Positions 1 through 64,000 of a stretch of DNA of 64,000 nt are shown here, one piece after another. The notes under the pieces are model-generated. The model was not told where the DNA came from. It saw nothing but the letters and a program-made list of their open reading frames with translations, and searched no databases. Source of the DNA: an uncultured Chloroflexia bacterium (GTDB taxonomy: Bacteria; Chloroflexota; Dehalococcoidia; SM23-28-2; RBG-16-64-32); contig CAVQVC010000001.1 in NCBI GenBank assembly GCA_963717065.1, positions 2,134,978-2,198,977 of the forward strand, in the 5' to 3' direction. Every line of letters begins with the position of its first letter. Positions within the stretch are counted from its first letter, which is position 1. The translations under genes and the position numbers were made by a program.

Positions 1-59
1 CAAGGGTCAAACCCCTCGAAATCCAGACGATTTTTGATTCAGTTCCGGTCGCGGCTCGT

Positions 60-1808
60 CTAGTCACCCGTACATTGTGGCCCAGGGTTACCGAACGCCC
101 GCGGCGCCGGTTGTCCACCCGGGCCATCGGGATCGAACATCGCCGGGTAGCCCGTTGCGCCGGCAATCAGCGCCGTCAGGTCCTGGAGGTTGATCCAGTT
201 CGCAAAGCCACCCGGCCCGGGAAGCAGGTCCCATCGCTTGTTGAAGTTCGCGTTTCCCGGACTCGTGTCGAACCGCCTCGGCGATGCCAGGAAGCTGGTG
301 AGATCCACCAAAGAGACCTTGTCGGTGCTGTCCGGCGTCGAGATGGAAACGAAGTCTAGCGGCCAGGAAGGACTGGGATCCGACAGGTTGCCGGCGCCGC
401 AGCGACCGACACTATTCGTGCCGATGTTGAACGCGCCTTCCGCGTAGGTACCGACCTGCGTACAGCCGTCGTTGATGAACGCGTCGGCATCGTCGTCGGC
501 CGCTCCCGTGCAGATGGACTCCGCCGGCCCCACTGCGGGGCAGCCATCGTTCACCATCGACTCACCCGAGAACGCGTCTTCGTTCGCGGACCCCGTGCAT
601 AGCGGCGTACCTGATTCAGCGGAGTCATCGAACCCGTCATTATCGTCGTCGGCATCGCTCACGTTCATCGTGCCGTCCCCGTCCATGTCGGGGTCGCACG
701 GATCTCCAAATTGATCGACGTCGACGTCCGACTGGCTCGGGTTCGAGACCGCGAAACAGTTGTCGTACACCCAGGCGTTCATGATCCCCATCACGTCGGG
801 GACCGGCGCTGTTGTGTTGTACTGTGTGTGGAGCCAGATCGTATCGCCCGGCTTTATCATGACGTTCGGCAGGCAGCCGGTCATCGACTCGATATGACCA
901 CTGTAGGATGGATTCCCCGGGTTGAGATCGATGTTGTCGGTGGGGTGAGCGCCGCTCGGAACCGGCGGCGAAGAGACCGTGGCAGGGGCAAACGTTGAGC
1001 CCATGGCGTATCCGCCGACTGCAGCGCACATTACAGGGCCCGATGTCGCGGTTGCACCCAGGGTTGCGGCCACGCTCACGCCCCAGTCATGCACGTGCCC
1101 GCCCATCATCATGATCTTCCCTTCCACGTCATCCGCCGTCTGACTCGGTACGCCGCCTGATGTCCAGCTCCAGTGGTCATCCTTGTATCCAACCGGCACC
1201 GCATACTCCGACGACCCGCAGTTTCCTTCGTCCAACCAGAGGTGTCGCATCGGCTTCAGGTTGTCGGCGCCCGGGTAGTACTTGAACGTCATCTTTAGCC
1301 GGAACGTCTTCTGGCTGGGGCTCACGTTGTGGATCATCACGTTCAGGTTCCAAAGGTAGGACGGGACGTTCGGCGGCAGGTAATAGCCATAACCCGGAAG
1401 GAAGGCAAGAGTCCCTCGCTCATCACCGGAGGCAAAGAAGCGGTCCCCCAGGCTGCCGAATTGAGTCCCGGCGCATGTGGCGTCGACGAGGGCCTGGTTG
1501 AAGATCACCATGTGGTGCAGCATCGCGCCCACGCTGTACGTTGCTTGCGTCCAGACCACTCCCGCGCCCGGGTCGCTGTCGTACTCCAGGTCGGGCGTAA
1601 CGCTTGTTATGTAGCAATCAGTACAGGGCTTCTGGACGTCGAAGTAGAGCGAACTCGGCTGGCTGAAGGCGGCCACGTCATAGTTTCCCCAGTAGACCGT
1701 CGTCGTCTGCTCGGAGGCCTCGGCCGGCGTCGCCGGGCCCTGGGTGCCCAGCACCACGAGCGCCATCGCAATCGCTCCGATAACGGAGGCCTTGATAAGC
1801 GTGCGCAT
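60..1808 (-). CDS. Secreted modular protein, paralog P1: PHM/DBH-like type-II copper monooxygenase-like N-domain + thrombospondin type-3 (TSP3) acidic repeats + conserved C-terminal module
   Basis: 582-aa ORF with signal peptide MRTLIKASVIGAIAMALVVLGTQGPATPAEA. His/Met pattern HHM(98-100), H160, HVH(238-240), M309. Acidic DxDxDG / DDDNDG repeats. C-terminal WPLDFVS..LVDLTSFLA..RWDL..INLQDLTALIA..RAFGNPGPQC is shared with ORFs 2694-4418, 50178-51797 and 51816-53294. Confidence 0.8.
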   Translation of the reverse strand: MRTLIKASVIGAIAMALVVLGTQGPATPAEASEQTTTVYWGNYDVAAFSQPSSLYFDVQKPCTDCYITSVTPDLEYDSDPGAGVVWTQATYSVGAMLHHMVIFNQALVDATCAGTQFGSLGDRFFASGDERGTLAFLPGYGYYLPPNVPSYLWNLNVMIHNVSPSQKTFRLKMTFKYYPGADNLKPMRHLWLDEGNCGSSEYAVPVGYKDDHWSWTSGGVPSQTADDVEGKIMMMGGHVHDWGVSVAATLGATATSGPVMCAAVGGYAMGSTFAPATVSSPPVPSGAHPTDNIDLNPGNPSYSGHIESMTGCLPNVMIKPGDTIWLHTQYNTTAPVPDVMGIMNAWVYDNCFAVSNPSQSDVDVDQFGDPCDPDMDGDGTMNVSDADDDNDGFDDSAESGTPLCTGSANEDAFSGESMVNDGCPAVGPAESICTGAADDDADAFINDGCTQVGTYAEGAFNIGTNSVGRCGAGNLSDPSPSWPLDFVSISTPDSTDKVSLVDLTSFLASPRRFDTSPGNANFNKRWDLLPGPGGFANWINLQDLTALIAGATGYPAMFDPDGPGGQPAPRAFGNPGPQCTGD

Positions 1809-1821
1809 AGCCGAACCCCTT

Positions 1822-2610
1822 CTAGCCGCCGGCGTGATGATCTGGCGGCACCGGCGCCCTCGAGGACGCCTCGCCTTCTCCCCCTCTGTGGGTTAAAGGT
1901 TTTGCGGCCGGGATTCGCCAGGGCATCCCGATCGTTAGCAGCCCAGTCCCGGCCAGCAGCGCAGCCAGACCCAGGTAGACGAGAGCAATTGGCCCACCGG
2001 CATCCGTCCTCCCCCCAGCTGCGGGCACAGAACGTGGCCCGCTTGCTGTCCGCTGCACCGCGGCCGCGCCTGCCGTCTGTCCCTGTGATGCAGTCGCTGG
2101 TGCGGTGGACGAGTTCTGCGCCGCCGGTTGGGCCGGCGCCGCGGTTGGTGCGGGCGCCGTAGGGGCATCCCAGGCCCCCCCGTTACAGTTCAAGCCGCCC
2201 ACAGTCTTGCCGGCGGCATCGAGCAAGCGCACGTAATCAGGGGGATCGCCCGAGTCACGGAGGACCTCGTCGTTTGTCCACAGGTACAAGCCCTCGTTCG
2301 GCAGGCTTACCCCATGAGCTCCGGCCGCGACAACGATCTGCTCGCCTGGATCGAGGATTCCGGCCTGCGTCAGCGACATCTGCTGGCTGGCCTCCGGGTC
2401 GCTTCGAAGCTGCCAGCCCGCGAGGTCCTGGGCGGCGTCTCCATTGTTCGTGATGTATACGAGGTCGAACAGCTGGGGATGCCTGGCGCAATCTATGGCA
2501 GTGACCTGCACGGACGCCGCCGCGTGCGCGGGATTGCCGGAACCAATACCAGCGACAACAAGGATCACCGCCGCAACGGCGATCAAGAGATGGTTGCGCC
2601 GCGTTGTCAC
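1822..2610 (-). CDS. Lamin-tail-domain (LTD)-like secreted/anchored protein
   Basis: 262-aa ORF with N-terminal hydrophobic signal LLIAVAAVILVVAGIG. Core VYITNNGDAAQDLAGWQLRSD..GEQIVVAAG..LWTNDEVLRDSGDPPDYVRLLDAAGKTV fits the LTD pattern. Ala/Pro-rich linker and C-terminal hydrophobic helix PIALVYLGLAALLAGTGLLTIG. Lies 13 nt upstream of P1 on the same strand. Confidence 0.65.
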   Translation of the reverse strand: MTTRRNHLLIAVAAVILVVAGIGSGNPAHAAASVQVTAIDCARHPQLFDLVYITNNGDAAQDLAGWQLRSDPEASQQMSLTQAGILDPGEQIVVAAGAHGVSLPNEGLYLWTNDEVLRDSGDPPDYVRLLDAAGKTVGGLNCNGGAWDAPTAPAPTAAPAQPAAQNSSTAPATASQGQTAGAAAVQRTASGPRSVPAAGGRTDAGGPIALVYLGLAALLAGTGLLTIGMPWRIPAAKPLTHRGGEGEASSRAPVPPDHHAGG

Positions 2611-2693
2611 TCGTTCATGCCCCGCCTGGACACATCATTCTAGCACGCGGGGCCCACTCTCAGCCGACGACTCTGAATAGGTTCTGCCGCGCC

Positions 2694-4418
2694 CTATGGT
2701 GGATCCGTGCACTGTGGTCCCGGACTGCCAAATGCCCTGTTCGGCGGGCCTCCAAACATCGGCGGCGAAGCCGTCTGGCTGGCGGCGGCGATCATTGCCG
2801 TGAAATCAGTTAGCCCGATCCATGTCGGAGCGCCGCCGGGCACAAGGTCCCAACGCATATTGAAATCAACGTGCCCAGGACTCGTACCGAACTTCCGTGG
2901 CATGGCCACGAAGCTCGTAAGGTCCTGGAGCGTGATCCTGTCCTGCGTGTTGGGAGTCCCCACCGAAACGAAGTCCAGCGGCCAGGCGTTGCTGATCGCC
3001 GGGACAGCGCCCACGCCGCAACGGCCCAGCGATGCCGTCCCGACATTGAACGAACCCTCCGAATACGTCATGACCTGCGGGCAGCCGTCGTTGATGCGGC
3101 CATCCCCGTCGTTGTCGATCATGTCGATACAGTTCCCCTCCGCACCCCCCACCGCCGGGCATCCGTCATTGGTGAACATGTCATCTGAAAGGCCACTGTT
3201 GTCGTCGTTCACGGCGTTAGCGCAGAGGGGCGTCCCGGCCTCGGCCTCATCTGCAAACCCATCACCATCGTCTTCGAGGTCGCACGCGTCGCCTTGGGTG
3301 TCCCCGTCGTAGTTCTGCTGGCCGTTGTTGGGCACCGACGGACAGTTGTCGACGATATCGGCAATCCCATCGCCGTCGGTATCAGTTGTGCTACAACCGG
3401 GATCGCCGAAGTCCACAAGCGTGTCCCCATCGTTATCGACGACATCAGCGCAGTCGTCGCCGCCAGCCACGCCGTTCGTGTTGCCAGACGGCCCTTCCGT
3501 GTCGCAGGCGTTGCCGAAGGCGTCGCTGTCGGCGTTGGCCTGGGTCGGATTCGCCGTATTCGGACAGTTGTCCGTACCCGTGCAACCTGCCGGACCACCG
3601 CTCGGAGCCATCGGATTACACACGCCATCGCCGTCGCCATCGACCTGGGCGTTCGAGCAACCGTTTGAGTCGACTGCCGTGGCAGGGGGCGTCCCCGGAC
3701 AGAGGTCGTTGACGTTCAGCACGCCATCATCATCAAGGTCGTCGTCTATGACCACACCACCCTGCTGGTTGGCGTTGTTGCGGGGCATCGGGCTGCTGAC
3801 GATCTCATAGTCACCGTTGTTGCCCTCGAACCCCATGCCGCACCCCATCACGACATCGAAGCACGCCGGCTTAATTTGCAAAGCCTGGTTCATAGAAGTC
3901 GGCAGGTCACCGCTGAACACCGGTGGATAGTCCACCGTGCCCGTGTAGTTGCCCATGCCGCTGCCACCGTACGCCACCGAATCGTAATAGGCCCCGGCGC
4001 CCTGGCAGCCACCACCGCCGATCGGTCCAAACGCCACCTTGCCGTCCGGGGCCATGATGCCTGTCGGCATGATGAAGTCTGGGGAGCCGGCCGACCAGGC
4101 CGCGTCGAAAGCTGACGTCCCGATCAGTATCGAGGCGGCTGTTGCCCCGTTCGACATTGGCCCGGTAGAGAGGGTATAGGTTCCCGTTTCCGTTCCGCTG
4201 GCGTTGAAGAAGTGCAGCTGCGAGCCAGTGGTGAACACCTGCCCGCCGATCGACATTCGCAGTTCAACATACTGGATGCTGGTGTCGCCGCTGAGGCCGC
4301 CCATGACCCCATATACGCGCATACAGTGGATAGCGCCGAAGGCTGGTTGACTGTTTCCCAGCACACCCAGCAAAGAGACTACTACGGCAAGGACAGCGAG
4401 CAGTCCAAAGCTCTTCAA
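2694..4418 (-). CDS. Secreted modular protein, paralog P2: LTD-like N-domain + canonical TSP3 repeats + conserved C-terminal module
   Basis: 574-aa ORF with signal peptide MKSFGLLAVLAVVVSLLGVLGNSQPAFGA. N-domain IQYVELR..ILIGTSAF..APDGKVAF..YDSVAYGG. TSP3 repeats DNCPNTANPTQANADSDAFGNACD and DNCPSVPNNGQQNYDGDTQGDACD. C-terminal [48 protein letters not shown]. Confidence 0.85.
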   Translation of the reverse strand: MKSFGLLAVLAVVVSLLGVLGNSQPAFGAIHCMRVYGVMGGLSGDTSIQYVELRMSIGGQVFTTGSQLHFFNASGTETGTYTLSTGPMSNGATAASILIGTSAFDAAWSAGSPDFIMPTGIMAPDGKVAFGPIGGGGCQGAGAYYDSVAYGGSGMGNYTGTVDYPPVFSGDLPTSMNQALQIKPACFDVVMGCGMGFEGNNGDYEIVSSPMPRNNANQQGGVVIDDDLDDDGVLNVNDLCPGTPPATAVDSNGCSNAQVDGDGDGVCNPMAPSGGPAGCTGTDNCPNTANPTQANADSDAFGNACDTEGPSGNTNGVAGGDDCADVVDNDGDTLVDFGDPGCSTTDTDGDGIADIVDNCPSVPNNGQQNYDGDTQGDACDLEDDGDGFADEAEAGTPLCANAVNDDNSGLSDDMFTNDGCPAVGGAEGNCIDMIDNDGDGRINDGCPQVMTYSEGSFNVGTASLGRCGVGAVPAISNAWPLDFVSVGTPNTQDRITLQDLTSFVAMPRKFGTSPGHVDFNMRWDLVPGGAPTWIGLTDFTAMIAAASQTASPPMFGGPPNRAFGSPGPQCTDPP

Positions 4419-4478
4419 GCGGCACCCCCTTGGCTCACGGTTAAGCCGTTCCCCTCAACGGCCGGGCCGATGCACCGA

Positions 4479-4506
4479 ATTATATGGTCGGCGCGAAGTT
4501 TGTCAA
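4479..4506 (-). promoter_or_regulatory. Near-consensus sigma70-type promoter (TTGACA-N16-TATAAT) for the P2-LTD-P1 operon
   Basis: The minus strand reads ttgacaaacttcgcgccgaccatataat, about 60 nt upstream of the P2 start codon. It sits in a lower-GC intergenic gap. Confidence 0.55.
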
Positions 4507-4573
4507 CTGATGTACGAACGAAACTGCGTTTTGGCTCTCAACAAAGTGGAGAATTTTCTTCCAAGTTTGCGCC

Positions 4574-5104
4574 TCAGGCGAAACCCATCTCTATCTCGTG
4601 GGCCGGAATGAACTTCCGCCACCCCTCCTGGGACTCCAGGTACGGGTAGAAGCTCCTGAAGAAGCTGTACGTCGGGCGATATGGCTCCTTCGGTAGGTGC
4701 ATGTGTGCCTCGGTTGGTGTCCGCCCCGCCTTGCTGTGGTTGCACGGCTTGCAGGCCGCGACAACGTTCTCCCAGCTGTGGCCCCCGCCGCGGTGGCGCG
4801 GCAGCACGTGGTCCAGCGTCAGGTCACGCGTCTGCTTCCCGCAGTACTGGCAGGTGAAGCGGTCCCGGAGGAAGACGTCGCGCCTGGTGAGCCGTCCCTG
4901 GGGACGAGGGCGCCGGATGAGGTAGATCAGCCGGATTACCGAGGGGATCTCGAAAATGGCGGTTGAGCTGTGCAAGTATCCGCGGCCGTTTTCAATGGTT
5001 TCCGCCTTACCGCGGTCAAGCAGGACGAATGCCCTGCGTACATTACATACGTTCAGGGGCTCGTAGTTCTGGTTCAGTACTAGTACAGGTAGAGCTGGCC
5101 CCAA
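4574..5104 (-). CDS. HNH endonuclease family protein
   Basis: 176-aa ORF with CQYCGKQTRDLTLDHVLPRHRGGGHSWENVVAACKPCNHSKAGR (Cys pairs plus H-N-H core). The N-terminal VLVLNQNYEPLNV region is typical of this small HNH family. Confidence 0.85.
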   Translation of the reverse strand: MGPALPVLVLNQNYEPLNVCNVRRAFVLLDRGKAETIENGRGYLHSSTAIFEIPSVIRLIYLIRRPRPQGRLTRRDVFLRDRFTCQYCGKQTRDLTLDHVLPRHRGGGHSWENVVAACKPCNHSKAGRTPTEAHMHLPKEPYRPTYSFFRSFYPYLESQEGWRKFIPAHEIEMGFA

Positions 5105-5203
5105 TTTGCATCACCACGTAGGCCCATACTAGCAGAGCGGTTATAACCCCTGCAATCCTGACATTTGCTCGCTGGTTGACCGTTATGGATTGCCAGTTGA
5201 CGA

Positions 5204-5707
5204 CTAGGAACCGAGAAACGCGCTCACACGATCGTCGAAGTCGCTGGGAAGCAGTGTGAGTACGAAATCGACATCATCGATAAACAGCGGCGCCAGCACT
5301 GAACCGTGCACCGCGTTGTCCAGACCCAATCCGGGATACGCAGCGAAGACAAGAAGCAGCACTTCCACAAGGATCAGCCCCTTAAGGAACCCGAAGAAGG
5401 CTCCTCCCACGTGGTCCACCCACCCCAACTGGATCAGCGACACACCCTTCTTCAGCATGTACGCGATGATCTGGCCCATCAGCACAACGGACCCCAGCAG
5501 CACAAGGAACGACACCGCGAGCGCCGCATCATCGTCACCGATGAAGACCAGCACCTCTTTCTCGAAGTCCTGATACAGCAGCCCCGCGACGATGACGCCG
5601 ACGATCAGCGCCAGAAACGTGATCACTTCACGTATCAGCCCCGCCGAGTAGGCGGTGATCACGAAGCTAACGACCACCGCTATGATCAGAAAGTCCAGCC
5701 AGTTCAA
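5204..5707 (-). CDS. cvpA: CvpA family membrane protein
   Basis: 167-aa ORF. MNWLDFLIIAVVVSFVITAYSAGLIREVITFLALIVGVIVAGLLY plus further TM helices match the CvpA/colicin V production protein architecture. Confidence 0.75.
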   Translation of the reverse strand: MNWLDFLIIAVVVSFVITAYSAGLIREVITFLALIVGVIVAGLLYQDFEKEVLVFIGDDDAALAVSFLVLLGSVVLMGQIIAYMLKKGVSLIQLGWVDHVGGAFFGFLKGLILVEVLLLVFAAYPGLGLDNAVHGSVLAPLFIDDVDFVLTLLPSDFDDRVSAFLGS

Positions 5708-5796
5708 GCGCCGGCCCGAATCAAGTGCGCGTGGCTGGTTGCCGCCGAGATGCTTCGTGGCGCTTCGCGGCGATGCGGGGGTCCATGCCCCCTATC

Positions 5797-6819
5797 TTAT
5801 TGCAGGCGCAGCTTTGTCCACACCGGCAGGTGGTTCGACAGCTCGCCCCAAATGTCCTTGCTCCCAATGCCGCCGCCCAGAAGAGTCACCCCTCGCCCGA
5901 CGATCAGGTCGATTGCCACGCCGGACCGTGTCGTGACCCGGTCCTCAACTGGAAGTGCCGCGTGCGCATCGACGTAGCCGCGCTGGATCAGCGCCTGCGT
6001 TACGGGATCATCGCTCGTTTCAGCGCGAAGGTCATCGATGTAGCGCACGCAGTTCAGGTCTCCGCCCGCGATAACGCCGAACGGCTGTCGTAGTCCGTCC
6101 TCCGCTACCTCCGCCGATTGCGCAGACCGATATTCGTCTTCTTGCCGGGACTCCAGGTGCAGAGAATACAGGTGAAGGTACCGCTCTCCAATCTTCACAT
6201 CGGCCGCCAGCGCCATCCGGCCGCCCATCCGGGGCTCGCCCACCCTCAGCAGTCGCTGCCACCACGAGTACCAGCTCAGGTTCTTCTCGTGCCGGATAAG
6301 CCGCACATTCCCCAGGGGATACCGCGACAGAACAGCATTCCCGTGCTCGCAGCGGGAGCTCAGCCTGCCGCCGCCGGGACCCCAAAACCTTGGCAGTTCG
6401 ATGAACTCGACGCCGTAGACGTAGCACATACCCAGAGCCTTCGCGTATTCGCGTACCACGCTGCCCCAGCCACTTCTCTCGCATCCACGGTCCACCTCAT
6501 TCAACAGGAGGACGTCCGGATCCGGTATCGACGGGTCGCTCGAGAGCATCTCGATCTGCTCGGCCGCCCGCAGTCCCCGCTCGACGTTGTACGCGAGCAC
6601 CGTAATCTCGTCCTGAGGGGCGGCTTCGGCGGCGAACGATTCACCTTCGATCGTACAGTCGATCCGGACCCGGTCCGGGACCGGTGACGCGCAGAGCCTG
6701 TCCCGGCGCGGGTCGGGCGGGTCTGGTTGCCACGGGAACTCTACGAACTCGTATGCCATCACTCTTGCCATCGCCGATTGTACGCCAGAGCCCGCTCGCT
6801 TCCGCCTTAGGCCGAGCAC
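5797..6819 (-). CDS. Endonuclease/exonuclease/phosphatase (EEP) family protein (start uncertain; internal Met at about 6771 is plausible)
   Basis: 340-aa ORF with VLAYNVERG..LLLNEVD..GNAVLSRYPL..GGDLN..SNHLPVW, the EEP catalytic motif series. Confidence 0.75.
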   Translation of the reverse strand: MLGLRRKRAGSGVQSAMARVMAYEFVEFPWQPDPPDPRRDRLCASPVPDRVRIDCTIEGESFAAEAAPQDEITVLAYNVERGLRAAEQIEMLSSDPSIPDPDVLLLNEVDRGCERSGWGSVVREYAKALGMCYVYGVEFIELPRFWGPGGGRLSSRCEHGNAVLSRYPLGNVRLIRHEKNLSWYSWWQRLLRVGEPRMGGRMALAADVKIGERYLHLYSLHLESRQEDEYRSAQSAEVAEDGLRQPFGVIAGGDLNCVRYIDDLRAETSDDPVTQALIQRGYVDAHAALPVEDRVTTRSGVAIDLIVGRGVTLLGGGIGSKDIWGELSNHLPVWTKLRLQ

Positions 6820-6835
6820 CCTCTATCCTGAAGTC

Positions 6836-7663
6836 GTGGAAGACGTCCTCCGAGCCATTGTCCTGGGCATCGTACAGGGCCTCACGGAGTTTCTTCCCAT
6901 CTCGTCCTCCGGTCACCTCATTCTCACGCGCGAGCTTCTCGGCTGGGACTTCGCCGACGACCTCACTTTCGACGTGGCCATCCACATGGGCACCCTCGCC
7001 GCCGTCCTTGTGTACTTCTGGAACGAATGGGTGCTCATGGCCCGAGGCGCACTGAATTGGATCGGAGGGGACCGCGAGCCCCACGTCGGTCAGCCCTACG
7101 ACGCCCGCCTGCTGGGGATCATTCTGGTCGGGTCGATCCCCGTCGGCATCCTCGGTTTCGCTCTCGACTCCCTGGCGGAAGACAAGGTACGGACGTTGGG
7201 GGTATTCGGGGTCGCGATGATCATCGGTGCTCTCGTTCTCTGGGCGGCGGAAAGGTACGCGAAACACCTCCGGAAGATAGAGGACGCCAACGTGCGAGAT
7301 GGACTCATCGTTGGCAGCGCGCAGGCCCTCGCTCTGTTCCCCGGCGTCTCCCGTTCCGGCGCCACGATATCGGCCAGCCTGTTCGATGGCTTCGACCGGC
7401 GCGACGCGGCACGTTTTTCTTTCATACTGTCGACTCCGGCCATCGCCGGCGCCGGGCTCTACAAGGGCGCCCAGGCCATCACCGAGGGGCTCCCCTCGAG
7501 TGAGATACCGGCAATCATCGCGGGCACGATCACGGCCGGTATCGTCGGCTGGCTGGCGATTAGCTTCCTCTTGCGCTTTCTCCAGACACGCACCTACCTC
7601 CCATTCGTCGTCTACCGTCTCGTCGTCGGCGCGCTCGTCCTCGCCATCATCTTCGTGAACTGA
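6836..7663 (+). CDS. uppP: Undecaprenyl-diphosphate phosphatase
   Basis: 275-aa ORF (GTG start) with GIVQGLTEFLPISSSGHLIL and PGVSRSGATI, the BacA/UppP signature motifs. Multiple TM helices. Confidence 0.9.
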   Translation: MEDVLRAIVLGIVQGLTEFLPISSSGHLILTRELLGWDFADDLTFDVAIHMGTLAAVLVYFWNEWVLMARGALNWIGGDREPHVGQPYDARLLGIILVGSIPVGILGFALDSLAEDKVRTLGVFGVAMIIGALVLWAAERYAKHLRKIEDANVRDGLIVGSAQALALFPGVSRSGATISASLFDGFDRRDAARFSFILSTPAIAGAGLYKGAQAITEGLPSSEIPAIIAGTITAGIVGWLAISFLLRFLQTRTYLPFVVYRLVVGALVLAIIFVN

Positions 7664-7807
7664 CCACACTCCGAAATCGTATCTACCTGCGCATGACCCT
7701 GCGGAGCCGGATGCTACAATACGCCCTACCCTGATCTGGAGGTCCCCAAAATCGACGAATCCCGCCTGAGAGACCTGCTCGAATCACTCGAGCGCGGCGC
7801 TACCAAC

Positions 7808-8527
7808 GTGGACGACGTCCTCGCGCGCCTTCGCGACCTTCCCTACGAAGACATCGGCTTCGCCGAGCTGGACCATCACCGCGCGCTCCGCAAAGGCTTC
7901 CCGGAGGTGGTCCTGGGGCAGGGCAAGACGCCCGAGCAAATCGCCGTCATCGCTGAAAAAATCGCCGCGCACGGCGACCGCCTCCTCATCACGAGGGCCG
8001 GCCTCGAGGCCTACACGGCCGTCAAGGGCAAGGTCCCGGATGCCGCGTATCATGCTTCCGCACGGGCGATCACACTGGACCGCTCCCGGGAACCGAAGCT
8101 TCCGGGCGTCGCCGTCTGCTGCGCCGGCACGTCCGACCTTCCAGTAGCAGAGGAGGCCGCCGTCACCGCCGAACTCGCCGGAAGCGCCGTCGAGCGCCTC
8201 TACGACGTCGGCGTGGCGGGTCTCCACCGTCTGCTGGACAAGATGGGCTCCTTGCGCGCCGCCAACGCGCTCGTAGTGGTGGCCGGAATGGAGGGCGCTC
8301 TGCCAAGCGTTGTCGCCGGCCTCGTCGCGGCGCCAATCGTTGCCGTGCCAACGTCTATCGGCTACGGCGCCAGCTTCCGGGGACTGGCACCGCTCCTCGC
8401 TATGCTCAACTCCTGCGCTCCCGGGGTCGCCGTCGTCAACATCGACAACGGGTTCGGCGCCGGATACCTCGCCGCCGTGATCAACCGCCAGGCCTGGTTG
8501 CGGCCGGACGGCGAGGGCGGCGAATGA
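7808..8527 (+). CDS. larB: Nickel-pincer cofactor biosynthesis protein LarB (PurE-like carboxylase/hydrolase)
   Basis: 239-aa ORF with FAELDHHRALRKGFPEVVLGQGKTPEQI, a PurE-like fold (VAVCCAGTSDLPVAEEA) and VVVAGMEGALPSVVAGL. The frame is open upstream to 7697 with LarB-like sequence (LRDLLESLERGATN) but no canonical start, so the true start may be further 5-prime. Confidence 0.8.
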   Translation: MDDVLARLRDLPYEDIGFAELDHHRALRKGFPEVVLGQGKTPEQIAVIAEKIAAHGDRLLITRAGLEAYTAVKGKVPDAAYHASARAITLDRSREPKLPGVAVCCAGTSDLPVAEEAAVTAELAGSAVERLYDVGVAGLHRLLDKMGSLRAANALVVVAGMEGALPSVVAGLVAAPIVAVPTSIGYGASFRGLAPLLAMLNSCAPGVAVVNIDNGFGAGYLAAVINRQAWLRPDGEGGE

Positions 8528-9222
8528 CGGCCCTCCGCCTCCTCCTCGTATCGCTAGCTCTCGCGTTGATCGTTGCAGCCGCCTGCAATGGCGACGACGG
8601 TGATGGGAACGGCAGCGACGACACTGAAGCCACTTTGCAGCTGATGGTGCTGCAACCGGACGAGATCCCGCCGGGCCTCGCCAGCCTGGGTGGCTCCTCC
8701 TCGGACAATGAAGAGGCGGCCAGCGGCCTGGGCAGCGGGCCCACGAAGGAGCAACTCGACGCCTGGGGCCGCATCCTGGGATACCAGGTTGGCTACCAGG
8801 CCACGGAGCCATCCAACGCCTCGTTCATAACCGCCCTCAGCACTGCCGCCAGCCTTTACGAGACCGAACAGGGTGCGTCCGATTCCTTCACCGACCGCGT
8901 CACGCGCGCCCGCGCCGCCGACTGGCAGACCTCGCACTCCGAGCTCACAGACTTCCAGCAGCAAGAGATAGACCGCGACTTCGGCGCAGACGACGCGTAC
9001 TGGCTCCGTCTCAGCGGCTTCCAGCAGACGGCGGCCGGCGTCACGCGCCTGATCACCGACGACCAGATAGTCTTTCGCATCGGCCGCTCCTGGGGATACC
9101 TGAACGTCATCAGCACAGCTGCGCCGGGCGTCGATGACCGCGAAGTCCTCCTCGCGGAGGTCGAGACGCTCACTCTCACGCAGATCGAGAACATGCGTGC
9201 GGGCCTCGACTCTCTGGACTAG
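8524..9222 (+). CDS. Hypothetical lipoprotein between larB and larC
   Basis: 232-aa ORF with lipobox-type signal MTALRLLLVSLALALIVAAAC. Its ATG overlaps the larB stop (ATGA). It ends 4 nt before the larC ATG. Confidence 0.6.
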   Translation: MTALRLLLVSLALALIVAAACNGDDGDGNGSDDTEATLQLMVLQPDEIPPGLASLGGSSSDNEEAASGLGSGPTKEQLDAWGRILGYQVGYQATEPSNASFITALSTAASLYETEQGASDSFTDRVTRARAADWQTSHSELTDFQQQEIDRDFGADDAYWLRLSGFQQTAAGVTRLITDDQIVFRIGRSWGYLNVISTAAPGVDDREVLLAEVETLTLTQIENMRAGLDSLD

Positions 9223-9226
9223 ATGT

Positions 9227-10411
9227 ATGCCACGCATCGCCTACATCGACTGCTTTTCCGGCGTCGCCGGCGACATGCTCCTCGGCGCCATCGTGGACGC
9301 AGGCCTGCCGGTTGACGATCTCCGCAGGGAGCTGCGCCGTCTCCCGCTCGAGGGATACGAGATCTCGGCGAGTCGTGTGATCCGAGGCAGCATCGCAGCG
9401 ACACACGTGAACGTCACCGTCGCTCCGAACCAGCTACCGCGAACCCTGGCGGACGTCACGGCCGTAATCGACGCCTCGTCGCTTCCGGAAGCGGACCGCG
9501 AACGTTCCACCACGGTGTTCCGGCGGCTCGCCGAAGCGGAGGCCGCTGTGCACGGCGAGACTGTTGAGACAGTGCACCTGCACGACGTCGGTGCTGTTGA
9601 CGCCATCGTAGACGTCGTTGGCACCGTTGCCGGACTCCGTCTGCTCGAGGCTGCAAGCCTCTACTGCTCCCCCCTCCCCCTCGGCGACGGCGAGACTCAC
9701 GGCCCGCACGGCACACTTCCGCTGCCCGCACCCGCCACCCTCGAGCTGGTGCGAAGAGCGCATGTGCCGGTCCGGGCTGCGTCCAGCGCATCCGGCGAGC
9801 TCGTCACCCCAACCGGCGCTGCCATCGTCACCACGCTTGCGAAGTTCGAGCGCCCGGAGATGACCGTGGAGAGCGTCGGCTACGGCGCGGGCACCCGAGA
9901 CCCCGAGGGCCGTCCCAACGTCGTGCGACTCTGGCTCGGGGAGAGTGAGGTGCCACTGCCACGCGCTCGATGGTGCTGATCGAGACGAATATCGATGACA
10001 TGACCGGCGAAATGCTGGCGTACGTCCAGGAGAAGCTGCTCGCCGCCGGCGCCGCCGACGCCTGGTTCTCCGCCGATCCAGATGAAGAAGGGCCGGCCCG
10101 CCGTCACTCTGTCCGTCATCTGCACGGAGGCGCTCGAGGAGCCGCTCGCCCGCCTCCTCCTGCGCGAGACCTCCACCCTCGGCGTCCGCGTCCGGCCCGT
10201 CCACCGCTGGGAGGCGGAGCGCGAGGTGCTGGAGTTCGACTCGTCCCTCGGTCCCGCCGCGGTCAAGATCAAGCGCCTGCCCGGAGAACCACCGCGGGCC
10301 GCACCCGAATACGAAGCGTGCAAGCGTATCGCGGAGGCCACCGGCCTACCGCTGTCGGAAGTCTACCGCATCGTGCAGGCCGAAGCGGAAGCGCGGCTCA
10401 GCGCGTCTTGA
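9227..10411 (+). pseudogene. larC: Nickel insertion protein LarC, reading frame interrupted twice (about 9965 and about 10078)
   Basis: MPRIAYIDCFSGVAGDMLLGAIVDAG..RPNVVRLWLGE is in frame 2. MVLIETNIDDMTGEMLAYVQEKLLAAGAADAWFS is in frame 1. MKKGRPAVTLSVICTE..RVRPVHRW..AAVKIK is back in frame 2. An extra g in gcc-g-atc-cag-atg-aag explains the second shift. Confidence 0.8.
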
Positions 10412-11090
10412 TACAGACGGTGCCTGCAATATAGTCATGCAGGCCGCGCTTCTGCGGCGTCCAGGCGATCATCAGGAAGCCGATTCCGAGAAGTAATGCT
10501 GACAGGATCTCAGCGAAATATCTGGTCACTGCGGGCCCCCCGGTGATCGGGTCACCGTTGAGCATCGTGATTTTCACGCCCATCGCCATCTTGCCCGGTG
10601 TGGCGCCCTGCGTGATCCAGAAACCGACCGAGTATGCGAAGCCGATCATGAGGTTGATCCCAAACTGCGGTAGCTGGTCGGTGATGATGAGCGCAATGGG
10701 AATCTGAACGATCGACAGAATGATGCCGTCAATGATCGCAGCGGCGAAACGCATCCAGAAGCCCGCGTACTGTACGTCTCCCGTGGCGCGCGCCCCGCAA
10801 GCGCCGCAGAACTCACTTCCGGGTACAAGCGCCGCGCCACACCTGCTGCAATTGCCCGGCCCCGTCTCCAGCTTCCACCCACAGTTCGCGCAAAAACTCG
10901 ATCCGGCGCTTAGAGGGCTCCGGCAACTCGGGCAATGCACGCTCGATCTGGGAGCACCCGTCGCCTGGGTAACACCGCCTGGGGCGGCCTGGATCTGGGC
11001 GCTCTCCTGCTGGATCTGCGCTGCGCAGTCGTCGCAATACTGCGAGACACCCGTCGTCGGATTACCGCACCGTATGCACCGCGTCGTCAT
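10398..11090 (-). CDS. Zinc-ribbon + RDD family membrane protein
   Basis: 230-aa ORF with several CxxC pairs (CIRCG, CDDC, CPSC..CANCG, CSRCG..CGACG). These are followed by an RDD-type region (FWMRFAAAIIDGIILSIV ... GLHDYIAGT). Confidence 0.75.
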   Translation of the reverse strand: MTTRCIRCGNPTTGVSQYCDDCAAQIQQESAQIQAAPGGVTQATGAPRSSVHCPSCRSPLSAGSSFCANCGWKLETGPGNCSRCGAALVPGSEFCGACGARATGDVQYAGFWMRFAAAIIDGIILSIVQIPIALIITDQLPQFGINLMIGFAYSVGFWITQGATPGKMAMGVKITMLNGDPITGGPAVTRYFAEILSALLLGIGFLMIAWTPQKRGLHDYIAGTVCIKTR

Positions 11091-11418
11091 TCGAGACTCC
11101 CCTTGTAGCCCGGTCCAGACAGTCTGGCGGCTGTTTGCGTCTACCCTATAACGCCCGGCGCCGGTCGCCTGTTAACAAAGTTCCGGCCGCCCGGTGGAGG
11201 GTCAGTTCCCGGGGCGGCCGGCAAGGGGAGGGTTTGCGGACATCCTCAGGGGGCGAGATGCCCGCTACCACGTCGTCCCAATCGTACTGTCGATTGTCGA
11301 CAATAATATTCTCTATCCATCTCGGTAACGCGTCAACACATACGGCGACATATTCTTATCTAGTTTCCGGAATTGCAGAGCGCGCGGATGGCCGCGGGAA
11401 ATCGCCGTCAGATTTCGG

Positions 11419-12216
11419 CTAGAGGACGAACTGCCGCACCGCCCACGCCACCCCGTCTTCGTCGTTCGTCGGCGCGATGTGTAATGCCGCCTTCTTCATC
11501 TCGTCCGGCGAGTTGCCCATCGCCACGCCCAACCCAACCATCCGGATCATCTCCAGGTCGGACTCTGAGTCACCCATCGCCATTGTTTCCTCCGGCGCGA
11601 TGCCCAGCTCCTCGCACACCAGCCGAAGCGCGCTTGCCTTCTCGGCCTCGGGATGCGTCAGAACCACGTAGTGCGGGGTGTTCGGCGGCCGGTTCAGCGA
11701 GAACCGCGCCCGCCCGCCGTACCTGGGGATGAAGTTCGATTCCATCGCCTCCACGGCGTCATTGCCGTATACGAGGACGGTCGTGGGCGCGCCTTCACCC
11801 AGGTGGTCCGACTGCCTGTCCGCGACCTTCAACCCCGCCGGAAGCTTCTCCGGGATCACCCCCGGCCGCATCTTCATGTACGTTGAATCGCCGATAGTCG
11901 TGTACAGCTCCCATCCCGAGTCGTCCGCCAGAGTTACCACCTCGCGCGCCAGTTCATCGTCCACGTACAGGTGCAACAGCTCCTCGCCGTCCGTCGGCCG
12001 TTTCACCATGGCCCCGTTGGAGCAGATCAGCGGAGTCTGGATGTCCAGACGCACGGCGGTGCGCAGGGCCAACCCGTACCAGCGCGTCGTAGCCAGCACC
12101 ACCTGCACGCCCTTTTCGATCGCCTGTGACAGCGCTTCCCCGTTCCCCTCCGACAGCTTCATCGAAGAGTCGAGCAGCGTACCGTCGAGGTCGAGCGCGA
12201 TCAGCTTGTAGGCCAC
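11419..12216 (-). CDS. Cof-type HAD-IIB family hydrolase
   Basis: The GTG start gives VAYKLIALDLDGTLLD (HAD motif I) and MAMGDSESDLEM (motif IV). The longer ORF to 12333 would overlap the upstream gene, whose stop is at 12219. Confidence 0.8.
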   Translation of the reverse strand: MAYKLIALDLDGTLLDSSMKLSEGNGEALSQAIEKGVQVVLATTRWYGLALRTAVRLDIQTPLICSNGAMVKRPTDGEELLHLYVDDELAREVVTLADDSGWELYTTIGDSTYMKMRPGVIPEKLPAGLKVADRQSDHLGEGAPTTVLVYGNDAVEAMESNFIPRYGGRARFSLNRPPNTPHYVVLTHPEAEKASALRLVCEELGIAPEETMAMGDSESDLEMIRMVGLGVAMGNSPDEMKKAALHIAPTNDEDGVAWAVRQFVL

Positions 12217-12218
12217 GG

Positions 12219-13139
12219 TTATGCCGCCACCGTGAACACCCGCGCGGCGTTCTCGTACAGCACCGCCCGCTTCTCTGCGTCCGTCAGCGGTAGCCGCGCG
12301 ATACGCGCGGCGTCCAGCGCCGGGTCGAACCACGGGTAGTCCGAGCCGAACATCATGCGGTCGGTACCCACCTTCCGTATGGCGGCAGCGGCTTCGTCGT
12401 CCTTCAGCGAAGGGTTAGGCTCGGTCCCGTTGATCACGTAGCAGCAGTCGAACATCGCATTCGGGTACTTTGCAGCCAGCTCCGCCGAAGCGTCCCAATC
12501 CCCGAACCCCGAATGTCCGAACACGACTGTCATCCTCGGAAACGACTCCAGAACCTCCGGGAAGTGCGTAAGCGCCGCGAAGTCCACCACGCCGGCGCCC
12601 AGCGCAAACGCGCCCGAGTGATAGATCACCGGCCAACCCAGCTCCTGCGCCCTCGCATACACAGGCCACAGTCGCCGGTCGTTCGGATAGAAGCGCTGCG
12701 CCGCGGGGTGGAGCTTGATGCCCCGAGCTCCCTCCGCATGCCTCGTCTCAATCTCGGCGAGCAACTCCGCCTCGCTCATGCACGGATCGAGCCCGATGAA
12801 CGGTATCAGTTGCGGGTGCTCGCGTCCCACCGAACACGTCCATTCGTTCCGCCGCTGCAATCGCCCGATGAGCCCGCGGACGATAGATGCTTCTTCGTCC
12901 GCCCGCTGCGACTCAGACAACCCGTCCGGCAGCCTCTTCAGCGCCGCGTCCAGCATGTCCGCCATCGGCGTCATGTTCACCATCACCGCGTGCGTGATGC
13001 CGCCGCGCTCCATGATCCCCAGCAGCTCATCCGGCGTGCCACCATAGTCCGTGCTCCCGGTCCCCATCATCGCCTGCCGCCCGATCTCTCGGGTCGCGTA
13101 AGTGTGCAGGTGCGCATCGATCGCGCGGTACTCGCTCAT
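12219..13139 (-). CDS. Amidohydrolase-family (TIM-barrel metal-dependent) hydrolase
   Basis: 306-aa ORF with IDAHLHT (HxH metal motif), IKLHP, GHSG and FGSDYPW motifs typical of amidohydrolase_2-like proteins. Confidence 0.75.
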   Translation of the reverse strand: MSEYRAIDAHLHTYATREIGRQAMMGTGSTDYGGTPDELLGIMERGGITHAVMVNMTPMADMLDAALKRLPDGLSESQRADEEASIVRGLIGRLQRRNEWTCSVGREHPQLIPFIGLDPCMSEAELLAEIETRHAEGARGIKLHPAAQRFYPNDRRLWPVYARAQELGWPVIYHSGAFALGAGVVDFAALTHFPEVLESFPRMTVVFGHSGFGDWDASAELAAKYPNAMFDCCYVINGTEPNPSLKDDEAAAAIRKVGTDRMMFGSDYPWFDPALDAARIARLPLTDAEKRAVLYENAARVFTVAA

Positions 13140-13185
13140 GGGCGCGCCGAGCGTACTACGCCTCTCGAAGGCCCGTCAATCGTGA

Positions 13186-13911
13186 CTACTGATTCCCCTT
13201 ACCCGCCGCAAACCCTATCCGCCGGTCCCGCATGCTCACATACCCGCCGCGCGAGATCACAACGTGGTCCAGCACGTCGATCCCCAGCAGATTCCCCGCT
13301 TCGACGATCTGACTGGTGAGGGCCACGTCGTCCGGGCTCGGAGACGGGTCGCCGGACGGATGGTTGTGCACGATGACAACGCTGGAGGCGTTCTCGCGCA
13401 CCGCCTCCCGGAGCAGCTCGCCGATCCGGACGCTCGCCGAATGGGCGTTGCCCTGGAAGGCGGTGTGCACGCGCTTCACACGGCTGCGGGCGTCGAGCAG
13501 CAGCACGCGCAACTCCTCCTGCGGAAGGTCAATCATGTCCGCGCGGCAGATGCGCTCGATATCGTCCGAGCAACGGATGACGGGCCGCACTTCCGGCGAG
13601 GCGGAGACGATCCGCCGGCCCAGCTCGATCCCCGCCAGCACCTGCGCCGCCTTCGCCTCGCCGATGCCCTTCACCTCGCACAACTCCGTGAACGATGCCC
13701 GCGCCAGACCGCCGACGCCATCAAACCGCGAGAGCAGCCTCTGCCCGAGCGCGACGACGTTTTCGCCGCTGGCGCCGGTGCGCAGCAGTATCGCCAGCAA
13801 CTCAGCGTTGGTCAGCGGCCCAGCACCGACGGCTTGTAGCCGCTCCCGCGGCCTCTCCTCGGCGGGCATATCGCCTATCCGCGGCTGGTAGTCGATTGGT
13901 AGCGCGTCCAT
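13186..13911 (-). CDS. radC: RadC-family (JAB/MPN domain) protein
   Basis: PRERLQAVGAGPLTNAELLAILLRTG..LCEVKGIGEAKAAQVLAGIELGRR plus the JAB motif VIVHNHPSGDPSPSPDD. The start was chosen at MDALPIDY; the ORF track extends to 14013. Confidence 0.85.
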   Translation of the reverse strand: MDALPIDYQPRIGDMPAEERPRERLQAVGAGPLTNAELLAILLRTGASGENVVALGQRLLSRFDGVGGLARASFTELCEVKGIGEAKAAQVLAGIELGRRIVSASPEVRPVIRCSDDIERICRADMIDLPQEELRVLLLDARSRVKRVHTAFQGNAHSASVRIGELLREAVRENASSVVIVHNHPSGDPSPSPDDVALTSQIVEAGNLLGIDVLDHVVISRGGYVSMRDRRIGFAAGKGNQ

Positions 13912-13946
13912 ACTTGAAACAAAGTGTATGACCGGCCCGTCGAAAA

Positions 13947-14573
13947 TTGAAGGCCACAATGTCACAGTCCACGCACCCGACGATTTACCGAATGCGCGGT
14001 AGCTCCGAGCCATGGGGGGACTACTCCAGCATCCTCATACATGGGATGGCGTCTGAATTCCGGCGCGACGATGAGGGGCAAGCGCCGCTGGAACGAACCG
14101 GGCCATTCGTGCCACCCATGACGTTCCCCAACTCATCGGTTATCGTCGTCACCGATGACTTGCGGATCGAGCTTGAGTCGTCGCCCTTTAGTGGGTTCTC
14201 GTTCCGCCCGGTCATCAAGAAGAAAATCGTCCGTCTTCACTGGGAAACCTGGGACCCAAGCGCGCCCGAGCCCGCCAAGGGCCCAAGCCAGTGGGAGCCC
14301 GAGAACTACATCGATGGCAGGAAGCACTCACAGAAGACAGCCGACGAGGTGGGTAAACTCTGGGAACTCGTCCTTGAGAGTCACATGGAGGTCGAGGGGG
14401 TGGAGCGAGTAAACTCCCTGCCAAACATCAAGCTGCTCGTTACAACTTGGGACGGCACCGACTTCTTTTGGGCAGGGAGAGCGTATCAGGCATTCGTCGC
14501 GCCTGCTGCGGAGGCGTGGCTCCGGCCGCGCGTATCACCATGGGTGGTATTCGACCCCGTTATCGAGTCGTAG
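13947..14573 (+). CDS. Hypothetical protein (weak resemblance to DUF1629/Imm11-like immunity proteins)
   Basis: 208-aa ORF with visibly lower GC than its neighbours and a non-repetitive composition. The segments SSVIVVTDDLRIELESSPFSGFSFRPV and GTDFFWAG..FVAPAAEAWL recall DUF1629-type proteins. This assignment comes from memory, not from an alignment. Confidence 0.5.
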   Translation: MKATMSQSTHPTIYRMRGSSEPWGDYSSILIHGMASEFRRDDEGQAPLERTGPFVPPMTFPNSSVIVVTDDLRIELESSPFSGFSFRPVIKKKIVRLHWETWDPSAPEPAKGPSQWEPENYIDGRKHSQKTADEVGKLWELVLESHMEVEGVERVNSLPNIKLLVTTWDGTDFFWAGRAYQAFVAPAAEAWLRPRVSPWVVFDPVIES

Positions 14574-15763
14574 CCACCAACGCCTCGACCCGCACCACGG
14601 CTTCCTCCACCCGTGACCACGCCTGTTCGACGAACGCCGCCTGCGCGTCGGGCCGTTCCGGCAGGGCGTCCGCCTCCGCCCACAGCTCCGCCTCCACCGG
14701 CGCGAACACGCCTCGAATCCCGCCGAGCGCATCCGCATCCCGCTCCACGCGGTCGCGCAACGCGGCGAACCGTTGCCATGTCGCCGGCTCCCCCAACGCT
14801 GCGGGCACGGCCAGCGGCGGGAACACCGGCACGTAGATGCTGACGCACGGGCTTCCCGGCGCCACCCATGCCCGCAACGGAGCCTCCGGGTCCGCCGGCA
14901 GCTGCGGCGATCATCGACGATGTGGTGTTCTGGTAACGGCGGATGTGCATGCAGACCGTGACGCCGATCCCGTCCGGCAAGCGCCTTCGGCGGCAATGGG
15001 CTCGTGTCGCGCGGGTCACCACCGGGCGCTCCCCAGGGACCGCTGCCGTGGTCTCGAAGGTGCGCGGCCAGGTCGGACGATGTCAGCGCGTCTGCACCCG
15101 TCGAGAGGCACGCTTTGCTCGCCGCGAGGCGCCGGTCCGCGTGCCCCGTCGGCGCTTCGGCGGCCCGCCATTCGTCCCAGTCCGCGCCGCCGGCACGTCC
15201 GCCGACGACCGCGTCCACTCCGTCCGTATCGTCAGCCGGTTCGAGATCGCGCCGGTCCGCTCGACTGGCGCCGCAACCCACGTGCGGCCGCTCGTCTCCA
15301 GCACCCACATCGAGCGCGGGTCCGCGATCAAGAACGACGAGAAGTACGGCTCGTTTGCCTGCTGGTCGGCCACGCCGCCCTGTCCGTGCTCCTCCAGCAG
15401 CGACATCATATGAGCGAGCGCCTCGTCCGCTGTTCGCCCGCGCTCCAGCCCCAGCCGCACCAGGTCCATCCCGATCAGCGCCTCCTGTGCTGCGAACGGG
15501 TCGTCCCTCGTCCAGACCTTCTCGTTCCCGATCGCTACCCTGTGTTCGTTGACGCCGTGTTCAAGCCCCCACAACCATTGCGGTCGGGAACCAACCAACG
15601 CGAACGCGCCGGTGTCATCGATCTCCAGGTACTGGGTGCGTAGCCGGCCACCGGCCTCGCGTCTCGGAAACGCCTGGATAAGCTGGACCTCAGACGGAGG
15701 CCGGTCGGAGTTCTTCGCGAAAAGGGTGCCCCGCGGTCCTATCGCGCAGAGCGTGTCGCACAT
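14560..15763 (-). pseudogene. C69/secernin-like Ntn-hydrolase dipeptidase, at least 3 frameshifts
   Basis: N-terminal MCDTLCAIGPRGTLFAKNSDRPPSE (nucleophile Cys2). Continuation was recovered from other frames: GADWDEWRAAE..HLRDHGSGPWG, PDGIGVTVCMHIRRYQNTTSSMIA and RAWVAPGSPCVSIYVPVFPP. Frame changes lie near 15190, 15000 and 14890. Confidence 0.7.
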
Positions 15764-16294
15764 TTACTGCGGGATCACCAGCACTTCGCCGATTGTGACG
15801 AAGTCGTCCAGAGTGCGCCCGTTAGCCGCGGCCAGCGCTGCCGGATCCACCCCCAGGGTGGCAGCGATGCCCAGCCAGGTGTCACCCTCGACAACCGTGT
15901 ACTGCCCCGCCGGCGCGGCTGTCGGCGCCGGCGTCTCGGCCGCGGCAGTGGGCGTCGCCTCCGCGCCTCCTGTGGGGGTCGGGAAATCGGGTGGCTTGGT
16001 GCCCGCGGGGGTCGAATCAGCCGCCGTCGGCTGCGGTTGCACCGCGGAGTTTTCCTCGCCCGGCAGGTCGGGCGGCCGGACCAGCAGCCAGAGCGCCAGC
16101 ACACTCGCGATCAAGAGAGCGAATAGCGATGAGCGGAAGACGATGTTGGATGGGGTGGCGTTAACGGGGCTCAGGCACTCGGCGCACAGCCCCTGCCCGC
16201 CCGCTTCCGGGTCATCGCCGTGCGCCGGGCAGTAACCCTTGCCGCAGCGGCCGCAGTGCCGCGTCGCTGCCTGTTCACAGGCGTAGCATTCCAT
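15764..16294 (-). CDS. Zinc-ribbon / TM / LysM domain protein
   Basis: 176-aa ORF. It has N-terminal CYACEQ..CGRCGKGYC..CAEC, a TM helix (IVFRSSLFALLIASVLALWLLV), a Pro/Thr-rich linker and a C-terminal LysM (YTVVEGDTWLGIAATLGVDPAALAAANG). Confidence 0.8.
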   Translation of the reverse strand: MECYACEQAATRHCGRCGKGYCPAHGDDPEAGGQGLCAECLSPVNATPSNIVFRSSLFALLIASVLALWLLVRPPDLPGEENSAVQPQPTAADSTPAGTKPPDFPTPTGGAEATPTAAAETPAPTAAPAGQYTVVEGDTWLGIAATLGVDPAALAAANGRTLDDFVTIGEVLVIPQ

Positions 16295-16301
16295 AGCAAG
16301 A

Positions 16302-16341
16302 GGGCGGACGCGCCGGTGTTCAGCCCGGTGCGCGCCCGCCC
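16302..16341 (-). terminator. GC-rich hairpin downstream of rplL (candidate intrinsic terminator)
   Basis: gggcggacgcgccgg / ccggtgcgcgcccgccc inverted repeat about 35 nt after the rplL stop. The U-rich tail is only modest (ucuugcua). Confidence 0.45.
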
Positions 16342-16375
16342 ATTGTACCTGCTGTCTGGACGGTCTGGCGAATGG

Positions 16376-16788
16376 CTACTGCAGTTCGACGGTAGCGCCG
16401 GCCTCCTGCAGCTTCTTGACCACTGCCTCGGCGTCGGCCTTCCCGATGCCTTCCTTGACATTCGTCGGCGCCGCCTCGACGAGGTCCTTCGCCTCCTTCA
16501 GGCCCAGCGTCGTGACCTCGCGCACCGCCTTGATGACGTTGATCTTGTTCGCGCCGGCGTCCTTGAGGACGACGTTGAACTCGGACTTCTCCTCCTCGGC
16601 CGCCGCCGGAGCAGCGCCGTCGCCACCGGCCGCCGGAGCGCCGCTGGAGCCGCGGCCATCGCCACCGGCGCGGCCGCCGTGATGCCGAACTCGTCCTGGA
16701 TCTTCGTGTTCAGGTCACGCAGCTCCAGGATCGTCATCTCCTTGATGATGTCCAGGACCTGGTCTACCTTGTTGTCACCCTTGGCCAT
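16376..16788 (-). pseudogene. rplL: 50S ribosomal protein L7/L12, one frameshift (about 16640)
   Basis: [50 protein letters not shown] is in one frame. [87 protein letters not shown] is in another. The span is 413 nt, not a multiple of 3. Confidence 0.9.
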
Positions 16789-16843
16789 TCTTTGATACCT
16801 CCTTGGTTCTATTTCCGACTTCTGTCCACTGATAATTGTCGAG

Positions 16844-17405
16844 CTAAGCCGCGTCTCCAGCTGCCTGGCCCGCGCCTCGACCAGCCCCGGCAGCTCGCTC
16901 AGCAGCGACTGTCACAGAGCCCCGTGAGCTCCTGCAGCGGCGCGTCCAGCAGGCCGATGAAGGTCGCCAGCGGCGACTGCATCTGCCCCATGAACGTGCG
17001 ATGAGCACCGGCCTCGGCGGTATCCTCGTCAGGTCGCGCAGGTCGTTCAGCGTCAGCACGGCGCCGTCCATGTAGCCGCCGCGCACCCCGAAACCGGCGG
17101 TGCGGTCGGCGCGTAGGCGGTGAGCGCCTTGCTCGCCTCGATCACGTCGCCGTAGCTGATCGCCAGCGCCGTCGGGCCCTCGATGATTTGCATGAGGTCG
17201 GACTTACCCGCCTCGTCGGCGGCGAGCTTGAGCAGGGTGTTCTTCACCACCTGCACCTCGATGCCGCCTTGCGCGAAGCGTCCGCCGCAGGTCCTGCATC
17301 TCCTTGACGCGCAGGCCGCGGTACTCGCGTGCCGGCTATCAGCGTCGCCCGTTCGATGCGTTCCTTCAGGTCCGCAACCGTCTCGATCTTCTTCTGTGTG
17401 GGCAT
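16844..17405 (-). pseudogene. rplJ: 50S ribosomal protein L10, multiple frameshifts (at least 5)
   Basis: The pieces MPTQKKIETVADLKERIERATLIAG, YRGLRVKEMQDLRRTLR, VQVVKNTLLKLAADEAGKSDLMQIIEGPTALAISYGDVIEASKALTAYA, GGYMDGAVLTLNDLRDLT and FMGQMQSPLATFIGLLDAPLQELTGL are spread over all three frames. Confidence 0.85.
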
Positions 17406-17596
17406 AGGCCCTCCGTTCCCGAAAAGAAAAACCCTTGCCGCAGAGGCAAGGGATCGAACGAGCCTGACAGTGCTAGGACTGTCGGCTGACTGCTCTCATC
17501 ACCTCGGCGGGAGATTAAGCCCTTCCGGCGAAGGGCACCCGCTGTCTACGGCAGGATCGACTCTATTCGGCCGCTGTCCTGACGTCAGCTTCGCAA
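17406..17596 (-). promoter_or_regulatory. rplJ 5-prime leader (possible L10-leader autoregulatory RNA)
   Basis: 190-nt untranslated gap between the rplA stop and the rplJ start. It contains hairpins (cccttgccgcagaggcaaggg; gcccttccggcgaagggc). The position matches the classical L10(L12)4 operator. The consensus was not checked. Confidence 0.3.
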
Positions 17597-18318
17597 TTAT
17601 ACGGCCGCGCTTCCGCTCAGCGAAAGCGTGGCCGGGATGTCCAGCCTGATGCCGGGGCCCATCGTCGTCGTCAGCGTCAGGCTGCGGATGTACTGGCCCT
17701 TGCCGCCGGACGGCTTCTCTCGCACGATCGCGTCGATGAGCGCCGCGAGGTTGTCGTGCAGGGCGTTCTGCTCGAAGCTGACCTTGCCCAGCGGCACGTG
17801 CACCAGGTTCGTGCGGTCCGTGCGGAACTCCACGCGGCCCTGCTTCGAGTCCTTGATCGCCTTCGGCAGGTCTTCGGCCTCGACGACGGTGTTCGTGCGC
17901 GGGTTGGGCATCAGGCCGCGGGGACCGAGCACGCGGCCCAGGCGGCCGACCTTGCCCATCATCTCCTTCGTCGCCAGGGCCACCTCGAAGTCCAGGCAGC
18001 CGCCTTCGACCTTCTTGACCAGGTCGTCGCCGCCGACGTAGTCCGCGCCGGCCTGGTCTGCCAGCCGCGCGCCCTCGCCTTCGGCGAAGACGAGCACGCG
18101 CTGGCTCTTGCCGAGGCCGTGCGGCAGCACGATCGTGCCGCGCAGCTGCTGGTCCGCGTGGCGCGTGTCGAGGCCGGTGCGGATGTGCAGCTCGACCGTC
18201 TCGTCGAACTTGGCGTAGGCGATCTCCTTCACCAGTGCGATGGCTTCCTGCGGCTCGTACTGCCGCGACGGTCGATCTTCTCGAGCGCCGCCATGTATTT
18301 CTTACCGTGCTGTGCCAT
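17597..18318 (-). pseudogene. rplA: 50S ribosomal protein L1, one frameshift near the 5-prime end (about 18268)
   Basis: MAQHGKKYMAALEKID is followed by [41 protein letters not shown] in another frame. The span is 722 nt. Confidence 0.9.
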
Positions 18319-18320
18319 GA

Positions 18321-18752
18321 CTAGCTCGCCACCTCCACGCCCATGCTGCGGGCGGTCCCTTCGACCATCTTCATCGCCGCGTCGATGTCGTTGGCGTTCA
18401 GGTCCTTCATCTTTGCTCTCGGCGATCTGCCGCACCTGGTCGCGGGTCAGCGTGCCCACCTTCTCGCGCTTCTGCTGCCGGCGCTGCCCTTTTCGATGCC
18501 GAGCGCCTTGCGGATCAGGTCCGAGGCCGGCGGCGTCTTCAGTGACGAACGTGAAGGAGCGGTCCTCGAAGACGGTGATCTCGACCGGGACGATGCTGCC
18601 GGCCTGGCTCGCTCGTCTTCTCGTTGTACTCCTTGCAGAACGCCATGATGTTGGCGCCGTGCTGGCCCAGGGCAGGGCCAACCGGCGGCGCCGGCGTCGC
18701 CTGTCCCGGCCGGGAGCTGGAGCTTGATTATCGCGCGAATTTTCTTAGCCAT
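18321..18752 (-). pseudogene. rplK: 50S ribosomal protein L11, about 5 compensating frameshifts in 432 nt
   Basis: The pieces [104 protein letters not shown] and [29 protein letters not shown] alternate between frames. An extra a in ggg-a-cag-gcg explains the first shift. Confidence 0.9.
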
Positions 18753-18772
18753 GGTTCACCGACTCTTTCGGT

Positions 18773-19481
18773 TCACGGTTCTTGATTCCCGCCGGGCGCT
18801 ACGAGGCGCTCCACCTGGAGGAAGTCGAGCTCCACCGGCGTCTCGCGGCCGAAGATGGAGACGGCGACCTTGACCTTGCCCTTCTCCGCGTTGATCTCTT
18901 CCACCGTGCCCACGAAGTCCGAGAACGGCCCGTCGATGACGCGCACGCTCTGGCCGGCCTGGAAGCCAACCTTCACGCGCGGCTCCTCCGCCTTCATCTG
19001 CTTGATGATCGAGCGGACCTCGCGCCTCTTCGAGCGGCGTCGGCGCGGTGCCGGAGCCGACGAAGCCGGTGACGCCCGGTGAGTTGCGGACGACGGTCCA
19101 GGCCTTGCTGGACAGCGCCTTGTCCTGCTCGGTGGCGGCCGGGTCTTCCTGCTTCAGCGTGATCATCTGCACCAGCACGTAGCCGGGGAAGATCTTGCGG
19201 GGCACCGTGCGCCGCTGCCCGTCCCGAATCTCGATCTCCTCGACCGACGGGACGACGACGCGGAAGACGAGGTCTTCCGCGTCCATCGACTTGATGCGCT
19301 GGTCCAGGTTCGTCTTGCACCTGTCCTCGTAGCCGGAGTAGGTGTGGACGACGTACCAGGCGCGTCCGCCGGGAACAGCTCCTCCTCCGGAGATGATCTC
19401 CCGCTGCTTCGGGCTATCGCCGTTCGCCGGCTGCTGCATCTCGTCGACCAGCTGCTCTGCCGCCTTCTTCTTCTTCGCCAA
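18773..19481 (-). pseudogene. nusG: Transcription antitermination factor NusG, one frameshift (about 19028); TTG start proposed
   Basis: (M)[69 protein letters not shown] is followed by [72 protein letters not shown] (KOW) in another frame. An aaggcgga SD precedes the TTG. Confidence 0.8.
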
Positions 19482-19491
19482 CTCTTCCGCC

Positions 19492-19836
19492 TTACTCAGC
19501 CAGGCATCCTGGCTGAGCAACAGCTTGTCGATCAGCCAGCCGAAGGCGATGTCGATGCCGCCCAGGACCGCGCCGATGATGATCGTGACGATCAACGACG
19601 ACGACCGTCAGGTGCACGACGTCCTCGCGCGACGGCCAGACGACCTTGCGCAGCTCGCTGATGATGTCCATCACGAAGCGCGGCCGCCAGGCAAGGACTC
19701 CGCCCCGGCTCGTTGCCGCCTGTCGCTGGCGCGGAGCCTGGGCCGTCCGCGGCATCGCGCTCCGCGGTGGCCGTTGCGTACCCGATTTCGCCTTGGCTTC
19801 CGCCTGGCGTTGCTGCCGCCGGACCGCGCGGTTCAA
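19492..19836 (-). pseudogene. secE: Preprotein translocase subunit SecE, with the TM segment thrown out of frame by two compensating indels
   Basis: The start frame gives ..[30 protein letters not shown] and ends GCLAE*. The TM helix IVTIIIGAVLGGIDIAFGWLIDKLLL is encoded in a different frame between about 19598 and about 19510. Confidence 0.75.
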
Positions 19837-19844
19837 GGTGGCTC

Positions 19845-20011
19845 CTAGCGCGCTTCTCTGTGGACGCGGTGCTGGCGGCAGCGCGGGCAGTACTTCCGCA
19901 ACTCCAGGCGGTCCGGATCGTTCCGCCGGTTCTTTTCGCGTCGTGTAGGTACGCTGGCGGCACTCGGTGCACGCCAGGTCTATCGCTCACGCGGTCTTCC
20001 TTCTTCGCCAT
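19845..20011 (-). pseudogene. rpmG: 50S ribosomal protein L33, two frameshifts
   Basis: MAKKEDRV / [15 protein letters not shown] / [29 protein letters not shown] were recovered from three frames. The span is 167 nt. Confidence 0.8.
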
Positions 20012-20024
20012 CGATCTCCAGTCT

Positions 20025-21226
<1,202 letters not shown>

Positions 21227-21378
21227 TCTGGGAGTTCCTCCTGTGTTCTCGGGTGCTCTGCGGGCGGCTCTACCGCGGCCCGAAGGCCGACCTGCCTATG
21301 ATAACGCGGCGTATCTGTACAGGGAACATCCGCCCCGGCCAGCTCGCCGCTATGTCGTTCACCGTTCGCTTCCGCTAC

Positions 21379-21454
21379 TGGAGCCCACGACCGGACTCGA
21401 ACCGGCGACCCCGTTCTTACCAAGAACGTGCTCTACCAACTGAGCTACGTGGGC
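21379..21454 (-). tRNA. tRNA-Thr (anticodon GGU), CCA encoded
   Basis: The minus strand reads GCCCACGTAGCTCAGTTGGTAGAGCACGTTCTTGGTAAGAACGGGGTCGCCGGTTCGAGTCCGGTCGTGGGCTCCA. It has a 7-bp acceptor stem, a GTTCGAGTC T-loop and the anticodon loop TTGGTAA. Confidence 0.92.
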
Positions 21455-21485
21455 CTGGTACTTCGCTCCTACTCACCGCCAGTAC

Positions 21486-21573
21486 TGGTGGCGGGAGCAG
21501 GATTCGAACCTGCGTAGCCCGTCAGGGCGCCGAGTTTACAGCCCGGTGCAATTGACCGCTCTGCCATCCCGCC
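21486..21573 (-). tRNA. tRNA-Tyr (anticodon GUA), long variable arm, CCA encoded
   Basis: The minus strand reads GGCGGGATGGCAGAGCGGTCAATTGCACCGGGCTGTAAACTCGGCGCCCTGACGGGCTACGCAGGTTCGAATCCTGCTCCCGCCACCA. The acceptor stem pairs and the anticodon loop is CTGTAAA. Confidence 0.9.
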
Positions 21574-21653
21574 AGCTTCGTCGGGAACTCACAGTGGCGA
21601 GGAACTGATAGCGCTGGCCCGCTCTGTTCCTGACTCCCGGCTTCCTTTCGCTC

Positions 21654-21728
21654 TGGAGCCGAAGGTGGGATTCGAACCCACAACCTAGCGATTACAAATC
21701 GCTTGCGCTACCATTGCGCCACTTCGGC
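21654..21728 (-). tRNA. tRNA-Thr (anticodon UGU), CCA encoded
   Basis: The minus strand reads GCCGAAGTGGCGCAATGGTAGCGCAAGCGATTTGTAATCGCTAGGTTGTGGGTTCGAATCCCACCTTCGGCTCCA. The acceptor stem pairs and the anticodon loop is TTTGTAA. Confidence 0.9.
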
Positions 21729-22283
21729 CTGAGGTACGCCCCTGCGCGAACTTCCTCTCGGAAGATATACAAAAAAAGTTCGCCCCTTCGGAGCGACCAT
21801 ATCCACTATAGAATCGCCCTCTAACAAAGTCAAGTTGAAACCCTGATACCCAGCTTCGAGGGCCTTGAGCCATGATAAAATGTCGAGCAGGGCAAGAACA
21901 TGAGATTTGCACAGGCTAGGGAGTTCACACGATCCGTCCTCTTCGCCGACGTTATGGCCTCGTGACGGGTGTCCCGTTGATCCATCCTCTCGATGATTCT
22001 CGATGCTGTTGCCAGCCTTGCTCGATCGCGAGCGACGGTGAAGCATGGCTGGCCTCGGAACGGCAATAGTGCATCCTCCTCGGGCTCTTTGTACTGGTCA
22101 CGTACTACGTATTGTCCACTGTTGCGCTGATGCGCGGTCTGGATCGCCGCGAGCTTCTCCTGGGCTGCGCGATTCGTCCGTAGACACGACTGACTCGGGC
22201 TTTTCTTCCTCGGCAATCCCCGCTTGTCGGCCCACCGTACATCCTTCAGGCGTACGATACGTTAATCAAGGAGACGCAAGCCC

Positions 22284-22742
22284 ATGCTCATGCGCTACAT
22301 CGCCATCCCCGCCCTCGTCGTCGCCTCACTCCTCGTCGCATCGTGCAGCGACGACGACGAAACCAACCCGGGCAGCGGTCAGACCGACGAGCCGGCGAAG
22401 ACCGTCGAAGTCGAGATGACCATCGAAGACTTCTCGTTCGACCCCGCCGTCATCAACGCCGATCTCGGCGATGAGATCGTCGTCGGGCTCCACAACGACG
22501 GCGAGCAGCAGCACACCTTCACGATCAGCGAGTTCCTCGTCGACGAGACCCTCGATTCCGGCCAGGACACCGACGTCACCTTCGTTCCCAGTGAGGCCGG
22601 CGAGTTCACCTTCTTCTGCCGCAACCACCCGGACACGATGCAAGGCACCTTGACTATCGCCGGCTCGAGCGGTGCAGCCGCCGACCCCACAGCCACCCCC
22701 GACAGCGACTACGAAGGCGGCGGCTCCGGCCTCGGGTATTAG
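22284..22742 (+). CDS. Cupredoxin-domain (blue copper) lipoprotein
   Basis: 152-aa ORF with lipobox LLVASC. It has a type-1 Cu ligand pattern: His in QQHTFTI plus FFCRNHPDTMQG (C-x2-H-x3-M). Confidence 0.75.
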   Translation: MLMRYIAIPALVVASLLVASCSDDDETNPGSGQTDEPAKTVEVEMTIEDFSFDPAVINADLGDEIVVGLHNDGEQQHTFTISEFLVDETLDSGQDTDVTFVPSEAGEFTFFCRNHPDTMQGTLTIAGSSGAAADPTATPDSDYEGGGSGLGY

Positions 22743-22754
22743 GCGACCGCCAGT

Positions 22755-22933
22755 CGTACGGGCTACCGGCTGGTCGCCCTAGCATCTCGCATCAGCATCT
22801 CCGACGGATTTCCCGAGCAGCGCGATTGCCGTAGGCGGCTACCCGGCAGGTCGCCCCAGCATCCCGCACCGGCAGCCACGCGCCGACTTGCGGATCAGCA
22901 CCGTCGTTGGGGCGACCGGCCGGTAGCCCCTAC
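22755..22933. repeat. Cluster of three REP-like ~25-nt GC-rich elements (two in one orientation, one inverted)
   Basis: gtacgggctaccggctggtcgccc (22755-22778), gtaggcggctacccggcaggtcgcccc (22831-22857) and the inverted ggggcgaccggccggtagcccctac (22908-22933). The 16-mer ggccggtagcccctac recurs exactly at 32661-32676. Confidence 0.6.
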
Positions 22934-22979
22934 AGTCTCCCGGCGATTCGCGTCTAAAGAGGGGCCTGGAAAACGGACT

Positions 22980-23189
22980 GTGGGTTCGTTCGTCGGCGGC
23001 TTCAAGGCGGCCACGACTGCGCGGATCAACCAGCTTCGGCAATCGCCAGGGACGCCGGTGTGGCAGCGCAATTACTACGACCGAGTCATCCGAGACGAAC
23101 ACGAACTCGAGCACGCCCGAGAATACATCCTCGGCAACCCGGGCAAGTGGGCCGAAGACAAGCACAATCCCGAGGACCAAGCGGCTTAG
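22980..23189 (+). mobile_element. Truncated REP-associated tyrosine transposase (RAYT / IS200-like Y1 transposase), C-terminal fragment only
   Basis: 69-aa ORF ..TPVWQRNYYDRVIRDEHELEHAREYILGNPGKWAEDKH matches the conserved C-terminus of RAYT/IS200-like proteins. The catalytic N-terminal HUH/Tyr part is absent. REP-like elements lie directly upstream. Confidence 0.65.
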
Positions 23190-23638
23190 CTGCGCTTACT
23201 CCGGCCGCCAGCTCGTCCCCTCCGCGCCGTCTTAAGTGCGTCAGTTCGCTTACGCGATGCCACCTTCCAGTACGCATACGAGCCGATCAACGTGACGAGG
23301 CCCATTGCCGCCGCACCTGGAATGAGTACAAGGTTCCCGGTCACCACGGCGAGTGCCGCTAAGAGAAGCGGTAGTCCTCCTCCGGATATCGTGGCCTTTC
23401 TCCAGTAGCGCTCTGGTGATGCATCGAGCAAGTCTTTGTCGCCGATAGCTTCGAACGGTTTACGCGTGACAAATATGAGAAGGGCGATGATTCCCGCGAT
23501 AACTGCGCCCACGGCGAACAATTCAACGAATCCCCTGGTGGATCCAGGGTCAATTGCAGCAAACATGGCTGCTGCAATGAGGCCTACCGCCAGCCAAGTC
23601 AGAGCTGGCAGCAACCGAGTCATGGTCCCAGACGACAC
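23186..23638 (-). CDS. Hypothetical membrane protein (4 predicted TM helices)
   Basis: 150-aa ORF with hydrophobic stretches LLPALTWLAVGLIAAAMFAAI, LFAVGAVIAGIIALLIFV, LPLLLAALAVVTGNLVLIPGAAAMGLVTLIG and a basic C-terminal tail. GC is lower than in the flanks. Confidence 0.5.
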   Translation of the reverse strand: MSSGTMTRLLPALTWLAVGLIAAAMFAAIDPGSTRGFVELFAVGAVIAGIIALLIFVTRKPFEAIGDKDLLDASPERYWRKATISGGGLPLLLAALAVVTGNLVLIPGAAAMGLVTLIGSYAYWKVASRKRTDALKTARRGRAGGRSKRS

Positions 23639-23650
23639 GGGGGTCGAGCT

Positions 23651-25021
23651 CTACTCCCGCACCCGCCAGCGCGTCCCTTCCGCGCCGTCCTCCAGAACGA
23701 TCCCCGCCTCCTCCAGCCCATTCCGGATGCGGTCCGCCAGCTCGAACTCGCGTTTGGCGCGCAGCTCGTTCCGCAGCTCCACCAGCAGGTCGATGAACGG
23801 CCCCGCCGCCTGCGCCGCCTCCGGCTCCTCCAGCGTCAGACCCAGCACCCCCGCCAGCTCCCGCAGCGTCGCCTGCGCCTCCTCTATCGGCCGACCCTCG
23901 TCGCGGCCGCGGTTGATCTCTCGAGCCAGGTCGAACATCGCCGCCAGCCCGCCTGACGTGTTCAGGTCGTCGTCCATCGACTCGATGAAGCGCTCGTAGT
24001 AGGGCCGCCCGTCCACCGGACCGACGCCTCCAGCGGCCTGTTGCGGTAGCCGCGCCGCCAGCCGTAGCCGCTCTGCCGCCCGCTTCGCCGCCTCCAGGTT
24101 CTCCGGCGCGTAGGCCAGAGGCCCCCGGTAGTGCGAGCCGAGAATAAACACCTTGACCGCATCCAGGCCGTAGGAGTCGAGCGCCTCGTAGATCGGCACC
24201 AGGTTCCCCAGGTGCCGCGTCATCTTCTCTTCCTGGTCCGGCAGCCGCATCAGGCCGTTGTGCACCCAGAAGCGCACGAACGGCTGCTTGCCCGTGTAGG
24301 CCTCGCTCTGCGCGATCTCGTTCTCGTGATGCGGGAAGATCAGGTCCTGCCCGCCGCCGTGGATGTCCAGCGTCTCTCCCAGGTGCCGTAGCGACATCGC
24401 CGAGCACTCGATGTGCCACCCGGGGCGGCCCTTTCCCCAGGGGCTGTCCCAGGCCGGCTCGCCTTCTTTCGCGCCCTTCCAGAGCACGAAGTCCGCCGGG
24501 TCCTCTTTCTGCTCACCCGGCTCGATCCGCGCTCCCGCCATCAGGTCGTCAACGTTGCGCCCGGAGAGCTTGCCGTAGTCATCCTTCTTGCGTACCCGAT
24601 AGTAGACGTCGCCGCCGGCCTCGTACGCATACCCGGTCTCGATCAGCTTGGATACCATTTCGATGATGGCCGGGATCTCGTGCGTCGCCCGTGGGTAGAC
24701 ATGCGCAGGCTGCACGCCGAGCGCCTTCATGTCCTTGTGGAACTGGTCGATATACTTCTCGGCGAGCGCCTCGATCGTCGTGTTCTGCGCCTGCGCCCGC
24801 AGAATGATCTTGTCCTCGATGTCCGTGAAGTTCTGCACGTGCTTTACGCGGAAGCCACGGAACTCCAGGTAGCGACGGAGGACGTCGAAGATGATGTAGC
24901 TCATCGCGTGGCCCAGGTGCGCGGCGTCGTACAGGTTGGGCCCGCAGACGTACATCAGCACCTCGTCGCCGGCAGGAGCGAACTCCTCGACTTTGCGGCT
25001 CAGAGTGCTGTAGAGCCTCAC
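23651..25021 (-). CDS. cysS: Cysteine--tRNA ligase
   Basis: 456-aa intact ORF with MYVCGPNLYDAAHLGHA (HIGH-type), KMTRHLGN (KMSKS-type) and the zinc ligand context CSAM. It overlaps the cysE stop by 4 nt. Confidence 0.92.
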   Translation of the reverse strand: MRLYSTLSRKVEEFAPAGDEVLMYVCGPNLYDAAHLGHAMSYIIFDVLRRYLEFRGFRVKHVQNFTDIEDKIILRAQAQNTTIEALAEKYIDQFHKDMKALGVQPAHVYPRATHEIPAIIEMVSKLIETGYAYEAGGDVYYRVRKKDDYGKLSGRNVDDLMAGARIEPGEQKEDPADFVLWKGAKEGEPAWDSPWGKGRPGWHIECSAMSLRHLGETLDIHGGGQDLIFPHHENEIAQSEAYTGKQPFVRFWVHNGLMRLPDQEEKMTRHLGNLVPIYEALDSYGLDAVKVFILGSHYRGPLAYAPENLEAAKRAAERLRLAARLPQQAAGGVGPVDGRPYYERFIESMDDDLNTSGGLAAMFDLAREINRGRDEGRPIEEAQATLRELAGVLGLTLEEPEAAQAAGPFIDLLVELRNELRAKREFELADRIRNGLEEAGIVLEDGAEGTRWRVRE

Positions 25022-25734
25022 TTCGGCTCCTTCGCCGGGCCACGGTGCGCGGCGCTACTGCGCCGGCGCGCCGGCCGCGGCGGGTCGGGCGCTTCCGCCT
25101 TCTCACCGTCAACCTTCGCCAGCCGGGCTTCCAGTTCGGCGACGCGGCCTTCCAGCTCCTCGATGATGTCCCACTCCGGGTCCGGCAGCCGCAGGACGGT
25201 GTCGTTGTCGGGGTTCGTGTAGGCGACGATGTGGCCCGGCACGCCGACAACGGTCGCGTTCGGCGGGACATTGGTCACAACGACCGATCCGGCGCCGATC
25301 TTCGCGTTCTCACCGATCGTCACGTCACCGATCACCTTGGCGCCGGCGCCGACCGTGACGTTCTTAACCAGCGTCGGGTGCCGCTTCGCGCGACGCGTGC
25401 TCGTCCCGCCCAGGGTCACGCCCTGGAGCAAGTGGCAGTTGTCGCCGATGATCGCCGTCTCGCCGATCACGACGCCCATCCCATGGTCGATGAACAACCC
25501 CTCGCCGATCGTCGCTCCCGGGTGGATCTCGATGCCCGTGACCCAGCGGTTCACGTGCGAGACCACGCGCGCCGTCACCCGCAAACCACGCTTGTTCAGC
25601 GTGTTGGCGAAGCGGTGCAGCTGCCGCGCGTGGAACCCCGGATAGGTGAACACTACCTCGAGGTCGCTCGTGGCGGCAGGGTCGCGTTCGCGCGCCGCCT
25701 TGATGTCACGTCTGATACTGTCCAAAAGGCCCAT
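25018..25734 (-). CDS. cysE: Serine O-acetyltransferase with coiled/basic C-terminal extension
   Basis: 238-aa ORF with ERDPAATS..VFTYPGFHA and hexapeptide repeats (GIEIHPGATIGEGLFIDHGMGVVIGETAIIGDN..LGG). Confidence 0.9.
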   Translation of the reverse strand: MGLLDSIRRDIKAARERDPAATSDLEVVFTYPGFHARQLHRFANTLNKRGLRVTARVVSHVNRWVTGIEIHPGATIGEGLFIDHGMGVVIGETAIIGDNCHLLQGVTLGGTSTRRAKRHPTLVKNVTVGAGAKVIGDVTIGENAKIGAGSVVVTNVPPNATVVGVPGHIVAYTNPDNDTVLRLPDPEWDIIEELEGRVAELEARLAKVDGEKAEAPDPPRPARRRSSAAHRGPAKEPK

Positions 25735-25918
25735 GGCCTATCTCCCGTCGATTGTTTCCGGCCCATCGCGGACCGGATGTAGTTAAATGCCAGCCGCTGT
25801 TACTGGCCCCGGTCTAGTGTACCGGGGCCGCCATACAGGAGCAGGCCAATGACGGGAGCAAACGCATCGTAGGAGCCATTATACCCGACCGTTGCAATCA
25901 ACAACCAAGAACTCCGGG

Positions 25919-26399
25919 CTAATCCGCGGCTTCCCGCACCAGCGCCACCGCCATCGCCGCTATCCCTTCACCACGGCCGATCGCTCCCAGCCCCTCGTTC
26001 GTCGTCGCCTTCACGTTGACTCGCGCAGTCTCGATGCCTAGCGGCGCTCGCCAAGTGCCTGCGCATTTCCAGGATTTGCTCCGCAAGACGCGGCTTCTCG
26101 GCGATCACCGTGGAGTCGATGGAATCCACCCAGACCTTCTTATCGGTGAGGAGCTTCGCGGTACTCCGCAGCAACTCAACGCTGTCAGCACTCTCATAGG
26201 CTGGGTCATCGGGCGGGAAGTGCGTGCCGATATCCCCCAGTCCCGCCGCCCCCAGCACTGCGTCGATCACCGCGTGCACCAGCACATCCGCGTCGCTGTG
26301 CCCCGCCAACCCCGTCTCGCCGGAGAACTCGACGCCGCCCAGCACCAGCCGCCGCCCGTCTTCGAAGCGATGGATGTCGTACCCGATGCCTACGCGCAT
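25919..26399 (-). pseudogene. ispF: 2-C-methyl-D-erythritol 2,4-cyclodiphosphate synthase, one frameshift (about 26045)
   Basis: MRVGIGYDIHRFEDGRRLVLGGVEF..GHSDADVLVHA..IIAEKPRLAEQILEMRRHLA is followed by LGIETARVNVKATTNEGLGAIGRGEGIAAMAVALVREAAD* in another frame. The span is 481 nt. Confidence 0.88.
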
Positions 26400-26414
26400 T
26401 GGGTTAGTGCGCTC

Positions 26415-27121
26415 TCATATCCGCGGACCGATCAGCCTCTGAGGCTCGACACGCCCCTCCAACAACGCCCTCACCACCTCCAAATCCACCGCAACCGTCA
26501 CCTTGAGGTTCCGCCGATCCCCCTCGAACACCCGTACCGGCTCCCCCAGGGCTTCGACCATCGCGGCGTCATCGGTCACGTCTTCGGTGATCTCCCGATG
26601 AGCCCTAAGGAGGAGCTCATAGCGGAACACTTCCGGAGTCTGAACAGCCCACAACCGGCTCCGGTTGACTGTCCGCATCACCAGACCATCTGCGCCGGCT
26701 TGCTTCACTGTGTCCGCGATTCGTACCCCCGGCACCGCCGCTCCCGTCTCCCGGGCAGCGGCCAGCCCGCGTTCGATCAGCGCCACCGTCACCAGCGGCC
26801 GCCCGCCGTCGTGCACGGCAACGTAGTCGCAGGGCGTCAGCGCTTCCAGTCCCGCCCGCACCGAGTCCTGCCGCCGCGGGCCGCCCTCGACAACGGCAGC
26901 AACCTTCGTGAGCGAGTGCCGCTCCACCTGCTTCTGGCCCCGCGATACATTCTGCGCCGCCATCACCAGGACAACCGCGGATACCGCCATGCACTCCTCG
27001 AACGCGCGATCGCGTGGGCCAGCAACGGCTTCCCGGCCACTTCCGTGAATAGCTTGTCGGCGGCGCCCATGCGCTCACCGCTACCCGCGGCAACGATGAT
27101 CGCACCCAGCGTCTCACTCAC
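26415..27121 (-). pseudogene. ispD: 2-C-methyl-D-erythritol 4-phosphate cytidylyltransferase, one frameshift (about 26997)
   Basis: VSETLGAIIVAAGSGERMGAADKLFTEVAGKPLLAHAIAR is followed by (F)EECMAVSAVVLVMAA..VHDGGRPLV..VQTPEVF in the ORF 26415-26990 frame. A missing t in cgt-(t)tc-gag explains the shift. Confidence 0.88.
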
Positions 27122-27220
27122 ACTTCAAGGATACCGGCACGCGCCAGTCCATGCTCGTCCCTCCGGACAGCGCCTTTCAACGCGTTTCTGTTGAGAATTC
27201 TGCCGTCCGCAGACGACAGG

Positions 27221-27838
27221 CTAGGCTATCGCCTGGATCGCGGCCAGCCCGCCGGCACCCGCCGCCGCGAGCCACATGTTCTTGATCGTCTTCCCGGCCA
27301 GCACAGCCAGGAAGAAGTTCTTCAGCGGCATCTCAACCGCACCCGCCGCTATGCCCGCGACATCGAACAGCGGATTCGGCACGATGGACATCAAGAACAT
27401 CGTGATCGTCCCGTGGCGGTCCATCCAGCCGTGGATCCGCTCGTACCCCGGTTGGTTCTCGACGACGACGCGCCCGCCGTAGCCGGCCGCGTAGCCCACC
27501 ATCTCCCCGAGCGCCTCACCCAACCCGGCTACCAGGCCGATCCAGACGAACGCCGGTACTCCGAGGAAGTCATTGAGGACCGCACCCGCGCCGACCGTGC
27601 TCGCGGCCGCCGGGGATGGCAGGAAGATGGAGGCGGCGCCTATCAGGTTGATCATGAAGACGCCGACGTACCCGTAGCTCTTCAGGTTGCTGACGTCGGC
27701 GCTGAAGTAGAAGAAGGCGATCGCGAACAGCGTGAGCAGCAGGCCAACGCCGACGAGCAACGTGTACTCGAAGCGCCAAACGAATCGCCTGCCTGCCGTC
27801 GCTACCACTTCGCTCTCAGCCTCCTCCTGCACCCTCAT
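27221..27838 (-). CDS. VTT/SNARE-associated (DedA/YqaA-like) membrane protein
   Basis: 205-aa ORF with GYVGVFMINLIGAASIFLPSP..GLGEALGEMVGYAAG..MFLMSIVPNPLFDVAGIAAG, the pattern of VTT-domain proteins. It lies directly downstream of the riboswitch/terminator. Confidence 0.7.
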   Translation of the reverse strand: MRVQEEAESEVVATAGRRFVWRFEYTLLVGVGLLLTLFAIAFFYFSADVSNLKSYGYVGVFMINLIGAASIFLPSPAAASTVGAGAVLNDFLGVPAFVWIGLVAGLGEALGEMVGYAAGYGGRVVVENQPGYERIHGWMDRHGTITMFLMSIVPNPLFDVAGIAAGAVEMPLKNFFLAVLAGKTIKNMWLAAAGAGGLAAIQAIA

Positions 27839-27871
27839 CGTCCCGGCCCGAGAACGGGTCGCGACCCTTTA

Positions 27872-27901
27872 TCAAAAAAATTGAGGCGAGAGGCTCGCCT
27901 C
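27872..27901 (-). terminator. Intrinsic terminator forming the riboswitch expression platform
   Basis: The minus strand reads gaggcgag-ccu-cucgccuc (8-bp stem) followed by aauuuuuuug, 30 nt upstream of the 27838 start codon. Confidence 0.7.
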
Positions 27902-27927
27902 CCGCCTGCCGTAGGCGTCACGAATAA

Positions 27928-28062
27928 GCCTCTCCTTCGGTCGCCTGCGAGGTTAGCTGTCGGGTTCGGCGAGAAGGAGTCCGCCTATCCTTCCGAAGAA
28001 GGAATTCACCCCAAACGTTGGGTCCCCCGCTCCTTCCGCAAGCGGAAGGATTCGGCGCTCTG
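27928..28062 (-). promoter_or_regulatory. ydaO/kimA-type cyclic-di-AMP riboswitch aptamer
   Basis: The minus-strand RNA reads gcgccgaauccuuccgcuugcggaaggagcgggggacccaacguuuggggugaauuccuucuucggaaggauaggcggacuccuucucgccgaacccgacagcuaaccucgcaggcgaccgaagg. It contains the hallmark GGGGACCCA, GGGGUGAAU and CCGAACCCGACAGCUAACCUCG.AGGCG blocks as I remember them from RF00379. Confidence 0.7.
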
Positions 28063-28158
28063 CTATATATGACGTTCAGACCCTACCAAGGGTTTCCATA
28101 AGAGTCAAACGTTTTTTCGCCGCGACAGGTTACGTGAGTCTGTCGATTGGATCTGCTG

Positions 28159-29277
28159 CTATAAGAGTCCGAGCCTCGTCGCGGCCAGAACCGCCTGCGC
28201 CCGCGTGTGCGCCTGGAGCTTACGCATTGCCGCCTTCACGTTGTCCTTAATCGTGTGGTGACTCACCGAAAGCTCGTCCGCAATGGTGCGGTTGCTCTTT
28301 CCTTCGGAGACGAGCTGCAGGACGCGGATCTCCCGCGGGGTCAGCGGCTTACCGGAGCCGGGCAGACTCCGCGCCCGCGATGAAACCCGCTCCTTTGCTT
28401 CCCGCTCCGTCACGTCGCGTGAATTCACCAGCGCCACGTGCGTCCCCGAATTGTCCACCATTATCCGGCCCACCGACTCCAGCACGCGCCAGGACCCGTT
28501 CTTGTGCCTGGCCCTCACTTTCAGGTAGTGCGGGTTGCCGGGATTGTCGATCGCCGCGCGGAACGTCTCCAGCGCAATCGCCAGGTCCTCGGGGTGGACG
28601 AAGTCGTAAACAATCTTCCCGATCCGCTCCCTGCGGTCATACCCGAGCACCGTCGTAACCGCTGAGTTTTCGTAGTGAATCGCCCCGTCAATGCCTATCA
28701 GCGCCACGATGTCGCACTGGTTCTCCACAATCGCGCGGTAGTAGGGCGCGCTTCGTTGAACCGCCTGCTCCGAGAGCGCGAACTCGCCTATCGTGCGGCC
28801 GATCGAGGCCAACGTTTCCGATATGTCGGCTACGTCCGGCACCTTGCGCGCCAGCAACTCGACAGCGCCGTTGATAATCCCGCCGCCCACCATCGGAAAG
28901 CAGTACGCGCACAGTAGTCCCGCCCGCGCCGCCGCTTCCTTCCGCGCAAAGCCGGGGTCAGCGCGTATGTCCTCAACCCAGACCGGGGCGCCGCGCTGCA
29001 GCACGCGTCCCGGAATACCATACCCCCGGCCAGCCGCAATTCCTCTGGCCATCTCCTCCATCGAGCCGACGTCCAGGCTGGACGCATGCCAGTCGGCGAA
29101 GAGGCTCAGCATGCCGGAATCGGCGTCGAGCAGCCAGATCTCGCCCACATCCCAGCCGAATCCCTCGCAGATCGTCCTCAGGAGATCCGGCGCCGCCTCT
29201 TCGAGATCCGAGGCCCCCTCCAGTATCCGGGTGACCTCGAACTCCACCACTACTTCGGTTGATTGCCTGCTCGCCAT
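28159..29277 (-). CDS. GAF + PAS sensor fused to LuxR-type HTH transcriptional regulator
   Basis: 372-aa ORF with an N-terminal GAF-like region (GWDVGEIWLLD..GIPGRVL), a PAS region (YYRAIVENQCDIVALIGIDGAIHYENSAV) and a C-terminal LTPREIRVLQLVSEGKSNRTIADELSVSHHTIKDNVKAAMRKL. Confidence 0.8.
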   Translation of the reverse strand: MASRQSTEVVVEFEVTRILEGASDLEEAAPDLLRTICEGFGWDVGEIWLLDADSGMLSLFADWHASSLDVGSMEEMARGIAAGRGYGIPGRVLQRGAPVWVEDIRADPGFARKEAAARAGLLCAYCFPMVGGGIINGAVELLARKVPDVADISETLASIGRTIGEFALSEQAVQRSAPYYRAIVENQCDIVALIGIDGAIHYENSAVTTVLGYDRRERIGKIVYDFVHPEDLAIALETFRAAIDNPGNPHYLKVRARHKNGSWRVLESVGRIMVDNSGTHVALVNSRDVTEREAKERVSSRARSLPGSGKPLTPREIRVLQLVSEGKSNRTIADELSVSHHTIKDNVKAAMRKLQAHTRAQAVLAATRLGLL

Positions 29278-29490
29278 AACTGCTATCAGATGCTTTATAC
29301 CAGCCGCATCCGCTTCCGGCCAATTTCATTGCCGAAAATACACCCCCATTTGGGGTCTCGCATACTGACCCCCGGAGTCGCTCGCCTTTCTCGGCAAGTC
29401 TAACCTCTGGCCGCGAGTTCGGTCGCACCGGACGAGATTCAGCGAGAATCTCAGGAGTTCGCGGCCCACACCCATTGACATCCTCACGCC

Positions 29491-29531
29491 GATGAACGAC
29501 CATTCATCCGTGTGAATGACGGTTCATTCAC
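29491..29531 (+). promoter_or_regulatory. Two tandem operator-like palindromes upstream of the TetR-P450 operon
   Basis: gatgaacgaccattcatc (29491-29508) and gtgaatgacggttcattcac (29512-29531) share the core TGAAY-N4-RTTCA, with centres about 22 bp apart. They lie between a TTGACA box (29475-29480) and the ATG at 29544. Confidence 0.5.
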
Positions 29532-29543
29532 GCACTTCCTGCC

Positions 29544-30194
29544 ATGGCTAAAGTTACCGACGCTCACATCGAAGCCCGGCGCAACCAGATTATACTCGCC
29601 GCCTGGGAGTGCTTCGCCCGCTCCGGCTACTACCAGACGAAGATGCAGGACATCGCCCGCGAGGCCGGCATCAGCGCCGGCGCCATCTACCGCTACTTTC
29701 CCAGCAAAGAAGCCGTCCTCAAGGCCATCAGCGAGCGTAGCCTCGAACGCGACCTCGACCTGATGGAGCGGGCGCGCGCCACCGAGGAAGAGCCCATCGC
29801 CGCCCTCGAGTTGCTCTCTCTCGCCATGCGTTCCGTCTTCCAGGAGCCCGGCTTTGAGACCCTCGCACGCATGAACGTCGAGCTCCGCCCAGAGTTCCTT
29901 CGCAACGACGACCTCAAGCGCAGCATGCGCAAGAACCTCCGCGTGATGCTGGCCGCGGCTTCGCTCCTCATCTCAGACGCCAAACGCAAGGGCCAGATCA
30001 AGCCCAACGTCGACCCCGAGGCCCTGGCCATGCTGGCCCTCTGCTTCAACGAGGGCCTGCGCCAGTATCGCCTCATCGACCCGCAGACGTTCAAGGTGGA
30101 GCCCCTGATCGACCTGCTGCGCGAGATCGTGTCTGAGCCTCACGAGCCGCCTGGTACAACTCTCCCCGAAAGCGAAGAGGCGTCCGTCCGGTGA
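29544..30194 (+). CDS. TetR/AcrR family transcriptional regulator
   Basis: 216-aa ORF with N-terminal HTH RRNQIILAAWECFARSGYYQTKMQDIAREAGISAGAIYRYFPSKEAV. Its stop overlaps the P450 start (GTGA). Confidence 0.88.
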   Translation: MAKVTDAHIEARRNQIILAAWECFARSGYYQTKMQDIAREAGISAGAIYRYFPSKEAVLKAISERSLERDLDLMERARATEEEPIAALELLSLAMRSVFQEPGFETLARMNVELRPEFLRNDDLKRSMRKNLRVMLAAASLLISDAKRKGQIKPNVDPEALAMLALCFNEGLRQYRLIDPQTFKVEPLIDLLREIVSEPHEPPGTTLPESEEASVR

Positions 30195-31417
30195 CCCGCA
30201 CCGCAACGGTCGAGCTAAACCCATTCTCGCTGGAGACGCGCGAAGACCCCTACCCACTCTACGCTCAGCTTCGCCGCGACCACCCCGTGCACCCGTTCGG
30301 CCCCTTCTGGCTGGTCAGTCGCTACGACGACGCCCAGCACGTCCTCAAGAACCCGGCACTTTTCTCTTCCGCGGGCGTCGGCTCTCCAACGGTTGCCGGC
30401 CGCCCTGCCAGCACACTCGTGAACACCGATCCTCCGCAGCACACCCGCCTGCGCAACATCGTCAATCGCGCGTTCACTCCCCGCATGGTCGCGGACATGG
30501 AGCCCCGCATACAAGAGATTACCGCTGGACTGATCGACGCCGTCGGCGAGAGTGGCGAGTCCGAGACTGACCTCATACGCGACCTCGCCGTTCCTCTGCC
30601 CGTAATCGTCATCGCCGAGATCCTCGGCGTCGAACCCGGGCGCCGCGAAGACTTCAAGCGCTGGTCCAACGCCGTCGTCTCCCAGGTCGCAGCGCCGGGA
30701 GACAACCCCGAGGGCCGGTTCTCCGTAATGCCCGAAGAAGTCGCGGACTTCCGCGAGTACTTCGAAGCAGTCGTTGATCGCCGGCGCAAGGCCCCGGAGG
30801 CTGACCTGATCAGCGCCCTCGTCCAGGCCGAAGCCGACGACGAAGCTCTCACCTCAGACGACGTCCTCGCATTCACGGCTCTCCTCTTGATCGCCGGCAA
30901 CGAGACGACGACCAACCTCATCGGCAACGCAGTCCTCGCCCTCCTCCGCCAGCCGGAACAGCTCGCCAGGGTGCTCGCCGACCCCTCGCTCCTACCCAAT
31001 ACCGTCGAGGAGTCGCTGCGCTACGAGGCCCCCGTCCAGATGCTCTTCCGTAAGACCACCGCGGAGTGTTTGATTGCGGACGTGCAGCTCCCGGAAGGCT
31101 CCATGGTCGTGCCCCTCATCGCTTCCGCCAACCGGGACGAACGCCGCTACGAGGATCCCGACCGCTTCGATGTAATGCGCGACACCCAGGGACACCTGGC
31201 ATTCGGACACGGAATACACTTCTGCCTCGGGGCGCCACTCGCTCGCCTCGAGGCGAGGGTGGCCCTGGAGGCCCTTCTCCAGCGTCTCCCATTCGTGGAG
31301 CTCGCGGAGGAGAAGCCAGAGCGCGTCGACCCCTTCTTCCTCCGCGGGCTCAAACGGCTGGCTCTTGCCTTCAACCCTCGCCGCTGGCGATTGGCGGGGA
31401 AACCGATCACGCCATAA
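30191..31417 (+). CDS. Cytochrome P450
   Basis: 408-aa ORF with I-helix AGNETT, ExxR (EESLRYE) and the heme loop FGHGIHFCLGAPLARLE. Confidence 0.92.
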   Translation: MTRTATVELNPFSLETREDPYPLYAQLRRDHPVHPFGPFWLVSRYDDAQHVLKNPALFSSAGVGSPTVAGRPASTLVNTDPPQHTRLRNIVNRAFTPRMVADMEPRIQEITAGLIDAVGESGESETDLIRDLAVPLPVIVIAEILGVEPGRREDFKRWSNAVVSQVAAPGDNPEGRFSVMPEEVADFREYFEAVVDRRRKAPEADLISALVQAEADDEALTSDDVLAFTALLLIAGNETTTNLIGNAVLALLRQPEQLARVLADPSLLPNTVEESLRYEAPVQMLFRKTTAECLIADVQLPEGSMVVPLIASANRDERRYEDPDRFDVMRDTQGHLAFGHGIHFCLGAPLARLEARVALEALLQRLPFVELAEEKPERVDPFFLRGLKRLALAFNPRRWRLAGKPITP

Positions 31418-31460
31418 CCTGCACCCGCAGAGCCCATCCCGGCGGGTGCGTGCCGGACGC

Positions 31461-31494
31461 AGAGAGGGCGGGACCCCCAAAGCCCGCCCTCTCT
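31461..31494. terminator. Bidirectional hairpin between convergent P450 and hydrolase genes
   Basis: agagagggcggg-acccccaaag-cccgccctctct, a perfect 12-bp stem, followed by atatctct on the plus strand. Confidence 0.55.
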
Positions 31495-31515
31495 ATATCT
31501 CTAAGGTGATGGGCG

Positions 31516-32328
31516 CTAGCCCGCGCTATCCAGCAACCTCTCCTGGAGCCACGCAAACACCTCGGCCCTCGCCATCTCGTTGTCGAACAGCTTTAGACCG
31601 TGCGCAGGCCGTCCCCCGTGTGCCGCCGCGCCGACGTACAGCCGCACGCGAACCGGGTCCGACACGAAGTTCGCCAGCGCCGTCGAATCTCCGCTCTCTC
31701 GCTCGTCCGTCACAAACAGCACCGACCGCGGCTTGAAACCCTCATATCCGTCGCCCACCAGCGCGTTCGTCGGCGGACTCGAGTCAATCGAGAGCGCCAC
31801 CGCCGTAACATCGGGTCGCAGCCCCGTTTCGACGTACCCGAGGTTTCCTCCAAGCCCGAGCCCCACTATCCCCAGCTTCGCTCCATCGACCCCTTCCTGG
31901 TTCCCCAGGTAGTCCAGACTTGCGTCCACGTCCGTCAGCAGCCGGTCCGCGATCTCCCGGCACTCGCTGTCCGGCAGCGGGTCGTCGAACATCGGGTCAG
32001 TGCTGCACTGGTCGATCTCGCCGTAGTCCAGCTCCGGCGCCAGCACCGCATAACCGGCGCTGACCAGGGCGGGCGCGATCGCGATCCAGTCCTCGCGCGA
32101 GCCACCCGGCTCGGACAACAAGAGCAGCCCGGGCGCATCGGTCTGGCCAGCGGGCTTTGATATCTCCGCAACCACCTCGCCGCCGTCGCTTTCGTAGGTC
32201 ACAGCGGTTCCGAAGTAGATATGCCGGGCCGGCGTACTGTCGCCTCCTCCGTTCCCATCATCACTCCCGCCGCTGCAGGCGGCGACGAGGGCTGCCAGAG
32301 CGATAGACGCGATCCAGAGGTGCCGCAT
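31516..32328 (-). CDS. Dienelactone-hydrolase-like alpha/beta hydrolase lipoprotein
   Basis: The start was chosen at MRHLWIASIALAALVAAC (lipobox). GLLLLSEPGGSREDW..YAVLAPELDYG..IVGLGLGG (nucleophile elbow-like). The ORF track extends to 32565 through low-GC sequence that looks non-coding. Confidence 0.7.
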   Translation of the reverse strand: MRHLWIASIALAALVAACSGGSDDGNGGGDSTPARHIYFGTAVTYESDGGEVVAEISKPAGQTDAPGLLLLSEPGGSREDWIAIAPALVSAGYAVLAPELDYGEIDQCSTDPMFDDPLPDSECREIADRLLTDVDASLDYLGNQEGVDGAKLGIVGLGLGGNLGYVETGLRPDVTAVALSIDSSPPTNALVGDGYEGFKPRSVLFVTDERESGDSTALANFVSDPVRVRLYVGAAAHGGRPAHGLKLFDNEMARAEVFAWLQERLLDSAG

Positions 32329-32690
32329 ATACCGATTATACGTTCGGAACTGCGATCGGTATGGACGCGGGGACGTTGAGCGATACGGACAATCAAACGG
32401 ATTCTGTATCTGATTTTCGATTGTTTGGACGGGTTCGTACCAGGATGTTTGATTGTTGGCCGGAGAAGAGGCACTTTGGGCCCGATCTCTCTGTCTGGCG
32501 ACGGCTCGAAAGCGCCGATCTGCTTTGATTGATGAACCAACAAGAACGTGGAGCGAAACGTTCAATCAGACGATGCCTGCGCCTGCCTGAAACGATGTTT
32601 GTGGCCACGAATCAAGGGTAGCAGGGCAGCCGGCCCATCTCGAAGCGGAACGTGTCAGTAGGCCGGTAGCCCCTACGTGGCGCCGGTCCC

Positions 32691-33596
32691 TTGACTTTCG
32701 TCGGGCAAGCTGCTTGCATCAACCGTATGGACGCCCCCGATACCGTGATCCGCGAATCCCACCTGGGCCGCTGGGAGATGGTGCTGCGGCGGCCGCACCC
32801 CGCCCTGCGCGACTACGTGCTGCGCTACCAGGGGTACACGCAGACCGCCCGCTTCGGCGCCCTGACGCGCCACTTCCCGTCCGGCAAGGTCGTGCTGGCG
32901 ATCAGCTTCGGCCCTGGGTTCCGCGTCACCGGCCCCGGCGCGAGCCCCGACCTCTCGCAGCACCGCAACTCCTTCGTCGCCGGCCTGCACGACACCTACT
33001 CTGAAGGCGAGTGGACCGGCGACTCGCACGGCATCCAGGTCGACTTCACGCCGATCGGCGCGCACCTCTTCTTCCGGCTCCCGATGCACCTGCTCACAAA
33101 CCGCGTCATCGAAGCCGGCGACCTCCTCGGGGCGGATGCCGGTGCGCTTACCGCGCGTCTGGCCGAAGCGCCCGCCTGGCCGCAGCGCTTCGCCGTCCTC
33201 GAGTCCTTCGTCGCGAGGCGGCTCATGGCCGCGCCGGAGCCGTCGCCGGAAGTGGCGTGGGCCTGGCGGCGTCTCCAGGAGACCGGCGGCCGAGCCTCGA
33301 TCGGCGCCCTCGCCGACGAGATCGGCTGGAGCCGCAAGCACCTGATCGCCCGTTTCAAGGAGCAGGTCGGCCTGCCGCCCAAGACCGCCGCCCGCGTCAC
33401 CCGCTTCCAGCGCGCCGTCCGCCTGCTCGAGACCCCGCACAACGGAGACTGGACTTACATCGCGCTCGACTCCGCCTACTACGACCAGTCGCACCTGATC
33501 CGCGACTTCCACCAGTTCACCGGCGGTACACCCACAGAGTTCCTCGCGCAAAGCGCGAGCGACGTCCCGCCGGACCGCGCTGGCGACGCCACGTAA
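32691..33596 (+). CDS. AraC family transcriptional regulator
   Basis: 301-aa ORF with the C-terminal AraC HTH pair (IGALADEIGWSRKHLIARFKEQVGLPPKTAARVTRFQRAV..ALDSAYYDQSHLIRDFHQFTGGTPTEF). Confidence 0.85.
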   Translation: MTFVGQAACINRMDAPDTVIRESHLGRWEMVLRRPHPALRDYVLRYQGYTQTARFGALTRHFPSGKVVLAISFGPGFRVTGPGASPDLSQHRNSFVAGLHDTYSEGEWTGDSHGIQVDFTPIGAHLFFRLPMHLLTNRVIEAGDLLGADAGALTARLAEAPAWPQRFAVLESFVARRLMAAPEPSPEVAWAWRRLQETGGRASIGALADEIGWSRKHLIARFKEQVGLPPKTAARVTRFQRAVRLLETPHNGDWTYIALDSAYYDQSHLIRDFHQFTGGTPTEFLAQSASDVPPDRAGDAT

Positions 33597-33670
33597 ATTT
33601 CGTACAAGACTCCGTTCTACGGAGCCTCTAGACTCCCCCTCGTAAGCAATCGCTCAGAAGGAGGACACCC

Positions 33671-34072
33671 ATGCCACAGAACGAACCCGTCATCTACCCC
33701 GCCCTCTCCTACCGGGACGCCCGAGCCGCCATCGACTTTCTCACCAGCGCCTTCGGCTTCGAGGAGCTGATGGTCGTCCCCGGGGACAACGGCAGCATCG
33801 TCCACGCCGAGCTGAACCTCGGCCCGGCCGTCGTCATGCTGGGCAGCGCCAGGCCCGAGATGGGATGGCAGAGCCCCCGCGACATGCCCGCCGTCAACTC
33901 GACCCTCTACGTGGCCATCGACGACCCCGATGCCCACTTCCAGCGCGCGAAGGCGGCGGGCGCCGAGATCATCCGCGAGCCCGCCGACACCGACTACGGC
34001 TCCCGCGAATACGGAGCGAAGGACCCCGGGGGCCACCACTGGAGCTTCGGCACCTACCGCCCCGCAGTGTAG
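33671..34072 (+). CDS. VOC/glyoxalase-bleomycin resistance family protein
   Basis: 133-aa ORF with YRDARAAIDFLTSAFGFEE..HAEL..VMLGS..DPGGHHWSFGTY, typical of PhnB-like VOC proteins. Confidence 0.8.
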   Translation: MPQNEPVIYPALSYRDARAAIDFLTSAFGFEELMVVPGDNGSIVHAELNLGPAVVMLGSARPEMGWQSPRDMPAVNSTLYVAIDDPDAHFQRAKAAGAEIIREPADTDYGSREYGAKDPGGHHWSFGTYRPAV

Positions 34073-34219
34073 AGCGCACAAGAGTCCATCCGCAGCCTGT
34101 ATCGCCCGCGAATCTCGTGCAGGTTCTCTCTTCATCCACCGAATATGCTCTAAATGCGCCCCGCGAGCCGTTGACAACCCCCCCGAACGGGTAGATATTG
34201 CATTCGAAGGTCGTGTGAT

Positions 34220-34882
34220 ATGGCCGCCCGATTCTCCGTTAGTATTGCAGCCGGGCTCGCCCTGATGGCACTGGCGGTGGGATTTGCCTCCTGCCGAGAG
34301 GCGGAGGAAGATACTTCGCAACTGGCGACGGCGCCGGCGACCTCCACCAAGGATGCGCCCGCCCCGACGGCTCCGGTTCCAACACCCAGTCAGGCTTCGC
34401 AAACTCCAGCGCCCACTGACGAATCTGTGCCCGACGGGTGGATCTCGCACGTAGATGCCACGGGAAAGTTCGCTCTATTCGTACCGCAGGGATCTGTTGC
34501 CGGCGAGAGGACGGTGGATTACCCCGAGAAGGACGGGAGGCCAGCCTTCCAGGGCCGGATCATCAGTTTTCACAGCCCGTCTGGCGCGTCGTTGCTTGGG
34601 GTACTGGTTGCACCGAGCCAAGGATTGGCGACCAAAGAGTGGATCGACGATTATCCCGGGTGGCCAAGCCAACCCAGCGAAACCACCGTCGACGGCGAGC
34701 CAGCTCTCCGCTTCAGTACCAACGTTCTAGGGGAGCCTACAGCTCAGATATATTTCCAGCACAGTGGGCTGATCTATGTTCTCAGCGGCGGTGTCTTCGG
34801 GGACGGCCACAGCGGTGATCCGGCGACCATCACTGAGTCAGAGTTTCAGACGGCCATTCGCGGCTTTCGCTTCATGAACTAG
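34220..34882 (+). CDS. Hypothetical lipoprotein
   Basis: 220-aa ORF with signal/lipobox AAGLALMALAVGFASC. It lies 5 nt upstream of the M23 peptidase gene on the same strand. Confidence 0.65.
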   Translation: MAARFSVSIAAGLALMALAVGFASCREAEEDTSQLATAPATSTKDAPAPTAPVPTPSQASQTPAPTDESVPDGWISHVDATGKFALFVPQGSVAGERTVDYPEKDGRPAFQGRIISFHSPSGASLLGVLVAPSQGLATKEWIDDYPGWPSQPSETTVDGEPALRFSTNVLGEPTAQIYFQHSGLIYVLSGGVFGDGHSGDPATITESEFQTAIRGFRFMN

Positions 34883-34886
34883 GCAA

Positions 34887-36860
34887 ATGGACATTCCAAC
34901 GATATTCCTGTCATGGAGGAAGCTGACCACCTCATTTTTTATCGTTGCCGCGTTCATTGCTATCGCGTTCATTGCTATCTTTTGGAGCGAAGAAACCGCG
35001 AGCGCCGCAATCGAGCGAACCTACACCCTGCCGTTCTACGAGAACTCACCAATCACTTGCCCCTGGGGTCCCTATGAAAACTGTGGACTCGTAGGTCAGC
35101 ACAATGGCACCGACTACTCGGTTGGAAACAACACCACCGCCGGCGACAAAGTGGCCGCAGCCCTAGCAGGCACCGTTGGGCTGTACACTGACTTCGATCC
35201 GTTCAACGGTCTGGGATGCGGCTACTACGTGGTCATCGATCATGTCAACGGGCACAAATCGCGGTACTGCCATTTGACCAGCTGGGCGGTTTCGAACGGT
35301 CAAGCCGTCGGACGCGGGCAACTGATCGGCTTTGAAGGCAGTTCCGGTGCAACGGGCGTGAACCTTCACTTCGATGCGCGGGTGGATGCGTCCCCGGGGA
35401 ACTGTTGCAGTGGGACTTCAGTCGATCCATATGGCGGACCATACTCACCTAGTACATACCTCTGGAGTACGAACCCGCCCTCCTACCACTTGGCTGGCGC
35501 CGTGGTCAACATGCTGCGCAACGCCTCTGGCGAGCAAGCCAGTATTTTCCCCTGGAGCGAGACCGGAGCGGCTGACGCTTTCATCTGGAACTCTCCATCC
35601 CCTCTCAGCGGGAGCAAGTTCGTGCGAACAGGCGGCGGCGCCAGCGGGGGCTCTGTATACCAGGACGTGGTGACGAGTACGCCGAACGACGCGTATTACC
35701 TCTTCTCTCTGTGGGCACGGATGTCCTTGGGGTGCTCACCGGTCGACCTGAAGGTTTGGGGCCTGGGTGGGTCGGCCGGAGATGAGAGCTATTTAACTCA
35801 CCTCAATACGTTGTGCACCAACTGGACTTACGTGAGTGTCCCAGGAGATTTCGCGTACGCGCACAACCGGGTTCGCGTCGAGGTGTATATCGGCGCGAAC
35901 AAAACGATCGACATCGACGCAACGGAGCTGGTGCCCACCAAGAATATGAACGCTTCGTTCGAACATCCGGGTAAGGCGGGTAACGGTACCCCGTACTGGA
36001 ACAAGATTGACGGCACCACGGGCTGGTCCTTCCTTACGAGCCCGGGCCCGAAGAGCGGCGCTCGGTTCATGCGCGCGCAGAGAACAGTTCCGGCTGGGCC
36101 GTCCGACTCCAAGATATGGGACGACATACCCGTGGTACCGGTATCCGGAGAGAGTTATACGTTCTCGGTCTGGCTTCGCGCCGTATCGCCTACGGTGACG
36201 GGACTGATCAGGATCCACACGCTCGGCCCAACCTACGAGAAAACCGAGACCTGGTTTACTCTCAACAGCACCGCCTGGAAGGAGTGGTCGGCTACGCTTG
36301 AGCCGGTGGCTGTAGGGCATACCGGTCTCCGGATCGAAATCTACTTCTTCAATCAGGGTTCATACGACATAGACGGCACACAGGTCGTACAAAACCTTCT
36401 CGCGCGTTCGTCGTTCGAATCCGGCGCGACTCCGGAGTGGGGTGCGTTTGAGGACATCGACCCTGACCCGAACACGACGACGTACCTGAATGTCATCCAG
36501 CCAGTCGGTGGCGCCCGCGATGGACTCAAGCATCTGCAGATGAGCACGAACACGCCGAATGGCTCCGTGTTTCAAGACATTCCGAGAACTGCTCTGGTAA
36601 ACCAGAGCTACGATTTCGTGATCTGGGTCCGCTGCGTGAATATCTGCCCGGTGACCGGTTCCGTCAAACTCGTTGCTATGCCGAGTGAAGCAAGCATCAC
36701 GACGTTCAGCGCAAGCGCCGTGTGGACTCCCGTTGTCGCGACAATTGACGTCTCATCAGGCGGATTCCCGTTACGCGCTCAGATCCATATGAGTCAAACC
36801 GGGCGCAACTATGACGTGGACGCGACTGGGAACTCGATCGGCATCGCGCCAAGCTACTGA
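34887..36860 (+). CDS. M23 family metallopeptidase fused to three CBM4_9-like jelly-roll repeats
   Basis: 657-aa ORF with N-terminal TM, M23 motifs HNGTDY..VIDHVNGHKSRYCHL..GSSGATGVNLHFD, then three ~150-aa repeats. Each repeat starts N(M/L)xxxxSFE-like and contains VYQD/IWDD/VFQD..Y.F.(L/V)W(A/L/V)R..ID(I/V)DAT. Confidence 0.85.
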   Translation: MDIPTIFLSWRKLTTSFFIVAAFIAIAFIAIFWSEETASAAIERTYTLPFYENSPITCPWGPYENCGLVGQHNGTDYSVGNNTTAGDKVAAALAGTVGLYTDFDPFNGLGCGYYVVIDHVNGHKSRYCHLTSWAVSNGQAVGRGQLIGFEGSSGATGVNLHFDARVDASPGNCCSGTSVDPYGGPYSPSTYLWSTNPPSYHLAGAVVNMLRNASGEQASIFPWSETGAADAFIWNSPSPLSGSKFVRTGGGASGGSVYQDVVTSTPNDAYYLFSLWARMSLGCSPVDLKVWGLGGSAGDESYLTHLNTLCTNWTYVSVPGDFAYAHNRVRVEVYIGANKTIDIDATELVPTKNMNASFEHPGKAGNGTPYWNKIDGTTGWSFLTSPGPKSGARFMRAQRTVPAGPSDSKIWDDIPVVPVSGESYTFSVWLRAVSPTVTGLIRIHTLGPTYEKTETWFTLNSTAWKEWSATLEPVAVGHTGLRIEIYFFNQGSYDIDGTQVVQNLLARSSFESGATPEWGAFEDIDPDPNTTTYLNVIQPVGGARDGLKHLQMSTNTPNGSVFQDIPRTALVNQSYDFVIWVRCVNICPVTGSVKLVAMPSEASITTFSASAVWTPVVATIDVSSGGFPLRAQIHMSQTGRNYDVDATGNSIGIAPSY

Positions 36861-36890
36861 CATACCGCCCGGCGGTGTAGAATCGCCTTC

Positions 36891-38253
36891 GTGATACGCG
36901 AAGAGCTCGTCCCCTCCGAAGACTGCATCTTCTCCTGGATCGAGGAAGTTTACCGCCACGGCGCCCGCCGTCCCGGCTACCCCGCGGACCGCTGGGCCGA
37001 GGAGTGGGCCGCGGAGCAGTTCCGCGCGTTCGGCCTCGAGAACGTGCGGGCGGAGCCGGTGCCGCTCTGGTACTGGGAGGACCGCTCGGCGTCGCTGATC
37101 GTCGAGGGAGGCGGCGGGACGCTCGACGTCCCCTGTTTCGCGCTGCCGCACTCGACGCCGGCCGACCGTCTCGAGGCCGGCCTGGTCGCCTGGGACTCGG
37201 GCGAGCCTGGCGCGGTGAAGGGCGCGATGGCGCTGTACGGCGTCCAGCTCAACCGGCCGCCCCACGGGGTGCTGGCGCGGCTGGCCACGTGGGCCTACGA
37301 CCCGGACGGCACCTACGAGAATTCGGCGCACGCCCTGCCGTTCGCGCGGGAGATGATGCACGTCGTCGAGCCGGCGATCGAGGCTGGGGCGGCGGCGTTC
37401 ATCGGGACGCTCAGCGGCTACCCGGGCAACTCGTACCACTACTACGTCCCCTACGACGCGGTCGAGCGGCCGATCCCCGGCGTCTGGATCAGCGGCAGCG
37501 ATGGCGCGCGCCTGTGCGAGATGCTCGCCGCCGGCCCCTGCACAGCCCGCCTGCGCGTCGACGCCGTCCGCGAGCAGATCACCTGCTACAACATCGTCGG
37601 CGAGCTTCCCGGCGCGGACGACGAGACCGTGATCATCGGCTCGCACCACGACGGGCCCTGGGCCTCCGCCGTCGAGGACGGCTCCGGAATCGCGCTCGTG
37701 CTTGCGCAGGCGGCGTACTGGTCGCGCGTGCCGCGAGAGGAGCGCCCGCACCGGCTCGTCTTCCTGCTGAACGCCGGGCACATGGCGGGCGGCGCCGGCC
37801 AGGCCACTTTCGTCGAGACGCATCGAGATGAGCTCGACCGCTGCGTCCTCGAGGTGCACCTGGAACACGCCGCCGCCGAGTTCAGCGACGAAGACGGCGA
37901 GCTGCGCGCCACCGGCCTCCCCGAGTCCCGCTGGTGGTTCACCACCCGCCTCGCCGCGCTCGAAGCCACCGTGCGCGGCGCCATCGAGGCCGAGGACCTG
38001 CGCCGCTCGCTGATCCTGCCGCCCACCGCCTTCGGCCCCAAGCCCACGACCGACGGCGCCGACTTCCACCTCGCCGGCGTCCCCCTCGTCCACTTCCTCG
38101 CCGCGCCCTGGTACCTCTTCGACGCGGCGGATACGCTGGACAAGATCCACCGCGCGAAGCCTCGTCCCAATCACCCGCGCCGCCGTCCGGATCATCGAAT
38201 CCACTCGCGGCGTCTCTGCCGCCGCCATGCGCGCGGACGCCGTTCCCGCATGA
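36891..38253 (+). pseudogene. M28-family (aminopeptidase-like) peptidase, one frameshift near the 3-prime end (about 38157)
   Basis: NIVGELPGADDETVIIGSHHDGPWASAVEDGSGIALVL..HLEH.. is in frame up to DKIHRA. Then SLVPITRAAVRIIESTRGVSAAAMRADAVPA* follows in another frame (an extra a in gcg-a-agc-ctc). The stop overlaps the next ATG (ATGA). Confidence 0.75.
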
Positions 38254-38731
38254 CCGCCGACCCCTACGCGCGCCTCCGCGAGATCTGCCTCGCCTTCCCC
38301 GAGGCCGTCGAGAAGCCGTTCGGCGGCCACACCAATCCGGCGTTTCGCGTCCACGAGAAGATCTTCTGCGGGACGATGGAGGGAGACGGACGTCCCTCGG
38401 TCACGCTGAAAGCGCCGCCCGGCGCCCAGGAGTTCTTCGTCGGGCAGGACCCGGAGCGCTTCTTCCGCCCCGCTTACGTCGGCCCGAAAGGGTGGCTGGG
38501 CATCCGCATCGACACCCCGTCGACTGGGACCAGCTCGCCGCGATGATCGACGAGAGCTACCGCATGACCGCCCCGAAGAAGCTGGTGGCGCTGCTGGACG
38601 GGCACTCCTCCTGGCTGACCCGATTCCCGATCGTTGATCACCGATTTCGTCTTCGTTCGATTACATGGAGCCACATCCGAGCACGGGGCTTGACGTCGGT
38701 GTATCGATTGGCGATCCCGGGCCTGTCGTAG
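38250..38731 (+). pseudogene. MmcQ/YjbR family DNA-binding protein, frameshift at about 38512; 3-prime end uncertain
   Basis: MTADPYARLREICLAFPEAVEKPFGGHTNPAFRVHEKIFCG..RPAYVGPKGWLGIRID is followed by PVDWDQLAAMIDESYRMTAPKKLVALLD in another frame. The tail after LLD may contain a further indel. Confidence 0.55.
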
Positions 38732-38951
38732 CGTTGAGTTTGAGAAACACGCGATCAGCCATCGTCGTCTACCGGGATCCAAACACGGGCCTGCTGGTGA
38801 CTGATGCCAGCCGGGTCTTGCCCGAGGACCTGGACGCGTTTCAGCGCTGGGCAGCAACGGTCAAATCGAGCTAGCCCGAATCAAGCTAGCCACGCCGGCA
38901 CACCTATCAGCACTCGGTACCTGCCACCTGTATGCTACCCTGTCCCTCACC

Positions 38952-39743
38952 GTGCCCAAGAACACCTACTGGAACGCCGAGGTCTACGACCGCATCGGCA
39001 CGCCCATGCGCGGCTGGTCGAAGCAGGTCATCGATGACCTCGAGCTGACCGGCAATGAGACCGTCCTCGACGCGGGCTGCGGCTCCGGCTCCGTCACGTT
39101 CGACCTCCTCGAGCGCCTCCCCCGCGGCCGCGTCTACGCCCTCGACTACTCCCCCGAGATGATCGAGCAGATCGACCGCAAGATTGCCGAGACGGGGGAG
39201 ACGCGCGTGACGGCGCAGCGGGCGGACCTGACGGACTTCGAGCTGCCCGAGCAGGTTGACGTGGTGTTCTCGAACGCCGTCCTCCACTGGATACAGGACG
39301 ACGACGGCCTGTTCTCGTGCCTGCTGCGGGCGACGAAGCCGGGCGGCCGCCTGCGGGCTCAGTGCGGCGGCGGGGACATCTACGCGAAGCTGGGACAGGC
39401 GTGGAGGGCGGCGATGGCGCGCGCTCCCTTCAACGAGCACCTGGGCGCATATCGCGACGGCAAGAAGTACCGCTCGGCCGAGGAAGCTGCCGAATCGCTC
39501 GAGCGCGTCGGCTGGTCCGATATCCGCACCTGGGTCTTCGACGCGCCCGTCCCCTTCGACAACGTGGACGACGCCGCGCTCTACCTGCGCACGATCATCC
39601 TCCGCGACCACGTCGCCAACCTGCCGGAAGACCTCCACGACCCCTACGTCCGGGCCGTCATTGCCGAGTACATCGACCGCTTCGGCGAACCCTTCACCGC
39701 CGACTACGTCCGCCTCAACCTCCAGGCGCGGCGTCCGGCGTAG
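38952..39743 (+). CDS. Class I SAM-dependent methyltransferase
   Basis: 263-aa ORF (GTG start) with SAM motif I VLDAGCGSGSVT and post-I/II motifs VYALDYSPEM..VDVVFSNAVLHW. Confidence 0.85.
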   Translation: MPKNTYWNAEVYDRIGTPMRGWSKQVIDDLELTGNETVLDAGCGSGSVTFDLLERLPRGRVYALDYSPEMIEQIDRKIAETGETRVTAQRADLTDFELPEQVDVVFSNAVLHWIQDDDGLFSCLLRATKPGGRLRAQCGGGDIYAKLGQAWRAAMARAPFNEHLGAYRDGKKYRSAEEAAESLERVGWSDIRTWVFDAPVPFDNVDDAALYLRTIILRDHVANLPEDLHDPYVRAVIAEYIDRFGEPFTADYVRLNLQARRPA

Positions 39744-39949
39744 GGGTCAACGAAGCGTCCGACCGCGCTCATGGTACGAGTACCCTCACATGAGCGATCG
39801 GGGCGTGACAGCCCCAATCACCGGCCCAGGGCACGATCGACCCGTTCCGCTCATCCTGAGGCCCTCGTAGGATGGGTGGACGGACGCCCCGTCCACGTCT
39901 ATGACCTACTGACCACTGATTACTCGCCCTCTGCTATACTCCGCTCGCC

Positions 39950-41419
39950 ATGCCCTTCACCGGTTCCGACGCCGCCCGCCTCCGCGCGACCGTATCCGGC
40001 CTCGTCGAGAAGCACCACCTCCCCGGCATCGCCGTTGGCGTCGTCGAGGGCGACGACCTCGTCTTCAGCGAAGGCTTCGGATACGCCGACATCGAGTCGC
40101 AGACGCCGATGACGCCCGAGCACCGCCACCGCATCGCCTCCGTGACGAAGACGATGACCGCGCTCTGCATCATGGCGCTCGTGGAGGAAGGCAGGCTGAA
40201 GGTCGAGGACCGCGTCGCCGATCTACTGCCCGAGCTGACGCTGAAGGGACCGTCCGGCGACCTCACGGTCTGGCACCTCCTGACGCACACCGGCGGAATC
40301 GGCGAGACGCCGAACGCCGAAGACCTCCCGAACCCGTTCCAGTTCCTCTTCTGCGAGGAGCCGCCCCCGCGGACGCTTGCCGACTGCTACGCCACCGCCG
40401 GCATCACGATTGAAGTTCTGCCCGGCACGAAGTATGCCTACGCCAACCACGGGTTCCTCCTCCTCGGCGAGATCATCGAGCGCCTCGAGGGAAAGCCCGT
40501 CGCGGAGGTGTTCCACGACCGCATCTACGGCCCGCTCGGCATGAAGGACAGCGCGCTCGACGACCAGCACCGGCCGGACGGCGCCACGGGGTACCACCGC
40601 CCCCGCAGCGAAGAGGAACGCGCAATGCTCAGCCGCGTCGGCCGCGACCTCCCGCCGGAGGAGACGATCGACGGCCATAATGTCCGCGGCGAGATCCTCT
40701 ATACGTGGGGGAACGGCGCCCAGGGCGGTGCGCAGTCCACGATTCCGGACATGGCCCGGTACGCCGCGGCGCTATTGCGGGGCGGCGGCGGGATCGTCAG
40801 CCCGCAGACGCTTGCGTTGATGACGGAAGACCACTGGCGGCCGGATAAGCGGCTTCCCGGCCGCGGACTGGGCTTCGGCCTGGGCGAGTTTGCTGGCCGC
40901 CCGAGCTTTGGCCACACCGGTGAATATATTGGCGGCTGGCACTCGGACATGCGCGTGTTCCCGCAGCAGAATACGGCGGTGCTCGTTCACGTCAACCTGA
41001 CCTATCCGACCTTCGAAGCGACTGTGCGAAAGGTGTTCGAGGCTGTATTCGATGAGCGACCGTTCATCCCTCCCGCCGTGCCCATCGATCCCCGAGTGCT
41101 CGAGACGGCGCCGGGCGTCTACCAGGCGACGGAGCCGGGCCCGCTCACCAACTTCCGGGCGATGGTGAACGCGGGCCGCATCCAGCTAACAGCGCAGGAC
41201 GGAGGCCTCGTGATGCACTCGCGGCGAGGCGCCTGGAAACGCGGGGTCCCGCTTCTGTCGGTGGACCCGGCGCAGCCGGACCTCTTTATGGTCGGCGGCG
41301 AAGGTTCCCTGCCGGCTCTCATCGTGGCGCTCCGCGACTCCGAGGGCGCTGTCACAGGCCTGCGCTTTCAGCAGTTCATCGACATGTACCGCACGGAGGA
41401 GGTCCAACCATGGGCGTAA
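39950..41419 (+). CDS. Serine hydrolase (class C beta-lactamase/PBP-like family)
   Basis: 489-aa ORF with the catalytic SxxK motif IASVTKTMTA, YANHGF (YxN) and HTGEYIGG (HxG-type) motifs. Confidence 0.85.
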   Translation: MPFTGSDAARLRATVSGLVEKHHLPGIAVGVVEGDDLVFSEGFGYADIESQTPMTPEHRHRIASVTKTMTALCIMALVEEGRLKVEDRVADLLPELTLKGPSGDLTVWHLLTHTGGIGETPNAEDLPNPFQFLFCEEPPPRTLADCYATAGITIEVLPGTKYAYANHGFLLLGEIIERLEGKPVAEVFHDRIYGPLGMKDSALDDQHRPDGATGYHRPRSEEERAMLSRVGRDLPPEETIDGHNVRGEILYTWGNGAQGGAQSTIPDMARYAAALLRGGGGIVSPQTLALMTEDHWRPDKRLPGRGLGFGLGEFAGRPSFGHTGEYIGGWHSDMRVFPQQNTAVLVHVNLTYPTFEATVRKVFEAVFDERPFIPPAVPIDPRVLETAPGVYQATEPGPLTNFRAMVNAGRIQLTAQDGGLVMHSRRGAWKRGVPLLSVDPAQPDLFMVGGEGSLPALIVALRDSEGAVTGLRFQQFIDMYRTEEVQPWA

Positions 41420-42099
41420 CCACCACCCGCCGCGAAGTCAGCTTCGAGAGCGACGGCCTCAAACTCGAGGGCCTTCTCCACCTTCCCGAAACGACGCCCG
41501 CTCCGGGCGTTGTCGTCGCGCACCCGCACCCCCAGTACGGCGGCGACATGCACAACAACGTCGTCCTGACCGCATGCGAGGCGGCGAACGCCGTCGGCGC
41601 CGCCGCCCTCCGCTTTAACTATCGCGGTGTCGGTTTCAGCGAAGGAGCCTACGACAACGGCGACGGCGAGAAGCGCGACATCGGCGCAGCGATCGAGTTC
41701 CTGCGCTCGCAGCCGGAGGTCGATGAGGGCCGAGTGGCGCTGGCGGGCTACTCATTCGGGGCCATGGTCGCCGTGCGCTACGCTCACGAACGGAGCGATC
41801 TCGCGGCAGTCGTGTCTGTCTCCAACCCGACCCAGCGCGGCCCGAAGGTCGAGGTACACCTCGTCGCACCCACCCTCTTCATCACGGGCGACCGCGACCA
41901 GTACTGCGACGGCGCACTCCTCGAGGAGTATCGCGAGCAGCTGGGCGACGATGTCACGGTGGAAATCCTCCCCGGCGTCGACCATTTCTGGGTTGGCTCC
42001 ACCGACCGCCTCAAGGAACTCATCACACCCTTCCTTCACGAAGCACCTGACGTAGGGGCTACCGGCCGGTCGCCCAAGCGCCTCGTAACCGTATACTGA
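41410..42099 (+). CDS. Alpha/beta hydrolase (dienelactone hydrolase/KANL3-like)
   Basis: 229-aa ORF with VVVAHPHPQYGGDMHNNVV..LAGYSFGAMVA (GxSxG)..FITGDRDQY..VDHFW. It overlaps the previous gene by 10 nt. Confidence 0.8.
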   Translation: MGVTTTRREVSFESDGLKLEGLLHLPETTPAPGVVVAHPHPQYGGDMHNNVVLTACEAANAVGAAALRFNYRGVGFSEGAYDNGDGEKRDIGAAIEFLRSQPEVDEGRVALAGYSFGAMVAVRYAHERSDLAAVVSVSNPTQRGPKVEVHLVAPTLFITGDRDQYCDGALLEEYREQLGDDVTVEILPGVDHFWVGSTDRLKELITPFLHEAPDVGATGRSPKRLVTVY

Positions 42100-42136
42100 T
42101 GCTTGCCTCCGACAACGCCGGAAAGGAACCCACGCC

Positions 42137-42388
42137 TTGACCCAGGAACAGCCCCAGGACCTCCCCGAAATCCGCATCGTCGTGCGCCCCAACGGCCCCT
42201 ACCGGGTCTTCGGCAACGTCCGGCTCTTCGACAACGACGGCAACGAATTCGAGACGCCGCCCGGCGACTGGTACGTCCTTTGCCGCTGTGGCGAATCCGC
42301 GACCAAGCCCTTCTGCGACGCCGCCCACAAGACCTGCGGCTTCACCCCCGAGACTCGCGCGCCGCAATCAGAAATCGAGTCGTCGTAG
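42137..42388 (+). CDS. CDGSH-type iron-sulfur domain protein
   Basis: 83-aa ORF with CRCGESATKPFCDAAH, which matches C-x-C-x2-S-x3-P-x-C-D-x-x-H. Confidence 0.75.
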   Translation: MTQEQPQDLPEIRIVVRPNGPYRVFGNVRLFDNDGNEFETPPGDWYVLCRCGESATKPFCDAAHKTCGFTPETRAPQSEIESS

Positions 42389-42398
42389 CTGCAGGCCT

Positions 42399-42830
42399 TC
42401 AGGCCTGCCCGGCGGGGCCCACCGCACCCCAGCTCACCACCCTTTCCGGCGCAATCCTGATCGCCGGCCGGCCCTCCAGCGCCATCGCCCGGTACTGCTC
42501 GTACCTCCCGCGCAAGGCCGCGACCGCCGCCGCATGCTCCTCCCCGCCTTCGACAACCTCCGCTGCCCCATGCACCAGCACATACGCCAGCCGCGTCCAG
42601 TCCTCGTCGTAATGGTCGAACACCAACGAAACGCGCGGGCTCTCCTCGATGTTCCGCAGGCGCTTCAATCGCGTGGTCCGCTTCGGCTTCTCGTCGATCG
42701 CTATCCAGAAGCAACCGTCGACGTAAGCGAAGCACACGGGCACCACATGCGGTACGGCGTCAAAGCCGGCGGTCGCCAGGTGCGCCACCCGGCACGATTC
42801 GATAAACGCGAGCTGGTCGTCCGAGAACAT
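42399..42830 (-). CDS. PPOX-class (pyridoxamine 5-phosphate oxidase-like) probable F420-dependent enzyme
   Basis: 143-aa ORF with VAHLATAGFDAVPHVVPVCFAYVDGCFWIAIDEKPK..RLRNIEESPRVSLVFDHYDEDW, typical of the split-barrel PPOX family. Confidence 0.75.
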   Translation of the reverse strand: MFSDDQLAFIESCRVAHLATAGFDAVPHVVPVCFAYVDGCFWIAIDEKPKRTTRLKRLRNIEESPRVSLVFDHYDEDWTRLAYVLVHGAAEVVEGGEEHAAAVAALRGRYEQYRAMALEGRPAIRIAPERVVSWGAVGPAGQA

Positions 42831-42844
42831 GGCCGTCGCGGCGG

Positions 42845-43423
42845 CTAAGTGACCTGCAGCGGAACACCGTCGCGGCAGAGGGGGCAGTCCGCTGGTTCGT
42901 GGGCGGGGATGTCGAGCTGCAGGCAGGCGAAGAACGGCGCGCCGAAATCTGTCCGCCCCGCCGCGCGGTCCACCAGCACCGCTACCCCCGCAACCTCGCC
43001 ACCGCGCTCCTGCACGGCCTCGATCACATCGCGTATGCTGCCGCCCGTCGTCAGCACATCATCCACCACGAGCACACGCTCACCGGCGCCGATCTCGAAG
43101 CCTCGGCCGAACTCTCTCCCACCTTCTTCGCCCTTCTCCGCGAAGATGCTCCGCAACCCGAGCAGCCGCGCCGTCTCATAGCTGATGATGATCCCGCCCG
43201 TCGTCGGCCCGGCCACGACTCCCGGTGAAAGCGCTCGCGCCCAGTCGGCGATCATCCGGCAGAGCGCTTCCGTCTGCACGGGTCGCTCCAGTAAGCGGAA
43301 CTTCTCGACGTAGCGCGCAGAGTGCTTTCCGGAAGCAAGTTGAAAGTGTCCTTCGAGGATCGCGCCTGCCTCTCTCAGAAGCTGCTCGGCTTCGGCGGCG
43401 GCGGTTGTTGTTCTATCGGTCAC
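42845..43423 (-). CDS. pyrE: Orotate phosphoribosyltransferase
   Basis: 192-aa ORF with GHFQLASGKHSARYVEKFRLLE and the PRPP loop VLVVDDVLTTGGS. Confidence 0.9.
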   Translation of the reverse strand: MTDRTTTAAAEAEQLLREAGAILEGHFQLASGKHSARYVEKFRLLERPVQTEALCRMIADWARALSPGVVAGPTTGGIIISYETARLLGLRSIFAEKGEEGGREFGRGFEIGAGERVLVVDDVLTTGGSIRDVIEAVQERGGEVAGVAVLVDRAAGRTDFGAPFFACLQLDIPAHEPADCPLCRDGVPLQVT

Positions 43424-43471
43424 GCCCGCAATATAAGGGGCGAGTGCAGGCGCTGTCGAACAGCACCCGTC

Positions 43472-44710
43472 CTACTCAGTCGACGGCTCCGTCCCGTCCG
43501 AGGCCGCGACCTCGTGGTTCGGCGCCGTCTGGAGGTCCAGCTCCCCGTTCTTCCAGTAGGTTATGACTGCCTTGCCGATGATGTTCCCCTCTGGCACGAG
43601 CCACCCTTGGCGGGAGTCGCTGCTGTTCTGGCGGTTGTCGCCCATGACGAAGTAACACGCGGCCGCGTGACACATATCCTCCGCCTCCGGCGTCCCCACA
43701 GCCGGCACCTCCCACTTGCACTGCGAGCCGTTGCAGCCGGTCACTCCGGTGATGTAGTCCTCACTCAGCACCGTCCCGTTCACGAGCACCTCGCCGCTCG
43801 GCGTGATCTCTACCGTGTCGCCGGGGAGGCCGATGATGCGCTTGATGAAGTCCCGCCCGGGGCTTGTCGGCGCCTCGAACACGATCACGTCGCCTCGCTT
43901 TGGCCCGCCCCAGAGGTGCTTCACAGGATTGTCTCCCGAGTCATAGAACGGCAGGAAGTCGAACATGCTCGTGTCTACCTGGGCGTAGCTAAGCTTGTTG
44001 ACGATCAAATATTCGCCGTTCTCCAGGCTGGTGGACATGCTTGCCCCCTCCACCCGGAAGTTCTGAAAGCTCGCTCTCACGGAGAGGAAGATCAGCATCG
44101 CCAGCAGCACTGTCTCCGCCGTATCGCGTTGCGCGTGCACCGATGGGTACGGCAGGTCCCAGTCCATCGCCACGCCCGCCAGGCCGTACACCGACCAGAT
44201 GCCGCCGATGGCCAGCGCCGCGCCCCAGATGAGCTTGGTGTCGGCCGGGTTGATCCCGAGCGCGCCCATCGACATCAACAGCCCGGCGGAGAATATGACC
44301 AGGCCCCAGATCGTGAAGAAGGCCGCTGCCCAGCGCCGCTCGGGACGCGGGATGGTGATTATGCCTTCCCGCAGGGCAACCTGCGCCTGGCTCATCGGCG
44401 CGGCGTAGGCCGGTTCGTACGCCGGCGTCCGCCTGGCCGCTTCGGTCCACCCGGCTGTGCCTGCGTAAGCTCGGCCGAATGTCGCCGTCGCGGGCTCGGG
44501 CAAGCCCCAGGTCAGAAAGTCTTCGTTGTCCTGGCGTCGCAGCCAGGAGGGCGGCGAATCGAATCTGCCGTCATCCCAGTCATCGAACAGGGGATCGAAG
44601 GCAGCCCTCGTGCGCGGGCCTGCCCCGGCTCGTTCCGCCTCGCCCTCAGGCCCGAAACCTGTTTCGTCGAGGTCCTTCATGCGCGCCAGATCATTATACG
44701 CCCTGTCCAC
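43472..44710 (-). CDS. lepB: Signal peptidase I with long N-terminal cytoplasmic/TM extension
   Basis: 412-aa ORF with GASMSTSL (Ser nucleophile box), GDVIVF, FIKRIIGLPGD (Lys box) and FVMGDNRQNSSDSR. Confidence 0.88.
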   Translation of the reverse strand: MDRAYNDLARMKDLDETGFGPEGEAERAGAGPRTRAAFDPLFDDWDDGRFDSPPSWLRRQDNEDFLTWGLPEPATATFGRAYAGTAGWTEAARRTPAYEPAYAAPMSQAQVALREGIITIPRPERRWAAAFFTIWGLVIFSAGLLMSMGALGINPADTKLIWGAALAIGGIWSVYGLAGVAMDWDLPYPSVHAQRDTAETVLLAMLIFLSVRASFQNFRVEGASMSTSLENGEYLIVNKLSYAQVDTSMFDFLPFYDSGDNPVKHLWGGPKRGDVIVFEAPTSPGRDFIKRIIGLPGDTVEITPSGEVLVNGTVLSEDYITGVTGCNGSQCKWEVPAVGTPEAEDMCHAAACYFVMGDNRQNSSDSRQGWLVPEGNIIGKAVITYWKNGELDLQTAPNHEVAASDGTEPSTE

Positions 44711-44846
44711 TCAGCGCCCGGGCCGGCAAATTCGATACTCATCTCTCTACTTAGATGTAACGAACCCCCACCCGGTTTCGATGTCTCCACCACACTCCGA
44801 CGTCCATCCACCTTCGTCCTGCCTCCCTTGCTACAATGGCCCTGAC

Positions 44847-45455
44847 TTGGACAAGCACGACGACGAGCCGGGACTGCTGGAGCGCAGCAGGCAGGGCGAC
44901 CTCGACGCCTTCAACCGGCTCGTTGAGCGCTACCAGAACCCGGTCTACAACCTCTGCCTGCGCATGCTCGGCTCCCCCCAGGCCGCCGAGGACGCGACGC
45001 AGGAATCGTTCATCTCGGCCTTCCGCGCGATCCAGACTTTCCACGGCGAAGCCTTTCGCGCCTGGCTCCTCCGCATCGCCTCCAACGCCTGCTACGACGA
45101 CCTGCGGCGACGCCGCGGCAGGCAGGCCGTCTCCCTGGACGAACCGCACGGCGAAGAGCAACGCACCCTGGATGTCCCCGCAACCGGCCTTACCCCTGAG
45201 GAGCGCGCGGAGCAGCAAGAACTCGGCCGGCTGATCCAGCAAGCCCTGGCTGACCTGCACCCCGACCAGCGCGTATGCATCGTCCTTTGCGATGTCCAGG
45301 GGTTGGACTACACGGAGATCGCACAGGTCCTCGGTATCAGCCTCGGGACCGTGAAATCTCGCATATTTCGCGGCCGCGCACAGATGCGCGCGCTCCTCGC
45401 GGCGTCGGGCGGGGAACTTTTGCCGGCGCGATTCCGTCAAGTAAGTGAAGGTTAA
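44847..45455 (+). CDS. ECF-type RNA polymerase sigma factor (set A); start uncertain (TTG proposed)
   Basis: GDLDAFNRLVERYQNPVYNLCLRMLGSPQAAEDATQESFISAF (region 2) and LDYTEIAQVLGISLGTVKSRIFRGR (region 4). A TACAAT box at 44832-44837 lies just upstream of the TTG. Confidence 0.8.
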   Translation: MDKHDDEPGLLERSRQGDLDAFNRLVERYQNPVYNLCLRMLGSPQAAEDATQESFISAFRAIQTFHGEAFRAWLLRIASNACYDDLRRRRGRQAVSLDEPHGEEQRTLDVPATGLTPEERAEQQELGRLIQQALADLHPDQRVCIVLCDVQGLDYTEIAQVLGISLGTVKSRIFRGRAQMRALLAASGGELLPARFRQVSEG

Positions 45456-46398
45456 TCCCATGTACCCCTTCAATCGACACGTACGACTGCGCGAATCGCT
45501 CTCCGCCTACATCGATGGAGAGCTGTCCGCCCGCGACGCCCAAAAGCTCGAATCGCACCTTCAGTCGTGTTTGGCCTGCCGCGAAGAGTTAGAAGGCCAG
45601 CGCCTGGCTTCATCCGCTCTTCGGGAGTTACAGGCCGCGGAAGCCCCACGATCCTTCGCGCTAACTCCAGACATGGTGGCCCGGCCGGCGCCGGCGCCCG
45701 CTCCCGCGCCCGCCCGCTCCTCGCTTCCCGCGCTCAACACCGGGCTACGCCTCGCAGCCGCATCGCTGGCCGTGGCGCTCGCTGCCGTCATGATCGTCGA
45801 CCGGGCGGACTTCGTTGGCAACAACAGCTCCAACAGCAACTCCGACAGCGCAGCCGTGGCCGAGCGAAACGCCGGTGCGACAACGAGCGCCGACAGGGGA
45901 TACAGGGCGCTCGCCCCGAGCGGAGCCGACGCAGACACGAGCGCGGCCGAGGGTTCAGCGGCCACGTCCGCGGCACCGGCTGCCTCCGCCCCAACTTCCG
46001 TCCCGTCTACGGGTACGCCGGGCGCCATTAGCGGCGGCGTGGGCGGCGTCAGCAGTGGTGGCACAGGCGCCGGTGGCCCGGGCACGGAGGCCGAGTCTCC
46101 AGCCGACGCTTCAGCTCCAGTTCCCGAGACTACCCAGGCTCCGGAACCAACGAACGACACGACCGCTGCGCGGGCAGCGGGAGATTCTCCAACGCCCTCC
46201 GAGGACTTCGCGGGCGCGCTTGACGACGCCGCCGAAGACACCGGTGCCCCCTCCAACGCCGAATCCGCAGCCGCGGAGGGCGACGACGGCGGCACCGACG
46301 GTGCGGCGTTCGCAGAGGGCACCCTCGCAGTCCTGCTCGGCGTATCGCTCGGCGGTCTCGTCGTCCTGGCCTTCGTCCGTCGTCGGGAGCGCTTCTAG
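45445..46398 (+). CDS. Anti-sigma factor (zf-HC2) with Ala/Ser/Pro-rich extracytoplasmic region
   Basis: 317-aa ORF with LSAYIDGELSARDAQKLESHLQSCLACREEL (H-x3-C-x2-C), internal and C-terminal TM segments. It overlaps the sigma gene by 11 nt. Confidence 0.8.
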   Translation: MKVNPMYPFNRHVRLRESLSAYIDGELSARDAQKLESHLQSCLACREELEGQRLASSALRELQAAEAPRSFALTPDMVARPAPAPAPAPARSSLPALNTGLRLAAASLAVALAAVMIVDRADFVGNNSSNSNSDSAAVAERNAGATTSADRGYRALAPSGADADTSAAEGSAATSAAPAASAPTSVPSTGTPGAISGGVGGVSSGGTGAGGPGTEAESPADASAPVPETTQAPEPTNDTTAARAAGDSPTPSEDFAGALDDAAEDTGAPSNAESAAAEGDDGGTDGAAFAEGTLAVLLGVSLGGLVVLAFVRRRERF

Positions 46399-46463
46399 TG
46401 AGCGGGAACAAATAGGCGAGCGCTTACGTTTTAGAGATTGAAGAAGCACGTGGAGGTATACCC

Positions 46464-47498
46464 ATGAGACTCGCGAGGACTTTCGGACTTGTCGCCGCAG
46501 CAGCCGCCGCTACGCTGCTGATCGCCGCCTGTGGTGGTGGGGATGACAGCAGCGACTCACAGACGAACATCCGCACCAACAAGGGCCTCGCCGTCGCCGC
46601 CATCGGCGCCGGCTTCGACCCTCGTCTCCAGGCCGCGGACGATACTGCTGAAAACGATAACGGCACCGGTGCAGAACCCGCGCCCGCGCAGGACTCCATC
46701 GGGCGAAACGCCGCCATCGGCCAGGACACGCCCTACGGCTCCGGGTATTTTCCCTCCGTCCAGCAGAGCAACAACGGCATCACCGTCCAGGGTTACGGGA
46801 ACGCATCCGCCGACGCCGACAGCGCCGTCGTCGAATTCTACTTCTACGCAAACGGCGGGGGTGGCGTTGAGCCTCAACCGGCCCCGGACACGTCCAGCCG
46901 AAGCTCGGGGGGCTCTTCCGGCAGCAGTTCTTCAGGTATGGGGATCGCTGAGCCAGCAGCCCCGGACGCCGACCTCCAGCAACAGGAAGTCGCCCCGATC
47001 ACCGAGGCAACACTGCAGCCCGTGATCGACGCTCTCGTCGGCGCCGGTGTTCCTCGCGAGGACATCGAGTTCATCGGCCAGAGCTACTACGACAAGTTCT
47101 CCGCCAGCGCCACCCTGCGCGTGACGGTCGACAACCTTGACATCCTGGATCCCGCGGTACAGGCCGCGACCAACGCCGCCGCCGGTCTCGGCACCGTACA
47201 GCTCTCCAGCACCAACGTTGGTTACACGGTCGCCGACTGCACGGCGCTGGAAAAGGCCGCGATGCAGGTCGCCGTCGAAGACGCCAACGACCGCGCCGCC
47301 GCGTTCGCCCAGACGCTGAGCGTCGGACTCGGCAACATTATCGGCGCCTCGCACTACTCCTACTCCCCCTACGGCGGCAGCGCCTGCGGCGAGTCCGTCG
47401 GCGGGCCCATCCCCCTGGCGCAGGCTACCTACGCGGCCGGCGGAAGCCGGGTGGTCGAGGTCTTTGCAAACGTCAGCGTCACCTACGCCATCGCCTGA
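46464..47498 (+). CDS. SIMPL (DUF541) domain lipoprotein
   Basis: 344-aa ORF with lipobox LLIAAC. It has a SIMPL-like layout (ITVQGYGNASADADSAVVEFYF ... VEDANDRAAAFAQTLSVGLGNIIG ... VSVTYAIA). Confidence 0.7.
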   Translation: MRLARTFGLVAAAAAATLLIAACGGGDDSSDSQTNIRTNKGLAVAAIGAGFDPRLQAADDTAENDNGTGAEPAPAQDSIGRNAAIGQDTPYGSGYFPSVQQSNNGITVQGYGNASADADSAVVEFYFYANGGGGVEPQPAPDTSSRSSGGSSGSSSSGMGIAEPAAPDADLQQQEVAPITEATLQPVIDALVGAGVPREDIEFIGQSYYDKFSASATLRVTVDNLDILDPAVQAATNAAAGLGTVQLSSTNVGYTVADCTALEKAAMQVAVEDANDRAAAFAQTLSVGLGNIIGASHYSYSPYGGSACGESVGGPIPLAQATYAAGGSRVVEVFANVSVTYAIA

Positions 47499-47570
47499 AC
47501 CGGAGACTTGCCCCTCTCCTCTTCGCGTGGAGGCCGCTCCCGGGTGGGGCGGCCTTCACTGCTATATAAA

Positions 47571-47607
47571 GGCGGAGGCCCGCCGAGAGAGTAGCGGGCC
47601 TCCTGCC
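47571..47607. terminator. Hairpin between convergent SIMPL and anti-sigma genes
   Basis: ggcggaggcccgc-cgagagagta-gcgggcctcctgcc. A second hairpin aggccgc..gcggcct lies at 47531-47555. Confidence 0.45.
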
Positions 47608-47643
47608 TGAGCGAGCAATGCCTGTTAAGGCCGGTTCGTTGAT

Positions 47644-48579
47644 CTAGTCGTCGTTGCTTTCCTTGTCGCCCGGGGCGTCGGTGCCGTGGCCGCTGTCCTG
47701 GCCTGAATCGTCGTCCTGTCCGTCGTCGTCCGAGCCTTCATGATCGCCGCTGTCGGGTCCCGAGTTGTCGTCACTCTGACCGTCGGCCTCTGGAGACTTG
47801 TCGGCAGGGGAGCTGTCCTCGTGGTCCTCGGCTTCGCCACCGCCGCCAGGCCCGGAGTTGTCCTCGTCGTCAACATCGTTGTCCTCGACGTCGCCAGGGC
47901 CACTGTTGTCGTCGCATTCGTCATCGAGGGGTGTTACTTCCGGCTGCTCCGAAGACGCACCACAATCGTCGCCTTCATCTGTACTCCCGGGCCCGCTGTT
48001 ATCGCTCGGCCCCGAATTGTCATCGCCAACGTCTTCGTCGTCGACGTCACCATTGGCGCCGTCGCCCACGTTGACGCAGTCGTCGTCGGCTTCGGGTGTG
48101 GCCTCCGGGGAGGGCGCCGGGCTCGCCTCGGGCGTCGCGTCCGCGACGCAGGCGTCGTCACTGTCGTGCGCGTCACCGTCGTCCTGGCCGTTCTCGGCCA
48201 CGCCCATCACGCGCAGCGAGCCGCCGGCGACATCAGGCCCGCCGAGAGCTGCCGACACTCCAGCCGCGCTTCCCAGCAGCAGTAGCACGCCGGTCGCCAT
48301 CGCCGCCGCCTTTAATAGGGACGAGCTGAGGATTGCAGGAATCATGGGTTGACCTCCGTCCTGGGCAGCCACCGCCGAGAGCATCGCCTGCCGGCCGCGT
48401 GCGATGGCAGCCGCGTCCGCTTCCGCCCGGGGCGTGGCGCCCAGCTCCTGCCAGAGCCCCAAGTGACGCCGGAGCGCTTCCGCCTGATCCGGGAAGCGCG
48501 CGATCACCCGCTCGGGGTCGGCGCCGCCGTCGATCTGCTTCAGGGCTTCGGCCAGGGTCCGGTAGAATGCGCTGTCCAT
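47644..48579 (-). CDS. Anti-sigma-factor-like membrane protein with extremely acidic DNSGP-repeat C-terminus (set B)
   Basis: 311-aa ORF. The N-terminus FYRTLAEALKQIDGGADPERVIARFPDQAEALRRHLGLWQEL parallels the set C anti-sigma N-terminus. It has a TM helix (LLKAAAMATGVLLLLGSAAGV) and repeated D(D/E)NSGP(G/S/D) units. It lies 80 nt downstream of sigma gene 48660-49289. Confidence 0.7.
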   Translation of the reverse strand: MDSAFYRTLAEALKQIDGGADPERVIARFPDQAEALRRHLGLWQELGATPRAEADAAAIARGRQAMLSAVAAQDGGQPMIPAILSSSLLKAAAMATGVLLLLGSAAGVSAALGGPDVAGGSLRVMGVAENGQDDGDAHDSDDACVADATPEASPAPSPEATPEADDDCVNVGDGANGDVDDEDVGDDNSGPSDNSGPGSTDEGDDCGASSEQPEVTPLDDECDDNSGPGDVEDNDVDDEDNSGPGGGGEAEDHEDSSPADKSPEADGQSDDNSGPDSGDHEGSDDDGQDDDSGQDSGHGTDAPGDKESNDD

Positions 48580-48659
48580 CAGTCTGATTTGCCTTTCACA
48601 GGGTCTATCGGCAGCGCACCCGGAATTCGTCGGTGCTTCGAATAAATAAGCGCCATCGT

Positions 48660-49289
48660 CTACTCCGGTTTCCAGTCATCGCTCAGCTTTTCGCGGAGCG
48701 TCGCCACTGCCCGCGCGTGCAGCGAGTAGACGGCGCTGCGTTCCTTGCCGATCACCGAGGCGATCTCGTCCGCGCTGAGGCCGACCAGGAAGCGCAGGAC
48801 CAGCACCTCCCGCTGCGAGTCGGGCAGCGCGGCGATCGCCCGCTGCAGGTCCATCCGGTCGTCCGCCGTATCCGTCTCCAGCGGGCCCGGCGCTGCTGGC
48901 TCCTCCGCCTCCTCGCGCCCCCGCGAGAACATCCGCCTCACGGCACGGACGGGAGACCCCACGCCGCTGATGCCTCTCGCGCGCACGGCCTCCCGCTGGT
49001 GGTCCGCCACCTGGTTCCGCGCGATCACGTACAGCCAGGCCAGCAACGGCCGGCCCGTGTGCTTGTACGAGCGGATCCCCTTGATCGCCGCGACGAACAC
49101 GCCCGCCGTGATGTCCGCCGCCGTGTCGGGGTCGAATACACGCGCGTGCACGTACCTGTACACGTACGGGTAATGCTCGTCGTAGATCAGCGCCCAGGCC
49201 TCCTGGGAACGCGCCTTCGCGAGCTCCACCAGCGCGGCCTCGTCCATCTCACGTTCTCGGGTTGGGGCGTCTGTCACGTCAACGGGCAT
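48660..49289 (-). CDS. ECF-type RNA polymerase sigma factor (set B)
   Basis: 209-aa ORF with WALIYDEHYPYVYRYVHARVFDPDTAADITAGVFVAA (region 2) and LSADEIASVIGKERSAVYSLHARA (region 4). Confidence 0.85.
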   Translation of the reverse strand: MPVDVTDAPTREREMDEAALVELAKARSQEAWALIYDEHYPYVYRYVHARVFDPDTAADITAGVFVAAIKGIRSYKHTGRPLLAWLYVIARNQVADHQREAVRARGISGVGSPVRAVRRMFSRGREEAEEPAAPGPLETDTADDRMDLQRAIAALPDSQREVLVLRFLVGLSADEIASVIGKERSAVYSLHARAVATLREKLSDDWKPE

Positions 49290-49445
49290 AGGTGAACTGC
49301 TACCTCTAGTGTCTAACGGTAGAACGACGCTGGATTCGTCGCGGGTTCAACGTAGACCAACAAATCGACGCGTCAGGCGCCCCTCCGGTTACGCGCTCCT
49401 GCGTTCCACTTGACCGATCCGTCACGCGCCCGTCACGCTGAAGCC

Positions 49446-50030
49446 ATGGCCGTCCTCAGCGACCGCACGATCAAGGAACTACTCGCCGCCGGCCGCCTCG
49501 GCGTCGACCCGCTCGACCCGGAGGCCATCCAGCCCGCCTCCGTCGACCTCCGCCTCGACCGGGCCTTCCGCACCTTCCGCGTCACCTCCCGCCCCTACGT
49601 CGACGTCCGTCAGCCCGTCGATGACCTGACCGAGCTGGTCGCCGTCGCCGACGACGAGCCCTTCATCCTCCAGCCACACACCTTCTGCCTCGGCTCCACG
49701 ATCGAGACCGTCACCCTCCCCGCGGACATCGTCGCCCGCGTCGACGGCAAGTCGTCGCTGGGGCGGCTGGGGCTGCTCGTGCACGCCACCGCGGGGTACG
49801 TGGACCCCGGCTGGACGGGGCGGCTCACGCTAGAGCTCTCCAACCAGTCGCAGATGCCGATCGCGCTCTACGTGGGCATGCGCATCGCGCAGGTCAGCTT
49901 CCTCGAGCTGACGACTCCGGCCGACCGCCCCTACGGCAGCCCCGGCCTCGGCTCCAAGTACCAGGGCCAGACAGGGCCCACTGCCTCCCGCGTGTCCGAA
50001 GAGTTCGGCGAACGCCCGCCTTCATCCTGA
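49446..50030 (+). CDS. dcd: dCTP deaminase
   Basis: MAVLSDRTIKELLAAGRLGVDPLDPEAIQPASVDLRL..GKSSLGRLGLLVHATAGYVDPGWTGRLTLELSN. The ATG at 49446 is preferred over the TTG at 49410. Confidence 0.9.
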   Translation: MAVLSDRTIKELLAAGRLGVDPLDPEAIQPASVDLRLDRAFRTFRVTSRPYVDVRQPVDDLTELVAVADDEPFILQPHTFCLGSTIETVTLPADIVARVDGKSSLGRLGLLVHATAGYVDPGWTGRLTLELSNQSQMPIALYVGMRIAQVSFLELTTPADRPYGSPGLGSKYQGQTGPTASRVSEEFGERPPSS

Positions 50031-50177
50031 TGCTGCAAGCGCCCGTCCACACGCGTAGGGGCGCAGCACACGAGTATCCCCACCCCGAACCAAAACCGCT
50101 GCTCCCCGCGATCCTCATCGACCCACCGCTACCTCCCGTGCTGCGCTCGCACCACGCCCCGAGCCCAAATCGAAGTC

Positions 50178-51797
50178 TCATGGCCACGGGCACGTCGGGC
50201 CCGGGCTGCCGAAGGCCCTAGCGCCGCCCAGCATCGGCGGCGTACCGGTCGTCGCCCCTGCCGCGATCAGCGACGTGAAGTCGTTCAGGTTGATCCACTC
50301 GTTGTATGTTCCCTTCCCCGGGTGGAAGTCCCAGCGCGAGCTGAAGTCCGGGTGCCCCGGGCTCGTCCCGAAGCGCCTCGGCCCCGCCAGGAAGCTCGTC
50401 AGGTCCTGCAGCGTGATGGTTTCCTGGCTAATACCCGGGGCCGCATACACGTTCGAGGGCCAGCCATCGGGACCGCAGGGGTCCTGGTCCGGCGTCCCAA
50501 TCTTGAACTGCGCCTCGGAGTACATCCCCATCTGCACGGGGCCGCCCGGGCAGCCATCGTCCGTCACTGCATCATCCGGCGGCCCGAAGATCGAGCCGTC
50601 GTCGTTCAGCCCGTTGCCGCAGAGCAGCGTGCCCGCCTCCCGCGCGCCGGTGTAGCCGTCGCCGTCGCAGTCGAAGGCTTCGGCGCCGGGCGGCAGCGCC
50701 TCGTCGATCTGCACGTCGCCGTCGTCGCTGACGCCCGCAAACACGCCGTCGATACGTTCTGGTCGACGGGTGGAATTCATCGGATTCCCACCGCACGGCG
50801 TCTCATCGGCGTCGGCCACCCCATCGTTGTCGTCGTCGTTGTCGCAGACGTCCCCCATCGCATCGCTGTCGTGGTTGAGCTGATTGCTGTTGGGTATCGT
50901 GGGGCAGTTGTCCACCGAATCTGGGATCCCGTCTCCGTCGGTATCAACGTAGGATGGGCAGGCCTGGTTTACGGCCATCGTCCCGGACAGTGTCAGCAGG
51001 GGCATCCATGCCGCCATCGTGACATCTATGTGGGTGTTGTTGGTTAGATTAATCGGGTGCAGCCCTGTGCCGATTTCAACGCCGGGACTGGTCACGTTCA
51101 GCCTGAACAGCGGGCCGTCTCCCCATTCATGGCCGGAGAAGGAGGCGTCGGCGCCGTTCGCGGAGAAGACGCCGTCACTGTCGCCGTTGGCGTCACCGGC
51201 GTTGGTCGGCGCGCTGGAGCCTTCCTGGCCCATCAGCATGTTGGCATAGCCTGCGCTAAAGCCGGCGATGACGCCGCCGGGGTTTGGATAGCTGAGGTTT
51301 GCCCCGTAGGCCATGGCTCGATAGGCCTGAGGAATGTCGTCGGCCACAACGTCGACGGTGATCGAGTCTACCGCCTCTTCGTCGGCGTCGATGATGTTGC
51401 CGGTGTTCGTGTTCATCCGCGCGCAGGGCTCGATCGTACCGATGACACCGACTGCCGGACACCCGTCGTCCGGAACCGTATCCGCGTCCTCATCTATGGA
51501 GTTACCCATCCCGTTCGCAGCGCACTCGCCCGCGCTGAACGACTCGAACGGGTCAAAGCTCATCGGGAACGCAGGTTTCGTGAAGTTCGTGGGCGCGAAC
51601 GGCCCCACCGGCGCGCCGTCCTCCGGGTCCATGTCGACGGCCATCAGCGCCATGCCGCCGGGCGGCTGTGCCTGCGCCGACGGTTGACCATCGAACGAAG
51701 CGACCGCGACCAACAACAGGCCCACCAGCGCAGCGGCGCCAAGGCCGAACGTTCGTCGGGTGTTTATCGTTCTCAACGCTGCCTTCATTGCACTCAT
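50178..51797 (-). CDS. Secreted modular protein, paralog P3: cohesin-like N-domain + TSP3 repeats + conserved C-terminal module
   Basis: 539-aa ORF with signal peptide ([27 protein letters not shown]). N-domain [83 protein letters not shown]-terminal [42 protein letters not shown]. Confidence 0.85.
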
Positions 51798-51815
51798 CTC
51801 CTGATCTTGATCGCG

Positions 51816-53294
51816 CTACGGCCAGGGGCACGATTGGCCGAACGCCCGGATGCCGCCGAGCATCGGCGGGGCGCCGGTGTACGCTTCGCTGGCGACGATG
51901 GACGTGAAGTCGAGGATGTTGATCCAGTCGACAAGGACGGTCGTGCCCGGGTAGATGTCCCAGCGCATGTCGTAGGCATCGGGCCCGTCGACAGACTCGG
52001 TGTCGCCGGGGCTGGTGCCCAGCCTGCGGGGAGTTGCGATGAAGCTCGTCAGGTCCTGGAGGGTGATCGAGTTCTCGCTCCCCGGCCCCCGATAGACGTT
52101 CGTGGGCCAGTCATCGCCGCAGGGGTCCTGCTCCTCGGTGCCAATGCGGAAATCCGCCTCGGACCAGTCGCCGACCTGCGGCGGGCCGCCCGGGCAGCCG
52201 TCGTTCACGACTACGTCGTCCGGAGGGCCGTAGATCATGAAGTCGTCGTTGGTGCTGTTGTCGCAGAGGTACGAGCCGGATTCCCACTGGTTGTCGTAGC
52301 CGTCGCCGTCGCAGTCGTACCGCTCGGAGTCCGGTGGAGACGGCTCGTCTATCTGCGTATCGCCGTTGTCGTCCGCGCCGGCGAAGACGCCGTCGATGCG
52401 CTCGGGTCTCGAGAGGGCGCTCCAGCGGTCGGAAGAGCACCAGGCCTCGTCGTAGTCGAACAGGCCATCGTTGTCGTCGTCCTTGTCGCAGGCGTCGCCC
52501 TGCGAGTCGCCGTCGTTGTTGGCCTGCGTAGGATTGGCGTTGACGGGACAGTTGTCGCACGCGTCACCGGGCGGATCGGTGTCGCCGTTGGCCTGGGCGG
52601 GGTTGGCGACCGTGGGGCAGTTGTCGGCGGCGTTGGATATGCCGTCTGCGTCGAGGTCGTTGTCGCAGGCGACGGTATCGATAGAAATAGAAGCAGAGTT
52701 GACCGTGACCGCCGCGTGCGCGACGCCGTTGACATCGATGTGGGCGGCGTTCAGCAACGTTAGCGGGAACTCCCCGGGAGTTACGGGTGGCACGGTCGAT
52801 ACCTCGAGGCGGTCGAGCACTCCGGAGCCGCTCTCGCCCGGCGATGGGCCGGTATCACTGATATCGGCTGCGAACGTACCATCCGCATCGGGCAGGCCAT
52901 CGCTGGCGCTCGAAATGATCGATCCCGGGGTGGCCGCCAGCAGATAGCCGGTGTCCTGGGAAACGACTTGCAGGGACGGCGCCGGATAGGTCAGCTCGTA
53001 GCCATACCCGGCGATCGAAGTCGAGGAGGGGATGTTCGTCGCCGTGATGTCGAGGGTGAGCGTGTCAACAGCATCCTCATCAGCGTCCGCGATGTCGTTC
53101 TCGTTGATGGCTGCGCAGAATTCAGGACTCCCAAGGGAGGAGCCACCGTTTGCGGGAGTCATCTCCGGGTGCAAGTCAATGGACATGGCGCCCATCCCGC
53201 CGGGAGCCTGGGCGTTCGCGGGAGGTTGCGCGCCGACACAAACGAATGCGAGGAGGGCGGCGACGAGAATAGCGATGAGGAAGCGGTAGATCAC
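51816..53294 (-). CDS. Secreted modular protein, paralog P4: cohesin-like N-domain + TSP3 repeats + conserved C-terminal module
   Basis: 492-aa ORF with signal peptide (FLIAILVAALLAFVCVGAQPPANAQA). DTLTLDITATNIPSSTSIAGYGYELTYPAPSLQVVS..GSGVLDRLEVST. DNCPTVANPAQANGDTDPPGDACDNCPVNANPTQANNDGDSQGDACD. C-terminal [39 protein letters not shown]. Confidence 0.85.
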   Translation of the reverse strand: MIYRFLIAILVAALLAFVCVGAQPPANAQAPGGMGAMSIDLHPEMTPANGGSSLGSPEFCAAINENDIADADEDAVDTLTLDITATNIPSSTSIAGYGYELTYPAPSLQVVSQDTGYLLAATPGSIISSASDGLPDADGTFAADISDTGPSPGESGSGVLDRLEVSTVPPVTPGEFPLTLLNAAHIDVNGVAHAAVTVNSASISIDTVACDNDLDADGISNAADNCPTVANPAQANGDTDPPGDACDNCPVNANPTQANNDGDSQGDACDKDDDNDGLFDYDEAWCSSDRWSALSRPERIDGVFAGADDNGDTQIDEPSPPDSERYDCDGDGYDNQWESGSYLCDNSTNDDFMIYGPPDDVVVNDGCPGGPPQVGDWSEADFRIGTEEQDPCGDDWPTNVYRGPGSENSITLQDLTSFIATPRRLGTSPGDTESVDGPDAYDMRWDIYPGTTVLVDWINILDFTSIVASEAYTGAPPMLGGIRAFGQSCPWP

Positions 53295-53318
53295 AGGCGG
53301 ACCCCCCAGGGCAGCTTC

Positions 53319-53346
53319 ATTATAGGTGCTCGGGATAGCCTGTCAA
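53319..53346 (-). promoter_or_regulatory. Near-consensus sigma70-type promoter (TTGACA-N16-TATAAT) for the P4-P3 operon
   Basis: The minus strand reads ttgacaggctatcccgagcacctataat. The -10 box ends 24 nt upstream of the P4 ATG, inside the 86-nt gap after ORF 53381-53728. Confidence 0.55.
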
Positions 53347-53380
53347 CCGCGCCTCGCACTGACCACTGACCACTGACAAC

Positions 53381-53728
53381 TCACCTGTCCGGCGGCAATA
53401 TCTGGTCCCCCAGGTTCTTCAGCAGCGCCGACAGGTTCTCCTCCAGGTGCTCCCCCTTCTCGACCCGCGTCGCCTCCTTCCGCTCCGACTGCAGCGCCGC
53501 CGCCAGCACCCCCAGCCCTCGCAGCATCAACCCCATGTCTTCCGGCTGCCCCGCCACCATCTCCATCATCCGCGCCAGCAACAGCCCCACCTCCGGCCCC
53601 TTCTTGCCGCCCCTCGCGGCCGCCCGTTCCAGCTCCGCCCGCCTCGCCTCCGGCATCGAATCCCTCGAGAAAAACCCCTCGCGCTTCCGCCTCTCCGCAG
53701 CCAAACCTCCCAACCTCCCATCTCCCAC
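53381..53728 (-). CDS. Hypothetical protein
   Basis: 115-aa ORF with balanced helical composition (..ELERAAARGGKKGPEVGLLLARMMEMVAGQPEDMGLMLRGLGVLAAALQSERKE..). It is co-directional with and 35 nt downstream of ORF 53764-54363. I recognise no family. Confidence 0.5.
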   Translation of the reverse strand: MGDGRLGGLAAERRKREGFFSRDSMPEARRAELERAAARGGKKGPEVGLLLARMMEMVAGQPEDMGLMLRGLGVLAAALQSERKEATRVEKGEHLEENLSALLKNLGDQILPPDR

Positions 53729-53763
53729 CTCATCCGCTCATCCTGAGGTATCGAAGGACCTTC

Positions 53764-54363
53764 CTACTTCCTGCCTCTTACCTCCAGCCCCTCCGGCAGC
53801 ATCGGCGACTGCTGACGGTCGCTCGACGGCACGTCCATCGGACTTCCCCATCGGCCCCGTTTGCGCAGGTTCTGCAGCACGAGCAACTGGTGCATCGTCT
53901 GCAGCAAGAATCGGTGTACCTTCGTCTCGTACCGCATGACCTTGGTCAGCGTCTCGTCTCCCGGCAGCAGCCTCTTCATCAACATCCGGCTCATCTCTTC
54001 CACATGCTCCTCCGTCAGCTCCCCCGGCTCCGGCAGCCCCCTCATCGCCCGGCCGAACCGCCAGTCGCCCGGCACGCTCTCCAGGTACCCGCTGATCGAC
54101 TCCGTCTCGTGCCGCACCGACCGGAACAGCCGCCAGAAGCAATACGCGATCCTGTCCGCGAACAGCTCCTCCAGCATCCCCACCGGCTGCACCGACTCGA
54201 ACACCCCCGCCCGCAGCCTCAGCCAGTCCTCTTTCTTCTCCACCAGCGGGATCACCGGCGTCTGCGACAGCACCGCGTGCTTCACCGGGTTCAGCCGCAC
54301 CCGCGCCTTCCCCCTCGCCGTCTTCGGCCCCGTCTTGCTGTCTATCGCACCTTCATCTGCCAC
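53764..54363 (-). CDS. Hypothetical protein
   Basis: 199-aa ORF with non-repetitive sequence (..RLNPVKHAVLSQTPVIP..FADRIAYCFWRLFRSVRHE..TKVMRYETKVHRFLLQTMHQLLVLQNLRK..). I recognise no family. Confidence 0.55.
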   Translation of the reverse strand: MADEGAIDSKTGPKTARGKARVRLNPVKHAVLSQTPVIPLVEKKEDWLRLRAGVFESVQPVGMLEELFADRIAYCFWRLFRSVRHETESISGYLESVPGDWRFGRAMRGLPEPGELTEEHVEEMSRMLMKRLLPGDETLTKVMRYETKVHRFLLQTMHQLLVLQNLRKRGRWGSPMDVPSSDRQQSPMLPEGLEVRGRK

Positions 54364-54842
54364 GTCATCCTCCTCCCTGCGCCCCCCTGTTCCGCCTCCT
54401 CGCCCTACTTGAGTACTTTGCTAGCTTCTACCCCTACTTCTTACACCAAACCCCATCCGATCTCTAAGCCCCACCCGTCACACTAGAACACCTATTCCGG
54501 AACCACAGCGTAATCCCACCCCCATTTTTGCCAAACAATTCCACCGGTCTCACCAACGGGGGCGCAGCACACCAATACCACCAGCTCGCGTCCGGCAACA
54601 TCCGTTCCGCCGTCCATCGAAACGACCCCCGTTCACCCGCTCGTGCTGCGCCCGCGCCACACCCCCGACCCATCCCAACGCCCGGACCGGCTACGTGCCC
54701 CGCATGCTCACCCATCCCTCACAAATGGGGCTGTCCGGCGCAACTGCAGCCACCACCCCTCCCCTCTCCCTGAGGGAGAGGGATGCCCGGCTGCGCCGGG
54801 CTGGGTGAGGGCACGCCCTCCTCCCTCCACCTCCTACCTCCC

Positions 54843-54880
54843 ACAAGCAAAGAGGCCCCCCGCCGAAGCGAGGGGCCTCT
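54843..54880 (-). terminator. Intrinsic terminator after the set C anti-sigma gene
   Basis: The minus strand reads agaggccccucgcuucggcggggggccucu followed by uugcuugu, 27 nt after the stop at 54907. Confidence 0.6.
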
Positions 54881-54906
54881 CCTCGAGACCTACGGGGCCC
54901 TGCCCA

Positions 54907-56307
54907 TCAACTCATCACCTTCACCAGCCCCGCGAAGTAGGTTCCACTCTCAACGTGGTCCACTTCCACGTATACCGTCGCTCCGACCGCCAGCGTCCCC
55001 TGCACTGTCGCCGTCTCGAAGCAGACGATCTTCTGCGTGCCGCTGACGTCCACCTTGATCGTGAACTCGGCCGCGTTGTGCTCCAGGATGACGCCCGTGA
55101 AGGAGATCGGCGCGTCCATCTTGATCTTCATCTCGATCGCGAAGTAGGAGCCATCGCCCATCTTCGCCGCGTGCACGACGACGGTCTGGTCGACTACCGG
55201 CACGCCCAGCGGGAACGACGTGTTGCCGTTCGTCAGGACTGTCTTCGGGTAGCCATCAACCTGCACCGTGAAGGTGCCACCGTTGACTCCCACGACCTTG
55301 CCCGTGAAGTCGGCGAGCTTGAACCCGACCTTGCTGGCGACGACGCTGCCATCGCCCTGCTTCGTCCCGCGTATCCAGACCTTCACGCCGACGAACGGGT
55401 GCCCGTCCGGGTACTGCGTGTCACCGTTGACGTAGACGATCACGTTGCCGTAGTCGGGGGTGCTCAGGGCCACCTTGCCGTCCGCCACCGCTGTGACTAC
55501 GCCCCAGAACTCCATCACGTCTGGCTTCGGCGGTACCGGCTTGTCGGTCGGCTTCGGCGTCGCTGCCGGCTTCTCGGTCGGCTTCGGCGTCTCAACCGGC
55601 TTCTCGGTCGGCGCCGGTGTCGGCTCCTGCGCCGGCTCGGGAGCGTGTGTCGGCTCCACGACGACCGGTGCGTCTGTCGGCGTGGCGGCCGCCGGCGGCG
55701 GCCCGTTGCCGATCAAGCGCACGACCCGCGCGTTGAAGAACCGCGGCTCCGCCGGAGTGCCGCGAACGTTGACATGGTCGCGAACGTGGACGTCTGTCCG
55801 CCCGATCGTGTGGCCGGCGGCGTCCTGGTACTGAGTTTCGTTCGTCAGGTGCAGGAACAGGTACTGGTTTGCGTCCGTCTGCACGTAGAAGATCGTCGAC
55901 GCCGTCGAAATGACGGTCGCGTCAAACGACTGTGTGTTGTCCTCGCCCGTGAAGATGTCCGTGCCGCCCGCCGCCGCGAAAACGCCGACGGAAGCCACGA
56001 ACAGGCCGGCCACGGCCATGGCGAGGACATTCCCGAACTTGAAGATGCCCATTGGTACTCCTCTCTCTCTTCCACCTTCCACCACCCGCGCCAGGAGAGT
56101 GTTGCGGGCTTCTTGCATGCTCGCCGCGGCGGGCGCCGGGGCGCCCAGGCCGCGCAGGGTCGCCGCCGAGCGCAGGTAAGGCGCCAGCTGCTCTGCATGC
56201 TGGGGATACGCCTTCAGGCACTCGTCTACCGGCTGTCCCTGCCGTACGCGCTCCAGACATTCGTCCAGGACGCTGCGAAATTCGTTGTCCCTCATCATCC
56301 TCATCAC
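54907..56307 (-). CDS. Anti-sigma-factor-like membrane protein with Pro/Thr/Lys linker and DUF5666-like beta-barrel repeats (set C)
   Basis: 466-aa ORF. N-terminus FRSVLDECLERVRQGQPVDECLKAYPQHAEQLAPYLRSAATLRGL. TM helix (NVLAMAVAGLFVASVGVFAAA). PAPTEKPVETPKPTEKPAATPKPTDKP linker. Three G.V..V..G.F.V-type repeats. Its start lies 4 nt after the sigma gene stop. Confidence 0.75.
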   Translation of the reverse strand: MMRMMRDNEFRSVLDECLERVRQGQPVDECLKAYPQHAEQLAPYLRSAATLRGLGAPAPAAASMQEARNTLLARVVEGGRERGVPMGIFKFGNVLAMAVAGLFVASVGVFAAAGGTDIFTGEDNTQSFDATVISTASTIFYVQTDANQYLFLHLTNETQYQDAAGHTIGRTDVHVRDHVNVRGTPAEPRFFNARVVRLIGNGPPPAAATPTDAPVVVEPTHAPEPAQEPTPAPTEKPVETPKPTEKPAATPKPTDKPVPPKPDVMEFWGVVTAVADGKVALSTPDYGNVIVYVNGDTQYPDGHPFVGVKVWIRGTKQGDGSVVASKVGFKLADFTGKVVGVNGGTFTVQVDGYPKTVLTNGNTSFPLGVPVVDQTVVVHAAKMGDGSYFAIEMKIKMDAPISFTGVILEHNAAEFTIKVDVSGTQKIVCFETATVQGTLAVGATVYVEVDHVESGTYFAGLVKVMS

Positions 56308-56310
56308 CTC

Positions 56311-56889
56311 CTACGCCAACGCGCCTTCGCCCAGAATCCGCCGAACGGACTTGAGGGCCCGGAACTCCAGCGCCTTTATGGCGTTTTCCCTCTTACCCAT
56401 GAGCGCAGCAGTCTCCGCCAGGCTCAGGCCTTCCACGAAGCGGCAGACCAGCACCTGCTGCTGCTCCACCGTCAGCTTCTTGAAGGCCGAGGCCACGGAC
56501 TGCCACCTCGCCACGCTCTCCGCCTCGTCCCGAGGATCGGCCACCCGGTCGCCTTCGTCGCCGAGGGGCTCGGTGCGCGTGCGGCTGCGCGCTCGCAAAA
56601 CGTCTGACATCAGGTTGTGGGCGATCTGGAAGAGCCACGAGATCAGCGGGATCCCCCGGTAAGTGAACCGCCGGATGCTCTTCCAGGCCTCGAGGAACGT
56701 GTCCGCCGTGATATCCTCGGCCAGCGCCCGCTCCCCGATGCGGCTGAACACGAAAACGTACACGCGGTGATAATTGCGCTCGAAGATCTCATCCCAGGCC
56801 GCGCGGTCAGACATCTGCGCGCGGTGGATCAGCAGCTGCTCCTCATTTGGCTCTGCTGTTGTAGCGATAGCGTTGGAAACGCCCATCAA
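56311..56889 (-). CDS. ECF-type RNA polymerase sigma factor (set C)
   Basis: 192-aa ORF with WDEIFERNYHRVYVFVFSRIGERALAEDITADTFLEAW (region 2) and LSLAETAALMGKRENAIKALEFRA (region 4). Confidence 0.85.
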   Translation of the reverse strand: MMGVSNAIATTAEPNEEQLLIHRAQMSDRAAWDEIFERNYHRVYVFVFSRIGERALAEDITADTFLEAWKSIRRFTYRGIPLISWLFQIAHNLMSDVLRARSRTRTEPLGDEGDRVADPRDEAESVARWQSVASAFKKLTVEQQQVLVCRFVEGLSLAETAALMGKRENAIKALEFRALKSVRRILGEGALA

Positions 56890-57020
56890 CTTTCACTCCT
56901 CCGCTATGAGGGATATCCGACTAATAAGAGGAAAAGTTATGGGCACCCGTTGCGCTTAACCCAACCTGAACAAATAAGGGGCGCGAAACCCCCCTGGGAA
57001 GTCCTTTGGCGGTTGCGCAG

Positions 57021-57840
57021 CTACTGCTGGCACTCGCGGCAGAAGCCGGTCTCCCGCCCGCCCGTGCGTGATCGAGGTGATCCTGTGCCCGTCGCGCGGG
57101 CAGGTGGCGCCCTCGGGACGGGCGTGGACGCGGAGGTGGTCTCGGTACATCTTGGCAGGCAGCCCCTCGTCCTCCGTCCGCTGCGTGACGATCGGCGTCG
57201 CCCACTCCATCACGCGCCGGATCGAGCGGAAGAGCTCGGCGATGCCCTCGGGCGGGATGTCGGTGCGTTTGCGAAAGGGGTGCAGACGAGCCTCCCAGAG
57301 CACTTCGTCGGCGTAGGCGTTGCCGATGCCCGCGACGACGCTCTCGGTCGTGATGATGTTCTTGATCATGCCGCTCTTCTTGCTGATCCGCTGGACGAAC
57401 GTCTCCTCGGTCAGTTCCGGGTCCATTACGTCGGGGCCCATCTCCTTCCAGCGGGCGATCTTCTCCCCGAACTCCTTCTCGCGCACCAGATAGGTGCGGC
57501 CCATGCGCCGCTGGTCGAAGTAGCGCAGCTCCACGCCGTTGTCGAGGCGCAGAAGCCAGGCCAGCATCGCGGGTCGTTTCGTCTTCGGCTCCGCGTATTG
57601 GTAGCGGCCGGTCAGCATGGCGTGCACCACGAGGTAGTCGCCGCCCTGGAAGGGGTAGAACAGCATTTTTGCGACGCGCTTCACCGGCTCGAACACCTGT
57701 CCCTTCATCCGCTCGGTGAAGACATCGCCGCCGGCGCGGATCATCCAGGAGATCGGGGCCTCCGCCTCGACGACGGTGAGCCCGGGCAGGCGCTTGTTGA
57801 AGTAGGTGGCGTAGGCTTCCAGGTCGGGGATTTCAGGCAT
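57021..57840 (-). pseudogene. mutM: Formamidopyrimidine-DNA glycosylase (Fpg/Nei family), frameshift in the zinc-finger region (about 57060)
   Basis: MPEIPDLEAY (Pro2 nucleophile), H2TH region IGNAYADEVLWEARLHP and ..CPRDGHRITSITH are in frame. Then GGRETGFCRECQQ* follows in another frame. The span is 820 nt. Confidence 0.8.
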
Positions 57841-57858
57841 TGTTGCGGGTGATGTGTG

Positions 57859-58711
57859 TCAGGTGCCAGGTGTTAGTACTTCGCGGTAGCGTGGATAGGA
57901 CCCCAGCACGCGGAAGAACGAGCAGCGCGCCTCGATGGCGGCGAGCGCCTCCGCGAGAACCGGTTCGCTGCGGTGCCCGTCGACGTCCATCAGGAATATG
58001 TACGTCGCCCAGTTTTTCCTTGCTCGGCCGCGACTCGATCTTCGAAAGGTTGATGCTGCGCTCGCTAAACTCCTGGAGCGACCCTACGAGCAGACCCGGG
58101 CGGTCCTCAACCACAAACGCCAGGGCTATCGAGGTCCGGTCATCTCCCGTCGGCTCGCTGTCCTGCCGACTCAAGACGACGAAGCGCGTGACGTTGGGGT
58201 TGCGGTCCTGGATGCCTTTGGCCAGCACCTCGGCGCCGTAGATTTCGGCGGCGCGGCGGGTGCCGATGGCAGCGGCGTCTTCGTGGGCCATCATCTCCTC
58301 GACGGCAGCGGAGTTGGAAAGCGCCGCCTCGACCGTGGCCTTCGGGAAGCAGCGCTCGACGAAGCCGCGGCACTGGCCGAGCGCCTGTGGGTGTGCGAAG
58401 ACGGTCTTCACGGCCTCCGCTCTGGTGCCCGGGCGAGTGAGGAGATAGTGGTCGATGGGCAGGATCAACTCCCGCCGAATAGATAGGGGACGCGGCGAGT
58501 GGACGAGCAGATCGAGCGTCTCCGGGACAGATCCTTCGAGGCTGTTCTCGATCGGAACGATGGCTTCGTCGGCCATGCCCGACTCGACTGCGGAAAAGGC
58601 GGCGGTGACAGTGGCCATGGGGACGGCCTGAGCGTCGGGCGCGTACTTGAGCGCCGCCTCCTCGCTGAAGGTGCCGGGCGGGCCGAGGAAGGCCAGGCGC
58701 AGAGCGGTCAT
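57859..58711 (-). pseudogene. pheA: Prephenate dehydratase, frameshift in the ACT domain (about 58005)
   Basis: LRLAFLGPPGTFSEEAA..TRFVVLSRQ..DRTSIALAFVVEDRPGLLVGSLQEFSERSINLSKIESRPSKEKLG is followed by TYIFLMDVDGHRSEPVLAEALAAIEARCSFFRVLGSYPRYREVLTPGT* in another frame. The span is 853 nt. Confidence 0.85.
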
Positions 58712-58761
58712 CAGGCCGCTATGATACTACGAGCCATGCGGAGTAGGGTGCACCATCTCAT

Positions 58762-61700
58762 CTAGGCCCACTCCACAGCCCAGATCTCGTGCTTACCCGA
58801 TAGCCCCTTGAGTTCCACCGTTCTGGACTCGCCCCAGGAAACGTCAGAACCGGCCACCAGCGCCTTCACCACGCTCGAAGACAGGATCTCACCACCGTGT
58901 GCCTGCGAGGCGACACGCGCCGCCATGATGACGTTGCGTCCGAAGAAATCTTCGCCTTCCTTAATCACCTCGCCAGCGTGGAGACCCACCCTCACTTGCA
59001 CCGGCTCCTCGGCGCTGCCGTTTCGCGCGACCAGTGAATTCTGAATCGCAGATGCGCAGGCGAGCGCCTTCGCGGCCGACTGGAAGGCGACCATGAACCC
59101 GTCACCCTCGCTCTTCACCTCGAAGCCGGCGTTGGCCTTGATCTGCTCGCGGACGATCGCGTTGTGCTCCCTCAGAACCTCCATGAACTTCGCGTCCCCC
59201 AGGCGGTCGGCCATCGCGGTGGATCCCTCGATGTCGCTGAACATTATCGTGACGGTGCCATCCGGTGCCGCGTGGGGCTTGAGATCCGGCTGCTCAGCCA
59301 GCGCCTCTCGCGCCACGGTGTCGATGGAAGTCCCGATATCGCTGAGATCAATCCCCTGCGCCTTTACCTTCAGCTTGAGTGCCTGCTCGACGTCCCATTT
59401 CATCCCGATCTCCTGGAAGATGTCGAGCGCTTCCGAGAGTAGGCGGATCGCGCGCTCCTTGTCGCCGGGTCCGCCGCGGGCGAGCAGCATTCGGGCGTGG
59501 TCAGACTGCGTTCGCCCGACATAGGGTCGCGCACCGATGCGCGTGTTCATCTCCAGCGCCTCCTGGAACAACTCCTCAGCCTCATCCCAGCGTTCGAGCG
59601 TGGCGGCGAGCATGCCCAGCGGCCGCGCTGCCGAGCCGTCACATATGATCCCGTTGCCAATAACGATGTTCCGGTGGCGGTAAGGCGCAAGCATCTCGTG
59701 CAGTGTGGCCGCCCGCGCTCTATCCCCGAAGAACTCAGCGATGGTGGCCAGACGGTTCATCGCAGTCGCCCATCCAAAGTCCTGGGGCACGGCAGTGAAA
59801 TTCTCGGCTGCCAGTCGCTCAAAGATTTCCAGGCACTCCGCTTCCCGACCGGAGACGAGGTAACAGAGCGACAGGGCGGGCAACCAGGCGGCGATTTCCG
59901 GATTCTCATCTACCACGCGCTTGATCATCGGCTCCATGTCGCCCGCACGGCCCTGCTGTAGACGGATGTTGAACAGTTGCACCGCGAACGCCTGTAGTCC
60001 GAACTGAATCTGCTGGCGCTGCGAGTGCGCGAATGCCCGCTGGGATTCCTGCTCACCGTCGGCGAGCCGGCCGGACATGATGTGCCTCATCGCCGCCCAG
60101 AACGGCTTGTAGCCGAGGTAGAACATCTCACGGACCTCTTCGGCCAGTTGCACAACCCTCGCGATCGCCTCGTCGGCCTCCTCAATATCACCAAGTTCAA
60201 GCGAGTTGGTGACAATCGCGTCAAGCGACGCGATCTGTAACCTCTTGTCGCCGGACTGTTCTGCCAGACGGGCAAGATCTCTGGCGATGCTAGCGCGCTC
60301 TTCAGTATTTTGTGGCCCTCCGAGGAGGAACAAGAGAGCTGATAGCGCCTCACCCTCCATCTGCGGCTCGCCAAGCCGCCGTGCCATTTCAGCCGATTCG
60401 CGGCCTGCCTCGATGAATTCCGCCCAGTCCGCTCCAGGAGTACTTCGCCGCGCCAGGGCAGTGAGCAGCCTGCAACGCAACCCGCTGTCCCCTTCTTCGA
60501 CGATCGCCAGGGCGTGCTCCACCTCCGTCCTTCCCTCGCCTGTCATTTGAACAGAACCGCGAGTGGCGGCGTTTGCATACGTCAGAGCCATTTCACCAAT
60601 CAGCTCCGGGTCTGCGAGATCCTTGGCGAGCGACACCCCGGGTCGCAGGTTATCAAGTGCCCGGTCTGCTTCACCCGCCCTCACCAGAGACCACGCTTGC
60701 AACATGAGTAGATCGCAACGGAGCCCGCCGTCTGGCTGCGCTCGCAGGTCGAGCGCCTGGAGGGCAAGCGTATATTGCTCCGCCGCTTCTTCGTGCGCTA
60801 GCTGCGCCGTCGCCCGGTCTCCCGCGCGCCGCGCATAACCTATCGCCTTGTCGACATCGCCTCCGGGGGCGGCCTGGAAGAAGTGGTGCGCAAGCTCGGC
60901 CAGGTGCGGATCTTCGTTGTCGGCGTACAGCCGTTCCAGCGCCTCGCCGATCTGCCGGTGCATCAATACGCGCCGCGGCGTGCTCAGCTCGTCGTACAGC
61001 GTCTGCCGGATCAGGGCGTGGGTGAAGTCGTAAATCCCGGCCTGGTCGCCCTTGCGCTCCTGGAGCAGCTGCGCCCCCAGCGCCTCATCGAGCAGGTCGA
61101 GGAGCTTTGCCTCGTGGACGTCGCTCACCGCCTTCAAAACGTCCCACGTGAAGCCGCCGGTTATCGTGGACACAACTGTGAGGATGCGGTTGCATTCGTC
61201 GCTAAGCCGGGAGAGGCGCCTTCCGATTACCTCGCGCACCCCTTCCGGGATGCCAAGTTCGGAGATGTCGGTAATGCCGCCCGCGGTCCAGCGCCCGTTC
61301 TCGTCGCGGAACAGCCTGCCTTCTTCCACCAGGTGGCTGAGCACCTCGCGCACGAAGAAGGGGTTGCCCTCTGTCTCGCGGGAGAGGGCGGCGGCAAGCA
61401 ACCGCCTTCCCGCCTCGGTCTGCTCGTCCGTCTCTTGCTCCGAGACCGCTCCGAGCAGCGCGACGATGTCATCGACCGGCAGGCCGCGCAGGAGGACGCG
61501 GTGGTACACGGGTTCCCGCCTGAGGGTTGAGAGCACCTCCGCCAACGGGTGTGTTCGCTCCAGTTCGACGTCACGGTAGGCGCCAAGGATCAGCACGCGG
61601 TCGCTTCGCAGGCCGCGTACGAGGTACTGCAGCAGCAGCAACGACGGCTTGTCGGCCCAGTGCAGGTCGTCGAGGACAAGCACGATCGGGTTAGCCGCCG

Positions 61701-63297
61701 CCGCGTTCCGCAGGAACTCGGTGACACTCTGGAACAGGCGATGGCGCTCGGCGTCCCCTTCCAGCGGTGGTGACTGGGGAATGTCGGGGAAGCGCTGGCG
61801 GATCTCGGAGACGAGGGTCGCCACTTCGGGCGCGCCCTGGCCCAGCTCGCCTCGTACAGTGTCGTCCGGGCGGCCGCGAGTGTACTCGCGGAACGCTTCG
61901 ACGAACGGCAGATAGGGGACTCCGACGTCGCCTTCGTAGCAGTGCCCGGTGATCACCTGCGCACCCCTGAGGCCCGCGTAGACGCCGAACTCCTGCGCCA
62001 ACCGCGTCTTGCCGATCCCAGGCTCCCCCACGAGCATCAGCAGCGCGCAGCGGCCCGAAAGCGCGCCGTCCAGCGCCGTCTTCATCTGTCCCATCTCCTC
62101 CCGCCGGCCAACGAAGCTCCCCCATGCCACACCCTGCAGGTCTGCAGCTGCGTTAGCCGCGGCCGGCGCCTCGCTAGCGATGGACATCTGGCTCGCACTC
62201 TCTCGTATCCGGCGCAGCTCGACTCCTACGGACGCAGCGTCGGCGGGACGGTCGTCCGGTGCCTTGGCGAGGAGGCGCGTAATCAGCGTCTCGAGGCCGC
62301 GAGGGACGGAGGGCGCGTGGTAGCTGGGCGCGACGGGGGCTGTGTTGATATGCTGCGAAATCACGGCGACGGCGTCCTCGCCTAAGAACGGCGGGCGTCC
62401 GGTCACCATTTCGTAGAGGATGCACCCTAGCGAGTAGAGGTCGCTGCGCGCGTCGGCCGCTCGGCCGAGGGCCTGTTCCGGTGGCATGTAGCCAACGGTG
62501 CCCACCATCATTCCCTGGAGGGTGAGTCGGCTGCGGTCCAGCGCCACGGCCAACCCGAAGTCGCCGATCTTGGCCGTGCCGTCTTCAGTCAGCCAGATGT
62601 TCCCCGGCTTCAAGTCGCGGTGGACGATCCCCCGCGAGTGAGCGTGGTCCAGGCCGTCGCAGATCTGTTCGGCGACGCGTATTGCGTCTTCGCTGGGCAT
62701 CTGTCGATTCGTCTCTGAGCTCAGCATCCCGTCGAGGTCGCCGCCGCCCATGTACTGCGAGACGATGTACGGCTGATTGCCGTCGTCGCCGATGTCAAAC
62801 ACGGTGACGATGTTCGGGTGGTCGCCCAGCCTCCCCATCGCCTGCGCCTCGCGCTTCACGCGCGAGAGGCCTGCTTCGTCCAGGCCGTCTGTCTTGATCG
62901 CTGCGACCGCCACCTCGCGGTCCAATTTCGAGTCGTGCGCGAGGTAGACGCGTTTGCGCCCGCCTTCTCCTAGGAAGTCCTTCACAGCGTAGCGGCCTTC
63001 GGCGAACGACGCCGGAAGCGCCGGTGAGGGTGCCAGCGTTGGCGTAGGGGTGTCCCTTCCGGGAAGGACGGCGCCCTCCGTGATGACGGGCGTCGTGGTG
63101 GCTTCGGTCATGGGCTTGCCGCAGTCGCCGCAGAAGCGCTCGCCCGGTTCGTTGGCAGCGCCGCATGACGGACAGGCGGACGCAAGCGAGCCGCCGCACT
63201 GAGCGCAGAAGCGCCTCCCCTCGCGGTTTTCCTCGCCACAGGCATTACAGCGCAACTGCGTTCCCCCAGTCTGGTGCCATGGTGACCAAATGGTCAC
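58762..63297 (-). CDS. Multidomain signalling protein: double zinc-ribbon + Ser/Thr protein kinase + AAA/STAND ATPase + TPR-like helical repeats + class III adenylate/guanylate cyclase
   Basis: 1511-aa intact ORF. Zinc ribbons CNACG..CAQCG..CPSCG..CGDCG. Kinase VAVAAIK, HRDLKPGNIWL, DFGLA, GTVGYMPPE. P-loop LVGEPGIGKTRL and LVLDDLHWAD. Long helical repeat region. Cyclase VTIMFSDIEGST..GDGFMVAF..VRVGLHAGEV..FFGRNVIMAARVASQAHGGEIL. Confidence 0.9.
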   Translation of the reverse strand: MTIWSPWHQTGGTQLRCNACGEENREGRRFCAQCGGSLASACPSCGAANEPGERFCGDCGKPMTEATTTPVITEGAVLPGRDTPTPTLAPSPALPASFAEGRYAVKDFLGEGGRKRVYLAHDSKLDREVAVAAIKTDGLDEAGLSRVKREAQAMGRLGDHPNIVTVFDIGDDGNQPYIVSQYMGGGDLDGMLSSETNRQMPSEDAIRVAEQICDGLDHAHSRGIVHRDLKPGNIWLTEDGTAKIGDFGLAVALDRSRLTLQGMMVGTVGYMPPEQALGRAADARSDLYSLGCILYEMVTGRPPFLGEDAVAVISQHINTAPVAPSYHAPSVPRGLETLITRLLAKAPDDRPADAASVGVELRRIRESASQMSIASEAPAAANAAADLQGVAWGSFVGRREEMGQMKTALDGALSGRCALLMLVGEPGIGKTRLAQEFGVYAGLRGAQVITGHCYEGDVGVPYLPFVEAFREYTRGRPDDTVRGELGQGAPEVATLVSEIRQRFPDIPQSPPLEGDAERHRLFQSVTEFLRNAAAANPIVLVLDDLHWADKPSLLLLQYLVRGLRSDRVLILGAYRDVELERTHPLAEVLSTLRREPVYHRVLLRGLPVDDIVALLGAVSEQETDEQTEAGRRLLAAALSRETEGNPFFVREVLSHLVEEGRLFRDENGRWTAGGITDISELGIPEGVREVIGRRLSRLSDECNRILTVVSTITGGFTWDVLKAVSDVHEAKLLDLLDEALGAQLLQERKGDQAGIYDFTHALIRQTLYDELSTPRRVLMHRQIGEALERLYADNEDPHLAELAHHFFQAAPGGDVDKAIGYARRAGDRATAQLAHEEAAEQYTLALQALDLRAQPDGGLRCDLLMLQAWSLVRAGEADRALDNLRPGVSLAKDLADPELIGEMALTYANAATRGSVQMTGEGRTEVEHALAIVEEGDSGLRCRLLTALARRSTPGADWAEFIEAGRESAEMARRLGEPQMEGEALSALLFLLGGPQNTEERASIARDLARLAEQSGDKRLQIASLDAIVTNSLELGDIEEADEAIARVVQLAEEVREMFYLGYKPFWAAMRHIMSGRLADGEQESQRAFAHSQRQQIQFGLQAFAVQLFNIRLQQGRAGDMEPMIKRVVDENPEIAAWLPALSLCYLVSGREAECLEIFERLAAENFTAVPQDFGWATAMNRLATIAEFFGDRARAATLHEMLAPYRHRNIVIGNGIICDGSAARPLGMLAATLERWDEAEELFQEALEMNTRIGARPYVGRTQSDHARMLLARGGPGDKERAIRLLSEALDIFQEIGMKWDVEQALKLKVKAQGIDLSDIGTSIDTVAREALAEQPDLKPHAAPDGTVTIMFSDIEGSTAMADRLGDAKFMEVLREHNAIVREQIKANAGFEVKSEGDGFMVAFQSAAKALACASAIQNSLVARNGSAEEPVQVRVGLHAGEVIKEGEDFFGRNVIMAARVASQAHGGEILSSSVVKALVAGSDVSWGESRTVELKGLSGKHEIWAVEWA

Positions 63298-63396
63298 CTA
63301 GCGAGACGCGGGCTGTCAAGGAGCGGCGTATCGATGGAGGAACGACGTGTTGGATGGTGATCCGTCAGGACGGCGCCTGGCGTGTACAATCGCTGC

Positions 63397-64000
63397 GTGG
63401 CTACTCCAGCGGCCCGGGTGGAGACCGCCCTCATCCCCGCCGGAACCTTCACGATGGGAGACGATGAAGGCCGCCCGGACGAGCGCCCGGCACACTCCGT
63501 CACGCTGTCGGCCTTCCGCATGGCGGTCCTGCCGGTCACGAATCAGGAGTACGTCGCCTTCTTGGCCGCCGGCGGCAGGAATACACCTCGGTTCTGGGAC
63601 GATCCCGCGTTCAGCCACCCCCGCCAACCCGTCGTCGGTGTGAGCTGGTTCGAAGCGACGGCGTACTGCGAGTGGCTGAGCGAGGGCGCCGACCAGCCCT
63701 ACCGCCTGCCCACGGAGGCCGAGTGGGAGCGAGCGGCGCGGGGCGGCGTGGAAGGCGGCCAGTACCCCTGGGGCGAGGAGTCGTTCGACGGCTCGGGCGG
63801 GCGTTTCCGTCAGGACGCCACCTGGGAGGTCGGCCACGCGCCTCCCAACCCCTACGGCCTCATCGACATCGGCTTCAACATCCACGAGTGGTGCTCCGAC
63901 TGGTACGGTGCCGGCTACTATGCCGTCTCACCCGAACACGACCCGCAGGGGCCGCCCACCGGTGAGCGTCGCGCCTCGCGGGGCGGCGCCTGGCGTCACG
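63397..64000 (+). CDS. Formylglycine-generating enzyme (SUMF1/EgtB/PvdO) family protein, 3-prime partial at window end
   Basis: The GTG start gives VATPAARVETALIPAGTFTMGDDEGRPDERPAHSVTLSAFRMAVLPVTNQEYVAFL..PVVGVSWFEATAYCEWL..YRLPTEAEWERAARGG..NIHEWCSDWY..RGGAWRH. A TACAAT box (63385-63390) lies 6 nt upstream. Confidence 0.8.
   Translation, partial: MATPAARVETALIPAGTFTMGDDEGRPDERPAHSVTLSAFRMAVLPVTNQEYVAFLAAGGRNTPRFWDDPAFSHPRQPVVGVSWFEATAYCEWLSEGADQPYRLPTEAEWERAARGGVEGGQYPWGEESFDGSGGRFRQDATWEVGHAPPNPYGLIDIGFNIHEWCSDWYGAGYYAVSPEHDPQGPPTGERRASRGGAWRH

Follow-up and report, generated by a model that had tools for sequence, protein, structure and literature searches.

The textbook examples of non-coupled binuclear copper monooxygenases are peptidylglycine alpha-hydroxylating monooxygenase (PHM) and dopamine beta-hydroxylase (DBH), copper type II, ascorbate-dependent enzymes (PF01082 plus PF03712; PDB 1PHM and 4ZEL) which, to our knowledge, are known almost solely from animals. 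The plant genes Nod19/MtN19, which respond to stress and to copper, have been followed for decades; their family (SURNod19, PF07712) probably belongs to the PHM/PNGase F clan of Pfam, and we know of no Nod19-family member for which copper binding has been demonstrated. In bean, miR398 targets Nod19, whose level falls when copper is deficient and rises when it is in excess, as does that of the Cu/Zn superoxide dismutase CSD1 (PMC3882225). Plant NOD19 carries a signal peptide (PMC10326430), and papers of 2022 and 2023 stated the function of the family to be unknown. No paper connecting Nod19/MtN19 with PHM or DBH was found in the literature.

The window analysed here, a stretch of 64,000 nucleotides from an uncultured bacterium of the Chloroflexota, probably of the Dehalococcoidia, contains at 60-1808 a gene whose product, by analogy with these systems, is probably (roughly 0.6) a secreted Nod19-family, PHM/DBH-like copper redox enzyme acting on an extracellular substrate. 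The protein shares with the Nod19/MtN19 proteins of plants and fungi a homologous head domain and a signal peptide. However, plant Nod19 ends in a hydrophobic helix, whereas the window protein ends in a thrombospondin type-3 (TSP3) repeat and a C-terminal module.

Gene, product layout and neighbourhood

The gene, the parts of its product outside the cleft and the neighbouring features are as follows.

60..1808, minus strand: whole gene, 582 amino acids (ORF list and translation)
1713..1808, minus strand: Sec-type signal peptide, residues 1 to ~32 (read directly off the translation)
1254..1706, minus strand: N-subdomain of the head, residues ~35-185, predicted counterpart of the PHM CuH subdomain (AF2, Foldseek, hhalign)
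765..1253, minus strand: C-subdomain of the head, residues ~186-348, predicted counterpart of the PHM CuM subdomain (AF2, Foldseek, SURNod19 matches of relatives)
654..764, minus strand: one candidate TSP3 calcium-binding repeat, residues 349-385 (phmmer and Pfam)
63..653, minus strand: Asp-rich linker containing 'NDGC' twice, followed by the C-terminal module (comparison with other ORFs and relatives)
1822..2610, minus strand: gene lying upstream in the same transcription unit, lamin-tail domain (LTD) protein (Pfam LTD, 36.2 bits)
2694..4418, minus strand: first gene of the unit, encoding a paralogue that shares the C-terminal module and has TSP3 repeats and a head of unknown type (BLASTP)
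4479..4506, minus strand: candidate promoter of the three-gene unit, TTGACA, 16 nt spacer, TATAAT (consensus scan)

The ORF at 60-1808 was judged to be real. An AGGGG motif resembling a Shine-Dalgarno sequence lies about 8 nt 5' of its ATG, which is itself 13 nt past the stop of the upstream gene. The product is ordered as signal peptide, Nod19-type head of PHM/DBH fold, TSP3 repeat and C-terminal module. Secretion, already proposed in the initial annotation, is upheld by the Sec-type signal peptide, in which MRTLIK, a hydrophobic core and AEA-SEQ can be recognized by eye.

A fusion of the head to TSP3 repeats and a novel C-terminal module had also been described. The fusion is real, but includes only one probable canonical repeat (residues 349-385), and an Asp-rich stretch comes after it. 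This candidate TSP3 repeat matches COMP 3fby at an E-value of 4.7e-9 (phmmer); against Pfam TSP_3 it scored 20.7 bits, under the cut-off of 25. Scans of the whole window protein with Pfam and NCBIfam gave TSP3-type matches only.

The C-terminal module, with the motifs WPLD..., VSLVDLTSF..., RWDLLPG..., INLQDLTAL... and ...RAFG.PGP.C, is common to the ORFs at 2694-4418, 50178-51797 and 51816-53294 and to 13 metagenomic relatives. It had no match in Pfam or PDB, and its AF2 model was unusable (pLDDT 42). Two repeated 'IN-L-x-DL-T-x-L' segments, each a predicted short helix, are recognized in it. In one close relative (P0004) the place of the module is taken by a genuine Dockerin_1 domain, as in dockerin-bearing bacterial surface proteins. 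Unlike in those proteins, however, no dockerin (PF00404) match was found among 16 copies of the module, and hhalign gave a probability of 1.4% against the dockerin of P0004, so that the identification of the module as a dockerin was not substantiated and the resemblance is kept as a lead only.

The tail encoded by the first gene of the unit is 51% identical to that of the window protein (E = 5e-68, BLASTP). Another Dehalococcoidia locus (L001) has the same gene order, with the LTD gene, and a conserved counterpart of the first gene. The candidate promoter, about 60 nt upstream of the first gene, agrees with the sigma-70 consensus at 12 of 12 positions, and is to be read as a pattern match only; the scan found this one site, and shuffled sequence gave 1.0 sites on average. 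In 80 genome loci of relatives, no conserved neighbour hinting at a substrate or electron donor was found, and the only recurrent features were an ABC ATPase (13 loci) and antisense ORFs judged to be spurious.

Fold and family of the head domain

Positions 759-1706 of the window correspond to residues 35-350, that is, to the head domain. The AlphaFold (AF2) model of residues 31-354 has a pLDDT of 89.3 and a pTM of 0.88, and modelling and structure comparison together show residues ~33-348 as a beta-sandwich of two subdomains, of the kind seen in PHM and DBH. The best 24 PDB matches of the model found by Foldseek were all DBH or PHM chains (E = 8.5e-9 to 7e-6), headed by DBH 4zel at 8.5e-9, with a probability of 1.00 and about 345 aligned columns that cover both subdomains. 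The proposal of a PHM/DBH-like fold is thus borne out. A long loop in the C-subdomain (residues ~270-300), variable and modelled with low confidence, is a difference from PHM/DBH.

Behind the DBH and PHM chains, Foldseek listed PNGases (7zgn, E = 6.4e-4; 9lwg, E = 1.8e-3) and double-jelly-roll capsid proteins, at E-values of 1e-4 or worse. Since the PNGases have the same fold, and the window protein is extracellular with adhesion-type repeats, the head might be a metal-free member of the PHM/PNGase F fold, for instance a glycan-binding module or a PNGase-like amidase. We regard this as very improbable: the PNGase matches are weaker than those to DBH/PHM by 4-5 orders of magnitude, and the residues conserved in the family fall exactly where the copper enzymes have their His/His and His-x-His/Met.

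At the sequence level the relation to PHM/DBH is distant, with an identity of about 10-13%. The search for PF01082 (Cu2_monooxygen) and PF03712 (Cu2_monoox_C) that had been suggested as a check came out negative, both for the window protein (E <= 1) and for 46 relatives (E <= 10), and sequence and profile searches of PDB with the head domain found nothing. In profile-profile comparison, a family alignment (A1) matched the PHM alignment with an hhalign probability of 69% (E = 4.3e-5); a larger one (A3) remained below this, at 25%. The N-subdomain alone against that of PHM reached 82% (E = 1.1e-5), and the C-subdomain alone reached 2%, its alignment being colinear nonetheless. With a single PHM sequence as the target, the hhalign match was local and confined to the surroundings of the HH motif (probability 32%). 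The strand LPxGYGY of the family was paired with LPKGVGF of PHM, so that a strand of the form LPxG[YV]G[YF] is shared by both.

On the evidence of homology searches, the head domain is a member of the Nod19 family. The window protein itself did not match PF07712 even at E <= 10 (the gathering threshold being 25 bits), and the assignment comes through its relatives. The profile was matched by 39 of 46 relatives (E <= 10) and by 76 of 113 (E <= 1e-3), the best E-value being 6.9e-15, and relatives that pass it are matched by the window protein at E-values of 1e-25 to 1e-105. The relative with the top score on PF07712 among the first 46 (P0024, 44.9 bits) was matched by the window head at 2.5e-43, and another (P0013, 27.6 bits) at 1.7e-75. 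The relatives cover just the C-terminal half of the profile, positions ~208-377, and the matches lie in the C-subdomain. SURNod19, the nearest catalogued family, had been missed in the initial annotation.

The family is large, with at least 2,956 sequence-cluster representatives (E <= 1e-3) in bacteria and fungi. In one example (P0064) the Nod19-like domain is fused to a plastocyanin/azurin cupredoxin; in another, a fungal protein (P0200), it occurs with a ferric-reductase transmembrane domain and FAD and NAD domains. A search seeded with this fungal protein returned fungal relatives only, with no plant Nod19 among them.

Candidate metal ligands

The candidate ligands and cleft residues are listed below; all were assessed by hhalign, together with conservation or column counts in 46 relatives and in 113 more distant relatives of pairwise identity <= 50%.

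1512..1517, minus strand: H98-H99, counterpart of PHM H107-H108
1089..1097, minus strand: H238-V-H240, counterpart of PHM H242-x-H244
789..791, minus strand: M340 (PDVMGI), probable counterpart of the CuM ligand PHM M314
882..884, minus strand: M309 (HIESMTGC), probable cleft-loop residue
1329..1337, minus strand: M158-I-H160, strand facing the cleft

From the letters of the window, the initial annotation had named HHM at residues 98-100, H160, H238-x-H240 and M309, separated by 61, 78 and 69 residues, as a mirror of the PHM ligands. In the translation all of these residues are where they were said to be, and the gaps are correct. Judging by conservation, the pattern H98/H99/H238/H240/M309 is not a matter of chance, because it is invariant in the 46 relatives and its four histidines are retained in 110-112 of the 113. 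The likeness to PHM itself holds for the two histidine pairs, which align and are nearly invariant: H98/H99 (46/46 and 110/113) lie opposite the HH motif of PHM in every hhalign run, and H238/H240 (46/46 and 112/113) opposite its HTH motif. It does not hold for M309, in whose stead M340 is probably to be taken, and H160 proved to be a minority variant. Of the HHM context, likewise, the two histidines correspond to H107/H108 of PHM, but the methionine (M100) is conserved in only 26 of the 46 relatives.

M309, although found in all 46 close relatives, is retained in 92 of the 113 distant ones and is replaced by Ile or Leu in 6 of 12 fungal members aligned, and hhalign places it opposite PHM residues 272-273. 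M340 is retained in 111 of the 113 and in fungal members, and aligns with PHM M314 (PDVMG against SDEMC) after a matching GD..strand; in both proteins this methionine opens the last strand. Because of this difference in conservation and the alignment to SDEMC, M340 rather than M309 was taken as the equivalent of M314, and M309 was dropped as the CuM methionine. It is probably a cleft-loop residue adjoining a likely C261-C312 disulfide. The head has cysteines at C62, C65, C112, C197, C261 and C312, a pattern that differs from that of PHM/DBH. H98, H99, H238, H240 and M340 are all retained in ascomycete members as well.

For the third ligand of the first site, H172 in PHM, M158 or H160 is the candidate on alignment grounds; H172 faces one or the other, with the register shifting by two residues between hhalign runs. 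Column 160 contains His in 11/46 and 8/113 relatives and Met in 27/46 and 94/113, so that the usual residue of the Nod19 family is Met where PHM has His, and column 158 is E, D, H or M in 109 of the 113.

The cleft between the subdomains would then hold two sites, each of two histidines plus a thioether (or His): a first of H98, H99 and H160 or M158, corresponding to CuH of PHM, and a second of H238, H240 and M340, corresponding to CuM. An alternative arrangement is a closed redox enzyme, in which a single copper is bound jointly by H98/H99 and H238/H240, or these build a coupled binuclear centre of 4-5 A, with oxidase-type chemistry. The model in fact fits best on closed conformers, namely 4zel chain A (TM 0.58) and 6ala, which is H108A-PHM with citrate (TM 0.54 and 0.50), the remaining listed DBH/PHM chains giving 0.30-0.47; in such conformers the copper sites either lie 4-5 A from each other or have merged (PMC4846438, PMC6123673). 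This best fit speaks against a simple open geometry like that of PHM. However, TM-scores say little about a hinge when the model is a predicted apo form, the closed crystal forms have been interpreted as loading intermediates with a single copper, and the conservation of a second, complete set of ligands (M340, M/H160) is in keeping with two separate sites. The closed enzyme is thus an unlikely arrangement, and two separate sites are preferred.

As for the substrate, the initial annotation had suggested peptides or amines. The peptide-binding residues R240, N316 and Y318 of PHM correspond in hhalign to G236, I342 and N344 and are not retained, and column 344 is hydrophobic across the family (113 relatives); therefore nothing points to peptide or amine substrates.

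Proposed function and significance

The head domain is a plausible copper redox enzyme; copper binding and catalysis are what we infer from the analogy. By this analogy the domain would bind copper, receive electrons from an external donor and activate O2 at the HxH...M site, and the activated O2 would then oxidize or hydroxylate an extracellular substrate. This substrate would not be a glycine-extended peptide, because it lacks the carboxylate-binding residues of PHM. Most likely, the enzyme would be anchored to the cell surface, or within a protein assembly, by its TSP3 repeat and its C-terminal module, the latter recurring in three other secreted proteins of the window. Like PHM and DBH, the window protein is predicted to lie outside the cytoplasm; unlike them it is bacterial and has neither a DOMON nor a PAL domain. 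Several points count against a PHM-like enzyme: the lack of PF01082/PF03712 matches, the negative PDB searches by sequence and profile, the failure of the window protein itself to reach PF07712, the absence of a telling conserved neighbour in the 80 loci, the moderate hhalign probabilities, the unfixed third ligand of the first site, the loss of the PHM disulfide pattern and substrate-binding residues, and the fit to closed conformers.

The same residues might instead belong to a non-catalytic copper protein, whose His/Met sites would sequester, buffer or pass on extracellular Cu(I) for tolerance or acquisition. Sites rich in methionine are typical of Cu(I)-handling proteins, and those of the window protein (M96, M100, M158, M233-235, M309, M340) are of this kind, the third ligand being Met family-wide; the fungal fusion P0200, with its module similar to a ferric/cupric reductase, also fits a system that reduces and then captures copper, and plant Nod19 transcripts track the copper supply (PMC3882225). 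However, the whole two-subdomain PHM/DBH core is retained, with the HxH...M triad for O2 activation and the cleft architecture, the cupredoxin fusion points to electron transfer into the domain, and neither the window gene nor its counterparts in the 80 related loci have copper-resistance genes beside them. We give the non-catalytic protein a minor chance, and prefer the copper redox enzyme.

A broader reading, tentative and to us somewhat less than an even bet, is that the Nod19 family constitutes an unrecognised, very large branch of PHM/DBH monooxygenases, in which both sites are His2-Met, the electron donors are proteins, and the window protein is displayed at the surface. This branch would span Actinomycetota, Chloroflexota, some Pseudomonadota and ascomycete fungi, and would extend via PF07712 to plants. 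A cupredoxin or a NOX/FRE-type reductase would be the donor instead of ascorbate, and display would be through the TSP3 repeat and a dockerin-like module, beside paralogues with cohesin-like heads, those of the ORFs at 50178-51797 and 51816-53294.

If bacteria and fungi have thousands of proteins with the PHM core and ligand positions, both the chemistry and the taxonomic range of this enzyme class would become wider; Nod19 members have Met for the third His of PHM, no peptide-binding residues and, occasionally, built-in redox partners. The window protein, soluble and secreted and with a tail that can be separated off, is a handy test case, and one characterised member would provide a first biochemical entry point to plant Nod19/MtN19.

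The ORF and the fold of its head domain

The whole feature lies in a single ORF (60-1808 of the window, minus strand; 582 aa), in which window positions 759-1706 translate as residues 35-350. An AGGGG motif is found about 8 nt upstream of the ATG, and 13 nt separate this ORF from the stop of the upstream one. Judged by sequence alone, the N-terminus (MRTLIK, a hydrophobic core and then AEA/SEQ) looks like a Sec signal peptide.

The AlphaFold2 model of the head (residues 31-354, from an input alignment of 46 sequences) is all-beta, with a mean pLDDT of 89.3 and a pTM of 0.88, and only the loop around residues 280-300 is poorly predicted. The top 24 Foldseek matches in the PDB were human dopamine beta-hydroxylase (DBH; 4zel, E = 8.5e-9) and 23 chains of peptidylglycine alpha-hydroxylating monooxygenase (PHM; E = 4.8e-8 to 7e-6), all with a probability of 1.00 and 331-363 aligned columns, so that both subdomains are covered. 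Because other proteins, namely double-jelly-roll capsid proteins and PNGases, appeared only from E of about 1e-4, the assignment to the PHM/DBH fold, as the initial annotation had proposed, is solid. The TM-scores are only 0.30-0.58, as is to be expected with hinged two-domain proteins. The highest belong to 4zel chain A (0.58) and H108A-PHM-citrate (6ala; 0.54 and 0.50), which are closed conformers with copper sites 4-5 A apart or merged (PMC4846438, PMC6123673).

At the sequence level, the Pfam models that the annotation had named for a check, Cu2_monooxygen and Cu2_monoox_C, did not match the protein at E<=1. The head has no NCBIfam model, and a phmmer search of PDB sequences returned thrombospondin/COMP type-3 repeats as sole matches and none for the head. 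Sixty-four relatives of the head were found in a set of 5.8 billion proteins, the nearest being metagenomic (47-59% identity), and many of the remoter ones carry PF07712, 'Stress up-regulated Nod 19'. On rescanning, this profile matched 39 of the 46 aligned relatives at E<=10 and 76 of 113 relatives at E<=1e-3 (best E = 6.9e-15), in every case with its C-terminal half; the window protein itself was never matched in the Pfam scans. Clustered at 50% identity, the family numbers 2,956 representatives in an exhaustive profile search at E<=1e-3; 1,628 of them reach E<=1e-10. In species-representative genomes, the family occurs chiefly in Actinomycetota (Solirubrobacterales, Acidimicrobiia, Jiangellaceae and Kribbella), and further in Chloroflexota/Dehalococcoidia, some Pseudomonadota (Microbulbifer) and one Saccharibacteria MAG; members exist in ascomycete fungi as well. 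The nearest genome locus, L001 of an uncultured Dehalococcoidia bacterium, shows 56% identity, which makes an origin of the window in this lineage probable. Many members (P0071-P0088 and similar) have 230-300 aa ahead of the Nod19-like domain; this extension, with no Pfam match in the four scanned (P0071, P0074, P0077 and P0081), looks like an uncharacterised partner domain.

Metal-ligand residues

Translation confirmed the positions of HHM (98-100), H160, H238-V-H240 and M309, which had been read as the CuH and CuM ligands. The Nod19-like alignment was compared by hhalign with a PHM family alignment of 36 sequences, the rat PHM core sequence having been checked against PDB chains. The match was colinear over 201 columns (probability 69%, E = 4.3e-5), and the N-subdomain alone reached 82%. 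In every run H98/H99 lay opposite PHM H107/H108, LPGYGY opposite LPKGVGF, and H238/H240 opposite H242/H244. PHM H172 fell opposite M158 or H160, depending on the run; both are on the polar face of one predicted strand (residues 153-161), whose opposite face consists of W153, L155, V157 and I159. With the C-subdomain alone, an alignment of low probability that kept the order placed P-D-V-M340-G opposite PHM S-D-E-M314-C, following the matched strands GDTIWLHTQYN and GDILAARCVFT.

H98, H99, H238, H240, M309 and M340 are invariant in all 46 relatives, as are C62, C112, C197, D109, R123, E130, R131, W191, D193, W215 and Y330. Among 113 relatives that are mutually <=50% identical, H98 and H99 are each kept in 110, H238 and H240 each in 112, and M340 in 111, whereas M309 is kept in only 92. 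At column 160, Met is found in 94 and His in 8; column 158 holds E, D, H or M in 109. Half of the 12 aligned fungal members have Ile or Leu in place of M309, and nearly all retain the Met equivalent to M340. These counts therefore define a family signature of HH, [EDH]-x-M, H-x-H and D-x-M-G-I, of which M-I-H in the third-ligand strand of the window protein is a rarer variant. Accordingly, of the ligands first proposed, the histidine pairs stand and H160 occupies a column that is mostly Met. M309 was rejected as the equivalent of M314 in favour of M340, which probably takes that place; hhalign sets M309 in a cleft loop, opposite PHM residues 272-273; the likeness of the 69- and 70-residue gaps is coincidental.

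The cysteine pattern does not fit that of PHM, and C261 and C312 (each in 44 of the 46 relatives) suggest a disulfide of their own. The peptide-carboxylate binders of PHM, R240, N316 and Y318, are replaced by G236, I342 and N344; thus, contrary to the peptide substrate once suggested, peptidylglycine would not be expected as a substrate.

The tail and the gene neighbourhood

Three parts follow the head:

Residues 349-385: one TSP3 repeat (phmmer match to thrombospondin/COMP type-3 repeats, E = 4.7e-9)
After the TSP3 repeat: Asp-rich stretch with two NDGC motifs
C-terminal module of about 110 aa: motifs WPLD, VSLVDLTSF, RWDLLPG, INLQDLTAL and RAFG-PGP-C

The annotation had spoken of TSP3 repeats in the plural, and one was recognised here; Pfam TSP_3, the sole Pfam match of the protein, scored 20.7 bits, under the cut-off of 25. 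The tail is common to three more minus-strand ORFs (2694-4418, 50178-51797 and 51816-53294; 30-51% identity) and to 13 metagenomic relatives. These three ORFs encode secreted proteins with TSP3 repeats, the same C-terminal module and differing heads, and the latter two form a tandem pair. The module has no match in Pfam or the PDB, and its AlphaFold2 model (pLDDT 42) is unusable. A close relative, P0004, has a true Dockerin_1 domain in its place, with which the module aligns colinearly, not significantly. The head of ORF 51816-53294 has a weak, sub-threshold Cohesin match (PF00963; E = 5.5e-4, 20.6 bits). Together with the dockerin of P0004, this hints at a cohesin-dockerin-like surface assembly, which is no more than a lead. 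The 'NDGCPAxG...E..C' repeat of the tail is also inserted in the variable loop of the Nod19 C-subdomain of the relative P0166 (residues ~262-313), and so behaves as a mobile mini-module.

Genes and sites of the window are as follows:

60-1808, minus: Nod19-like protein
1822-2610, minus: lamin-tail domain (LTD) protein (Pfam), between two paralogues
2694-4418, minus: paralogue sharing the tail
4479-4506, minus: 12/12 sigma-70 consensus match (TTGACA, 16 nt spacer, TATAAT), ~60 nt upstream of ORF 2694-4418
4574-5104, minus: HNH endonuclease
34887-36860, plus: secreted M23 peptidase with a CBM4_9 domain
36891-38546, plus: M28 peptidase fused to YjbR
58762-63297, minus: multidomain signalling protein of 1,511 aa (double zinc ribbon, Ser/Thr kinase, AAA_16 ATPase, TPR, adenylate/guanylate cyclase)

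The first three are co-oriented and closely spaced, and L001 (3239-7563), a MAG, has these genes in an identical order; they therefore probably form a conserved operon that encodes secreted proteins, as judged from gene order. Across 80 genome loci of relatives, no conserved neighbour gene was found. The perfect sigma-70 consensus is unusual for DNA of 63% G+C. The HNH endonuclease and both peptidase genes look ordinary, with no tie seen to the Nod19-like gene.

Functional hints and assignment

Fusions to redox partners occur in two relatives: P0064 carries a plastocyanin/azurin domain at its C-terminus (26.8 bits), and in the fungal-type P0200 the Nod19-like domain is followed by a transmembrane module of the ferric-reductase kind with FAD and NAD(P)H domains, an arrangement that recalls the electron supply of PHM and DBH across a membrane. 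With one example each among 113 members, these fusions are no more than suggestive. The Nod19 mRNA of common bean, validated as a target of miR398, goes down in copper deficiency and up in copper excess, together with Cu/Zn-SOD (PMC3882225). The function of the Nod19 protein was stated as unknown in 2022 and 2023 (PMC9632046, PMC10326430), and our literature search found no link of Nod19 or MtN19 with PHM or DBH.

In short, the initial observation is real and partly mis-assigned, its interpretation being right on the fold and most ligands. Since the protein falls outside the Pfam definition of PHM/DBH and lacks the substrate-binding residues of PHM, filing it as a PHM would be wrong. The most fitting description is that of a secreted Nod19 family member from a bacterium, whose core is of the PHM/DBH type with two predicted His2-Met/His sites and which is probably tethered through its TSP3 repeat and the uncharacterised module at the C-terminus. 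Its copper binding, O2 activation and substrate are what we infer by analogy, and it plausibly works like a PHM.

Follow-up and report, generated by a model that had tools for sequence, protein, structure and literature searches.

The type I dockerin (PF00404) is the module through which cellulosomal and non-cellulosomal proteins bind cohesins, and a duplicated loop-helix layout is typical of it. The C-terminal module that we describe here shares several properties with it. Both usually lie at the C-terminus of proteins with a signal peptide, and both are joined to many different catalytic passengers. Both have two homologous loop-helix segments with an acidic loop start, and in both the helix is capped by Asp within an (I/V)-x-x-x-D motif. 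As in the dockerin system, cohesin-type domains are present in the lineage of the module and, in two of our proteins, within the module protein itself.

The differences are equally clear. The core of the module is about 115 aa long compared with about 60-70 aa for a dockerin, and its loops span 16-17 residues instead of 11 and lack the D-x-N-x-D-G pattern. Two further elements are found in the module, an N-terminal segment that reads YSEAQFxIGT...PCG and, at the C-terminus, a Pro-rich strap closed by a conserved Cys pair. No HMM, profile-profile or Foldseek match links it to dockerins.

Several other C-terminal marks are carried, as this one is, by heterogeneous exoproteins within one phylum: the T9SS CTD (Por_Secre_tail), a beta-sandwich of about 80-100 aa, PEP-CTERM, LPXTG and MYXO-CTERM. 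In contrast to the T9SS CTD, the module has no predicted beta-sandwich and no Pfam or NCBIfam match. It likewise lacks the arrangement of motif, TM helix and basic tail found in LPXTG, PEP-CTERM and MYXO-CTERM, for which no model matches, and, unlike these C-terminal tags, it can be internal or in tandem. Its leading DxDGDGY motif and Cys-bracketed acidic mini-repeats resemble TSP3, bacterial TSP3 and acidic double-disulfide repeats (PF02412, PF18884, NF033662). The resemblance is confined to the first ~45 residues and does not extend into the 115-aa core, which gave no match of this kind. Soils, sediments and the deep ocean all harbour abundant Chloroflexota, but little is known of how these bacteria retain proteins at the cell surface.

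Four proteins with a shared C-terminal module

We analysed a stretch of 64,000 nucleotides of DNA from an uncultured Chloroflexia bacterium (the window). Four ORFs on its minus strand were confirmed: P1 (60-1808), P2 (2694-4418), P3 (50178-51797) and P4 (51816-53294). A sequence-only reading had noticed that all four end in the same module, placed after TSP3 repeats, and this was borne out. The module is collinear in the four proteins, the tails of P1, P2 and P4 are 47-63% identical to that of P3, and a proper alignment of all four tails has 56 invariant columns. In P3, the module has 165 aa (50181..50675), as defined by translation, tail alignment and a family profile match with E=5e-76. Together with the stop codon, these last 165 codons make up exactly the interval 50178-50675 delimited by that reading. 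The modules of P4 (167 aa, 51819..52319), P1 (199 aa, 63..659) and P2 (196 aa, 2697..3284) were defined by tail HMM and alignment. When the tail-built HMM was run against the six-frame translation of the whole window, exactly four copies were detected (E=1e-70 to 4e-106) and no fifth, the next best match having E=0.16.

TSP3-type repeats precede the module in each of the four proteins. The Pfam TSP_3 scores were 34-40 bits for P3, where the repeat (50880..50948, 34.2 bits) forms the linker between N-domain and module, and for P4 (52593..52670, 39.6 bits), and about 20 bits, below threshold, for P1 and P2. Each of the four has a hydrophobic signal segment at its N-terminus. No hydrophobic or TM segment was found in their last 170 aa (Kyte-Doolittle maximum 0.73-1.24 in a 19-residue window), and they end in CPWP, CTGD or CTDPP. 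Exact look-ups returned no record for P3 and a single short Logan contig for P4.

The module could not be placed in any named family, in agreement with that reading. Searches of the four proteins with Pfam and NCBIfam matched the upstream TSP3 repeats only, no confident match to a named domain covers the module, and sequence and profile searches of the PDB with the module gave 0 matches at E<=10. TSP3_bac matched 13 of 49 tails (best E=7e-4), and these matches lie in the acidic leader, outside the core. A literature search found nothing relevant that describes the module. Two assignments made for the N-terminal domains were not supported: neither the PHM-like domain of P1 nor the LTD-like domain of P2 received support at E<=1 from sequence searches of Pfam and the PDB.

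Two-part organization and internal duplication

Judged from its sequence, the module is made of two parts, one or two Cys-bracketed acidic mini-repeats followed by a core of about 115 aa with a conserved Cys pair. The first part consists of one or two short acidic loops with the pattern C-x-N-x-x-N-D-D ... N-D-G-C-P. In P3 there is one such mini-repeat (50541..50639, with invariant E13, C19, D26, D40, G41 and C42), whereas P1 and P2 have an additional one (C..DxDxDxxINDGC) relative to P3 and P4. The loops resemble the calcium loops of TSP3 or EF-hand proteins, and we predict that they bind calcium and that each is closed by a disulfide. The two Cys of the mini-repeat are present or absent together across the family (CCCC in 182 of 193 sequences, --CC in 4 of 193).

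The core, which in P3 has 121 aa and ends in CPWP (50181..50543; core alignment, with the homologous P2 core modelled), is built on an internally duplicated loop-helix unit. Its two halves matched each other in hhalign with a probability of 90% and E=1.9e-6, compared with E=0.05-0.07 for reversed controls. Repeat 1 reads W-P-x-D ... I-T-I-x-D-L-T-S-F-L-A and corresponds to 50385..50462 in P3, where a helix is predicted on DLTSF. Repeat 2 reads R-W-D ... W-I-N-x-x-D-L-T-A-L-I-A and corresponds to 50259..50336, with an invariant R, an invariant Asp in RWD and an invariant helix-cap Asp. The loop is opened by an acidic residue or Asn (D/N/E) in 177 of 193 sequences, and the helix cap is a conserved acidic residue as well. 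In an alignment of 135 core sequences, C, D, D, D and C were invariant; in P3, the three Asp are D465, D490 and D506. The core closes with a Pro/Gly-rich strap (50181..50258 in P3, family consensus PPM.GG.RAF.GP.C) that carries the last conserved Cys. This Cys column is occupied in 98% of the family and its partner column in 100%, and a disulfide to the Cys at the start of the core is predicted. For P3, the predicted disulfides would be Cys393-Cys416 in the mini-repeat and Cys441-Cys536 in the core.

Structure prediction gave a model of the P2 core (2697-3083, defined by the core alignment) with pLDDT 77.6 and pTM 0.71. It is Pro/Gly-rich and consists mostly of loops with three short helices and scant regular secondary structure. 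An earlier model of the full 165-aa tail, built from 49 sequences, reached pLDDT 60 and was too poor for use; its single Foldseek match, the type II cohesin-dockerin chain 5k39_B at E=7, was not taken as evidence. In both models, the positions of the predicted helices coincide exactly with the DLTSF/DFTS segments, which in the P3 tail are residues 86-96 and 128-138 and had been singled out beforehand as amphipathic. An EF-hand pair would have a beta-bridge between its two loops; the DSSP string of the P2 core model has none between the two core loops. Foldseek searches of the PDB (best E=4) and a viral library with the P2 core model found nothing significant and no dockerin or EF-hand protein among the matches.

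Comparison with dockerins and a hybrid protein

The two-segment layout had been said to recall the duplicated helices of dockerins, with the canonical calcium loops missing. Both points agree with our results. The module has two tandem homologous segments of loop and helix, as the hhalign duplication and the prediction of both helices indicate. From the acidic position to the Asp, its core loops typically span 16-17 residues, compared with 11 in the canonical 12-residue loop. At the level of sequence families, no link was detected: none of 49 tails matched Pfam Dockerin_1 even at E<=10, nor did any of the four full window proteins, and hhalign of the core against the solved dockerins 1ohz_B, 8x39_A (two domains) and 4fl4_A gave a probability of 0.4%.

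A scan of 240 module proteins for the canonical loop pattern D-x-[DN]-x-[DN]-G-x-[ILV]-x-x-x-D identified one protein, P0235. Here the module profile aligned through R-Y-D (51 bits), and a canonical loop-helix, DLNFDGSINQTDINIVKKYM, follows directly. The whole protein scored 38.6 bits with Pfam Dockerin_1 (cutoff 22.9), the best stretch being 855-891. The canonical dockerin repeat replaces repeat 2 in register, with the 25-residue inter-repeat spacing typical of the module retained. P0235 is the only hybrid among the 240 proteins and could be a recombinant instead of an evolutionary intermediate. A large-database search with the hybrid segment for further intermediates returned no scorable candidates.

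Family size, position and passengers

On the evidence of profile searches, the module belongs to a large unnamed family of extracellular domains of Chloroflexota. We counted 814, 681 and 231 clusters (50% identity) at E<=1e-3, 1e-10 and 1e-30, respectively, with matches reaching E=1e-75. The named sources were MAGs of Chloroflexota/Dehalococcoidia and one MAG labelled as Nanoarchaeota. Most full-length members have an N-terminal signal peptide. The domain match ended within 6 residues of the C-terminus in 118 of 124 cases (~95%), and the terminus RAF.GP.C-x3 is conserved.

The proposal that the module is a portable unit is well supported, for it occurs in combination with many extracellular domains that are unrelated to one another. 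Passengers among 92 full-length relatives included Peptidase_S8, met-zincin, GSDH, PD40, FG-GAP and BNR propellers and beta-helix/NosD, as well as lectins, RHS, CARDB and cohesin. Four proteins, P0121, P0139, P0159 and P0201, have internal or tandem copies. For example, P0121 has tandem copies with a Pro/Thr linker between them, while internal copies precede RHS repeats or a cupredoxin-like domain (a weak, sub-threshold match to Pfam Copper-bind). These tandem and internal copies suggest that the module may fold autonomously.

Cohesin-type domains in the same lineage

The N-terminal domains of P3 (50982..51536) and P4 (52680..53219) had been called cohesin-like, and the description has support at the family level. 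The two domains are related to each other (phmmer E=3e-20) and scored 18-21 bits with Pfam Cohesin, below the cutoff of 24.1; the score of P4 was 20.6 bits (E=5e-4). Sub-threshold Cohesin matches were also found in 5 of 11 close relatives. Among 67 homologs detected by profile in databases, 22 carry a precomputed PF00963 annotation and one is named by NCBI as 'cohesin domain-containing protein'. The domains of P3 and P4 are probably divergent cohesin-type domains.

Such domains are common in the lineage of the module, and about 30 of the 67 homologs are membrane-anchored, with a layout of signal peptide, cohesin and TM helix. This N-domain occurs with a TM anchor or with the module, and the argument that the two are interchangeable holds here. 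The genes for the membrane-anchored cohesins lie in a conserved housekeeping block, and no link in gene neighbourhood to module genes was found.

Cohesin proteins of Chloroflexota also carry a short C-terminal element, GDVDCxGxVNAVDALKILRxVAxL...PCP, which matched dockerins in hhalign with E=2.4e-4 and served as a positive control. Because of this match, the cohesins of the lineage may already have a conventional partner. Like the module, the element comes from this lineage, is C-terminal and is bracketed by two Cys; it ends in P-C-P and is found with a cohesin-type N-domain like that of P3 and P4. However, it has only about 40 aa with a single canonical loop-helix, and it matches solved dockerins, which the module does not. 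The element and the module never occurred in one protein among 240 module proteins.

Possible functions of the module

The explanation that we prefer, at about even confidence, is that the module is a calcium-stabilised docking or anchoring module derived from dockerins, with calcium binding and docking as predictions. Judging by its architecture, it probably serves to hold secreted proteins at the cell surface or to link them with one another. A passenger protein would be exported by its N-terminal Sec signal peptide, and the module would then fold outside the cell with its putative disulfides and bound calcium. The calcium ligands would be the conserved acidic residues at loop starts and helix caps, in a loop of EF-hand/dockerin type that may have grown by 4-6 residues. 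The pseudo-symmetric helix pair would dock the passenger non-covalently onto a cell-surface receptor or other exoproteins, and the module would label the exoproteome of these Chloroflexota with an address tag derived from dockerins. The membrane-anchored cohesins of the same lineage are candidate partners. Since P3 and P4 carry both a cohesin-type domain and the module, they could be adaptors or self-assembling units. A bolder form of this explanation, which we consider doubtful, is that the module represents a new class of dockerin, with expanded loops stapled by disulfides, that binds the membrane-anchored cohesins. There would then be an unrecognised, phylum-wide and non-cellulosomal cohesin-dockerin network of surface display, in which adaptors like P3 and P4 build assemblies of several proteins on the cell surface.

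A C-terminal, portable position on many types of secreted passenger would be expected equally if the module bound a non-protein polymer of the envelope, such as peptidoglycan, a secondary cell-wall or S-layer glycan or exopolysaccharide, in the manner of SLH, LysM or a calcium-dependent CBM. We regard such a polymer anchor as possible, though not probable. It would agree with the separate dockerin-type element of the lineage's cohesins, and with P0235, where a canonical dockerin and the full module occur together and therefore probably bind different targets. Calcium-assisted binding of sugars would also be in keeping with the conserved Trp, Arg and Asp residues of W-P and R-W-D. However, the module has no similarity in sequence or fold to any CBM, SLH, LysM or peptidoglycan-binding family, and a duplicated loop-helix layout such as it has is typical of dockerins, which bind proteins. 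The strong C-terminal bias, the conserved terminus and the broad swathe of the exoproteome that carries the module could also point to a role in secretion or sorting. Like the T9SS C-terminal domain, the module would then be read by dedicated machinery for export or processing, and it might afterwards be removed. This seems quite unlikely to us. The members examined already have Sec-type signal peptides, the internal and tandem copies are genuine, and we saw no conserved neighbouring machinery, no hydrophobic segment, no known sorting motif and no match to the sorting-domain models of NCBIfam.

The constant position after calcium-binding acidic repeats, and a Pro/Gly-rich model poor in regular secondary structure, would fit a structural cap or stalk end, stabilised by calcium and disulfides, that protects or rigidifies the TSP3 linker and has no specific ligand. 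Yet surface-type residues are strongly conserved over ~800 divergent clusters, the module is kept across unrelated passengers, and duplicate copies occur inside one protein; a conserved ligand explains these three observations better, and we give the structural cap little probability. That the similarity of the tails is an artefact of Asp/Gly/Pro-rich, low-complexity composition can be taken as already refuted. The leading part is indeed acidic and repeat-like and draws the TSP3_bac matches, but W, F, R, M, C and T recur in a constant order among the invariant columns, the E-values are at most 1e-70 within the window and reach 1e-75 in database searches, and the core is not of low complexity.

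The module is carried by many secreted proteins of varied kinds, among them proteases, dehydrogenases, lectins, RHS toxins and cohesins, and it fills an annotation gap of ~800 clusters (50% identity) now labelled 'hypothetical' or 'TSP3 repeat protein'. Knowledge of its ligand would give a handle on the organisation of the Chloroflexota exoproteome and a sequence signature that predicts surface-retained proteins in MAGs. Protein engineering might also gain a new docking pair, dependent on calcium and orthogonal to the cohesin-dockerin pairs of clostridia.

Arrangement of module genes

Between P1 and P2 lies the gene for an LTD protein with a C-terminal TM helix. A swap of TM anchor and module on the N-domain of P2 was considered for this protein and rejected, as the two share no BLASTP similarity. 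Module genes form tandem clusters in this window, in the loci L002 and L005 and on the P0038 contig.

A C-terminal module shared by four secreted proteins

P1 (60–1808, 582 aa), P2 (2694–4418, 574 aa), P3 (50178–51797, 539 aa) and P4 (51816–53294, 492 aa), all encoded on the minus strand, end in the same module of about 165 amino acids. In a full-length alignment, their N-terminal halves were unrelated while the C-terminal part was collinear. The trimmed tails had 56 invariant columns and were 47–63% identical to the P3 tail, for which 50178–50675 encodes exactly the last 165 codons plus the stop codon. A tail HMM run against the six-frame translation of the whole window recovered these four copies only (E = 1e-70 to 4e-106, against 0.16 for the next match). 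The sequence-only reading had claimed four ORFs with one collinear tail behind wholly different N-terminal domains; the finding is real and that description accurate.

All four proteins begin with a strongly hydrophobic signal segment, and none has a hydrophobic segment at the C-terminus. Their genes look like two operons because P4 and P3 are separated by 18 bp, and P2, a gene for an LTD/TM protein and P1 by 83 and 13 bp. By these gaps, the LTD/TM gene (1822–2610, minus strand), which encodes a signal peptide, a Lamin Tail Domain, an Ala/Pro-rich linker and a C-terminal TM segment, is probably in one operon with P2 and P1. Its product, which might conceivably be a membrane receptor for the module, showed no similarity to the P2 N-domain, and no LTD neighbours were seen at other module loci.

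In P3 (50676–50850, minus strand), at the equivalent place in P4 and in several relatives including P0121 and P0162, the module is preceded by a conserved segment that includes (Y/F)DCDGDGY. This segment is missing from P1 and P2, and appears to be a further sub-module. A weak additional Cys-bracketed acidic mini-repeat (HMM i-E 0.2) lies at P3 residues ~98–131 (~51405–51506, minus strand), inside the segment delimited as the cohesin-type N-domain.

Anatomy of the module

The four Cys columns were kept at 96–100%, and all four Cys were present in 182 of 193 sequences. The first two were lost jointly in four of the 193, and P1 and P2 each carry one additional Cys-bracketed unit. This co-occurrence, joint loss and extra unit fit a local pairing, in which Cys1–Cys2 would close the acidic mini-repeat LCxNxxNDD...NDGCP and Cys3–Cys4 would tie the extreme C-terminus to the start of the core.

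In an alignment of 135 cores, two Cys and three Asp were invariant, and G, E, G, T, W, P, P, R, P, G, I, P and A nearly so. One half of the core is homologous to the other (hhalign E = 1.9e-6, probability 90%, with a score of 27.7 across 21 columns; controls with reversed sequence scored ~10 with E of 0.05–0.07). Each half follows the pattern (W-P-x-D or R-W-D), a Gly-containing loop and (I/V)-x-(I/L)-x-D-(L/F)-T-x-(F/L)-(L/I)-A, with D, N or E after W-P-x in 177 of 193 sequences. Repeat 1 typically has a span of 17 (or 15) from the acidic residue at the loop start to the helix-cap Asp, and repeat 2 a span of 16.

A new domain family

Pfam and NCBIfam searches with P1–P4 matched only TSP3-type repeats upstream of the module and, weakly, Cohesin in P4. 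When 49 tails were scanned against Pfam at E≤10, the sole match was TSP3_bac, on the acidic leader of 13 tails. Neither the tail (phmmer) nor the 49-sequence module profile had a match among PDB chains at E≤10. These searches gave nothing relevant, so the module has no confident named-domain match; such a match would have counted against the sequence-only reading.

The whole P3 tail was poorly modelled from 49 sequences (pLDDT 59.8, pTM 0.36). A usable model was obtained for the P2 core, which shares 56% identity with its P3 counterpart, from 135 sequences (pLDDT 77.6, pTM 0.71; 82–93 across residues 51–100). It has short helices at DLTSF (52–56) and LTDFTAMIA (91–99), the remainder being mostly ordered loops. 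Foldseek found no match for this model among 350,542 PDB chains (best E = 4, probability 0.01) or in a viral library, so the predicted fold has no detectable solved neighbour, within the limits of a method that is weak on small loop-rich domains.

The module profile had 238 matches (best 1e-69) in a set of 5.8 billion proteins, which carry no labels beyond 'hypothetical protein' and 'thrombospondin type 3 repeat-containing protein' and come from Chloroflexi, Chloroflexota or Dehalococcoidia MAGs. When 1.84 billion representatives (50% identity) were searched exhaustively, 814 proteins reached E≤1e-3, 681 reached 1e-10 and 231 reached 1e-30. Four loci were recovered from species-representative genomes, all in Chloroflexota or Dehalococcoidia MAGs. 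The module is a new, sizeable and unannotated extracellular domain family. The sole taxonomic exception is one cluster (P0235/P0308, MEK6967777.1), in which a mate of P0235 is recorded at NCBI as 'S8 family serine peptidase [Nanoarchaeota archaeon]'. This is only a hint because the label rests on MAG binning: the family may extend beyond Chloroflexota into DPANN archaea, or the contig may be mis-binned.

Position and passengers

In 118 of 124 domain matches, the module ended within six residues of the C-terminus, where a conserved PPM(L/F)GG.RAF.GP.C is followed by about three residues. Most full-length module proteins have an N-terminal signal peptide. Among 92 full-length members, TSP_3 lay upstream of the module in 27 and a P3/P4-type N-domain was present in about ten; the other upstream domains were highly varied, namely PD40, FG-GAP, BNR, beta-helix/NosD, GSDH, Peptidase_S8, met-zincin, lectins, RHS, CARDB and SURNod19.

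P0121 has two modules with a Pro/Thr linker between them. A cupredoxin-like domain follows the module in P0139 (a weak Pfam Copper-bind match) and P0201 (by sequence resemblance), and RHS/YD repeats lie downstream of it in P0159 and P0229. Merged gene calls were rejected as the source of these non-terminal modules; the five architectures are real. Because such internal and tandem copies exist, the module is a unit that folds autonomously and is usually, though not necessarily, terminal.

Module genes cluster: there are two groups in the window, two adjacent genes at locus L002 and two within 4 kb at L005. The contig of P0038, itself a module protein, has five secreted-type genes in a run, of which a 962-aa gene matches P0126 (962 aa), found on a contig of identical length, and a 721-aa gene resembles the family member P0129 by length only.

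Relation to dockerins

On none of the membership tests run did the module come out as a dockerin. Dockerin_1 matched none of the 49 tails even at E≤10, hhalign of the core against the sequences of four solved dockerins gave a probability of 0.4%, and Foldseek with the P2 core model found no dockerin. That hhalign can pick up short dockerin-like elements is shown by a positive control, a ~40-residue GDVDCxGxVNAVDALKILR...PCP ending of other Chloroflexota cohesin proteins, which scored E = 2.4e-4 against the same dockerins. The canonical loop is absent, the Asp-to-Asp span typically being 16–17 (or 15) whereas it is 11 in the EF-hand/dockerin loop. Its claimed absence was borne out with a single exception, P0235, among 240 proteins. 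The dockerin-like layout also proposed was upheld by the homology of the two loop–helix halves.

P0235 is an I9-S8 protease carrying, in order, a canonical two-repeat dockerin (526–583), a complete module (654–767) and a second, hybrid module copy (806–895). The module profile matches this hybrid copy over repeat 1 and as far as the end of the R-Y-D motif (51 bits, E = 7e-18), after which comes DLNFDGSINQTDINIVKKYM, a textbook dockerin loop–helix. Pfam Dockerin_1 gave 38.6 bits for the protein (cutoff 22.9), with the best stretch at 855–891. From the repeat-1 cap Asp to the R-Y-D Asp there are 25 residues, the modal family spacing; by this register and spacing, the invariant R-W-D Asp of the module corresponds to EF-loop position 1. 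Among the 240 proteins, P0235 is the sole module/dockerin hybrid, and no relatives of the hybrid turned up when they were searched for, so that we take it as suggestive of a tie and not as proof. Together with the internal duplication, it relates the module to dockerins by design and possibly by descent.

Cohesin-type domains and the possible role of the module

P3 and P4 have homologous N-domains (E = 3e-20). The description of these domains as cohesin-like agrees with sub-threshold Pfam Cohesin matches in 5 of 11 relatives and PF00963 annotation on 22 of 67 profile-detected homologs in a large database, one of which NCBI names 'cohesin domain-containing protein [Chloroflexota bacterium]'. 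About 30 of the 67 homologs end in a TM helix and an Arg-rich tail, as membrane-anchored surface cohesins; about 14 end in a short GDVDC dockerin-type element, and others in TSP3 repeats like P3 and P4. Thus the same passenger has a TM anchor in some proteins and bears the module in others, which lends indirect support to a putative anchoring or docking role for the module.

The element, GDVDCxGxVNAVDALKILRxVAxL...PCP, occurs in P0244, P0248, P0249, P0251, P0252, P0258, P0263, P0264, P0267, P0268, P0274, P0280 and P0291 and at locus L001 (4585–6630, plus strand), and looks like a single Cys-bracketed, C-terminal dockerin repeat. A cohesin and one dockerin repeat within one small Chloroflexota protein is unusual. 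Genes for membrane-anchored cohesins (signal peptide, cohesin, TM and RRRR; L006 10001–11578, L007 10001–12944) were found on three contigs, one to three in tandem, in a conserved housekeeping block of FtsY, PMT_2 glycosyltransferases, NADH dehydrogenase subunits and PIN, then phosphoglycerate mutase, TIM and MiaA. Such conservation of the neighbourhood points to a surface component that is core and vertically inherited.

With moderate confidence, we regard the module as a docking module derived from dockerin and stabilised by calcium and disulfides, which would localise exoproteins. The membrane-anchored cohesins are one candidate ligand, with low probability. Three facts speak against a simple cohesin–module pairing: a conventional dockerin-type element is already present in the lineage, P0235 carries a dockerin as well as the module, and no module genes lie near the anchored cohesin genes on the three contigs. 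The main rival, an envelope glycan as ligand, has a similarly low probability. A secretion signal, which the usual terminal position might suggest, is unlikely because module proteins have Sec signal peptides and internal and tandem copies exist.

Other features of the window

About 1 kb downstream of P3 lies an ECF sigma factor gene (48660–49289, minus strand) followed by a 311-aa ORF (47644–48579, minus strand) with no Pfam match, possibly an anti-sigma factor. A strong c-di-AMP (ydaO-type) riboswitch (27927–28067, minus strand; 103 bits) immediately precedes the gene for a VTT/DedA-family membrane protein (27221–27838, minus strand). An L10 leader (17417–17569, minus strand), a tRNA-Thr/Tyr/Thr cluster (21379–21728, minus strand) and an M23 peptidase with CBM_4_9 and without the module (34887–36860, plus strand) are ordinary chromosomal features. 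A 1511-aa multidomain signalling protein (58762–63297, minus strand) combines a zinc ribbon, a Ser/Thr kinase, an AAA_16 ATPase, TPR and an adenylate/guanylate cyclase.
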